DNA of 61,319 nucleotides, filler included, from Hausera hauseri (taxonomy: Eukaryota), in the NCBI GenBank assembly GCA_046269625.1. It is 10 parts of 10 records of this genome, joined end to end, with 100 filler letters (N's around TTAATTAATTAA, not from the genome) between each part and the next. Parts side by side here need not be neighbours in the genome. Positions count along the whole stretch, not along the records: positions 47,123 to 51,208 come from JBJURY010770538.1; 9 more parts are not named here. One strand, given 5' to 3'. The notes beneath the pieces were generated by a model. It had not been told where the DNA came from. It saw only the letters and a program-made list of their open reading frames with translations, and did not search any database. This document shows, piece after piece, positions 1 to 61,319 of this stretch (its first letter is position 1; every line of letters starts with the position of its first letter). The position numbers were made by a program, and so were the translations under genes.

Positions 1-11906: not shown

Positions 11907-13091
11907 GTGGCGTAGTGAAAACTATGAAGACCAAAATAGACGGAAAGAAAAAAGCGCTAAACGAAAAAGTGTATGTGTCAGTTGGTCTTAGTGTGGAAAA
12001 GACGTTGGGTGCCTTCTACTGATTTTTCCCTGCTATACTTGCTAAATGTGGCTCTGCGTGTTTTGTTTGTATGCGATGCGTTTGCTTGCAGAGTTTGAAG
12101 TTGGGGAAAAATATTGTCGGATTTTGTTGTAAGTGATGTTTCGTGCGAAGATGAGTCAGAATAAAGAGGAGAAGAAGGTGAAGGAGGAAGAGAGGTTGTT
12201 AGAGACAGACGGTTAAAGGTGTTAAAGAGAGTGTTAGAAGACGAAGGAATGAAAAAAGGTGTAGTGGCGGATAAAGGAAGAGAGATGAATATTGGAGTAG
12301 AAGTTGGAATTGTATTAGGCGAAAGAGTGGAAGTGGAAGATGAAACAGAGGTAGTGGTAGAGAGAGGAAAAGAGATCGGGATGAAAATAAAGGGAAGAGG
12401 AAGTTGCGAAGCGGAAATGAAAGGGATGAAAGACGATGTATGAGGAGAAAGGGAGAAAGAACGCGCTGAAGGTGAGGAAGGTGTGGAAGGAGAAAGAGAG
12501 AGAGAAGACGGCGAAGAGGGGCAAAGAGGAAAAGAGCAAGAAGATGGAGAAGGCGAAGGAAAGTAGTTGGAAGGTGGTATTTAAGAGTCTGGAATGATGC
12601 AAGGGTAGATGGAGTGATTGGTGAAGTCGAAGTGGTGTTTGGCGGAGGATGTCTTGAAAAAGGAGAAAGCAAATTGTCAGCAGGGGATGGAGGAAGTGTT
12701 AAAAGGCTTGAGGGTGCAAAATCGGGTGGGAAAAAAGGGGATGAATTGTCAGAAAAAATTGAAGTAGAAGTCTTGGAAGAAAACTTAGGGGAAAGTGGGT
12801 TACAGAATTGAGCAGAGATGGAAGGCGAATTTTTGGATTGCTGTGCGTCGTGTAAAGATGTTGATGGAGAAGTGGTTTCAATGGGAGACGTATCGTCAAT
12901 GAAGAAAGCCGGCTTATCGTTGTTGATGTGGACTGTTACTTTGTCGTCCTTGAGAATGATGATGTTGTGAGAGTGTAAACTTATTACTTTGTAAGGGCCA
13001 ACATACTGAGGTTGAAAACCACACGGTGTCTGATTCTTTAGCCGTAGGTTGTTGCTTTTGCTAGAACTTGCCATGTGTCTTAGCAGCGAAA

Positions 13092-14330
13092 TCAGTTTTT
13101 TGTAGCTGGTGAGTTTGGCCTGCTATTTTGTAAGTTTGTAGTGTTGATTTTATTGTGCGTGTTGTAGTTACAGCCAGTTAGGCATTTTTGTGCTATTGTT
13201 CCAAATTTTTCGTGATAGATGCAAACGATGTTGCTTGTATTAAAATCGGGGGAGTAAAATTTACAACCGATGCAGCATTTCGGAGCATTGTTACCAAATT
13301 TGTTGTTATAGTAACAAATAGACGACCGCACGGGCGAAGGCGACCGTCTTTGTTGTTGATGAAAGACATTAGGGGAAGCAGCCCTAGAAAAACCTCGTCG
13401 AGGCAGCGTTAACTCATTTAATTTCTCGTTTATGTTATTAATTGTTCTTTGCAAAATATCACTGTCTGAGCGTAATTGCGCAATTTGTTGCTGCAGCAAT
13501 GCATTTTGTTGTTGGTGGTTTGTTGTTAATGCCTCAGAGATAGTTGGTGCCCTGTGAGTGTAGCACATTATAAGCTTTTTCTGCCAGTTCGGATAACTTT
13601 TCCACTGCCGTGGAGTCTTCGACCACAGTGAGCAAAGCTTCTATTTGAAGGGGCAATGCGTTTGAAAAGTAACGGCAAAGAAGTTCTGGACTATGCTCAG
13701 ACGTTACGCCAAGGGTATTGAGGTGAGACAAAGATGTGAGCAAGAATACAGAAGGCTTCTGAAGGCCCATGGCGTTGTTATTTAAAAACCTTTGAATGAC
13801 AGAGTCGATTGACGGCTCAGTGAGCTTAAGAACGGCATTATAAAGTTAAGCATATGGATCGGTGTGGTTAAGGATGTCGATAATGTTTGTCATTTTGGTT
13901 TTGATAAAAGCAGGTAAATTAAAAAACAGGCTGTTGGCTTTGGATAAGGGGTCGACGACGTTTTGTGATTGTAGCCAGAACTGGTGCAGTTTTAGCCATG
14001 TTTGGCTAGAATTTTGGCTGTCGAGAAAATATTCTGTGCAGAGCGAATGAGCAGGGAGTGTGTGCTGTGTCTGAGTGTTTTAAGCAGTTTGTTTGGGTAA
14101 GTAAGTGATGGATATTGGTGGTTTCGTGGGGTTGTTCGTGGTATCAATAATTGGTGATGAATCCATGCCACCGCGGATGCGGAAGTGTATGTGAAGATAG
14201 ATATAGGATAAAGAAAATTGCAGGGTTCCAACGATGGGTACCGTGGAGTCGAAGTATGTGAGGTAAAGTCAGGTGAGCGAATTAAATTGGAGATGGCGTT
14301 GTAGTGTCTAAGTGTGTTACTGCGTCCGTA
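13092..14330 (-). pseudogene. gag: Frameshifted gag of the CsRn1-like element
   Basis: ORFs 13992-14333, 13534-13770 and 13092-13568 join into one Gag with a coiled coil and two tandem Cys/His knuckles. Confidence 0.75.
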
Positions 14331-14499
14331 CAAATATGTTGATTATTTAAAAAAACGAAAAGGAGATATAGAGAGGTCGTGTAGTCGGGGGCGTGTCGCG
14401 GGGCGGAAACAAACGGTGCCGTCTGATCCAATGGTATAGGGTGGGCGGACGGCGCTTCCGCCTCGCCGCGCCGAATCCTAAACTTCGGGTGACCGAATT

Positions 14500-15670
14500 C
14501 CCCTCAAGCAATGTTACTTCATAAGTATTTTTACTTTGTGCGTATTTTGCCATATTTCCCATTTTAGAACCGTTTTTCGGACTGGGTGGGGACTTCTTTG
14601 GTTGTTGTTTGCGCGGGGCGAATAACTCCTTGCCTCTCAGTAGCGTTTGTTTGTCAGCCATCCAAGGTAATGATGCCTTCAGTAGGGTAAATATTTGGTA
14701 AAAGCAATAACGATCATATCTTTGGTATTTCTATTGGGGGCCACATGGATTGTGAGTGACGTTTTGTTATGGGTTATTTCTAATGTTTATAAACCGATGT
14801 CAACAATGCAGCTGTTTGTTAATGCCGTATACTTCAACATATCGCGGCACCTTACTGGAATAAGTAGAATTGATACTGATGCATATACTAGCGATTACTG
14901 AGTCCGGACACTGGTTGCTAATGACCATAGCTACTGGGTTTTTGCAAACAACCGTGATACTCTGTTCCTGATTGGTCGTGCGACTATAAAGTACATCGCG
15001 TGAGTACAATTCGAACAGGCGATTTCCACTGAACGAAACGTTGTTCGTCTGTTCACACTGCTCGAAAGAATCCATAGCAATATGACCACATAATGGATCA
15101 TCAAGAAAAACGCTATGCTGAGTCTTGTGCTGCTTTTGTTGACCCTCAATGCTTGTAGTTGGACCATATGTAATTTGATTTGACACAGGTGCGCAACCCA
15201 AGCAATGATATAAATATGAATCTCTGAGTGGGTCGCGTAGCCAGTGCAGTCCATCAAAAGTAACGGTGGGTAGAGAAGTGATAAACCGGGTGCGTTTATT
15301 GTAGAAAGGCGCTATAGGTACTGTAGCAGTGTGACTACCTCTATTACTGATTGTGCGACATAGAAAAGTGATAGCATTTGTAACGTTGGTAAGACTGGCT
15401 ACCGATATGTCAAGCATGTCGAGTGATACTGGTTAGGTACCATTGTGTTTTTCCATTATCGGAAAGGCAAATTTGTTTGGTTCAACAGCTAAGTAAAATA
15501 GTATGTTGTGGTGTGCGCAAACGGTCGTCAGTAAACCTGGTTGAGGAGAACAGATGCCTATCCGCTTAGAGTCAGCTGAGGGTTGTTGCAAGTTATATTG
15601 AAAAAGTAGTTGGTATCAACGTACAGACCAATAGCATCCATTTCTGAAAGGGAACGGAACGTATATCCGT
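14500..15670 (-). pseudogene. Decayed Cys-rich, N-glycosylation-rich ORF, possibly an env-like ectodomain
   Basis: 205-aa ORF 14800-15417 plus flanking broken frames; intronless; many Cys and NxS/T sites (NIT, NGT, NVT, NVS, NST). No TM recognised. Confidence 0.35.
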
Positions 15671-15785
15671 TATTACTATTATGAGAATTTTTACAATTTG
15701 AAATTGATAAAAATACCAACATTACCTTGCTGAAAAGTTTCATATCCGATTGCGACAAAATAAGTACATAGATTTTCTGACACCA

Positions 15786-16055
15786 TTAATAATTCACAAT
15801 TTTCGGTAGAAGGTTTATTCGAGGAGAATGCACGGACCATCCAAAATCCACCAATTTCAGATTGTAATCATACCCAATGAGCAAATTTCCAGGTTTTACG
15901 TCGCGATGTATAACGCCTTTTGAATGACAATACCCGAGTGCTTCACATAGAGTAGCCGATATCTGACCGTACCGCGCATACTCAGGAACCAGATAAACTC
16001 GATTATCATCGTCAAACCAAGCATATATTTGTAAAATATTCTGATGGGATAGTTT
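15786..16055 (-). pseudogene. Aurora kinase fragment (not in the ORF track)
   Basis: [85 protein letters not shown] is an Aurora signature. About 20 aa are missing between YGQI and SATL, and similarity ends after WSVHSP. Confidence 0.85.
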
Positions 16056-17153
16056 GAGCAGAAAACCTCAAGGTTGAACAAAAAAGAAATTTAAGTGTTG
16101 ACTAAACTGTTGGTGATTGGTAGAACGTAGTCGACAATAAATCACTGGACCGGCTTTAAAATATACATCGCTGAACTTTGAGTTGTTGTATTTGTCAATC
16201 GTTGTTTTATAATGATTGTCCCAAACACTGTCATCGTCATTGTTAATCAACGATGTCCAATATTTCCCTTTAAGATCATTCAATTCTGTTGCCAACCGAG
16301 GAATGCCAGAAAAATATCTTTGATAAAAAGAAACTAAATTATTTGAGTTGAAAACAACTATTAAGAGATCCAATACTGGACTATTAAAACTCTTCTGAAA
16401 TCATCTAGAAAGACTGGAATAGCTGACATCAGCAACTTGATATTGATAGTGGGATTTGATGGTCCTTAATAATGAAGCAATTTCTTTATTTTTGTCTGAA
16501 GACATGTTGTTTCAGGTGACACTACTAGTTCAAAAAGCAGCAGTTGGTTACATAATTTATTTTCAAAGACTCCCGTGGTGTGGAAAATTCCACTGTATTT
16601 TCATTTTCTGTATCATTAACTTCCGAGCATTTTTTATTTGCATCGACATTTTCATTGATGGTCAAATAATTATTCGATGTTACGTTCACTGATTTTGTGT
16701 CTGATAACTCAATAGTTTCCTCGATCTTATTGCAACTATCCGACGTTTGTTCAAGATTACAATGTGTCCCGCTGCTATTACTTTCTGAATAAAATTCTGG
16801 ATTATTTTTTATTATAGTTATGTTTTGTTCTAATGATTAAACCACTGAATTCTTTGACCCCTTTGATNNNNNNNNNNAATGAAAACAACATTTGACATTT
16901 CATTATTTGAAGTTTCTACAATGTTAATATTCTCTTCGGTTGGACTATTTACTTTCGAAAGATCCCGTTTGAACAATTCATTTGACGAATGGTAATCGTC
17001 GACAAAGTTACGTTTCTCATCAGTTGTTGCTGAACGATTAGCTCGATCTTCAGAGATGATCAGAACTTTAGCGGATTCATGAAAATCTATATCAGAATTT
17101 GTCGAAATGGAATATGACGAGCATTTGTACAAATTATTTTCGTGGCGCTGAAA

Positions 17154-17253
17154 NNNNNNNNNNNNNNNNNNNNNNNNNNNNNNNNNNNNNNNNNNNNTTA
17201 ATTAATTAANNNNNNNNNNNNNNNNNNNNNNNNNNNNNNNNNNNNNNNNNNNN
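17154..17253. other. Artificial contig linker
   Basis: N44-TTAATTAATTAA-N44. Confidence 0.99.
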
Positions 17254-20200
17254 CTATTTTATGGCACTTAAACACAATTTTTGGCAATTAACTGAAAAGT
17301 CGCAACTAACATGGGAACGAACGTTGATAGTCCAATGATTGATAAAATTGGAAAGGTCGTTAATCCAGTTGGTCTTTTTGAAGTGATTGGAGTAGTGATT
17401 TCGTTGTCTATATTTTCGTCTAGATGTGGTTCTGCACGGATTTCGTCTAGAGCGCGTAAGGCGGATGTCTTGTTTTGTTTATCCTTTGCGTATATTTGTA
17501 TTACATAATCCGACTGCGGTTTTAGTAAGTTACATTCTGTCTGATAACTATTTTTAAACAATGTCACAATTGGGTTATGGTACAACGTCCTGCAGCTTAT
17601 TTTCTTCCACCGAGAACACAATTTTATACTGCTGGATCAAGTATTTAATAGGTATACTTTCTATTTCTCTTTTAGGCATTTTCTCTGAAATGATGGATTC
17701 CGTGACAGTACTCACCTGAGTAGTTGGTTTCCTCGTTGTTGCTTCAAGTGAAATTTCCCATATCTGATCTTCCGGATAGTATCTTCCAGAGAAAATACTT
17801 GATTCATTAGGTAGGAGTCTATAAAAGTTGAAATATATTTTATACTCATAACTTATCGGTATTTTACAACGTGGATTCGGTACTGTGGACCCAATGCCAC
17901 AATATTCTGGTAGGGGAGCTAATTCATTTGACTTACTAAATCGAACTGAGATTGCTCGGTCGTCCGGCAACATCCCTCTAGTTTTTATCTGGACACATCT
18001 CTTTTTCTTATTCTTCGAAATTCTGAGTATGTTCTCGTCTAACATTCGTTTGGATCGGTTGATTGGATCATTTCATCAAATTTCTCTTTCAAACGTCGAT
18101 CAATCGAAGGTATAATTAATTGAAATTGTGGGTCCACTTCGGCATAGACTTCATTTGATTCCGGCAAATACAAACGGTAAGTGAAAATATGAGTGTCCGT
18201 AGTTTACGTCATAGCACCTGGTTCGAAATCACAATTGATTATCGCTTTCCTTGTTTTATCATGTAGTACTACCTGAAATATTCCAAAATCACGATGTGGT
18301 TTTGTGTTCTAAATGCAACAGTTTCGGGTGTAAAGTAGTAGGCCTTCGTTGTTTGTAATAACTTGGTGTAATCTTGTTCCATGATTTGTTCGGCGGTCAA
18401 TTTCTTTTCATTTATTACCTTTTTTCGTCTTAATCCGCTTTTACGAATTCCATATACGTCTCTTAGCGTAGTTTCGTCATCCTACTACTGGGTCTTAGTT
18501 TTTGGTATGTAGGAAACAATTAATGATAACGCTAATATTATCTGTACGTAAGATATTGGTCTGGCAATTATGGAAGAAGTTTTCGTTTCTCTTTTGTTTC
18601 GATTCTGGTTTTCGTTTTTCGATCGCAAATTATAACCTTTATTCGGTTTTATTTCCGTTTTGACAACTTTGAACTGAACTGACACAACCTCTTCTTTTCC
18701 ATTTTTGTTAATATAAACCGTAGTCGGGGTGGTTCTGGTAATTTCGTACGGTCCTCTTCCAATACGGGACAACTTTAACGATGTGCCTTTTTTGGCTACT
18801 GGGTAGTGTATGTAAATCCAATTTCCTTGTTCCACGTCGAGTGGTTTCGCTTTCTTATCATACTGCTTTTTAAATTGTCCTTGATATTCTTGGGATAATT
18901 CTTTAGCAATTTCCCAACACTTCCGTAACTGTGTATGTAACACTTGCAAAATTTTGTTCCAAATCTTCAGGATTAATCGTATATGGCGTCATTCCTAAAC
19001 CTGTCAATAATATGGCTTTTCGTCCATACATCATGAAAAATGGTGTAAATCCGGTTGCGGGGTGTGGTGTCGTATTAATAGCAAATTGAGTTCTTTCTAG
19101 AAATTCGTCCCAAATTTTTGATCTTTTGCGACTACTATTGATAGAATATGTATAACGGCTGCGTTCATACGTTCCACAATTCCGCTACACTGGGTATGAT
19201 ATGCGGTCGTAGTTAATCGTTCGATCTCGAATATTTTGGTAATTTTATCAAATAACTCGTTCGAAAAGTTTCTTCCTCAATCGGTCATGATCTCATTGGG
19301 CGGTTCGTACCTGCAGATAACTTTTCTTACTACGACGTCGGCTAAAGTCTCGGCCTTTTGATCGACCAGTGCTATTAACTCCACTCTGAATTAGTCGATT
19401 ATACAGGTCAGAATGTTATTCCTGTAGGACATAGGTAGGGGTCCTACAATAATCACTGACAGCTTGCACGGGTCTATCTGGTACGTTTATTGGTTTTAAT
19501 TTAGTTCTTCACCTTTTTCTGTTTGGTTGCACACACTTCAAAATCACTTACCAAATTTTTCACATCAGTGTAAATACTGGGCCAATAATATTTATTCACT
19601 ATTTTTCTAGCGTCTTTTCCAAGACATGCCCAGCTAAGTATGAATCGTGTTCTGCCATCAAAACTTCTACTTATAATACTTTTGGGATGACTACGAGTTT
19701 TCGTCCTTTACGCTCGTAATATAAAATATTTTCGTGACTCTTATCACTCGAAACACAGTATTTATGCCTGTATCACTGTAAGTGTTTTCTTAGCTGGTGT
19801 CCTTTTGGAATTACGTTTTTTTCAGCATATTCTATAACCTGCTGGATGACTCAACCCTTTATCTGTTCCGCTGAAATTTTAATTGCCTTATTCAATGTTA
19901 AAGCCCGTGGCAGTCTACTAACTCTTCGAGTTGACTCTTCTTCATCACAGAAATTGCACTCATCTTAGTTTTTAATCTCGATAATGCATTAGCGTCAACG
20001 TGTTTATTTCCAGGCTTCGATGTTATAACGCCAGATTTCTTCGATTCATCGATTGAGTCTACATGTTGGGTTGTTTGCTCTATTCTTTAAAGTCGTGAGT
20101 GATTTATGATCGGTAACGATTATGATTTTTTGTCCGTAAACATAAGCGTTAAAATTTCTTAATGCTTCCTTTACCGCTAATTTTTCTAATTCTGTAACTG

Positions 20201-21573
20201 AAATTTTTTTACCACTTTCTTTAATGAACGTCCTCCACAAGCGATTCGGTGGTCTAACTAAACCCATATCTTCTGAGCCAATTTGTATCCCATACCTCCT
20301 TTAATGGTGTCGGTTTGATTATAAATGGCAGATGAAAATCAGGAATTCTTAAAACTGGTTCGCTTGTTAAAATTTGTTTCATTTCGTCGAAAGCTTTCTG
20401 TTCGACGTCTGTTCACTTCCACATGATTCCTTTCTTAAGTAGACGATATAACGATGCATTTATTTTCGAGTTAACTGGAACATAAGTGGCACAGTATCCA
20501 CACAATTCTAACCAATGTCTTAATTCTTTCTGGTTTTGTGGATCCATACAACCTGATATTTTATTTAACAATGATTTATCTTATCTCGATCCTCCGTTTC
20601 CAACTATATGTCCAAGGTAAGATACTGCGTTTTGAGCCCACTTTCATTTCTTAGGATTTAATTTCAATCATGCTTGCTCTAATAGCATGAGGATATCTTC
20701 AATATCCTTCAAGTGCTTTTCTTCCTTTCTCGATGCTATTATTACATCGTTTAAGCAGGCAAACGCACGATCCAGTCCCATTAACAATTTATTCATCATT
20801 CTTGTGAAAATAGCTGGTCCAGTTGTGGTACCGAACGGCATGACATTAAATTCCTATACACCATTGTGTCTTTCAACTTCGTTTTTTATCGGTCTTCATC
20901 TTCAACTGATTAGTAGTTCTTGATTATTTGTATGGGGTTCTAGGTTTCGAAAAGTTTGCATTTTTTGAGTTCGACCCTACTGTTGATTGGGTTTCTATAT
21001 TTTGAGGTAGTTTTGGAGAACATAATACTTTGTGGTCATCCACTGACTGTTGGCGACAAGGTGCAGAGTTTTCTCTATACTCTTGCCTTTTCCGTAAAAC
21101 TCCATAATGTTTCGTTCCTTCATAAGGGTTTTCGAAACTAAATGGCCTTCTATAGATTTCTGTTTTGTACGAACTCATTGATCGTTTGTCACAGTCTTCA
21201 TAGACTGGTGCAGTCTGAGGCAACATAGGTAGTGGTGGCTTTATAACACAATGCGTCTCGTGTCTGTTTATTCTGCAAATGGCATCTCCACCCTTAGGCT
21301 CGTCATCATCCGGATTGTTTTTCTCATTTTGGGGTTGAGGAATTTCCGTCCATATAAAAATAGGGGTTTTCTTCATTGTTTGCGATTACGATAGCCAATA
21401 TGTCGTTCTACATTAGATTTGGGCCTAATTTCTCCGTAAGTTTTCAGAAATTTTCCGAACGCTGTTATAATTGCAGTCAAAATTTTGTTTGAAAATCCCG
21501 TTAATATAAATATCTAATATCCGTTTATAAATGCTTGAATTACTACTTTGATGAACTGCACTATGAATTAGAT
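17254..21573 (-). mobile_element. Decayed Ty3/gypsy element, same family as 51309-56753: glycoprotein tail - linker - (PR and RT N-half deleted) - RT C-half - RNase H - integrase - membrane-protein ORF
   Basis: Collinear with contig 9 (FINGY.IFILTGFSNKILTAII, DDDEPKGGDA, PPLPMLP, FNVMPFG, SVTELEKLAVKEAL, TDHKSL, RGPYEI, GYNLRS); many stops and frameshifts. Confidence 0.9.
17268..18580 (-). pseudogene. Post-integrase type I membrane protein-like ORF with FN3-like motif
   Basis: Hydrophobic ISYVQIILALSLIVSYI in frame with integrase; Cys-containing ectodomain; Thr-rich linker; LLKPQSDYVIQIYAK (FN3 L-x-P-x-x-x-Y-x-x-x-V-x-A pattern); TM-like FPILSIIGLSTFVPMLVATFQLIA. Confidence 0.6.
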
Positions 21574-21673
21574 NNNNNNNNNNNNNNNNNNNNNNNNNNN
21601 NNNNNNNNNNNNNNNNNTTAATTAATTAANNNNNNNNNNNNNNNNNNNNNNNNNNNNNNNNNNNNNNNNNNNN
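21574..21673. other. Artificial contig linker
   Basis: N44-TTAATTAATTAA-N44. Confidence 0.99.
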
Positions 21674-22287
21674 ATGGAGTTATAGTTACAATGTCTGGTT
21701 CCAAAAACATTAAGGTCGGAAATATGGATTTTCATGATCACCTGTTCGAGTTATGTCTAACTACTCGGTTTTAAAGAAATAGAAAACAAAATCGAAGCTG
21801 GATTATTTTAAAATTTCCTATTTGAAGTAGAAAACACATCAAATTGATATAAAAAATATTTCTACACTTGATGCCAAATCACGAAAATTCGTGGTTTTTC
21901 ATAATTGTCATTTTTTGTCATTAATTGGCGCCAAAAAGTTCTAGGAATTAAGAGTGATTAGTCTCATGTCCTTCGTGATAAAAATAACTTGACTACGATA
22001 AAACACTTAATTTATTTACAGACAATTTATCAGATATTCGAGATGAAAATGAATGTTGACCATTGTGAGGAAGTAAAGAGAATGAGTGATAGTGATGCAT
22101 GATAAGACAGTGGCCTGAACATTCGGACAATTCCCCACATGATTTGCGTATTAATTGTGGATATGATGATTTGCCAAAAGAGAATATTCAACCTAATTTT
22201 GAAGGAAATTATGGAGTTATAGTTACAATGTCTGGTTCCAAAAACATTAAGGTCGGAAATATGGATTTTCATGATCACCTGTTCGAG
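21674..22287 (+). repeat. Exact 77-nt direct repeat (21674-21750 and 22211-22287), probably a duplicated exon end
   Basis: atggagttatagttac...cacctgttcgag occurs twice; followed by TTATGTC in copy 1 and the donor-like GTATGTC in copy 2. Confidence 0.9.
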
Positions 22288-23016
22288 GTATGTCATCATC
22301 AATCGAAAACAACTAAAATTTGGGAAAGCACAAGATTTCGAACGCTGTAAAATGGTTTATTGTTACTCCAAACTATCAAAAAATTCTTACGACTTATGGT
22401 GTTAATTGGTTGAACTTGAAAGGCTATTTGGACAGAATATTTGTCTACAGATCAAAGTCTACCTATTTCAACGTTCCTCAGACGATGTGTAGTTATTGTG
22501 ACGATGTGACCCATTGACATTTCAATAACAATGTAAACATGACACAATTATCATAAAGACGATTTAAATTTCAGTTGGTGCATGACCACGTTAAATGCAG
22601 CTTTCTGACTATGTAAACCTACCAAAGAATCATCAGAAGATGAAGACATCTCTCCATAGAGAAGACGTCTTCTAATACAAACATACAACTCTGCTAAAAT
22701 TATTAAATATAGCTTAGTCGTAAGAATGAATTGTACGAGGAAGACTCATTGACATGCCGTAAATAAATATGGCAGATATATCTGAACTTATGTCCCGCCC
22801 CCTCCATTCAACACGAATGCGCAGCAGTTTTCGCAAATTATAAAATCTTCCCTTCTATTTTTTCAAACAATATTTTACTAATACGTATTTGCTAAGTTAC
22901 CATCGTTTGTGCGCCGCCGATGATCTATTTCAATAAAAATTCACAACCGAATAATCAATGTATGTTATTTATTATACCGGAAAAAAGAAAGAATATTTAC
23001 AGTGATACACCAACAT

Positions 23017-26000
23017 TAGGATGCATCCCATCCCCTTACATCAACAAGCTGTTCTATCCCCATGTTAAAAAATTTTCTTTTACTTTAAAAAGTGATTGTT
23101 CCAAATACTTTTTTATTTCTGAATTCATTTAGGATAGCCACCTCAAACTACTAGATGAAGACCAGATTTACATAGGAATTTCGTGATGATATTTTTCTCA
23201 AGAATGTATGCCATTTTCGCCAAAAGCTGTATTGTTTACGTATTTATATCTAATAAATAAAATGAATAACTAATCTACATGATGCGATTAGAAAAACGCT
23301 CTGTGAGCCTAACAATCTGGAACTTCAGGAGCAACAATACAAAAAACATTATTTAATATAATTTATTTTGGCATGAATATATAATACAATTATTTAAAGA
23401 CAAGGTCGAAACTTGGAGCAGGATGTCCGGATGTACTCCACTGACATTTTGGTCCACTTCTTCATGATGGACTTCTTCAAGCATGGGAATGAGCACTTGG
23501 CCTCAACATACCCCCATATTGAATAATCCAGGGGATTCAAATACGGAAGATTCCTGCTGGCTGACCACATTGCTTTGGACCAGAAATTTTTAATGGTTTT
23601 CTCAAGCCAATTCTAAACCAAGTTCGAAGTGTGGGCCGAAGCCTCGTCCTGCTGGAAAACAATATGGGCCTACTTCGTGTAGTTGTAGTCAATCCAGGGC
23701 TTGACATGATTCTTTAGAACCTCCAGACGCACTTCCTTGGTTACTTTTTCGTTCTTTTTGAATAAGACCGGAGGCATTTTCTTACCATCAGAAGAGGCCA
23801 GTCCAAACATCATGACTGAAGCCGGATGCTTTGTCTGGAATGTTTAACCTTGTGAGGGACATCCTTTGGGTCCTCTCTACTGATATACTTGTCATTCCGT
23901 CTGTTTGGGGCAGAGTCGACGGTGAACTCCTTCTCATCATGAAGAGGATGACAGGCATGCCTCTCTTCAGAATCTGGAGCAACTTCTTACTTCTTTCCTG
24001 TCTGGCTTCCTTCTGGTTTGTTGTGATCAGCTGTCTCTGTGTGGCCCTTGACTTGGCCTTGAGGTCCTCCTTCACCACCTTCCGGATCATGAAGTCGCTT
24101 ACCCCGGCCTCCTTGGCCATCTTCCTCACAAACCTGAATGGATGTCTATGGATCTTCTCACGAACTGACTTAATCAGGGCCTTGGTCCCAACTGATCTGG
24201 GTCGTCCACTTCCAGGCTTCCTTCTGGAACTGCCTGTCTCTTTAAACCTGTTTCGGGCCTGATCACAGTGCTCCTGAAACACTTCAGGGCATCGGCAACG
24301 TCCTTCATGGTCATTCCGGTGTGAAACATTAACAATTGATTGATTTGAAGGCATTTTTCATATTATTTTTATTGATTGTTTACAAATTAAAGTAGAGCTA
24401 AAAAATACTACCTTTGAGCCAAAGATGTCTCATTTGGCGGGAAATTTAAAAAAATCTAAACCTTTGTACTAAGCACTTAAAGTAATGGAGCGTTTTTAAT
24501 CGCATCCTGTATGGTATTGGTTGTCTGCCATTTGTCAAGACATTGATTAGTTTAGAGAAGTGAAAATATATCTGTTAACAGTTGTTTTTTCAGTCTGATT
24601 CACTCTTTAGTCTTCACTGCATTTCTCATAGAAGATTAATTCTTTGCTAAGGTAAGTGTTTGCACTTAATATGTCTGTTAATGATGAATTTTAAAATGCC
24701 TCGTACAATCTTAATTAGCCTATTATTACAGGAGCAATTAAGCACGATGTTTATTTAACAGAATAAATCAATTCGATTTCATGCATCGTATCTTGAATGT
24801 TTGGCACTTTGTATATTTATTCTGTAATGTAACGCCTTTTTATTAATTCTATTTTAATCCACTATTCAACATAGCGCATGCCAATTACTATTTGAAATTG
24901 TTTTAAGACAGATGGCACAGAAACATGGTGCTGATGATGAGTCTGCTGATGAAAACAGCTGTGAACCATATACAATCTCGGAGTGTCGGTCTCTTTTGCC
25001 AGCAGCAGATATAATCATCCTCACTACCACTACTGAGAAATTGAAACCATTTTCAGATGGTAAAAAATGTAATCGAAAGACACGACAATTCACCACTGTT
25101 TTCGGACTGGGTAATGCAATCACTATTGACGACTCGGTGATTACTGGTGCACGTCTTCCAATAAATGGACAAATGTTGCGCTGCCTGATGTTTCATCTAC
25201 AAGAAGACAAATGCGAAAATATAATAAAGTAGCAGACTGCTAAACTCGTTCTCCCAAAGGTAGTGCCATTCTACCTGAAGGCAAACATTCCTATGATCTC
25301 AGACCACAAAGCATGTGAGAGAATGATCCACCTTCTTGACGAAAGTGCGAGTATTAGAGCCATACCATGCAAGCGCCGATCAACAGCAGCCTCACTTGCG
25401 AAGGTTAAACAAATGGAAGATACACTTGCTAAGACATTTCTTCTGTGGCCTGTCAGTGCTGAGCAGTTTGTCAAGAATTCGAAGATCGCAAGTTCCTGCA
25501 ATCAATGAAAGGTGATCGGTCAGCTAGTTTCGGGTCACATGACAAGCTGATGGCAGCAAAAATCGAACGCCGGAGGAAACGTCGGCAGTGAAAGATTGCC
25601 AGGCGGCTGAAGTTTGATTACCAGATGTCTGTTGCTAAAGCCACAACTATTGTAAACATTTTCAGTAGTAGTGACGAGTCTGACATGAAAGAGTCTAATC
25701 CTGTTTGACCTGTGTCACCTGGAGATAAACCATCAACCAGTAATTCGAAGAGTCATCATCGAACTGTCCACATAGGAACAGCAATCTCTATTCCACCAGA
25801 CATTTTATGACGACTCAGACTTGTAGCATCAGCAACAAGGCTGAAAATGACTCCAGATCACCAGACTGACTACACAAGCAGATTTCATAGGTTGGAGGCA
25901 GCCCATTCAAACTCTACTTGTCCTACTCAACAGCAGACAAAGCTCGACGCAAAGTTGGTTGCAAAATAGCCAGAAACTGCACGGAACAGCGGACTCCTCC

Positions 26001-27792
26001 GAAATTTGCCATGCTGCACTGGGACTCCAAGCTCATGCCTTCACTCCACAACATGAATAATAATGAAGAGCGTCTTACCGTTGTGCTAGGAAATACACAT
26101 AAACTGAAACTGCTAGGTATGCCATCGTATCAGCCGGGTACAGATAAAAAATCGGGCGATATAATTTCCTACTTGACAACTGATCTGCTAAGGTCATGGC
26201 ACTGTGTAGACTCTATCACAAATTTGACATTTGACACTACAGCAGCAAAGAGGACACATCAGTGCAGCATGTGTTACTATCCAGCAGCGACTGAATCGAG
26301 CGCTTCTTTGGTCGGCCTGTAGACATCATGTTGGAGAAGTGATTCTTTCCCACATCTCTGATTTACAGATTGAAGCCTCAAAGTCACATGATGTAACATT
26401 GTTTGTACGGTTTCGTAAGAACTTTGAATTGTTGTCACATCATCCACTGTAAAGATATGATCCTACTGAGTACGTCGATACAGCACGGAATTTGTTCAAA
26501 GACTGGAGAATCAGAGTTCTTGAGCTGGTACACTCGGAACTGTCACTGTGCAGAGATGACTACCGTGAGTTTGTTGAATTGTGCCCAGTGTTCATCAGCG
26601 GTTAAATACTTGACCAGCCACTAACCTTCAAGCAACCAGGCACTCTTCACAAGGCAAGATGAATGGCCAAATTGCTATATTCAATTAAAATATGCTTGCT
26701 TGAGAAGAACATCCAGCAGCTGCCTCGTGGAACTGTGACTATGCCGCATAAAATATCAAGTATCAGGGACTTCGTTACTTTTTGTTTTCATCTACAGTCA
26801 CTGGTGGATGACTTGTAGTTCTGCAACTGATGCACCATGGAATAATCTGCAACTATACCAGGATATGCTGCGTTACGAGATCGTGAATGAGCTGACGTCT
26901 AAAAGTGCTATTCGAGCTCTAAAGCTACATCTGTGATATCTTACAGAGGAGATGGTTCCTCTAGAGTTGTTCAGCAGCAAGGTGCCACCAGAACAAAAAC
27001 GTGCTCTGGCTGATAAGCTCAAGGGTTTTAAAGCCCACAACTGAGCAAACATCACCTCTGAACCGCTTTGGGAGAATTCGGCAAGCCAGTATTTCAATCT
27101 GCAGTCACTATGTCAACTACTTTAGCTGATCTGGCTGGACCAGATTCGTGGTTCACATTTCACATTTTGCAGCTGAACTCGCGGTTTCTGGCAGCTGATG
27201 TTTCCGACTGGCCACACCTTGCTACTTATGAGGCATCGGCTGTCGATCAGCAAGCGCTTAACGCCATCAATGACTGTGCCGAGCGAGGTGTGAAACTAAG
27301 TTCTGATTTTTTGTCCTCAGATAGGGGCGAAGAACTTTACCAGAATGTAATCCAAATAATTGAGCAGGACCATAAGCAAGTTAGCCAAGCAGATGTGACA
27401 TTTAGTTACAAAAGTATCAACGTGCTTTGTGTAAAATTTGTACAACTCAATTAATGATAATTTTATTGTGTTTTCCTTTATAAAGCTTCCTCTAATACAA
27501 ACTTGTAACAGGTTTTAGCTGTATTTGCAGATGTTGTTAAAGTATTTACTTGTGTATTGCCTATTCAAATATCAAAATACGAAGGAAAAAGGGTGAAAAT
27601 GTTAACAATTTCATGTAATTTCCGTTATTAATGGATAATACATAATTCAAGCAAGCGGTGGACCACCTAGACAATGTCGAAAGTTCTTCAAATTTTACCT
27701 AAATATTTTGTATGACATGTGGAATAAATGTAAGTAAGAGACAGAAGATTTATATATAATACTGAAATCTGTGGGGGATGGAATGCATCCTA
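23017..27792 (+). mobile_element. Full-length but decayed hAT-superfamily (hATm-like) DNA transposon
   Basis: TIRs TAGGATGCATCCCATCCCC (from 23017) and GGGGATGGAATGCATCCTA (to 27792). Flanks cccaacat / accaacaa (6/8 identical, consistent with a TSD). Transposase motifs LHWDSKL, EERL, FDTT, ACRHHVGE, RDDYREF, PGTLHKAR, YLTEEMVPL and NDCAERGVK across 24912-27454. Confidence 0.8.
23278..24509 (-). mobile_element. Tc1/mariner element of maT (DD37D-like) type nested in the hATm element
   Basis: TIRs CATGATGCGATTAGAAAAACGCTC / GAGCGTTTTTAATCGCATCCTG with TA on both sides. Transposase from ATG 24354 with RKPGSGRPRS, FQQDEASAH and LNPLDYSIWG; frameshifted. Confidence 0.9.
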
Positions 27793-27959
27793 ACCAACAA
27801 ACAACTATTAATAAAATACTGATCAAACAATGCAGGACAAACCCAATAAAAATCCCAAAATGTCCATGCGGAGATACTGCATAAGAATTGATAAATAACC
27901 AAAATAAAAATTTAGGACTCTTGATTATATAAATATCTAACACCTAACAATATTATAAC

Positions 27960-28380
27960 CAGTGGTCTGCAACGTCCGGCCCGCCGGCCTCAAGCCTAGA
28001 ATAATTTTTTTTAAATAAAGTGAATTTTTTATTGATTATTAATATAAATTTTGCAAGTTTTACTTTCCCCTGCAAATTATAATGAATTCAACCAAGTTTA
28101 AAAGGCGCAAAGTTAAATTTGAATGTCATGTGTTCAATTCTGACTGGACTGAAAAGTATTTCTTTGTTGAGAACCATTTTTGTTTACAAAGATTATTATT
28201 TAAAACGCCATTACAATGCATCACACAAGTCCAACTATGATCATAAATGGAGATGCTAGAAAGAAAAAAATTAAACTTTTGAAACAGTATCTTTTTTAAT
28301 CAACAGAATTTATTCACAAAAAAGTCCAATGAAAACATTTCTGAAATCGAAGCAAGTTTTCAAATTTCAGAATTAACCTG
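27960..28380 (+). mobile_element. 5' fragment of a hAT-Charlie/SPIN-like transposon
   Basis: Terminus CAGTGGTCTGCAACGTCCGGCCCGC; ATG 28082 MNSTKFKRRKVKFECHVFNSDWTEKYFFVE and downstream LKRHY, typical of the GTF2IRD2/SPIN-type N-terminus. Confidence 0.75.
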
Positions 28381-28441
28381 TTAACGGAGCGGGACGTATA
28401 AATACGTCAAACGTAAACAATATCGGAACGGGTAGGACGTA

Positions 28442-28541
28442 NNNNNNNNNNNNNNNNNNNNNNNNNNNNNNNNNNNNNNNNNNNNTTAATTAATTAANNN
28501 NNNNNNNNNNNNNNNNNNNNNNNNNNNNNNNNNNNNNNNNN
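28442..28541. other. Artificial contig linker
   Basis: N44-TTAATTAATTAA-N44. Confidence 0.99.
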
Positions 28542-30549
28542 CATAGAAATAGCCAGGAAGCTCGTCCTCCATTATAAATGAAAAACCACAACAACAGCCG
28601 TTAGCTGAGTTGTGCAGCTGCCGTGCTAGCTCTGTTTATGCAATTAATAGGTCTAAGCAAATAAATGAAGCCCGATAGTTCATTGAAAAGAATTTTTTTT
28701 GGCGATTAAGCGAACTGTGCATTTAAGCGGTATGGGTTTATCCGATTAAAAAAAATATGTACAAGGAAAAGACATAAAAAGAAAACAATAGGACCATGTC
28801 CATATGTTTCAAGTGTGCTTATTCCTCTTCTCTTCCACCCACTGAGTCGTTTTACAATTACTGCAGCTCATCAACCTTAGAAATGCAGGAAAAAGAGGCA
28901 CCCATAAGATCCTGAATGCATTCTCAGAACATCGCACTAGGAATATGTGGTAGTAATTACACGTGATGAGAGAAGCACATTTGGTTCTCACAGTTACATA
29001 TGCAATTAAAATATTATTCATTACCTCTTAAATAAAAGCCCAGTCCTGGAATCCCATTAAATTTTGGATAATTGTGCATGTTTAATTATAAGCCGCGGCA
29101 CGAATTCAGGAAGGAGGGAAGTTTCCGAGAAAGTAACAGAATGCGCTGCGACCTAGATACCGGGGGAGACATTTTGTTTTAAAAGTGACCTTGCTGTGAA
29201 ACGTCAGCTCAGAATAGCTCAGACTTTTTCAACAGACTCAGAGTGCCGAGACTCATTGCTGCTTCTGCTCTGGTTAAACTGAGCTCTGAGCTGTGAACAG
29301 TCAGAGCCATTGCATCCAAATGAAGTTGCTGTTGATGATTTGACTGGATGACACTTCACTGTATTATTCTGATGTCGTGTTTTTTTTTAAAGACTGATCT
29401 GCTGAAGGGCGAATACCGGTCTTTTTTTAATAGTGGTATCCAAAGGCAATGCCAAACCTATTTCACTGATGCATGTTCACCGGTATCAATATAATGTGCC
29501 CAAGTAAAATTTCATGGTAAAACATGGTGACACGTAAAAGGTATTTATGTGTAATCATTTGGTATTTATAAAGGAACATACATACTTAGAAGGTAAAAAG
29601 GTACTTACAGGGGCACTTAAAGGATATTTCTAAAGACATAAACATGGTACACATGAGGTGATCAAGAATACTTATGGGGATACATGTAGAATGGCAACAG
29701 CTATTTACAAGGTAAGTATGGAGGTACTTACAGGTAATTGTAGGATGACGTATGAGGAGTGTTACTTACATGGTAATTAGCTTATTCATTAAAGTATCAA
29801 CAAGGTACATACAGGGCTAGTTCCAAAGTAATAAAGTAAAAATATCCTTTTAAGTTTAAGTGTTTTATTCATTTTTCATTTAAAAACTAAACAAATACTG
29901 TACACAAAAAAAAATACAAATCACAAATAAAATAAAAGGCAGCAGAAAGAAAATATATATATATTCAAACAAAAATAATCTATTAATAACAAAAACAAAA
30001 AATAGAATAAGTGAAATCCTTGAGCAACTTACACATCATAGTATTTCACATTTCTTCAACAGACTAACTAACTAACTTTTTATGTTTTGATGTCACTCTC
30101 TAAGTTGTTGTTCATTTAGCAATCATAGACAAACTTGGAAAAAGCATTAATTTCTTCACAAAAATAAAGAATATCACAAAAATGAACAGGAGTATGAATC
30201 ATTCTGAGGACAAGTGTTTATATGAAATAACTCCAAACAGTTAAAGAGGGAAACTGCAGGAACAGACTGAGGAGAGATGAAAAGTAACGACACAAGAGGG
30301 AGACAACAGACAGGACGTCACATCCTCACAGAGTTATGAGCATTCTTGCAGTTTCAAGATGAAATTTACGTCAGCGGTGTTCTCAGTGTCAACTTGGCCG
30401 CCCTGTTTTTGGCACAACCTTTTATTTTTATTATGAATCAATAAATACAATAAAACAAGGCATAGTTCACTTACAAGGATTTACAGTTTAACAAAAAACT
30501 GAGCAGAAAACTGTATTATGGAACAATATGATAGAGAAAAGAAACAACA

Positions 30550-33230
30550 TGCTTAATAATTAAATAAAACAAACTAAAATTATCATCACAAGAGGACTTT
30601 TAGTTATTTGGTTATACCATCAATGTATGGGTGTAATAATTAGCTTCATTGTTGTTACAGTGTGCCAGAACCTCCTTAAATAAAACTCTTTCCTTTACAA
30701 AGATCTTAAATAATGGGCTGATTTTTAAAAAATTGCATTTATGACTAAAATATTTAGCTAAAAGAATTAAATTATAATTACTGTAAACTGCTTCTCTGTT
30801 ATAAGACTTATTTTGATTTGATCAAAACTTAGAGGTGGAATAGTTTTTTATCCTGGATCCAGTCTTGAAAATGTTTCCTAAAACATTTAGATTGAAAAAA
30901 GATGTTCTGCAGTCTCAATGTCTGATTGACAAAACACACAGGAGTTGGAGTTTATAATGAATTTCTTTTGTAAAAAGTCGTTACAAGAACAGATATCATA
31001 TATTAGTTTGAAGTGGACTTCTTTCACTTTTTGTGGGAGTGAAAAGAAAGATATTTGGTTCTAATTTTCTTTTAAAGAGGTTTCATCATAGTTTTTAAAT
31101 AAGTATTTTCTTCTCAGGGTTGATGGGTAAACAGATGAAGTCAGAGTATTTATTATAAATTTGTTATTACATTTTCTATCTATAAAGTCACAATATGACT
31201 TTATAGATAGAAATATATATATTGAAGTTTATTACATGTTAACATGTATTTTTAATAAAAGCTTCATATGTTAAAAATATTCCATCTTTTTCCATAACAT
31301 GTATAATTGACCTAATAGCTTCTCCCACCAGTCTTTAAAATATATTTTTGTTTTATCAGGATTCATCTTTTGTTTAATAAATCCTTTTATTTTGAACTTT
31401 GGATTTTTGCCTGTAACCTGGGTCATTCCTGCCTATGAAACCTCAGTCTTTATTTATCTTTTTAATCATTTTGTCAGATATATACAGTGAATATTCTGGG
31501 TAAATAAGCCCAGAAAGACTTTCCATTTTAGTGAGAAGAACACGTCCAAACGTAGGTAAATCTCTCTGGAGCCAGCTGTCAAGAATAACTTTGTTTTTCT
31601 GAATTTTACTTTCTGTGTTGGATGTTTCTGTAACTATTTTAGTTTTTCAGATAGTGATTCCTAAATACTTAATTTGTTTTTTTAAATTGGAATATTACAA
31701 ATAGCATCAGAAGGATGATCATAAATAATAATAATTTCACATGTTTTTCAGATTTAGACCAGAGGCTTTAGAAAACATCTGTATCTCTCAAAACCTTAGA
31801 AATCTGTGTTATCTTTTAAAAAAGTGCTGTGTCATCAGCCAGTTGAGTAATTACCAGTGGATTTCCCATTACATTTAAAGGTTCAATACTTGGATTATTT
31901 TTGAGAAAAATTGCCATCAGTTCTGCTGCAATAATAAACAGCAGAGGTGAAGTAGGACAACCTTGATGAATTCCTCTTTTTATATCAAAACATTTAGATG
32001 TTCCAGAAGGCAAAGACACTGAACTATTGATGTCTGTGTAAAGTTACTGAATCATTTTTATAAATATTCCTCCAAAACCAAAATATTCTAACACTTTTAC
32101 CCATATCCAAAGCTTTATAAAAATCAGGAAAAAGAATAACTCCATCCTCTACCAGATGTTCATCGTCCAATAAATCTAAAATCAGTCTCAGATTATTGTG
32201 AGCAGATCATTATTTAAGGAAACCAGACTGTGGATCACTTATATTTTGAGTTAAATCATTTGTAAATGTTTTATAATCAGTATTCAATAAAGTTATTGGG
32301 CAAAGATTTTCAATGTATCTCTTATCTTTAGCTGGTTTAGGGACGATCGTAATAAGTCCCTGTTTCATTATGTGTTAGTGAGTTGATAATATATCTTTTA
32401 TTGTTTCAAAGAAAAATATTTTCAAATCTCCCCAAAAACGTTGTAAAATATTTTAGTTGAGCCATCTTGAGCTGGTGCTTCTCCAGTGGGCAGTTTGTTC
32501 ATTATTGTATCTAATTCATTGGGATTAAAGTCAGATTGACAGGTTTCTGTAAAGTTTACATCTATCTTTGGAATATATTCTTTGATTTCTTCTAGAAAAG
32601 ATTTGAATCTACAGAACTGTATTCAGATGAATATAGAGTTGAATAAAAGGTTTAAATTTGATCTGAAAGAATTTTATGATCAGTCATTTTCTTATCATCT
32701 AAAATTAGAGTTAATATTTTCTTTAATTTTTTCTTATCTTTTTTTTCTAGATTACTAAAGTAAGATGTATATTTTCCCTTCCTCTCTCCATTTAGCTCCA
32801 GATCTAAAATATGCACCATGAGCCCTTTTCTGACATCATCTAATTGATTTTGTAGTGTTATGAACTCACATTTGTCTGCATCTATTACTTCAGTTTTCAT
32901 ACATAAATTATTAATGTTTTGTACCAATCTAGATTCAAATTCTAAATGTAATTAAAAATTCACATACTTTAAATTTGAAATATTCCCATCTCCTACTAAA
33001 GCTGCCCACAGTCTGGTCATTTTAAGTATTTTGTATCAATTCTTTAATTTTTTTACATATCCCTCATCCTTTAATAAATCATATAGATTCCACTAATCTT
33101 TTTAAAATTTGTTCCAGTTAGTTGGTTTTAATTGAAGTGATATTATACAGTGGTCAGTTAAAGGAGCAGAAGAGATGGAAACCTCTGGTGTGGTTAAATA
33201 TAAATCTATTCTTGATTTGATACTGATGAC
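30550..33230 (-). mobile_element. 5'-truncated, decayed Tx1/L1-clade LINE ORF2 (teleost-like)
   Basis: SRIDL, LTDHC, YFSNLEK, MKQGLITIVPK, GIHQGCPTSP, QLADDTALF, DLPTFGRVLL and the zinc finger CVFCQSDIETAEH; many indels. Confidence 0.9.
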
Positions 33231-34432
33231 GACAGCGCTGCTGCAAAGCAGGAGAGAAGGAGAGCAGAAGAGGAGAACTGATTTCTAGTCTTATTTCTAG
33301 CAACAGAACAGGTTGGATGATAGTCATTTGGTGTTATTGTTTTTAACGCTCCACAGTCTCTGACATGTTAAATTAATTTGAAACTGAGGTTTGGAAAAAA
33401 TCCATGAGATTGCTCTGTACGTCCAGATGCCTGCAAAATGATGGAAAATCTGTGTAAATTATGGACAATCTGTACAAGTTGGAGCTGAAAGAAACCCCCA
33501 ATATGTTGCCTGTTCAGTAGTGGGACGATGTATGAAGGGGGTGGGACACAGTCAGGGGCTGCAGACCTCCCTTTATTTATATCAAGGTCCAGCTCTTCTG
33601 CTGGTATGAAATGTGGGGATGGTGGCCCCCCTGTGTCGACACATTGCCTTTTTAACAGCTAAAATAAAAACAGGGATGAAATGTGGGCATTAGAACAAGT
33701 CATCTGTACTTTGTAGTGAACATTTTCACAGATCCTACCAGTCTGTAAATGTTCTTATCTTTAATCTGGACCTGATGCCAAGTCCTCTTTGGTCCAGTCA
33801 TGTTCCTACTGTAGAAGTATTGATTAGATGTGGAACATGAATGAGTTCACAGGTTACATTATAAACTTCCACTGTTCAGTTTTAAGTACAAAGTTGTTCA
33901 TTAGAGCAAATGATGGTAAATTCTTGAATGTTAAGGTTAGAATGTTTACCATTTACAATATTTGTTATTTTCTCCAATACATTATGAACTGTAATTGAAT
34001 AATAAGAAATTCCACAACTCCTTACACAGGATGATCACCAAAAATCGCATATTAATGTATTTCAATTATTGATCTGACAAGAAAACAAATTTTATTGTAA
34101 ATCTGAGTTTTTAATAACAAATAGTCAGAGAGACGTGCAAATTATGAAATATGAAACTAAATTTTTGCCGAGAAAGCCAAAATGACGCAGTAACAGCATT
34201 TTGCACTTGTTCAAATTTCCCCACTATGTTTAGGAATTTTGAACTTTTACAAAATTTTCATTACTTTTCTTTTAATATTCGATTTATAACGTTTCTTTAA
34301 TTTTCTGCCGAAATAAAAAATATCCATCGAATATAATCGTGGTCAGTCATGTGCATAAGGATAATTTGTACAGGAGGGAATATGCTGCTGTGAATTAAAC
34401 CAATACATTTTAGATTGTCAGAACATCAAGGA

Positions 34433-34532
34433 NNNNNNNNNNNNNNNNNNNNNNNNNNNNNNNNNNNNNNNNNNNNTTAATTAATTAANNNNNNNNNNNN
34501 NNNNNNNNNNNNNNNNNNNNNNNNNNNNNNNN
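34433..34532. other. Artificial contig linker
   Basis: N44-TTAATTAATTAA-N44. Confidence 0.99.
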
Positions 34533-35570
34533 AGATTTTTACCGAAGTTAATTTGAAACATTATCTTAAATTTATTTGTCATTCTGACTTAATATAGTAA
34601 TTTTTTGTTGAGTAGGATATAAGACATTGCAAACTTAAGGAGATTTTTAATAGTGAATCACGTTTTAGTTTTTATGTCAAATTGAAAAGCATTTAATTAG
34701 CCTTAATTTGTTTAAATATTACGCAATTGTTACATAAAAATTTATTGTTGGTTGAAGAAAACCGCGTATTTATCCTGTTTCCAAAACAAATGGATTTTCC
34801 CCATTTGGTTAGAATCTGGACTGTACTACATCAGACTGTACTACCATTAGCTGGCTCTTGTAAATCCATATTTTGAGGTGGTGAGTCCCCACAACTCTCC
34901 ACAGACTTCAATGATGTTTTTATATTTGTCGAACTGAAACGACACATTATTTTCTTGTGTTATAAAACGAAGATATTAATCATATGCTTAACTCCATTTA
35001 GGTTTTTTTCTGAGAACACAAATATTGTAAATTAATTTCAACGCTCAAATAATGTCACTGTCACATTCTCATTATGATATTAAAATTGGTGGCACGTAGG
35101 ATTAGTACCAAAACTTTGTTTTACGAATTCCAAATACTATATATAGATTTTTAGAATACACAATATTATTTGAGAATTGATCAGATTTTTTTCTCATTTT
35201 CTTAAAATTTTTAGTAATCATCAGAGAAAATTATGAAGAATTCTGAAAATGCTTATGTTGTTCTATCATTGGATCTCTAATAATGTTGTGAATGATGCGA
35301 AAAATGAGAAAAATGTTGATGAGGGTAACAATGTATTCATTGGCCGGTCAATTTAATTGAATACAGAAAATGAGAAAGACACCGATAAAAACGAGTGATT
35401 TTTAAGCCCATCCGTGTCACTGAAAAAATTTCTTCCGCTTAAATTAAGCAAGAGAATAATGAGGCTTCCATAATTGAACGTATTTAAGGTTAAAATTTAT
35501 TAAAGTTATTTATAGATTTTTAAATGTTATGGTTCTGATTATACGAACATTTTAATGTTGATTAATTTCA

Positions 35571-35960
35571 GTATTTACGGTCCTGTTGACAGAACGTCTA
35601 GAAGAATGAGATCGAATAGAAAATTATGTTATGGTTATGAGCTATCATCCAAATTACCTGGAGCAGTACATGAAAGTGTACAACCAGCTCTTTCGAGGGG
35701 ATGGTAACTTACAATATGTAGATAGATATTATCTAGCAATAATGGTATATTTAAATACTAGTTTAGTCTATGTATTTTTCGAATTATTCAGGCAGCTGCC
35801 CAAATGCATTTCAGAGAGTTGATATATTGGTTCATCCCCGAATTCCTCGCTGCTACAAGTGACGCAACATGGTTGAATGGTGTCCGTAAGGCTCCATCTC
35901 GATTGAAAGCACTGTCTGTGCTCAATCAATATCTTTTCCATCAACCATGGTTGATAGAAC
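35571..35960 (+). pseudogene. SESN: Sestrin N-terminal region (partial, possibly pseudogenised)
   Basis: VMSYHPNYLEQYMKVYNQLFRGDGNLQYVDRYYLAIM|AAAQMHFRELIYWFIPEFLAATSDATWLNGVRKAPSRLKALSVLNQYLFHQPWLI matches sestrin (VMGLHP.Y..F...LL..DGPL....RHYIAIMAAAR...WL.GL..AP.KL..L..INK.LAHRPWLI); ~47-nt intron near 35745-35791. Confidence 0.85.
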
Positions 35961-36622
35961 CTATAAGTTTTAGTTATGAATTTATTAAAAACTATCGATT
36001 GTATACTTATCAATTTATCATTACTATCATTTAATTACTGCAAATTACCGATTTTTTGAAGTCTATTTAGGGCATGACCGTACTTGTTGGTTTTGGCTAT
36101 CTGGGAAACGAAATTCCGCATGTGTTCAGATTGAGATGTAATGTTTCGCCTGCTCAGTAGCTTTTTTGTGTCAAAATCAGACGAGATGAGAACAACAGTG
36201 TTGTGGAAAATGCAAGTTCCTTAATGGGACAACGGTTGTGGAATAACTCGCTAACCGTGTCAAATTGAAGGCCAGGTTTGTTGGGTTTCTCAGAGAACTT
36301 CTAATGCGCCATGGCATTTTACACTCTCGATAGTACGTGGGAAACATGTTTTTCCGTAAAGTATTTTGAGGAATGGTGTTTGCCGATTTCGCACTTGTTT
36401 CAAGTTGTCATGCGCGTTGCCTGGTTGCATATGGCGTGTCTGTCACTTATTAAAAGTGGTATGAGCGAGTGTCGATTTGACACTGGGTTTGATCCACATC
36501 TGCTTTGAAGCGACATTCACGCTGCATGCAATCGGGTACTCTCTTTCAAGCCTGTAAGGTTTTACTGGAGTCGAGGTATCTGATGCACTCCTGGTGCGAC
36601 TCGATACCGGTGCGGCAGTGGT

Positions 36623-39457
36623 TTAATTGCGTATTGTCGTACGTTCCGTTTGCGGAAGTACGGACGTTGGAGTAATGTACATTTCAGTTTTGAACGAGGT
36701 TGGGTCATATACTACGGTAGTGTGCATATTGAATGGATCAATCTTCTCGTAGTTTTCTCGAAGTTTGTCTACTTCTGACATGCTTGGTACATCTTGTTGG
36801 ATAGGATCTTCCATATCGGAATCATGATAGCCGAATGCGGGTTTTGCATTTGATAAGTGGACTATATGTTCATCGTTGTCGTGCAATATTTTGGCGTTGT
36901 GCTCAGTCATTTCTGAAATTGTAGCGACCTGTATAATACGTTTCAAAACCGTGTCTATGTTGGCCTTTGAGCCAGACAAAGGACGCATCTTGTATATTCT
37001 TGGGCATGATTGGTTTTTTGTGATTGTTGTGGAATGCAGGGTTCGTGTCTATTGACAGGAAATGCTTCCGAGCTTGGTTGCGAGCAGGAATTGAAGATAC
37101 TTCTACGTTGCTCACCATATCTTGCGGGAATGTGAGGTGGGCACCAAATAATATTTGTGCCGGAGAGGCATCAGTGCTAGTGTTCGGAGTGTTTCTCCAC
37201 CCTAATAGCACAATGGGTAATGCATCCAGCCACTTCTTGTTATCGTGGCATAGGATTCGTAAGGATAATTTGAGTGTACGATAAAATCGTTCAATCAAAC
37301 CATTCGCCTGTGGATGATAAAGCGATATATGTATATCCTTTGAACCAAGCGATTTGGTTAATTGGTTAAACTTGGCTGATTCGAATTGGATACCTTGATC
37401 TGTTATAATGTTTAGGCAATCCAAACCGAGAAATCCATGTATTTAGCAATACATCTACGACGCTTTGCGTTGTTATTTGGCGGATTGGAATGGCTTCGGG
37501 CCATCTTGTTTTTCGGTCGAGAATGGTTAAGATGTACTGATATCCGTTACATTCGGGAAGTGGTCCTACTATGTCCATGTGGATGATTTCAAGCCGTGAG
37601 CCAGTAGGATAGTGTAGGATTGGTGGTTGTATAGTCTTTTTGACTTTATACTGTTGGCAAAGTGAACATTCTTTTATCCACCGCTTTATGTCGCTTAGCA
37701 TGCGAGGCTAACAAACTCTACTGCTTAATAGGCGAGCTGTGGCTTTTGATCCAGGGTGATGGATGTTGTGAATAGTGTCAAATGCCTGTTTCCGTAGGTT
37801 TGCTGCCAAAATTTGGCGTGGACAACCACTGAGGATGGTATTGTAATGTATTCCATCCTTTGTGTCGACTGTTTTGAAGAACATAACATCGTCTTCATAT
37901 GGAGGGTTCGATCGCGGAACCTCTTCCGTAAAAATGAAGTCAAAGGATATTGTCGATATCCCAGTTCTGCAAAAGAAATCAGAAACTGTGTTATCTTTTC
38001 CAGTTATGTGTTCTATCTGGAATGAGAATTTCGACAGAAATGAGATGTGTCGCTCTTGACGAGGCGATTACCTTTTCATACTTATCATGTGAATGAGTGG
38101 TTTGTGATCCGTGCGGATTGTGAAAACGTTTCCTTCGAGGAAATGTCTGAAGTGTTTGACACCGAGAATAATTGCTGGTAATTCTCGGTCGAAAGTTGAA
38201 TAGCGCTGCTCGGCCGAATTGAATTTGTGCGAAAAGAATTCAATGGGAGCATTTTTGCCATCTATTGACTGGGCAAGCATGGCACCTGCAGCGATGGTGG
38301 ATGTATCTGTTGTTAAGATGAACGATGCATCTCGTTTAGGATAGTGTAGTGTAGGTATGTGAAGAAACGCCCTTTTTACATTGGCAAATGCCTGTTCAGC
38401 TTCATCCGTCCAGTTTACCTGGGATTTCTTGGGTACTTGGCTTAGAGCAGATAGAGGTGACAGGATTTCCGAGCAGTGCGGAATATAGCGATGGCAGAAA
38501 TTTATCGTTCCAAGGAAGCTGCGAAGTCCAGTCACTGTGGATAGCTTCGGTATTTGTTTGATGGTCTCTAGTCGCTCAGGAAGAGGACTGTGGCCATGTG
38601 GTGTTAACCGAAGTCCGAGAAATACGGCTTCAGTTTTAAAGAATGAATATTTGTTTATGTTGAACTGTAGGTTGTTTTCATTCAACCTATGAAACACATG
38701 TTCGAGGTGTGTTTTGTGAGTCGCTTCATTGGGTAATGCAATCAATATATCATCTATATATGGGATTACATAAAGCATGTCGATGAGGACTTGGTCTATA
38801 TGGCATTGGAATGTTTGATTTGCATTCCGTAAGCCAAAAGGCATGCGTATGTACTCGAACAAACCAAAAGGCGTTATTACGGTCGTTTTTGGATTGTCTT
38901 TGGTAGCCACTGGAATCTGGCGATGCAATATGTCGGTTACCAACGGTGTTGGGTATGAATCGTGGACGATGACGTTATTTAACATTCTGTAGTCACAACA
39001 AGGCCGGTATGAACCGTCCTTTTGAGAACCATGTTCAATGGTGATGCCCACGGTGATGTAGAGCGGCGTCTTATGCCAGCTTCAAGGTGTCGGAATTCGG
39101 CTTCCGCGGCTACTTTCTTGACAGGGTCAAGCTCCTTCCGGGGTTGCCGAATCGGTCGATCACATGATGTAACGAAAGTGTGATGTTTTCACCTCTTTCT
39201 GTGTTGGTTGTGTTGAGCGTTTCAACAAGTTAGAGTATTGCGCTTGCAGCAATGGTGCGATATCAATGGGATTTGCGATTTTTATGCCCGTGACCGCGTT
39301 TATGGTTAGTGTGAATGCGGGTGAAGGTAATGGATTGCTTCCGCTGATGAGTTGTTGATTTCAGCAATCAACTGTGAGATCTTAGTGATCTAGGAAGTCA
39401 GAACCGAGGATTGGTTGCATGACATCGGTCAATATGAATGACCAAGCGTATGGTCGG
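36623..39457 (-). mobile_element. pol: Decayed CsRn1-like Ty3/gypsy pol (protease end, RT, RNase H, integrase)
   Basis: PILGSDFL, YRPCCDYR, ITPFGLFEY.RMPFGLRNA, YIDDILI, LTTDTS, YSTFDREL, TDHKPL, HMDIVGPLP, RWPEAIP, TDQGIQFES and YHPQANGLIER. Confidence 0.92.
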
Positions 39458-39565
39458 TGTGGTGCTCGCAGCGGCCGGCGCCCTCTGGCTCATTTAGTTA
39501 GACACGGCCGAGCGTCCATCGCCGCCGCGTCGGGCCCATAGGAGGGCCCCCGATCTTCCTCCACT
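39458..39565 (+). repeat. LTR 5'-end fragment homologous to 11893-11795, opposite in orientation to the pol it abuts
   Basis: TGTGGTGctcgcagcggccggcgccctctggctcatttagttagacacggccgagcgtccatcgccgccgcgtcgggc aligns by eye with the contig 2 LTR start. Confidence 0.8.
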
Positions 39566-40360
39566 TAACAAAACGAAACGGCAGGAAAAAGAACGAGCTT
39601 TAATGATTGAATTAATGGGATCAGATTATTCGACACAACAATCTGTTCATGGTCGACCGTATCAGAACGGATATTTTAAAAATCGAACAATAAACATGCC
39701 ATGGGAGAATGATCTTAGTCAAGCAAAAAATAATAATTTTATCCCCTCAGACTATAATCAACACATGTGTTGATCAGATAGTTTCCACATTTCTGAAGAC
39801 TGAATAAATCAAATTATGAACTTAGTCTCACTTCACATTTATACAGAGTAAACTAAATTTTCTCCGGATCTGAGTCAAGCTTTTCTATCTGTACAAAGCT
39901 GTTATTTTTTGTCTTATTATTTTCTTGACACAGTATGGATAGAATTCAAATGTGACTACAGCATGGTCGACTGAACAGAACTGATATTTGCTATTGACGT
40001 AGGTTCTCATTATGACACTGATTCAACAAATTATGGAGACTGGCTCTCCGGGGGACGCATTCTTCACAATCGATTTTTCAGTCGATTACCAATGAAGACG
40101 ACGGGAACACGTCAGTCTCTGGAATAAGTGAATATCTCCGTCCTTCTATTTTACACTCTCTCCAGTTTGGATCGTTTGACGAAATTCAGGAAGTAGATTA
40201 CCAGTATGCAAAAATTAAAAAATTACCGAATGGCAATCGAAAAACAGTTTACATCACTTTAGAAGGGAACAACTGCTTTGGCAAAACAGCAAATTAGAAG
40301 TTAAGTCCGCTATGCAAAATTCTCCTATTTTTCAAAACGATCGCACGGTGGTTCAAAAAA

Positions 40361-40460
40361 NNNNNNNNNNNNNNNNNNNNNNNNNNNNNNNNNNNNNNNN
40401 NNNNTTAATTAATTAANNNNNNNNNNNNNNNNNNNNNNNNNNNNNNNNNNNNNNNNNNNN
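40361..40460. other. Artificial contig linker
   Basis: N44-TTAATTAATTAA-N44. Confidence 0.99.
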
Positions 40461-40650
40461 GCGGAATCTAGCTTTTAAAAAAAAATATTTTTTTTTATTT
40501 TTTATTAGACAAACATTTGATAATCATACAAAAATATAATGCAGAACAGAGACAATTACAAAAGTAAAACAGAAAAATAAAACAAAAGGCAACAGTTGAA
40601 CAACGATATATATAACCATACAATAAACAATATCATACATAAGGGTCAGA

Positions 40651-43600
40651 TTATGAGACATAGAATTTTGTAAAAATTGTTCTTGTTTTTCTAAGCTTTT
40701 GATTATTTAAAGAAAGCTTTTCAATAGATGCAATGTACGCTTTTAAGTCAGATTCTCTAAAATTATTCCATGAAGGGCTTCTTTCACTCCATTTCATCTT
40801 GTGGATATAATATTTAGCTAAAATTACAATGAGATTAACTAAGTAAATCTCTTCTGAAGAGAAGGTAGAATTGTTGAAAATGAGCAAAATTTGTAAATTA
40901 GACAAAACAATATTTTTTCTAACTTTTGTTGTCAGAAAACATTGTACATCTGACCAAAATACTACAACATGAGGACATTCTACAAACAAGTGTTCAATAC
41001 TTTCACCTTCATTCTGACAAAAAGAGCAGTTGTTACTAACACCAGGAAAGAATCGACAAATATTATCTTTAACTGGGTAATATCTGTGTACAACTTTGAA
41101 TAAGAATTCTTTGATCCTATTGTTGAGTATATATTTATGAGGTAACAAAAAAATTCCATCCCACATTTTTTTGCTTAAATTATCCCATCTATATTTACAT
41201 ATGGGGACAGATAAAGTCTCTAAATGATTTCTGATAAACCCATTTGTAAATTTCTTATGCATTATACTAGTTCCTTCAATTGAAATTGAATCAAGTAAGT
41301 ACAACTCATCAAGATGTATATTTTGCGCTAAAGACTGTAAGCTTATCGGAATAGACTTTATGACCAAATCAAATTCAATCAGAGGAATATCTATATTATT
41401 GTGACTTAAAAACCGTTCATAGTTATACCATTCACTATTACTGTCGAGTAATTGGTTTACCAAATTAATATTGTTTTCAACCCAATTATGTAAATATAAT
41501 GATTTGTTTTTATGCAGTATATAAGTATTGTTCCAAATGATGCAATTATGTGGAGAAAAGTTGTGTTTGTACAAGAGAGCCCAACAGAGAAGAACCTGCT
41601 GATGAAATTTAGCTAATTTTACTGGAAGTTTTCCAACTGCAAAAGGACAACGTAATAAAAAATTTAATCCTCCTAATTTATTAAATAAATAATTTGGGAA
41701 AATATTCCACATAGAATTTTGATTTTTTAGAAATCTTTTAATCCAATTAATTTTTATAATCTGATTAAAGATAGAAAAAGTTAGTACATTTAGACCTCCT
41801 TCAGCTAATGGATTTGAAAGAATAGATTTTTTAAGTTTATGTGCCTTATTTTTCCATACAAAGTTGAACAAAATCTTATCAAGGTCAGAACATAGAGTTT
41901 TACTGACCTCTAGAGAAGAAAAGACATATGACGCTCTAGACATTCCTTCAGCTTTGCTTAATAACACTCTACCATAAATGGTTAAATCCCTAGCTAACCA
42001 ACTATTGAATTTTTTTTAATGGCTTCATGAACAGATGTAAAATTATTGCCCATATTAGAGTGTTCTTTAGAAATAATAATTCCAAGATATTTAACAGTAT
42101 CTCTTAAAGGGATATTGCAAATTTCAGTATTATCAGTTGTAAATAGGGGCAAAATTTCACATTTTTTAAAATTCAGTTTCAATCCTGAAATGTTAGAGAA
42201 TTTAGATATAACAGATAAGGCTACAGGAACTTCACCAGAATTTTTTAAAAATAATGTTGTATCGTCAGCAAGTTGTGAAATTTTAAGTTCTTGATCAAAT
42301 ATTTTAATTCCTTCAAAAGAGCTTTGTCTAATTAAATAATTTAAAATTTGACCTACAAGCAGAAATATGTACGGTGAGGCCGGACAGCCCTGACGAACCC
42401 CTTTACTAATATTAAACCGACCAGATGTACCATATAAAAGTTTTACAGAGCTATTATTATCTCTATAAATTGTTTTAAAGGCTTTAATGAAAAAGTTACC
42501 AAAGTTGAAAAACGACAATGTATCAAAAATAAAATTATGGCTAACAGTATCAAAAGCCTTTTGATAATCTAAAAAGAGAATGATTGGTTTACCAGGTATG
42601 AGATCTCTATAATCAACCAAATCTAGAACTAATCTAATATTATCAGAGATGTTGCGTCCAGGCATAAAACCATTTTGAGATTCATGAATTATATCATTTA
42701 AACCATTTTTTAATCTCTTAGCTAAAATAGAAGCCAAAATTTTGTAATCATTATTTAATAATGTGATGCCACGCCAATTATCTATAATTAAAAGATCCTT
42801 ATGTGGTTTGGGAATTAAAGTAATAAGACCCTGTTTCATTGAGGGGGGTAACTCTTCATTATTAATAGATTCAATATAAACTGCAAGAAGGAATTCTGAT
42901 ATTTCTGATGAAAATTTATGGTAAAATTCTGAGGTTAAGCCATCATTTCCTGGTGATTTGTTAAATTTTAAGTTTTTAATGCCCCATTTTATTTCCTCAA
43001 TAGAAAATATTTCATCACAATCTTCTCTTAGAGCATCGTTAGCTTTGTTCACATCTTTTAATGAATTTAAAATATCTGAGCTATCTGTACAATTGTCCTT
43101 TTTATAAAGATCCCTATAAAAATTTGACACATAATTTGAAATTAAAGAGTAATTTTCTGTTATGGAACCATTAATGTTTAGTTTAGTTAAGGATTTCTTT
43201 TCCATATTTCTTTTTTCCATGTTAAAAAAATATTTGCTATTTTTTTCACCTTCCTCAATCCATTTTAATCTAGACCGAATAAAAGCGCCACAGGCTCTTT
43301 CTTTATATATTTCATCTAAATCTTCTTGATATTTATGTAGCTGAACTAATAAATCTTCATCATCTGACATAATGGAAGTGAGATCTGAAATAGATTTAAT
43401 TAATTGCTTTAATTTTTCTTTTTTTAAATAGTTAATTGTTTTGCTAAATTGAATTACAACTTTTCTAATTTCATATTTAAGCAATTCCCAATATTTTCCA
43501 AACTGATTGTTAGTTAGAGCTAATGTCCAGTATTTTTTGATTAGGTATTGGATGAGTGAAGTAAGTTCTATATTATTTAATAACGAACTGTTTAGTTTCC

Positions 43601-44350
43601 AAAGGTTAAAACTTCTTCTTTCTTCATTGGAAAACTGAAGTTTTAAACAAATAGATTTATGATCAGTTAGAACAGCAGGACAAATTTTAACCTCTGATAC
43701 TTGTCTCTCCATTTCCTCGGAGATCAGCCAAAAGTCAATTCTAGACTGAGCTGAAAAAGTTCTGTTACTCCAAGAGTATTGTCTGTCAGAAGGATGACGA
43801 TGTCTCCATATATCTAATAGATTCCAGCGAATAGAGAAGTCCGTGAGATGGTTCTGTCCATTTCTTATTCTTGAGGGATGTCTATCCAGTTGAGTGGACC
43901 AAACCATATTAAAATCTCTGCCTAAAATAATCTTTGCTGAAGGAAATTTAGTACAAAGAAAAGTCATATTGTCCTCTAGCTCCTTCAAAAAACACATATT
44001 CAAAGAATCTGAATTATAACCATAAACATTGCCCAGTAAAAATGTATAAGAATTCAATTCAACCACTAATAAAATCCAGTGGCCCTTTTTATCAGATGTG
44101 ACATCTAAAACTTTACCTTTAAAGTTATGTTTTAATATTGCTACACCTGCTGACTTATTTGAGCCATGTGATAGCCATATATTTTTGCCCCATTGATTTA
44201 ACCAAAAAGATTCATCTTCCAAACATGAATGACATTCCTGAAAAAAAATAAAATCAGTTTTTGACTCTTTAGCGAAAATAAAAAAAGCTTTTCTTTTTAT
44301 ATTACGCAGACCCCTTGTATTAACAGATAGAAAAGATAACTCCAGAATAC
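40651..44350 (-). pseudogene. LINE ORF2p (APE endonuclease, RT, zinc finger) with one frameshift
   Basis: NTRGL, FFQECH, GRDFN, SRIDFWL, TDH, KSPGNDGL, FLDYQKAFD, GVRQGCP, QLADD, KAEGMSR and CSFC..E..EHLFVEC. Frame break in the T-run near 42010-42018; no clear ATG. Confidence 0.93.
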
Positions 44351-44480
44351 CTTTTCTTTACGAACCTTAAAGAAAAGTGATTTTATAAAACGTCAACCAT
44401 TTAAAGTGACTCCTAGCACAAAATTTGAAGCCATTAACAAAACCATGTTAAGGGTAGAGGATATTGTTAACTGAGAGATG

Positions 44481-45302
44481 TCATTGATCAGATGCACATC
44501 GAATCTCCCTTCCATCCACATAAGCTTTGCGTCCCACGAAGTAGGCCCTCTTTCCAATTTTGCGCGCCTGTTCAATGACAGGCCACAAAGCAGATCTGGC
44601 ATCCTTGTCTTCCTTAGACAAATCTTCACCAAAACGAAGTTTGTTCTCTCGCAGGTAGCTGTTATCTTTAGCACTCCTCCAGATGATATCCCTCACAGAA
44701 CGGTAAGCAAATAGGATGATGACCACTCTGGTTTTTCCATCAATTCGCTTCCCCAGACGATGGACTATGTCGATACCTTCATTAGCTTTAGGTCCTAGAT
44801 CAGGTGCAATTTTGTGACAGATATCTATAATCTTCTCCTTCACATTTTCATTTTCTTTTTCAGACAATCCATACAGACGTAGGCACCATCTCCGCTTGTA
44901 ACGCTCTGCATCTGCAACACGCTCCTTCAACTCTTCCATTTGTGCTTCTATCTTCTCATTTTTGTATTTCAGCATGCAGTTTTCCTTTTTTAGCTCTTCA
45001 ATTTCACCATACATGAATTCAATAGATGTTTTAATATCTTTAATGTCAGCCTTTACCTCCTCTGCCTGGTCATTGATTGCTTTCAGTATGGAGTGTAGTG
45101 AAGGTTGGGCCTCACTTCCGCAGGATTTTTTCGGAGCTGGGCTGTTGCTCGGAGAGTCCGGGAGTGGCGAGAAATCAGGATCAGAGTCCAACATTGAAAC
45201 ACCTTTTCCATCAGAATAGTTGTGGTCAAATATCTTGTTCACTGTTGTGACTGGTGTTCTGTTCTTTCGTTTGTTTTCTTCCTTTTTTCCGTGATCACCC
45301 AT
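44481..45302 (-). CDS. LINE ORF1p (coiled coil plus RRM/CTD, Transposase_22-like)
   Basis: 273-aa intact ORF: ERYKRRWCLRLYGLSE, IDIVHRLGK, RFGEDLS and RAYF. Confidence 0.9.
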   Translation of the reverse strand: MGDHGKKEENKRKNRTPVTTVNKIFDHNYSDGKGVSMLDSDPDFSPLPDSPSNSPAPKKSCGSEAQPSLHSILKAINDQAEEVKADIKDIKTSIEFMYGEIEELKKENCMLKYKNEKIEAQMEELKERVADAERYKRRWCLRLYGLSEKENENVKEKIIDICHKIAPDLGPKANEGIDIVHRLGKRIDGKTRVVIILFAYRSVRDIIWRSAKDNSYLRENKLRFGEDLSKEDKDARSALWPVIEQARKIGKRAYFVGRKAYVDGREIRCASDQ

Positions 45303-45787
45303 CTTTATTATCTGTCGAATGCTTCAGCTAGCTTACTTGGTATCGGAGTTCAGCTTACTTGCTAACAAAGTCTTACTTTATATATATAAAGGCATGTGGC
45401 TTTTACCTCGTTTTTGAATAGCACCAGGTATGATAGGATATTATATGAGCATTTCCGTCCACAATTGGCTTCTCAGAACTCGTTCAAAAAGGATTGGAGT
45501 CCACTTTAACCAGAGACGTCTTAAAAAGCGTCTGAACAAGCCGCCATCTTGCGCGCCCCCCGCCGTCAGCCATAAAATGAACACCATGTATGTTTGAACA
45601 TAGATCTGTGATTTATTCCAATGGACTATATGCCACGGGCAGTGGTGACGTACTTCTGTTAAAATTTAAGCCACGTCGATCACTTCCGGCTCCTACCTAC
45701 TGCTGTTGTTTTTAGCGTTAGCTCCTAGAACTAGACCATGTAAAAGACACAAAAGGTAAAACATCTGCGAGCTACTGGTACAACAAG

Positions 45788-46167
45788 TGAGTTTTGTTGT
45801 GTGCCGTTGTGTCCAGTGAATAGCAGGTACAGTAGAGCGCTTAGTTTTTTACATTTTACTGCCACGATTCGTGGCTAACCGCAGGGAAGACTTAGCCATT
45901 AAAGCTAACACTCGGGTTTGTAGCCAGTGTTTTAAACCTCAGGATATTCAAGAGCCAGCGTCAGAAACAAGAAGACAGTGGTTAAAAAGGAGCTGTACCT
46001 GCATTGTTCCAGTGGAATAAGTTCTCCTTCCACCTGCACGACCGGGGGTTTGGGAGAGAAGCAAAGAGGACAGCGAGGAGGAGAACACAGCAGCTGCAGC
46101 TCTCAGTAAGAAACACGATTATGTCTCGACTCCTGACCCTGCACTTGTAGATTTGGTGTTGGAGTAA
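45788..46167 (+). pseudogene. THAP zinc-finger remnant of a DNA transposon (Harbinger/Kolobok-type accessory gene)
   Basis: EFCCVPLCPVNSRYSRALSF...NTRVCSQCFKPQDI...LK.GAVPALF across frameshifts, followed by a KHDY motif. Confidence 0.7.
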
Positions 46168-47022
46168 TGAGTGATTTGATAGAAGTTTGTAACTACATAC
46201 TTTTAAAATAATATTCAGATTTTAACATATGTTTTCTAATCTGTAAAGATGTTTGTATACTCTTACTCAGTAACTTCAGTGCTGTTACACCTCTGAAATA
46301 TTCTCTGCAGTTTCCTTTAATGTGACACCAGAACTGTTTCACTTCAATTAAACATTTAATTTCCTGAGATGTAATTAATTTATTTTAAAGCATAACTCTC
46401 ATAAAGAGTTATCTTAAAAAAAAAAAAAAATAAATAAATATATATATATATATATACTAAATGTGTTATTTTCATTGTTAAATTATTATTTTTTTATTAC
46501 TATTATTTTAGATTTGCCTAAAAAATTAAGATTTATTAGAAAGAGGACCTGAATATCCTAGGATAATTAATCTGAACCAAAAATACATTCAGGTGGTTTT
46601 TCACCACTAATATCTTTCACACTTCTTATGGTTTTATCACGGCAACATTTCCATGCATTTTAATGCTTAATAACTCAGAACAATATCACTTATTAATGTT
46701 GTAACATTCGCCAAATGTACCCCACTTACACCAAAGAAAGAGGACTTGCATTAATGACTGTACATACATATAAGTGTAACATTGGTACAATTATACAAGC
46801 TGGTCTAGGGTTATTGGTGCAATAATGTAATAGAGATATCTAACGTGTTTTAGCTGAAAAGCAAACCAATTTATTGTTATTTCAAATACTCAGTTGTATG
46901 TTTTATTAACAGAAGCATTTGTTCACATGAACACTGAGCTTGAGAGCTTACCTTTAAAACTTTACAGTTTTTCCTCTGCAGTGTATTTTTAATTACAATT
47001 TTCATATAGTTAACCTCTTTCT

Positions 47023-47122
47023 NNNNNNNNNNNNNNNNNNNNNNNNNNNNNNNNNNNNNNNNNNNNTTAATTAATTAANNNNNNNNNNNNNNNNNNNNNN
47101 NNNNNNNNNNNNNNNNNNNNNN
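47023..47122. other. Artificial contig linker
   Basis: N44-TTAATTAATTAA-N44. Confidence 0.99.
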
Positions 47123-48215
47123 ACAATTATAAAGGAAAATTAGTCATAGTTGTCCCCCAAGAAGATATAAAACTTTTGTTAACTCATTACCACAACAGTA
47201 TGTTGGAAGGACACCAATCAGTAAAACGGGCCTTAGGAAGATTAAAACGGAAGTATTATTGACAAAATATGCTTAAAGATGTAGACGATTAATGCAAAAG
47301 TTGCTCTATATGTGCAAGAAGGAAAAATATCGGCTCAAAAATTAAAGTCCCTTTGAAACCATTAAAATGCCCATCAGCCCCAATGGAATTCTCGGCAATG
47401 GATATTCTGGGACCAGTGCCGATGACAACGAACGGATATAAGTGTATGCTAGTATTCGTCAATTTATTTTCTAGTTGGCAGGTTGCAATCCCAATTTCAG
47501 ATCAAAAGGCACAAACTATTGATCAGGCTTTCGTAGAAGAAATTATATTTAATTACGGGGCACCCGCAAAGTTACTAACGGATCAAGCTCCAAACTTCAC
47601 CGTAGAAGTAATAACGGATATATCAAAAATGTTCCAAATACTACATTTAAAAACAACCCCATATTATCCAAAAATTAATGGAACGGTAGAAAGATTCAAT
47701 GGAATTCTAAATAATATGTTGGGTACTACGGTTAACGAACGGCAGGTGATATGGATGAATACATCAAGCCTCGCTTGTTCGCCATCAGAAACACAATCCA
47801 TCCTATAACAAAAGAAATACCATTCTATTTGATGTATCTCAGAGAAGCTCACATGCCGGTCGATTTTGATTTTAAGATGTCCGTTTCCAATTTGAATGAT
47901 ATGGAATATAAAAAATTACTGGATGAAAAACTGGGATATGTATGGGATCTAGCATCACGACATATAAAAATTTGTCAGAAGGAATATAAAGCACAATATG
48001 ATGAAAAAGCAAAATCACACAACCTTAAGCCTGGAAATAAGATTATGTTACACACTCGTCTAAGTAAGAAAGGAAGGACTCTGAAATTGGACAGACCATG
48101 CAAAAATCCATAAACGCTCCAACAAATGGATGAAACTAACACCTATCTAATTAAGAAAAAGCGAAATAAAATGAATCCAATAAAAGTCCATGTGAAAAGA
48201 TGTAAACGCGCACCA
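47123..48215 (+). pseudogene. Ty3/gypsy integrase
   Basis: HHCC zinc finger, DDE core and C-terminal domain across ORFs 47353-47808, 47751-48113 and 48126 onward. Confidence 0.93.
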
Positions 48216-48239
48216 ACAGTGTCAAAGATAAGGAATGGC

Positions 48240-49437
48240 AACTCCAGATCATTATCCATAGCAACACTCTTAATGATAAGCTTGATAACATGTATATTAG
48301 TTGAATCTTTAGATGTAACGTATAAAGCTGTCCAGGTTGGAAGGTATTCTTGTATAAAAATTAAGGCTAATCGAAACTTAACAACAAACGAGTATATATA
48401 CATATTTATATAAAAAATACCTTTGATATATAAAGCAACACCTGAAATTGTGATCTATATTATAATCACTCAACTCATACCTATTGTGGACTTTCATTTA
48501 AAGTATCTTATAGAATCCAATACGCAACTGGGAGAAGAGGTCAGTGGTACAGATCATATTTTTCATATCCTGGTACGACTCACTACTTCTACGAACCATA
48601 CTTTCGTGTTTCATTTTAGACCAAAATTATGAAAAATGGACCATGTGTGACGGCGGAATTAGAAGCTGCAATAACAAAGTACCGATTTGTAGAATACTGC
48701 ATCGAAAACAAAACTGACATAAGTAAATGTACACCAAATTATCAAAACCCACATTTATTCTGCCCCTTTCCAATTGATAAATAATATCAAATATATTATT
48801 GGACCACAGTCGACGGTTACACATGGTCAAGGGTGTCAGATGGACCAGAAGTAATTTAAAGATCCCCACACTGACAACTGCCTCAAATAAAACGATAATT
48901 GCTACCACAAAATTACCAATAAAAATAGTGACTGAAGCCACGAAAAATTATAAAAGAATTATATGTTACGCCACATTCACTTACCATTACCGTATCGAAC
49001 TTGAAGAATACAAATATGAAATTTGAGTGTTTCCTCTATCATGGAATGGTTAGTGAGGAAGTATAACTCCAGATGAACCCACATCCGTATGCACATCCTT
49101 GAAAGACGATACAAATTAGAAAGTGATTATAACAGAATTGGATGAGGATGGACGAAATATACAAACAGTTTATCGCATGGAAAAAACTCTAAAGCGAATA
49201 ATTATGACACCTATGGAAGTCACAAAAATAGCAACTATACAAAACCACCACAAAAGTAAAGATAAATATTTTTGGATAATTATTGTACTGAGTATTTTTC
49301 TAGTATTACTAACCATAATTTTACCTTTAACAATCTACTATTCTAAAATAAGACGGCGACAACGTAGGATAAAAGAAATATTAAACCAGTTAAAACTTTT
49401 AAGAGAAGATTCCAAAGACAAATTACAGAGGACATAA
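48240..49437 (+). pseudogene. Post-integrase type I membrane protein-like ORF
   Basis: Signal-like SLSIATLLMISLITCILVES in frame with the integrase tail; Cys-containing segments; Thr-rich linker; strong TM YFWIIIVLSIFLVLLTIILPLTIYY followed by basic stop-transfer KIRRRQRR. Confidence 0.7.
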
Positions 49438-49724
49438 ACGCGCCTAGTAATAAGATCCAACAAATATTTAAACGGCAAAGTTGTCCGTTAATGGAGAAAC
49501 CACAAGCTAAAAAGTTGACCAATCCTAAATGGCAAAATTGTCCGTTGACTCTCCTCAACGATGAGAATTGATTAACTAAACGACAAGAATGTCGAACAAT
49601 AAATGCGGTCGTGTATTATTGTACTAAAATACAAGATAAAGCCGCTAAATTCTTCATCTCAACAAAACTACAAACTAAAGATTCGTCTGTCCCTATTCCT
49701 TTTTCTAAATCTTTTTGATTGATA

Positions 49725-50040
49725 ATTATTTACCTTTCTTTAGTCAAAGAAGGATCAAAAACTGTGGGAAGAATCAAGTCATTTTACTTCAATGTTATTA
49801 ATAACCTCAATTAAACAACTAATAAAGATTATACATACTACGGAAAGGCAACTCTTATTCCCAACAATTTAAAAGGACGTCTTCATCAAAGATCCGGATT
49901 AACCATAAAATTGTCTACTACGTCAACAAAATTAGCAGATGTAATCGATATCTCTAGCTGAACATCAGTATATATATCACTAGCATAATGAAGTCTTCAA
50001 ATAAAAAGTAGAGCTCATTTAAACGAATTTACGGATACTC
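49725..50040 (+). pseudogene. Trimeric dUTPase-like remnant (not in the ORF track)
   Basis: KIIHT-GKATLIPNNLKGRLHQRSGLTIKLSTTSTKLADVIDISS*TSVYISL..LQIKSRAHLNEF parallels dUTPase LIPTG..I.IP.GYYGRI.PRSGL..K..AGVID.DY.GEI.V.L..IKKGDRIAQL; RSGL at 49890-49901. Confidence 0.65.
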
Positions 50041-50228
50041 TTGATGTTCCAACATTAACTACTATTCGCCTGAACAAAAGGTTTTATAAAAATGCTACAA
50101 TTATACTCCAGACGTATGGCGGTCCACCCCCGATAATCTACGTTAAAGTAACTCAGAAAAACTTTCCCTCAAATTGAGTATGAAAAAACCATCTATCCTT
50201 CAAATCTACCCAGTCCAGATCAACTTAT

Positions 50229-50740
50229 ATGTGGAACATCTTTTCTCGATTACCACTCGTATCAGAAACCAAGATGGTTATAATAGCAATAAACTCTGTT
50301 TATTTGTTAACGCCACTACGGAATAAAGAAATAACTCTTATAGAATTAACTGTCATCGATCTAAAAGGAAATATTATCTTGAATGAAGTCAGTACTCCGC
50401 GTGATCGAGTCGACAATTTCAACAATCAGATCACCGGACTCAAAGAAATAGGCGTAATAGGACAAACTGATCCACATCAGATCAGATCTCTTGTCAGTAA
50501 AAAACTTAATGACAAATTAATTACCGGAATGGACATTTACAACGTAAATCTGCATCTTGATTTACTCGATATCAACTCAATACTTGAGATTAGACATTTG
50601 TTCTACCACAATGAGATCAACCCAGAAAAGAAGTTGAGGCAAAGCAGATCCTGACGAAATTCCATGATATCGTGTATCCCCTCCGCACTAGACAGAAAAC
50701 CGTGACAATGTTGAATATCTACAAATCCATTAAAGAATAT
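50229..50740 (+). pseudogene. DEDDh 3'-5' exonuclease of ISG20/REX4/AEN type with degenerate catalytic residues
   Basis: IIAINSV...LIELTVIDLKGNIILNEVSTPRDRVDNFNNQITGL...IRSLVSKKLNDKLITGMDI..TMLNIYK parallels REX4-type VAIDCEMV...LARVSIVN..G.VVLD.YVKP...VTDYRT.VSGI...V..ILKG.ILVGH..TM.LY. Confidence 0.75.
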
Positions 50741-51116
50741 AAGAACAAAAATGATGATTCCCAAGAATCACCTATTCAATCACAACCGGATAGACAGAAG
50801 ATGAAAGGAGTAGATAACAAAAAAAATAATATGTTGAACAGAAACATGAATGGAGAACAACTGAATAAATGTAATTTCCTAAATATGAACTTTTGAAAAA
50901 GCTTCCACATAGACTCAAGCTCATCTTATAATTCACACAGATAACCATGGTCATGTTATTCAACCTAACGCTTCCAGTGGTTTGACAGGGCCACCTAGTG
51001 GTCCAACTCAGTTCTACACACGTTAATGACAACATCTGTCTGTCACCCAAAAATCAAGTGAAATGATAAAAAAGATAAAAGATGGCACACCTTCAAAGTT
51101 TTACACAAGAGCAGTT

Positions 51117-51208
51117 AGAGGATGAGGAGCTGTGAAGGTGTAAACGGAAGCTGAAGCACTAGTGAAAGCATCAGTATTTGTCTGGCACGGATGTCCCTGT
51201 GTGGGCTC
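51117..51208 (+). repeat. Probable polypurine tract and start of the 3' LTR
   Basis: AGAGGATGAGGAG-C directly followed by TGTGAAGG at 51131; cut by the contig end, so no second LTR is available for confirmation. Confidence 0.5.
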
Positions 51209-51308
51209 NNNNNNNNNNNNNNNNNNNNNNNNNNNNNNNNNNNNNNNNNNNNTTAATTAATTAANNNNNNNNNNNNNNNNNNNNNNNNNNNNNNNNNNNN
51301 NNNNNNNN
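51209..51308. other. Artificial contig linker
   Basis: N44-TTAATTAATTAA-N44. Confidence 0.99.
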
Positions 51309-54300
51309 AGGAATTCGTCCCAATCCTTTTGACCTTTTGCAACTACGGTTGACAATATTCGTATCACAGTAGCATTCATGCGTTCAACCATTCCATTACA
51401 TTGAGGATGGTAGGCTGTCGTAGTCAACCTCTCAATTTCAAATATTTTCGTGATTTTATCGAACAGCTCACTGGTGAAATTTCTCCCTCGATCAGTCAGT
51501 ATCTGATCTGGAGATCAGTATCTACAGATAATTTTCCTTACTACGGCTTCGGCTAATGTTTCTGCTTTCTAATCATATAGTGCCACTAACTCCACAAAGT
51601 GAGTTAGTCGATCAACGCATGTCAGTATATATCTGTTATTTCTGTTATATGGTAATGCGATGTCCATCGACATAGCTTGCATTGGTCTGTCTGGTACAAT
51701 TATTGGCTTCAGCTCTGCTATGTAATTCCGCATTTTCCTCTGCTTAGTCGCGCATACTTCGCAAGCGCTTTCCCAATTTTTCACATCAATATATACTAGG
51801 CCAATAGTATTTGTTTAGCGTCCTATTTAACGTCTTTTTCCAGGACATGTGCCCAGCTAGATACGAATCGTGTTCGGCCATTAAAACTTCAGTTCGTAGA
51901 ATTTTGGATATAACTATTAATTTCCTTCCTTTTCGTTCATAATACAGTACTTTTTTATTGTTCTTGTTTTCGGAGACACAATATTTATGTCCATGTCATT
52001 GTAAATGTTTCCTTAACTGGTGGCCTTTTGGCATTACGTCTGCTTCAGCGCATTCCATGATTTATTGGATAACTCGATCCTTCTTTTGTTCGCTCGAAAT
52101 TCTAATTGCTCCGTCTGACGCTAAAGTTCGTTCTCGGTCTACTAACTCTTCGAGCTGGTTTTTCTTCATTGTCATTATAGCACTTGTTTTCGTTTTCAAT
52201 CGTGACAACGCATCTGCATCAACGTGCTTCGCACCAGGTTTATATTGAAATTCAATATTATACCTCGAGATTTCTTCGATCCATCTATTAAACTTACACG
52301 TAGGGTTATTTGCTCGTCCCTTTAAAGTCGTAACTGCTTGTTATCGGTAATTATTATTATCTTCTGTCCATATATGTAAACGTTGAAATGCCTTAAGGCT
52401 TCTTTTACTGCTAATGTTTCTAATTCTGTCACTGAATAGTTTCTCTCTGCTTTCTTTAAGGAGCGCCCTCCATAAGCGATTGGATGTTCTAGTTCTTCGT
52501 CCTCGCGCTTCTGTGCCAACTCATATCCGATACCTTCTTTACTCGCGTCTGTTTTAATAATAAATGGTAAGCTAAAATTAGGGTATCTCAGTACTGGTTC
52601 GCTAGTCAGTATCTTTTTCATTTCGTCGAACGCCTTTTGTCTGACATCCGTCCATCTCAACTTAGTTCCTTTTTTTAATAACCGATACAATGGCGCATTC
52701 ATTTTTGAGTTATCCGGTACGTAAGTAGCATAATATCCGCACAGGCCTAACCAATGTCTTAGTTCTTTCTGGTTCTGTGGTTCCATACAGTCTGAAATAT
52801 TATTCAACAATGATTTGTCGAGTTTTGATCCTCCTTTTTCAACTATGTGGCCAAGGTAAGACACGGCGTTTTGAGCCCATTTGCATTTCTTTGGATTCAC
52901 TTTTAACCCGGCCTTCTCTAATCTCATGAGAGTGACCTCAATATCTCAGATGTTCTTTTTCGTCTTTTGATGCAGTCATTCCGTCATCTAAGTACGCAAA
53001 TGCATGTTCAAGTCCCATTAGCATTTTATTCATCATGCTCGTAAATATGTCTGATCCAGCGGTAATTCCAAATGGCATAACGTTAAATTCGTATACTCCG
53101 TTATGAGTTTTAAATGCTATTTTATAACTATCTGCATCTTCAATCTCTACCTGCCAATATCCGGATTTTAAGTCCAGCGTGATGAACCATTTTGCTCCGG
53201 AGAGCCTATCTAGAGCCTCTTTCACAGATGGTAAGGGAAAGGAATCTTTCATCATGAGAGTACTTAGTGCTCTATAATCGATACAAAATCGATGTTTCGT
53301 GGTACCTTTCTTTTTGACCATAAAAATAGGTGAATACCAAGATTTGAAACTTTGTCGGATTATATCCGCTTTGAGCATCCGTTCTATCTCCTTGGTGATA
53401 TCTGGTCTTAAGGAGTGTGGCGGCGGATACCATTTTGGCATTTTCTGTTCTTCGAAATCAATCTCATCGTTGGAACCAGGCTTTTTCTTAAGTGGTACAG
53501 TTAACTCTAATGCTTTTTCTCGGCCAATGTTTTCGTCCTTGGCAATGATTGATTTATATCGACATAATAATTCGTAAAACTGGCAATAAGCTTCTGGTGA
53601 AAACTTCGTATCGATGTGTGGTGGAAATTCCGCGTATGTATATGGTTTCTCTTCAACCGTTATTGCTGATACTTTGTAAGTATGTCCTAAAGTAGTGTTA
53701 GCATACAGTCTTATTGGGGTTGAAGCATTATTCACTATTCTGACTGGTATTCGGCCAGACGCTACTCGGGTTAATATATTGCTCAATATTATATTAGGAT
53801 TCAATGTTACTTTCGGCTCAAAGTACACTGGTAAATCGTCGTCTTGACAGATTTGCGCGAATATCAACAATTCCGTTCCAGGCGGAATGTTTTCGTCGAC
53901 CGAAATCCATACCTCTCCGAATTCTCTTTCTTTATTAACCTTAGTTCCCTTTATCGGTCCGAGTTCGATTAATTTCGAGGTATTCAAATCTACTGCAACA
54001 TTTGGTAGGCGCATTAATATATCACAGCCTAACACTACGTCATCTGTCAAGTGTTCCATTATAGAGAATTCATGTTGGAACGTTTGTCCCATTATCTTAA
54101 GATTAGGGTTCCACTTAAATTTCGGTCTTGACTCTTGTCCGAAAGCTCCTATACTTCCGGGGTCCGTTGCTAGTGGTAAACATAGTTGGTTCCGTAATGT
54201 TTTTGGTATCGATCCGTCCTTTATAAATGATTTCTCTGGTCCGGTATCTACTAGTGCGTATACTTCTCGATCGTCAATACTAATTTTGGCGAAAGGTCTA

Positions 54301-54740
54301 CCTTCTTTTATCATAGATTGTCTAACAACGGATATCTTGTACCCATTTATACTAATTTCTGGTGCTTTATTCTCTGCTATCTGTCTTAATTCCTCAATGG
54401 GATATAATCCGTTATTTACATTATTTTCACTGTCTCCATCTGGAGTATTGATTAGCGGTTCTCGGTTGTTTTGGTTATGGAAAGATCGCATTCGTGGATT
54501 ATCCCAAATTGATGATTTAGTTTCTATATTTCGCGATATCCTTGGAGAGAATATCACCTTGCGATCATCCATTGGCTGGCGGAATAATTCGGATTTTTCC
54601 CTGGTTCGGTAAATTTTTCGTAACACGCCGTATTGTTTTGTCCCTTCATAAGGATCCTCATAGTTGAAAGGCTTCCGATAAATTTCCGAACTATAGGAGT
54701 TAATATATCTTTTACCGCAGTCTTCGTATTGTGGTGCCGA
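51309..54740 (-). pseudogene. pol: Ty3/gypsy pol (aspartic protease, RT, RNase H, integrase), frameshifted
   Basis: ALVDTG, VLGCDIL, RFCIDYR, LDLKSGYWQ, FNVMPFG, YLDD, KTDAS, YSVTELE, C..C, MSMDI and TTAYHPQCNGMVER. Confidence 0.95.
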
Positions 54741-54899
54741 GGGGGCAGCATAGGCAAAGGCGGCCTGGGCGCCTTACGACTGCCTATCTTGGAGACCGCG
54801 TCTCCTCCCTTAGGCTCATCATCATCTGAATCGTTTCTTCGAAATTTTGTATTTCTTTGTCCTATAAAAAATATAGGTTTTCTCTTCCGTTCCCGATTA

Positions 54900-56753
54900 T
54901 AGTAACCAACGTGTCTCTCGACGTCGCTTTTCCATTTGTTTTCTTCGTACGCCTTCAAAAATTTTCCAAACGGTGTTATGATTGCGGTTAAGATTTTGCA
55001 TGAAAATCCGGTTAGAGTAAATATTTCATAGCCATTTATAATGGATTGAATTATGGCCTTTATCAGTTGCACCAAGAAGTAGATGGCTAAAAATCCGGAT
55101 GCAGCTTGTCCAAAAATTAGACATCTTCCCCGATTTTATATAGTATCTCTGTACTGACTCTGATAATGATTAACGCCAAGTAGGGATTCGCATTTTGCTT
55201 AATAGCGAGTATCATCCACCACCGGCGACATAGCTCTACTTAGTTCATGTGTACGCTGTCGAGGGAAAGCTAGGAATTGCCTAAAAGTCTCGATTTTCTT
55301 TGGTCTGTAAATCCCTTTACTTGCGGTGTCAGCGAATTTATCATCCGTTATACTCCTTAACAAATTTGTCCCGGTTAATTTGCTACGTGTGGCTGTTCTT
55401 CCTCCATTTGGTAAACCTACCCAGTCTGTCTCAGTTCTCTTTTACATGGATTCTCCTAAACCTGCTTTTCATTCCTTCAAAATCGTTGGTGGGTCAAATT
55501 TTCCACCAAAACGCTTGTAAGTGGCATCGCCAATCTAGGCATATTCTGGTATAGGACTGGTAAGTATTGAATACAACGTTTTTCTTCTACGTTTATAGAT
55601 ACATCCCGTTTTTCACATTCGTAGGTTAACAGGGCTTCCCCAGTAACTCTTCCGAAAATTTCTTCATTCATCGGAATTACAGGTGCCGCTAGTTCTAGAT
55701 TTGCGTAGACCAAGGCTAGTTTGATCAACATAATTTCTATATCCAGTTTACAGTCATTTGCGATCATCTTGTGATATAATTCTGCTAGTCTAATTTGTCC
55801 TTTATAATAAAAGTAATCATCCCTATTTTTCAAGTAATCATCTATTCTTACATCATGTGTTTGAAAAACCAAAGTAGTTATTGCAGCTTCTGCCACAAAG
55901 AATGCTTCATAATTGGTGGCGTACATTACTACGTTACATCGAGAAAGCATTTGATTCTTAATAAACTTTAAACCGTGATTCTCGGATATCAGTATCGTGG
56001 GTGTGGACTGTTCAGCTACGTCCTTCCTTGACCTGGCATCATTGTCAGTTGTGTCCACATATCTTTTTCCCGTGGTTTCATCAAAATTTATTTCTTTTAT
56101 CTTAATAAAGTTACAATGGTTCATAGGTGGTGGGGTCCAAATAACTGTCGAATTTCGGAAAGTATAGGCACCGTCTTGGATATGACACTTCTGGTTTTCG
56201 GTATGTTTTTGTAACACTATGGAACATCATCTTTTGATTCCTCATTTCTGTCTCATAGAAATCGACCACTAACATTCTGCCTTCTCTTCCTTTTCCCGTA
56301 TCGTATTCACCTCATTTACGGTATCCGGTGTGCATATCTAGTTTCCCAACTGCTACTTTATGCACTCAAATTATTTTTCCTGGTTGGGCTTCTAACTCCA
56401 TCCCATCTCAACTCAATCTTCCGGTTTCTTTGGCTTGTTTACACTGCTGTTGGTCTAAATCCATAGGAATTAATGGAGTCGTTGGTTTTACTATCGATAA
56501 ATGTCCGTACATATTCCAACAGTAAAAAATACTTCGTGATTGTCGCAATATGCACTTTATTCCGTCTATTGCGATTAGTTCGCGCTGTTGATACAAAAAA
56601 TACTTTTTCTCAATGGTTAATAACTTGTGAGGTCTGGCGCCCTCGCATAACTGCAGATCCATCAATGTATAATTTTAACCTATTTTAAACTTATAACAGT
56701 CGTAGACCGTGATTGCACCGAGTTGTCTTATTAACATCATAAGTGTTATTAAT
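54900..56753 (-). pseudogene. env: Chuvirus-type (class III, gB-related) envelope glycoprotein, essentially full length, disrupted
   Basis: Signal-like LITLMMLIRQLGA|ITVYDC; YTLMDLQLC; KCILRQSRSIFYC; QQCKQ..ETG; C..QDG....NSTVIW....C; ELYHKMIANDC; RVTGEALLTYEC; CIQYLPV; GIY..KKIETFRQFLAFP; FGQAASGFLAIYFLVQLIKAIIQSIINGYEIFTLTGFSCKILTAI. Collinear with recalled chuvirus G blocks (GYDC, CK....RTIFYC, LY......C, GEV...KC, CY.ELPV, GIY...L..LR..IMFP, FG..SAG......IIHGY.L...YGWS..LLGA). Confidence 0.88.
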
Positions 56754-56853
56754 NNNNNNNNNNNNNNNNNNNNNNNNNNNNNNNNNNNNNNNNNNNNTTA
56801 ATTAATTAANNNNNNNNNNNNNNNNNNNNNNNNNNNNNNNNNNNNNNNNNNNN
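56754..56853. other. Artificial contig linker
   Basis: N44-TTAATTAATTAA-N44. Confidence 0.99.
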
Positions 56854-57185
56854 TGGGTGTGTGTGGGGGGGGGGGGGGGAATCGGAACAAGTGCCGAAAA
56901 TCTCAAAATGCGTTATTTTGGCTTACTTGGCACAATGTATTCATTTTGCGCATCTCCGTGACTATTTGATAATAAAAATTACTCAGATTTACAGTTCATC
57001 CAATTCGACCATGTTGTAGAACCGAATACGTAAAAATCAATACCACACATTTTGCAACGTTAGAATTGTCTGAATTTTCTGAGAAAGACTGAATAAATAA
57101 ATTTGTGACGTTTCTCAATATATTTTATTCATTGTACATTTGATAAAATTATAGTTCTTGTCCGACATTCTCTCATTCTTTTCAG

Positions 57186-59206
57186 GCTGCAAAAACTTCC
57201 GATGACTCGAACAGGGATGAAACTGCAACGAATTCCATTTGTATTATTTGTAAAAAGCAGATTTATTTTCTGGAAAAACTGACAGTCAGCGATAAACTAT
57301 ATCATCGTTCTTGTTATCGACAAGTTCAAATTGACAATTTGAAAATTCGGAACAGAACTCTCGAAAGACCGAAAGTCCAAGTCAATGAAATATCGGATCA
57401 TAACGAAAATGTACTGAAGCCCGACGAAAGCAATGCTGCAAATAACAAAGGCGATAGCAACAGATTAACACCGGAAAAAGTTCCGTCTCCTGTGAGTAAA
57501 CTCGACAATGATGAACACAAACCACCAGATTCGAAAACCATTAGGCCGATTGAAAGTAACCAAAAACCGATTATGAAGATTGACAATAAGATTCCAAATT
57601 TAACACTTCCAGAAAAGCTACCTCGCAAAACCACACCGACATCTTCATTTCGATCGAAAGATGAACCGAAGAAATTGACGGAGAATCTGTCGAAGTCGTC
57701 CGATATTCTCAACCAAAGCAACGATGTAAATAGTCTAAGTGAAGCGGCTAATGTGTCAGATGACAAGAGCATTCGCAAAAGATCTCTTAGTCCGAACCAT
57801 GTTACAGAAAGCAAAGAATCGAAGCATATTGATACACCATTTTCCAAATCAACTGACGATTTATCCAAAATGGAAAAGCCACAAAATTCCTCCCAGTTTC
57901 CTACTCACAGTCTTCAGAGTTCATCTGTCAACTATATATCCGTTAATGCTTCATCAATAGACTCATTAAATGATAGTAATTCGAGTTTGTTCAAAAGAAG
58001 TAAAGCCTTAGCATCGAATAATCTATCGGTGTCGAATTCTCTCTCATCGTCGTCATCTTGCTTGAATTCATCATTCAACAAAAAGCGCCATGCTCCTCTT
58101 CCTCCGAAAGCGCAAATAAACCTCAGTGAAATCCAGAACAGTAATAAGAAACCACAGATTCCCGATGCGGAATGCTTTTATCCCGATGAACTTAATCCGT
58201 TCAATTTACCCGAAGATAAAGACGTCAAACTTGAAAAGCCTAAGAAACCAGCAAAGCCAGTTAAACCGGAAAAGCCCCGAAAACCGGACAAACCAAAAAA
58301 CTTAAATCCGTTTGCGGAATTTATGGTAGACGAATCTAAAGATCTCAAAAATGTACTATCTCAAACGAAGCCGAAGAAGCGTACTGCTCCAAAAGTACCA
58401 CCAAAACCATCGGATAAAGACAGTCCAAAGGTCTCCGAACAAAGTCCGACGCGTAAAGGTGGAGATTTGCCAATCCCGGTAAAAAATGAAATATCGACGA
58501 AATCCGAATGTATAATCGAAATGAATACTATCAATTATGTTCCGGAAAACGTCAAAGAAGACACATCAGATTCAGAAAAACGAGAGTTGTTACCTGACAC
58601 GAATAAAGTCGAAGATTCCCAGAAAGAGTCAGATTATTTACAATTGGCCTGTAAAGAAGAAAAACTGTCAGATACAAAGACGATTGACGATACTCAAAAA
58701 GAATCCGAATATTCATTGTTAACAATAATCGAAGACAAATCTGTGAAATCTGACGAACAACCGAATGCCGATAGAAACCGTTCTTCTCCCGTTTCACAAC
58801 CTGTTGTTATTTGTAACATCAGCACATCTGTCATTCTAAACGACGACCAATTAGCTCTCCAACTACCAAGTAAAGAAAAGTCTCGATCTCAAGATTCTTT
58901 ACGAAAAACAAAATGTTTCCGAATCAGCCGACAAAAAGCACCGGCTCCATCTCGACCGGCACCAATGAAAAGAGAAGTTCGTGGTGATAAGAGTTTTCAA
59001 TTTGTTCCCTACGAAACTCTTCATGCGCAGTTGGAAGAAGTCAATCGAGAACTGTCACAGATCGAACAGAAAGGTCGGACGCTTCAAAATTCACTGTGGG
59101 AAGCCAAGGAAAATGATGAGAATTTCGAAGATATGCTTCAGGATTGGTTGGATCTAGTCAAGAATAAGAATGATTTATTTATGAAAGAACGGAATTTACA
59201 CGAAAT
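57186..59206 (+). CDS. MICALL: Large internal exon of a MICAL-like (MICAL-L) Rab/EHD effector
   Basis: Acceptor ttcag at 57181-57185; CIICKKQIYFLEKLTVSDKLYHRSCYR (LIM first finger); two NPF motifs (ELNPF, NLNPF); Pro/Lys-rich linkers; N-half of a bMERB domain (LSQIEQKGRTL..MLQDWLDLVKNKNDLFMKERNL). The ORF-track stop lies inside the donor AT|GTAAGG at 59207. Confidence 0.85.
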
Positions 59207-59229
59207 GTAAGGGATTTGTGTTTTAAATG

Positions 59230-61302
59230 GCAAAGGGAACTTGGTTGTGGCTTTGTAGTATTTTTGTGTGATGATTCCAAATATGGCAACCGGTTTTCTG
59301 TATCACGTAAGGATTTGTTGCAAAATCATATTGAACATTCAACTTTTATTAAAGTTACGCTACCAATAATCAAATGTCTGAACCATGCTAAACTGTAATT
59401 AATTTGTGTGTTTGTAACAAAAACGAACAAGTTAAATTTATTCATTGTCACTTCTTTATATATTTTGAATAATAAAACAACTGAAATTGATGCATTGTTG
59501 AAGAAACGATTCACTTATTCATGCATTTCCGTCCTTTCATGATTGAGAACACAGTTGCGTTTTAGATTCCAGCAATAGTCGGGCATCATTCTGACATTGC
59601 AGTACCCCTGATATATATGCTCCGTTTCCTTGATGTCCTGGTGAAATCTTTCTCCTTGTTCCTCGTTGAAATCTTGAGGAAAAAATCCAAGTGGGAATGG
59701 AGGAAATGTACTTTCAGACTCATATTGCATCCTAGCGCACTATAGTCTCCCAGCATGGTTTCAACACATACTCTGTAATCTTTGTATCTGTAATTCCCAA
59801 AGAAATTGTCAACGACACCTTTAAAAAAAACCCAAACTTTGTGCTCAGCAGACTTCATTGTTCTTTCGAATTTGTGGGCCAACAAATACTCCTTTCACTT
59901 TTTCATAGCTTACTGCTGGAAAATTGTTGCGAATGTATTTGAAGCAATATCCCTCTTTGTCTAAGGCCTTAACAAACTTCTTAAACATACCAAATTTGAT
60001 GTAAAGTGTTGGAAGTAATATTAGAGCTGGGTCAATTAAACTTGTAGCAACAATGCTTTTAGATTCAGATTTCAAGTTTTGTCGAGGTAGCCAACTTTTC
60101 TTGGCCCAGTGTTGATTTCTAACCTTATCTTGTTCAAAAGACATTGGAGATTTTCGTATGTTTCCTTTAGCAGGGTTGAGTATGCTACTGGAACGGATCT
60201 ATATTCATTCCCACTGTCTCCAGAGTCCAGTATTGTAGTCGATTTCAGAACCTCCTAAATGGCACAGAATATCAAGTCATCTTCTGCTTCAAAATAATGC
60301 AGAAATTCTTCTTCACTATGTCGATGCCATGGGTATGTTGTGCCTGGAGGCAGTAAATTCTATGCATTAATCTAGAGTCAAGTAGTTTCAGTTCTCTCGC
60401 CAAGTTATTTAGTTCGCTTTGATAAAAAAGCTGTGGTTTATTCGTGTCCAATTGAGTATGGCATTCGTAATCATCTCCGGAACTGTTTTCATCTTCATCT
60501 GAGAAATTTACTTCAAACCAACTAGGAGTAACCAGAACGGGTAGGTCAAGTCCATGAAGCACAGGACGTCTTGCATAGGGCAGATCCGGATACAAAATGT
60601 TCTGTTTGTTTCTGGAATTATATCCTTTCAAAACACATGAGCAAAAGTAGCAATCATTGCTGTGGTTTTTAGACTCAGCCACACCATAGGAATACAAACG
60701 GCAATGCGGCTTTTTTTCCTTTGCTCCAAAGTCTCAATTCTTCCACACAAGTCCGAGGCTTTATGCGGAGCTCATAATTTGTCCTGATCGCCGAGCTTAA
60801 TTCCAAAATACGTCTTATTCGCCTCCTTCATAAAAGCGGTTGTGTTCTTTGACTGCTTGTGAACAACATAACTGCCACATATAGTAGATATCCATGTTAT
60901 TTTTAGAACCTCTTGAAACTATTCGAATTAAGAATTTATGGTAATTAATAATTAAAACACTTATTACCTAATTTTTTACTACAAGATCTTAACTGAACTA
61001 GTTAATGCGTGCAACCCAAATATCTGGTTTATATAGTGTTAACAAAGTGACATCATCATGCCAAACTTCAGGTGACATCAGCATACAAAAATTCCGATGA
61101 TGACAGCATGTTTGCTACAACAATTTATGCACTGGAAATTATAGGCCTACTATAATACAAACTTATACAGCCGCAAAATGCAGTTTTTGACGTAAATTGC
61201 TGTTTTGTGAAAAAAAACTGTATGTGATAGACAAAAATCAAAGTCATTTTTGGAATCAGCATACATGAAAAATCTAGACATCAGAAATTGTGTAACATAG
61301 TG
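59230..61302 (-). mobile_element. Decayed Chapaev3-like DNA transposon, probably intronic in the MICAL-like gene
   Basis: YFGIKLGDQDK, NHSNDCYFC, LLPTLYIKFGMFKKFVKAL, FVGPQIR, GCNMSLKVHFLHSHLDFF, EQGERFHQDI and MMPDYCW. Terminus CACTATGTTAC at 61302; inverted subterminal gt.tg.tgattccaaa.atg at ~59266 and ~61265. Left terminus is eroded. Confidence 0.8.
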
Positions 61303-61319
61303 TAATATGAAAATACTTT

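Follow-up and report, generated by a model that had tools for sequence, protein, structure and literature searches.

The 4,086-bp contig at positions 47123-51208 carries the 3′ half of a gypsy retroelement in a decayed state; the element was likely an errantivirus with gag-env-pol order. In our best overall explanation, which we consider probable, a likely membrane protein comes after the integrase, then a single gene that joins a predicted cupin-type domain to a dead DEDDh exonuclease, and the final 430 bp are probably foreign DNA brought in by a misjoin. We hold the anatomy of the element as read here with higher confidence (Table 1). A preliminary description had proposed a complex, cargo-carrying gypsy element. 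This much of it stands: a membrane protein and a DEDDh domain lie behind the integrase, and an intact relative, locus L001, has the same gene order.

The window, the whole 61,319-nt stretch analyzed here (Hausera hauseri, GCA_046269625.1), consists of ten joined contigs, and the finding occupies exactly one of them (JBJURY010770538.1). This contig is flanked on both sides by artificial N44-TTAATTAATTAA-N44 linkers, so the sequences beside it in the window do not represent its genomic surroundings. It begins inside the integrase, and the RT and env regions are not on it. Parts of the contig occur in three runs. In X1 (organism A), 1,551 records match the contig, mostly 80-95% alike, showing a multi-copy family that includes the cargo region; X2 and X3 (organisms B and C) contain 3 and 6 matching records, respectively.

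Table 1. Features read on the contig, in window coordinates.
Feature	Position	Strand	Evidence
Gypsy-type integrase, truncated at contig start	47123..48215	+	Pfam, tblastn
Integrase, zinc-binding part	47152-47328
Integrase, core	47377-47670
Integrase, C-terminal part, in next frame
Decayed, likely type I membrane protein, behind integrase in frame	48216..49437	+	hydropathy
Spacer with short imperfect repeat (about 49469-49490 and 49528-49549)	49438..49766	+	sequence
N-terminal domain of accessory ORF, predicted cupin/double-stranded beta-helix barrel (previously read as dUTPase)	49767..50183	+
ISG20/REXO-type DEDDh exonuclease domain, catalytic residues absent, same ORF as cupin	50184..50731	+	Atlas, profile
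23-bp overlap, switch from element to other DNA, probable misjoin	50777..50799	.	X1, X2, X3 contigs
Tail with the previously read PPT-TGT, not established as the element's own	50800..51208	.	X1-X3 matches

Integrase and membrane protein

The integrase lies on the plus strand, as had been described, and is decayed, with stops and a frameshift near 47750. When stops were read as X, frame +3 matched Integrase_H2C2 (PF17921, E 2.6e-14) and rve (PF00665, E 7.6e-9). Using the L001 polyprotein as a tblastn query, we aligned 47146-47754 at 46% identity and 47748-48215 at 39%, the C-terminal part continuing in frame +2. A gypsy-type integrase at the end of pol is as expected of a Ty3/gypsy LTR retroelement.

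Behind the integrase, hydropathy supports a membrane protein as likely, in agreement with the earlier reading. A signal-like hydrophobic stretch (48249-48305) shares the frame of the integrase C-terminus and precedes an ectodomain of ~330 codons, now scattered over three frames, and a strong TM helix (49276-49332, frame +3) followed by basic residues. This predicted topology of signal-like stretch, ectodomain and TM helix is common to the L001 polyprotein (P0017) and to window contig 17254-21573. The window ectodomain shows no significant sequence similarity to its L001 counterpart (best E 0.30), so the two have the architecture alone in common. No Pfam family scored above cut-off in the membrane protein region, and a search for homologs of the L001 post-integrase tail recovered its own protein alone among 4,493 candidates. 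A single-sequence fold of the L001 ectodomain gave no reliable model (mostly beta, pLDDT 38).

Contig 17254-21573 (minus strand) is a sister element in its own right, in which the integrase is followed by an in-frame hydrophobic stretch (18571) and by another near the contig end (17339). Its RT/RH region is 71-80% identical in stretches to window 51309-56753.

An intact relative and known elements

L001 contains a single polyprotein ORF (P0017, 3,700 aa) that begins with zf-CCHC, Monjiviricetes_fusion (E 8.7e-84) and two protease-like repeats and continues through RT, RNase H, integrase and the membrane protein, with no dUTPase family reported. Downstream are a 222-aa ORF without a Pfam match, then a cupin-DEDDh ORF and, 2.5 kb behind the ORF, a candidate PPT-TG (13820-13836). 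The 222-aa ORF occupies the same place as the spacer of the window element and, at an E cut-off of 0.05, tblastn found no match to it in the window. Both L001/P0017 and window 51309-56753 have an env of the gB type, located between gag and protease. We note that the linkage of the accessory ORF to an env-bearing element is drawn from one intact locus, L001, whose available sequence stops short of the 5′ LTR, together with the gene order of the window. A metagenome scan yielded 1 locus out of 110 pattern matches, and viral_contigs scans with the window exonuclease, P0005, the window integrase, P0011 and P0010 as queries yielded no locus.

Two further features of L001 and one of the window were observed. 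The 222-aa ORF (9207-9875) is charged and likely coiled-coil. The aspartic protease domain is a tandem duplicate (3806-3893 and 4340-4427), a 72% identical repeat with two Pfam stretches. Window 51309-56753 (minus strand) is a sister gag-env-pol element, with Monjiviricetes_fusion at 55477-56223 (E 4e-10) and then protease, RT, RNase H and integrase.

GAG-ENV-POL Ty3/gypsy errantiviruses with an HSV/gB-type Env are described from Platyhelminthes, Nematoda and Bryozoa in the available portion of Chary and Hayashi 2026 (PMC13524379). L001/P0017 resembles these elements in its order of gag, Monjiviricetes-type fusion protein and pol, and its env resembles the Smed_errantivirus_1 row by eye. The gB-type env that characterizes them there is not on contig 47123-51208. 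As for cargo, the available main text mentions neither dUTPase nor exonuclease and the supplements searched mention no exonuclease, RNase_T, dUTPase or cupin, and we found neither the post-integrase membrane protein nor the cupin-DEDDh ORF described in that portion.

Bdelloid rotifers, too, have retroelements with a DEDD exonuclease ORF behind pol: their Juno and Vesta LTR elements and Athena terminons carry a DEDDy ORF3 (Rodriguez et al. 2017, PMC5408684). According to the accessible sections of that paper, ORF3 is RNase D/WRN-like with intact residues and is sometimes joined to GDSL, and the dUTPase lies between PR and RT; in contrast, the domain here is DEDDh (ISG20/REXO-like), joined to a cupin and represented by a dead branch, with no dUTPase. 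For ORF3, the same sections raise roles in 3′-end processing and silencing as well as the example of inactive DEDD proteins. The giant gypsy element Burro of planarians (Arkhipova and Yushenova 2019, PMC6431247) likewise has env in frame between gag and pol, within one huge polyprotein, and accessory ORFs. Going by the part of the source at hand, however, the env of Burro is gypsy-Env/F-like, PR and RT are separated by a dUTPase-like motif, and the cargo consists of BIR, BCL2, MATH and ankyrin, with no mention there of a cupin-DEDDh ORF.

Both the gag-env-pol backbone and the presence of DEDD exonuclease ORFs in LTR elements have thus been published before. We found neither a cupin-DEDDh fusion nor an integrase-fused second membrane protein in the literature searched, and Sacco et al. 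2022 (nematode gag-env-pol) or Repbase might describe them.

A single accessory ORF with a dead DEDDh exonuclease domain

The segments previously listed as dUTPase-like and exonuclease-like, two of what were taken for three distinct modules, belong to a single ORF by comparison with relatives and their family profile. Both are in frame +2, and their reported spacing is correct, 49890 to 50229 being 339 bp or 113 codons. We used frame +2 of 49434-50651 to search 1.84 billion proteins by phmmer and obtained 10 proteins; in 7 of these 10 (420-575 aa) a single chain covers both the dUTPase-like stretch and the exonuclease. When a profile was built from 11 relatives, with the window left out, it matched 49767-50627 as one domain at E 2e-35, a value that is partly circular because the window had served as query in finding the relatives. 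Each relative in this profile is a single open frame. The window copy encodes nothing intact, its accessory ORF having six in-frame stops and a probable frameshift near 50630.

More direct searches returned little. The cargo pieces of the window had no significant PDB match by phmmer (ISG20L2, E 1.5), Pfam searches of six whole frames and 11 contig pieces found neither dUTPase nor RNase_T, a word-based homolog search with the exonuclease piece gave 0 of 30 candidates, and Rfam had no match in 49400-51208 at E 1.

The DEDDh assignment of the exonuclease-like segment is upheld by the family profile and by Atlas, which placed it in the RNase_T cluster (0.90) with all 10 of its 10 best named matches in one family or clan. 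An RNase_T (PF00929) profile and a DnaQ-like fold were both found for the exonuclease domain. In the RNase_T check proposed earlier, the window pieces lacked a Pfam match and the Atlas cluster was positive. The domain runs in frame +2 to about 50630, with the remainder probably in frame +1 (50621-50731), where similarity to P0001 is weak (E 0.024).

Judged from the alignment, the catalytic D, E, D, H, D residues, present in 7 of 11 relatives, have been lost: the window has A, N and V at Exo I and II and, by weak alignment, L and K at Exo III. Simple decay is argued against by two relatives on the dead branch, P0001 and P0003: although deeply diverged, they keep their ORFs open over 447 and 562 aa. 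As the tree is unrooted and the window branch long (1.6), the dead group may be a product of long-branch attraction.

Human ISG20 and ISG20L2 and plant SDN1 (PDB 1wlj, 7yw5 and 5z9x) have the same fold and are the closest sequence relatives. Unlike these, the domain here is element-encoded, fused to a cupin and, in the window branch, devoid of catalytic residues. A functional analogue is the arenavirus NP ExoN, an Atlas neighbor at 0.87 (bioRxiv 10.1101/2021.02.01.429129, in the portion available).

Possible roles of the 3′ genes

We hypothesize that in the parent element gag and protease were separated by an env of the gB type and that the polyprotein would be threaded twice through the ER. 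The post-integrase protein would then be cut off at the hydrophobic stretch and become a second surface protein. Herpesvirus gB-type Env needs partner glycoproteins, and a second membrane protein behind the integrase bears on how a gB-type Env could work in such elements.

The exonuclease may derive from a REXO/ISG20-like gene acquired from the host. Where the motifs are intact, the exonuclease would trim or destroy RNA 3′ ends, most likely those of element-targeting small RNAs or dsRNA; in the window branch it would act as a non-cutting RNA-end binder or decoy. The dead domain would thus likely bind RNA without cleaving it. A counter-defence role for the accessory protein is our tentative proposal and could well be wrong. 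The fuller idea, of gag-env-pol errantiviruses as complex retroviruses with an undescribed 3′ cassette, is unlikely to hold in its entirety. In it, a second surface glycoprotein released from the integrase end would mediate attachment in partnership with the gB-type fusogen, and the cupin-DEDDh protein would suppress host RNA silencing, at first by enzymatic destruction of small RNAs or dsRNA and later, in the window branch, as a decoy that does not cut.

The accessory protein might instead serve the element's own replication, through RNA 3′-end processing, primer/cDNA trimming or RNP assembly, with the dead branch being a structural RNA chaperone or relaxed. We consider this somewhat less probable than counter-defence. 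ISG20L2 is an RNA-processing enzyme according to its PDB title, and for the DEDDy ORF3 the accessible sections of Rodriguez et al. (PMC5408684) suggest 3′-end processing and give no clear departure from neutrality; most gypsy elements, however, replicate without an accessory protein.

Proteins with a predicted cupin barrel and a DEDDh exonuclease constitute a real retroelement accessory family with motif-intact and motif-dead branches. With these branches, a natural protein pair is available to address whether counter-silencing nucleases or decoys are encoded by animal retrotransposons themselves.

The 3′ end and a probable misjoin

The PPT-TGT junction and LTR previously placed at the 3′ end lie beyond 50777-50799, where the sequence switches and where public contigs part the element from what follows. 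Among the matches listed for the junction pieces (12 of 25; a bridging contig may exist), one X1 piece equals 50611-50799 with 0 differences and then continues into 115 other letters, and another equals 50777-50980 with 0 differences and has 28 other letters ahead. In X2 and X3, the agreement of the 4.7-kb contigs is confined to 50777-51072 (0 and 2 differences, respectively), and they leave the window sequence on both sides. Element and tail sequences have just the 23 bp of 50777-50799 in common. Further on, 51073-51168 was matched in none of the 3 runs, a gap that by itself proves nothing, and for 51169-51208 the match is to another contig from organisms B and C.

The simplest reading is that element DNA was probably misjoined with DNA of a co-sequenced organism, and the PPT/LTR most likely does not belong to the element. 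No match to a strict PPT pattern occurred near 51100-51140, although this pattern is weak, as the L001 candidate also escaped it; that the purine-rich stretch around 51110-51135 is this element's PPT is not established.

Alternatively, the junction could be real, produced by template switching or recombination on the 23-bp microhomology, in which case the tail would be captured DNA and not an LTR. X1 does contain both sides, but an exact copy of each continues into other sequence there, contigs from two runs are 99-100% identical to the tail and match the element only over chance-sized lengths of 33-42 bp, and the last 40 bp match yet another contig. We regard a real junction as improbable. 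If the join of 50777-51208 is artefactual, other findings of an LTR fused to a host gene in this assembly deserve a contig check.

The N-terminal domain is a predicted cupin

We predict that the N-terminal domain of the accessory ORF is a cupin-type barrel. Models of a relative, P0005, from Atlas and AlphaFold2 match cupin/AlkB-type folds over most of this domain, consistent with a double-stranded beta-helix (DSBH); P0005 is 24% identical to the window over 112 aa of the exonuclease part. The window domain has six in-frame stops, and the family N-domain profile scored 40.0 bits on it, compared to 7.1 for the best of 300 shuffles. Cupin/DSBH enzymes carry a His/Glu or HxD...H metal site. In a sequence comparison of 7 N-domains we found no such site: the single well-kept His/Asp/Glu is one His, in 6 of 7, with Tyr in P0001 and the window. 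The predicted metal-free cupin might be a dimerisation or binding module.

The dUTPase previously assigned here lacks Pfam and PDB matches. A 47-aa look-alike (49839-49979) reached 10.9 bits against the dUTPase profile and outscored all 300 of 300 shuffles. The earlier reader thus did see something, but the shuffle test is inflated because the stretch was picked by eye for its dUTPase resemblance. Intact relatives do not display it: their N-domains scored at most 2.2 bits (8/8), compared to 89-163 bits for true dUTPases left out in turn (11/11), and hhalign gave the family N-domain a probability of 0.1% against dUTPase. The suggested profile search found no PF00692 in the window piece, in 10 of 10 relatives, in L001 or in the P0017 Pfam list. 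The dUTPase invariants D32, R71-S72, G87/D90/Y93, R116/Q119 and G145/G150 (alignment A4) are not present as a set; the window holds merely RSG and D-V-I-D look-alikes, and among intact relatives R alone is constant. No dUTPase occurred among 41 Foldseek, 50 VIA and 10 Atlas rows, an absence that is weak as exclusion.

The domain could still be a dead, dUTPase-derived one fused to the exonuclease, with the models confusing two beta-rich folds. Catalytically dead dUTPase-derived proteins have a precedent in the dUTPase-related proteins of herpesviruses. I-P-N-x-L-K...R is conserved in 7 of 7 relatives where dUTPases have I-P-x-G...P-R-S, and RS is retained by the window and P0001. Against this, two independent models predict cupin/AlkB folds for most of the domain and profile-profile comparison shows nothing, making such an origin very improbable.

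Separate dUTPase and exonuclease genes, forming a cassette before the 3′ LTR, are largely refuted and hardly credible: the look-alike resembles dUTPase motifs 2-3, and dUTPases occur in rotifer, fungal and planarian LTR elements, but 7 of 10 relatives have one ORF, the family profile fits the same 49839-49979 stretch at 40 bits, and retrotransposon dUTPases sit between PR and RT in the available parts of PMC5408684 and PMC6431247.

With the supposed dUTPase being the predicted cupin domain of the exonuclease ORF, no nucleotide-metabolism cassette is evident. From the combined nucleotide-metabolism and RNA-processing cassette proposed earlier, the DEDDh relationship survives, without its catalytic residues. 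The present reading thus removes a false claim of a dUTPase after integrase and an apparent LTR that is probably a product of misassembly.

Other contents of the window

Several other elements were observed in the window. A nearly intact L1/Tx1-type non-LTR element (40651-45323, minus strand) encodes an ORF1 of 280 aa and an endonuclease-RT of 787 + 454 aa, and is accompanied by a THAP-like fragment, recognized by eye, near 45730-46010. The non-LTR element looks fish-like and may, we presume, derive from a co-sequenced organism. Env-less gypsy pol fragments of other families, with a gag-like frame, lie at 36903-39081 and 13095-13640 (minus strand). By eye, 9092-10403 (minus strand) holds fragments of a Polinton-like protein-primed DNA polymerase B, and a 687-aa open frame with LIM-like and bMERB-like ends (57147-59207, plus strand) resembles a MICAL-like/EHBP1-type host gene.

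Follow-up and report, generated by a model that had tools for sequence, protein, structure and literature searches.

The main element of the window, which is the whole stretch of 61,319 nucleotides that was analyzed, lies on contig 9 (51309-56753, minus strand), and both of its ends lie outside this contig. Pfam matches on open reading frame (ORF) pieces gave the order PF24664 Env, RVP protease, RVT_1, RT_RNaseH, and then Integrase_H2C2, and by tblastn the contig was collinear with two relatives, P0039 (amino acids 375 to 2035) and P0155 (amino acids 549 to 2219). Both results agree with the succession of glycoprotein (G), protease, reverse transcriptase (RT), RNase H, and integrase proposed in an earlier, sequence-only reading. 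Env lies directly upstream of pol with nothing recognizable between them; neither a capsid, a zinc knuckle, nor an LTR was found between Env and protease by Pfam, a gag profile, or a repeat search, as that reading had also claimed. The only two direct repeats in contig 9 are 20 to 21 nt long, which is chance level, and Rfam returned 0 matches. The contig 9 copy is decayed, with many stops and frameshifts, and the copies of the element in the window are dead. Contig 9 is cut inside the integrase, the region behind it being beyond the contig edge, and gag, the LTRs, and the PBS are outside the contig as well. One sequencing run contains the stretch, and no RNA dataset was listed as containing it; this run could be the source sample itself and does not count as independent support. 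Run X1 gave 10,245 contig records at at least 80% identity, with depth in 30 of 30 bins. No extension of contig 9 was obtained from it; no piece among the matches listed exceeded 582 nt and none spanned the element. No confirmed relative loci were found in the viral, metagenome, and genome contig sets, and these sets therefore yielded no locus with LTRs.

At the contig edge, frame translation revealed the C-terminal remnant of a hydrophobic, internal Env signal sequence (56714-56753, minus strand). It aligns to P0039 at amino acid 375 and to P0155 at amino acid 549, within hydrophobic segments 368-386 and 539-557, respectively. The ectodomain that follows (55121-56713, minus strand) belongs to the Monjiviricetes/chuvirus family of gB-type fusion glycoproteins. 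PF24664 (Monjiviricetes_fusion) matched three separate minus-strand ORF pieces, at 56411-56674 (E 2.9e-7), 55480-56226 (E 4.2e-10), and 54557-55135 (E 7.8e-11), all above the cut-off of 27 bits, and it matched seven of seven scanned relatives with an E value of 1.5e-83 or better. The largest Env piece was 28 to 33% identical to eight relatives, with seven cysteines invariant. The relatives were recovered through a pol-side search and not through the Env piece, which as a lone query had no match among longer proteins or in the Atlas. PDB sequence searches yielded no G match among the 60 matches listed (of 356 and of 140); the putative class III assignment of Env derives from its Pfam family and from published work. 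An FGQ-containing transmembrane (TM) anchor is predicted at 55049-55120 (minus strand; hydropathy peak, 2.27; PF24664 positions 545-603). The full-length G described previously thus stands in its extent, but it carries several stops and frameshifts, and its signal sequence is cut by the contig edge. Its TM region had been placed near 54950; the hydropathy peak is actually at about 55050-55095, and only a weaker hydrophobic stretch after it reaches about 54956.

Between the anchor and the protease lies an Env cytoplasmic tail or linker of about 245 codons (54306-55048, minus strand), which had no match in Pfam and is interrupted by a frame break near 54740-54775. Here, the Env-tail ORF (54554-55135) and the Pol ORF (52938-54773) of contig 9 overlap in the -1 frame. 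In contig 3, a single ORF aligned to the contig 9 Env frame (44% over 36 amino acids, E 9e-8) and then to the contig 9 Pol frame (53% over 86 amino acids, E 1e-29). Because one contig 3 ORF spans both frames, the two copies do not have this break in common, and these alignments suggest that env and pol most likely constitute one reading frame. The linker also contains an LYP-x3-L motif (54387-54407, minus strand), located about 52 residues N-terminal to the protease active site, which is a candidate ALIX-type late domain. [LI]YP was present 31 to 62 residues ahead of the first protease in eight of nine relatives, compared with an expectation of 0.011 to 0.111 per linker. A PSAP motif in the linker was dismissed, as it differs in contig 3 and is not conserved in the linkers of relatives. 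A slippery-like heptamer, AAATTTA, near 54620 was likewise set aside; it is in the wrong register for a -1 shift out of the Env frame.

The aspartic protease (LVDTG; 54009-54305, minus strand; Pfam RVP, E 5.4e-6) precedes RT (YLDD) and RNase H (52352-53318, minus strand; RVT_1, RT_RNaseH, and RT_RNaseH_2), with a frame break near 52945. The integrase zinc finger and core (51309-51905, minus strand) are broken and edge-cut, and were identified by Integrase_H2C2 (E 3.8e-10), two rve pieces below the cut-off, and tblastn with the relatives. This order, PR-RT-RH-IN, is that of Ty3/gypsy elements (Metaviridae). The best PDB match of RT was Ty3 RT (4ol8; E 2.6e-27, 98.9 bits), with the next non-Ty3 entry at 72.1 bits and spumaviral entries at 35.5 bits or less. 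No BEL/Pao-type Pfam domain was returned for the window element or the scanned relatives. In an RT phylogeny, as envisaged in the sequence-only reading, the window RT clustered with G-bearing proteins at a UFBoot value of 96 in a tree of 34 taxa hand-picked from a 120-taxon set, and the same grouping was weak (0.43) in the 120-taxon FastTree; both trees were built without named reference elements (e.g., Smed).

Nine relatives bear G, and in all of them Env reads into the protease as one ORF, which continues into RT in seven; P0154 and P0170 stop in the protease. In five of the nine, the ORF also contains gag features ahead of Env, with a spacer in between, namely a capsid-like region plus CCHC in P0152, P0154, P0155, and P0170 and CCHC only in P0039. 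The other four begin downstream of the expected gag position. None of the nine has a CCHC between G and protease, and the linker comprises just 39 to 81 residues in six. Since gag features are upstream of Env in these five relatives and never between Env and protease, the order of the window element is, by this comparison, most likely gag-env-pol, with gag past the contig edge; this supports the "(gag?)-env-pol" suggested earlier. A gag profile made from four relatives matched 31 of 143 other fetched proteins (E<1e-3), and its best score against 1109 window ORF pieces was 4.6 bits (E 1.5). Two or three DTG/DSG protease motifs occur in five of eight relatives scanned. P0152 (4029 amino acids) represents a 20-member cluster, of which the 15 members listed have 4026 to 4029 amino acids.

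A second, diverged copy was detected by blastn and tblastn in contig 3 (18590-21573, minus strand), where the Env TM and linker are followed by RT, RNase H, and a complete integrase. Its nucleotide identity to the contig 9 copy is 66% and 71% (blastn). It has no equivalent of 53143-54510, so that the protease and N-terminal RT are deleted. The recurrence of the junction that had been reported for contig 3 (20900-21573) consequently holds for the gene order but not for the linker-protease junction itself. The third element of the clade, in contig 8 (47134-49434, plus strand), comprises integrase, a signal-like segment (about 48258-48302, hydropathy 2.76), a broken ectodomain, a TM (about 49276-49320, hydropathy 3.46), and a basic tail. 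The nine best blastp matches of its integrase were the nine clade proteins (47 to 53%).

Contigs 3 and 8 share with the relatives a module behind the integrase. Paired hydrophobic segments delimiting a signal-ectodomain-TM arrangement were found in seven of nine clade proteins versus 0 of 48 other gypsy proteins; the searches favored long fused proteins, and many of these 48 controls may just end at the integrase. In contig 3 (all minus strand), a hydrophobic signal-like segment comes directly after the integrase (18512-18556; hydropathy, 2.16), at the same position as in relatives, and is followed by an FN3-like repeat with a C-x2-L...Y motif (17472-17615), the protein being broken, and by a predicted TM anchor after a Thr-rich stalk (17304-17348; hydropathy, 2.25). 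The repeat was recognized by a relatives-only profile, for which it ranked top of the 1109 window ORF pieces (14.8 bits, E 1.2e-3, against 11.9 bits for the best of 20 shuffles); tblastn of the relatives' tails against the window missed the module. None of the top 8 matches listed for this profile lay in contig 8. Neither this second membrane protein nor the single env-pol frame had been noticed in the sequence-only reading.

Taken singly, each line of evidence for an FN3 assignment is weak. The best PDB match of the FN3-like units was neogenin (E 0.0013), all PDB E values being at or above 0.001, and 21 of 22 PDB matches (E<=10) are presumably FN3-bearing proteins, judged by their names. The top Atlas match was an fn3 cluster (0.90), with a recognition value of 1533, below the 2300 mark. 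The real fn3 domain of P0120 ranked first, weakly (E 0.2), among 143 controls for the FN3-like profile, and Pfam fn3 matched none of six units. All six units, when aligned, retain two cysteines and the L...Y motif. The module is missing from P0153, and in P0155 and P0073 the ectodomain is rich in cysteine but lacks the FN3 motif. In most cases, the ectodomain is likely to be FN3-like.

We consider it probable that contig 9 holds a decayed Ty3/gypsy element with env before pol and that the relatives' single ORF, gag-env-pol with, in most cases, a likely FN3 protein, would be processed at the endoplasmic reticulum to make enveloped particles. The polyprotein would be threaded with Gag in the cytosol, an internal signal, Env in the lumen, a TM, Pol in the cytosol, a second signal, the FN3-like ectodomain in the lumen, a TM, and a tail. 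Signal peptidase would release both lumenal proteins, and the element protease would cut Pol loose from the membrane on both sides; in several relatives, additional protease-like copies lie precisely at the junctions of Pol and membrane anchor. Budding may involve ALIX/ESCRT, recruited by the YPx(n)L motif of the Env tail. Env would then mediate membrane fusion, and the FN3-like protein would be a separate attachment or adhesion protein. That the polyprotein encodes a two-part entry system of this kind, in which a class III fusogen precedes Pol and an FN3-type attachment protein follows integrase, is a tentative proposal that we regard as rather doubtful. Equally tentative is its corollary that signal peptidase frees both proteins, that Pol sits between two anchors, and that the late motif resides on Env instead of Gag. 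If true, it would combine a paramyxovirus- or herpesvirus-like split of fusion and attachment with an alphavirus-like polyprotein, a combination that we did not find described for retroelements.

Frameshifting ahead of pol is standard among retroelements, and Env and Pol could occupy separate frames (gag-env / pol) joined by programmed -1 frameshifting, with the overlap at 54554-54773 being functional. The relation of the two contig 9 ORFs fits this reading, which would also remove the stoichiometry problem that a single ORF poses. It is nevertheless highly improbable: the contig 3 copy is open through the homologous stretch, all nine G-bearing relatives are in frame, and contig 9 bears many further decay breaks. 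We give hardly any credence to the view that G belongs, as 3' env, to a gag-pol-env element located upstream, which was joined to a downstream pol by deletion or nested insertion. The upstream sequence is absent from both contigs and internal deletions do occur in this family, as in contig 3, yet the whole of contig 9 is collinear with intact single-ORF relatives, the order is repeated in a copy of just 66 to 71% identity, and the RT falls in the G-bearing clade. An env-gag-pol order, with a short unrecognized gag inside the linker, has a precedent in two mite genomes, Medioppia and Oppia, whose short GAG is described in the available text of PMC13524379. The length of the linker and its 53% conservation over 86 amino acids between the two window copies would suit such an order. 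We judge it very unlikely, as the linker matched neither the gag profile nor Pfam, the relatives have gag upstream and mostly short linkers, and the six mite elements listed in that text are F-type.

A different alternative accepts gag-env-pol and considers the protein behind integrase to be a variable captured accessory, such as an immune decoy, a superinfection block, or a membrane tether for Pol. Its chances are nearly even. Ectodomains differ in type and length among the relatives, the module is missing in P0153, and rotifer elements have additional ORFs behind pol, both TM-bearing and enzymatic, according to the accessible text of PMC5408684. On the other hand, the signal-ectodomain-TM layout stays in frame despite very divergent ectodomains, and the two cysteines and L...Y motif do not vary. 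In-frame layout and invariant residues together imply selection, without indicating for which function.

Certain nematode non-canonical ERVs reportedly have one continuous gag-env-pro-pol ORF, and their extra ORFs are said to encode a small protein or a UPF1-like helicase. Their env-pol order is flipped (Sacco et al. 2022, PMID 35550022, as cited in the accessible part of PMC13524379). The env-pol order had been thought undescribed, which does not hold: GAG-ENV-POL Ty3/gypsy elements with an HSV/gB-type Env have been published from Platyhelminthes, Nematoda, and Bryozoa, including the platyhelminth errantiviruses Smed_errantivirus_1-6 of configuration C1a (Chary and Hayashi, eLife, PMC13524379, text portions). 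These share with the window element a Ty3/gypsy pol, a gB/chuvirus-like Env, and env before pol. By eye and unscored, the six Smed Env domain I/II sequences and the window piece have a common TP...RF.K...C...Y.TNY pattern, and Smed Env and P0037 and P0151-P0154 a common YQE(S/T/V)D(F/L) pattern. In contrast to the Smed-type elements, the contig 9 copy is decayed. The main text of PMC13524379 mentions neither a fused or in-frame polyprotein nor fibronectin, the portions of its supplements available mention neither fibronectin nor FN3, and its text, figures being outside the scope, describes no post-integrase membrane protein or tail motif.

In the planarian giant LTR retrotransposons Burro/GYPSM1, gag and pol flank an env that shares their reading frame (Arkhipova and Yushenova 2019, PMC6431247, accessible text). 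Burro is likewise a single polyprotein whose env region matches mononegavirus fusion glycoproteins; it differs in that env is described as a gypsy Env homologue (baculo/paramyxo-like) and that its polyprotein of about 4900 to 5100 amino acids includes BIR, BCL2, ankyrin, MATH, and dUTPase modules, which were not seen in the relatives here, and FN3 is not mentioned in that text. Anakin (Dezordi et al. 2020, PMC7642597) has, as stated in PMC13524379, a glycoprotein of the same chuvirus family, but its pol is BEL/Pao and that of the window Ty3/gypsy-type. In bdelloid rotifer LTR elements, the available text describes TM-bearing and DEDDy exonuclease ORF3s after pol as well as dUTPase domains (Rodriguez et al. 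2017, PMC5408684); these ORF3s are separate, mostly replace env, and are not linked to FN3 there, whereas in the window clade the TM protein occurs alongside Env and continues the integrase frame. The ENV-GAG-POL mite elements have a short gag between env and pol and F-type Env (PMC13524379, in part), neither of which was found in the window element. Oikopleura Tor elements have a normal env arrangement, not before pol, in the accessible text of PMC4402516. In literature searches covering titles and the starts of abstracts, with subscription papers and Repbase outside their scope, nothing relevant was found on a post-integrase FN3 protein or on a late motif in the Env tail of elements of this kind, and PMC13524379 was the only paper found for the gene order. 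Hence, env before pol is already published, and the post-integrase membrane protein with likely fibronectin-type domains is undescribed in the literature found.

What calls for explanation is not the env-before-pol order but the rest of the anatomy. A gag-env-pol-X polyprotein in one frame would have four membrane crossings, would yield as much Pol as Gag in the absence of regulation, and would have to free Pol from an anchor on either side. Herpesvirus gB depends on partner proteins; a role of the FN3-like protein in attachment, if true, would bear on how gB-type Envs of retroelements find target cells. The intact relative P0152 makes processing and topology testable. Both modules would escape annotation pipelines that end at the integrase or expect env solely on the 3' side of pol.

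The window consists of ten contigs with N spacers between them. In contig 9 (51309-56753, minus strand), three separate ORF pieces matched the fusion glycoprotein profile PF24664 (Monjiviricetes_fusion) above the cut-off, covering profile positions 39-120, 213-421, and 545-603 in collinear order. Downstream of this chuvirus-family glycoprotein (G, or Env), Pfam detected an RVP protease, RVT_1 with YLDD, RNase H, and an integrase represented by its zinc finger and weak core matches. The best solved-structure match of the reverse transcriptase (RT) was Ty3. The linker of about 245 codons between G and protease matched neither Pfam nor a gag profile that detects 31 of 143 control proteins, and contig 9 carries no LTR-sized repeat. 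The sequence-only observation of G before pol, with neither gag nor LTR between them, was thus confirmed, with corrections. G has the full extent ascribed to it, but it is interrupted by stops and frameshifts and its signal sequence is truncated at the contig edge. The junction was also said to recur in contig 3; this copy, 66-71% identical to contig 9, shows the same order, with the protease and the N-terminal part of RT deleted. The element copies in the window are pseudogenes, and their family appears large and diverged in one sequencing run, possibly that of the source sample.

When the linker-protease-RT ORF was searched against 1.84 billion representatives, 3 of the best 150 matches returned also matched the window G pieces, and the G region of one of the three, used as query in two further searches, yielded six more relatives. 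G runs into protease within one ORF in all nine, and on into RT in seven. A capsid-like region plus CCHC precedes G in four relatives and CCHC alone in one; the remaining four begin too far downstream to show gag. Contig 9 is collinear with the relatives P0039 (aa 375-2035) and P0155 (aa 549-2219). Since both alignments begin within the hydrophobic segment preceding G, we infer that the Env signal is internal and that gag lies past the contig edge, in agreement with the (gag?)-env-pol order suggested earlier. P0152 (4,029 aa) is the head of a 20-member cluster. The relative searches were biased to long proteins, but the one run against shorter proteins gave a single match among 8,000 candidates scored, likewise fused. 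P0039, a gag-env-pol polyprotein with a post-integrase module, is filed under a Flavobacteriaceae MAG as a hypothetical protein, most likely through eukaryotic contamination of the bin. The window RT formed the deepest branch of the G-bearing group (UFBoot 96; 34 hand-picked taxa); the same grouping was supported at only 0.43 in a 120-taxon FastTree, which leaves aside 14 P0152 cluster-mates as well as 37 proteins whose RT matches are short.

The Env-tail and Pol frames of contig 9 overlap, an arrangement that could reflect programmed frameshifting. However, one contig-3 ORF aligns first to the Env-tail frame and then to the Pol frame of contig 9, and all nine relatives are in frame; decay therefore explains the overlap better. 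Contig 3 itself is broken at another point of the Env tail.

This gene order is already known, and the claim that it was undescribed fails. According to PMC13524379, elements of Nematoda, Bryozoa, and Platyhelminthes have exclusively HSV/gB-type ENV in the order GAG-ENV-POL, and chuvirus-like glycoproteins are found adjoining gypsy pol. Its supplement includes nine flatworm elements, six from Schmidtea, whose Env domain I/II is similar by eye, unscored, to that of the window and its relatives. Planarian Burro carries env in frame between gag and pol (PMC6431247). What seems undescribed is a post-integrase, probably FN3-like membrane protein, together with an Env-tail motif and additional protease motifs. 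No description of the membrane protein was found in titles, abstract starts, and the consulted parts of PMC13524379, PMC6431247, and PMC5408684, nor of a late motif in the Env tail of such elements in titles and abstract starts; subscription papers and Repbase were outside the scope of both searches.

In eight of the nine relatives, [LI]YP lies 31-62 residues ahead of the first protease, against a chance expectation of 0.011-0.111 per linker, the relatives being kin and hence not independent; in the window the distance is about 52 residues. The pattern YPx(1 or 3)L, which is that of ALIX-binding late domains, is matched in six of the nine relatives and in the window. Two or three protease motifs occur in five of the eight relatives scanned (P0037, P0151, P0152, P0153, and P0154), after the Env tail at the Env-Pol junction and after integrase at the Pol-X junction (X, the post-integrase module). 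In P0151 and P0153, C2H2 zinc fingers lie between the protease motifs. The window copies carry no extra protease motif.

In seven of the nine clade proteins, integrase is followed by a pair of hydrophobic segments separated by 80 residues or more. None of 48 other proteins in which the end of integrase could be located shows such a pair; within the clade, P0073 has the second segment only and P0153 neither. The pair is likewise present in contig 3 and in contig 8, a third element whose nine best integrase matches are precisely the nine clade proteins. The motif C-x2-L-x2-[DNGQE]-x2-Y occurs in the post-integrase ectodomain of six clade proteins and nowhere in 143 other proteins, which total 241,683 residues. 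With a relatives-only profile, the contig-3 piece ranked top of 1,109 with 14.8 bits, compared with at most 11.9 in 20 shuffles; leave-one-out profiles recovered the unit in five of five proteins. A six-unit alignment retrieved 22 PDB sequences at E ≤ 10 (best E, 0.0013), 21 of them FN3-bearing by name, including neogenin, contactin-1, sidekick-2, Tie2, EphA2, and fibronectin. Atlas also pointed to fn3 clusters (0.87-0.90, low recognition), yet no Pfam fn3 match was obtained in these units, so the ectodomain is likely, but not proven, to be FN3-like. P0155 (aa 2453-2577) and P0073 (aa about 1085-1200) instead carry a short Cys-rich ectodomain, CC-x2-C-x5-C-x3-C, unlike the FN3-like repeats, which indicates that the ectodomain of the module has been swapped within the clade.

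The observed domain order, single ORF of the relatives, and hydrophobic segments suggest a topology and processing scheme. Gag would remain in the cytosol, an internal signal would deliver Env into the ER lumen, and the FGQ-containing TM would bring the chain back, leaving Pol cytosolic. The FN3-like ectodomain would be placed outside by a second signal and TM, and the parts would be freed by signal peptidase and by the protease of the element. ESCRT may be recruited through the Env-tail motif, with Env driving fusion and the second membrane protein serving attachment; this is its most likely role, although about evenly balanced against decoy or tether.

After the TM protein of contig 8, within 49815-50654 (plus strand), lies an RSGL...VID piece with no Pfam or PDB match, whose pattern we take to recall dUTPase. 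The 156-aa piece within the same interval and strand showed a weak DEDD exonuclease likeness (ISG20L2, E 1.5). Extras of dUTPase/exonuclease type occur in rotifer elements (PMC5408684). A Ty3/gypsy pol in contig 6 (RT, RNase H, and integrase; 36623-39161, minus strand) is unrelated and falls outside the env-bearing clade. In contig 2, the gag-like region of a further gypsy-type element survives in decayed form (13092-14079, minus strand, within 13092-16400). It is preceded by host-gene pieces, intronless in appearance; an Aurora-like kinase fragment was recognized by eye at 15786-16067. Contigs 2 and 6 have 78 bp in common at 85% (11816-11893 and 39458-39535). Contig 7 contains a near-intact non-LTR retrotransposon with coiled-coil ORF1, endonuclease, RT, and zf-RVT (40651-45323, minus strand). 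A protein-primed DNA polymerase B fragment in contig 1 (9089-10403, minus strand; DNA_pol_B_2, E 4.4e-7) is probably a Polinton/Maverick relic. In contig 10, a 687-codon open stretch (57147-59210, plus strand) belongs to a host MICAL-like/EHBP gene and encodes a partial LIM-like motif and a bMERB domain.
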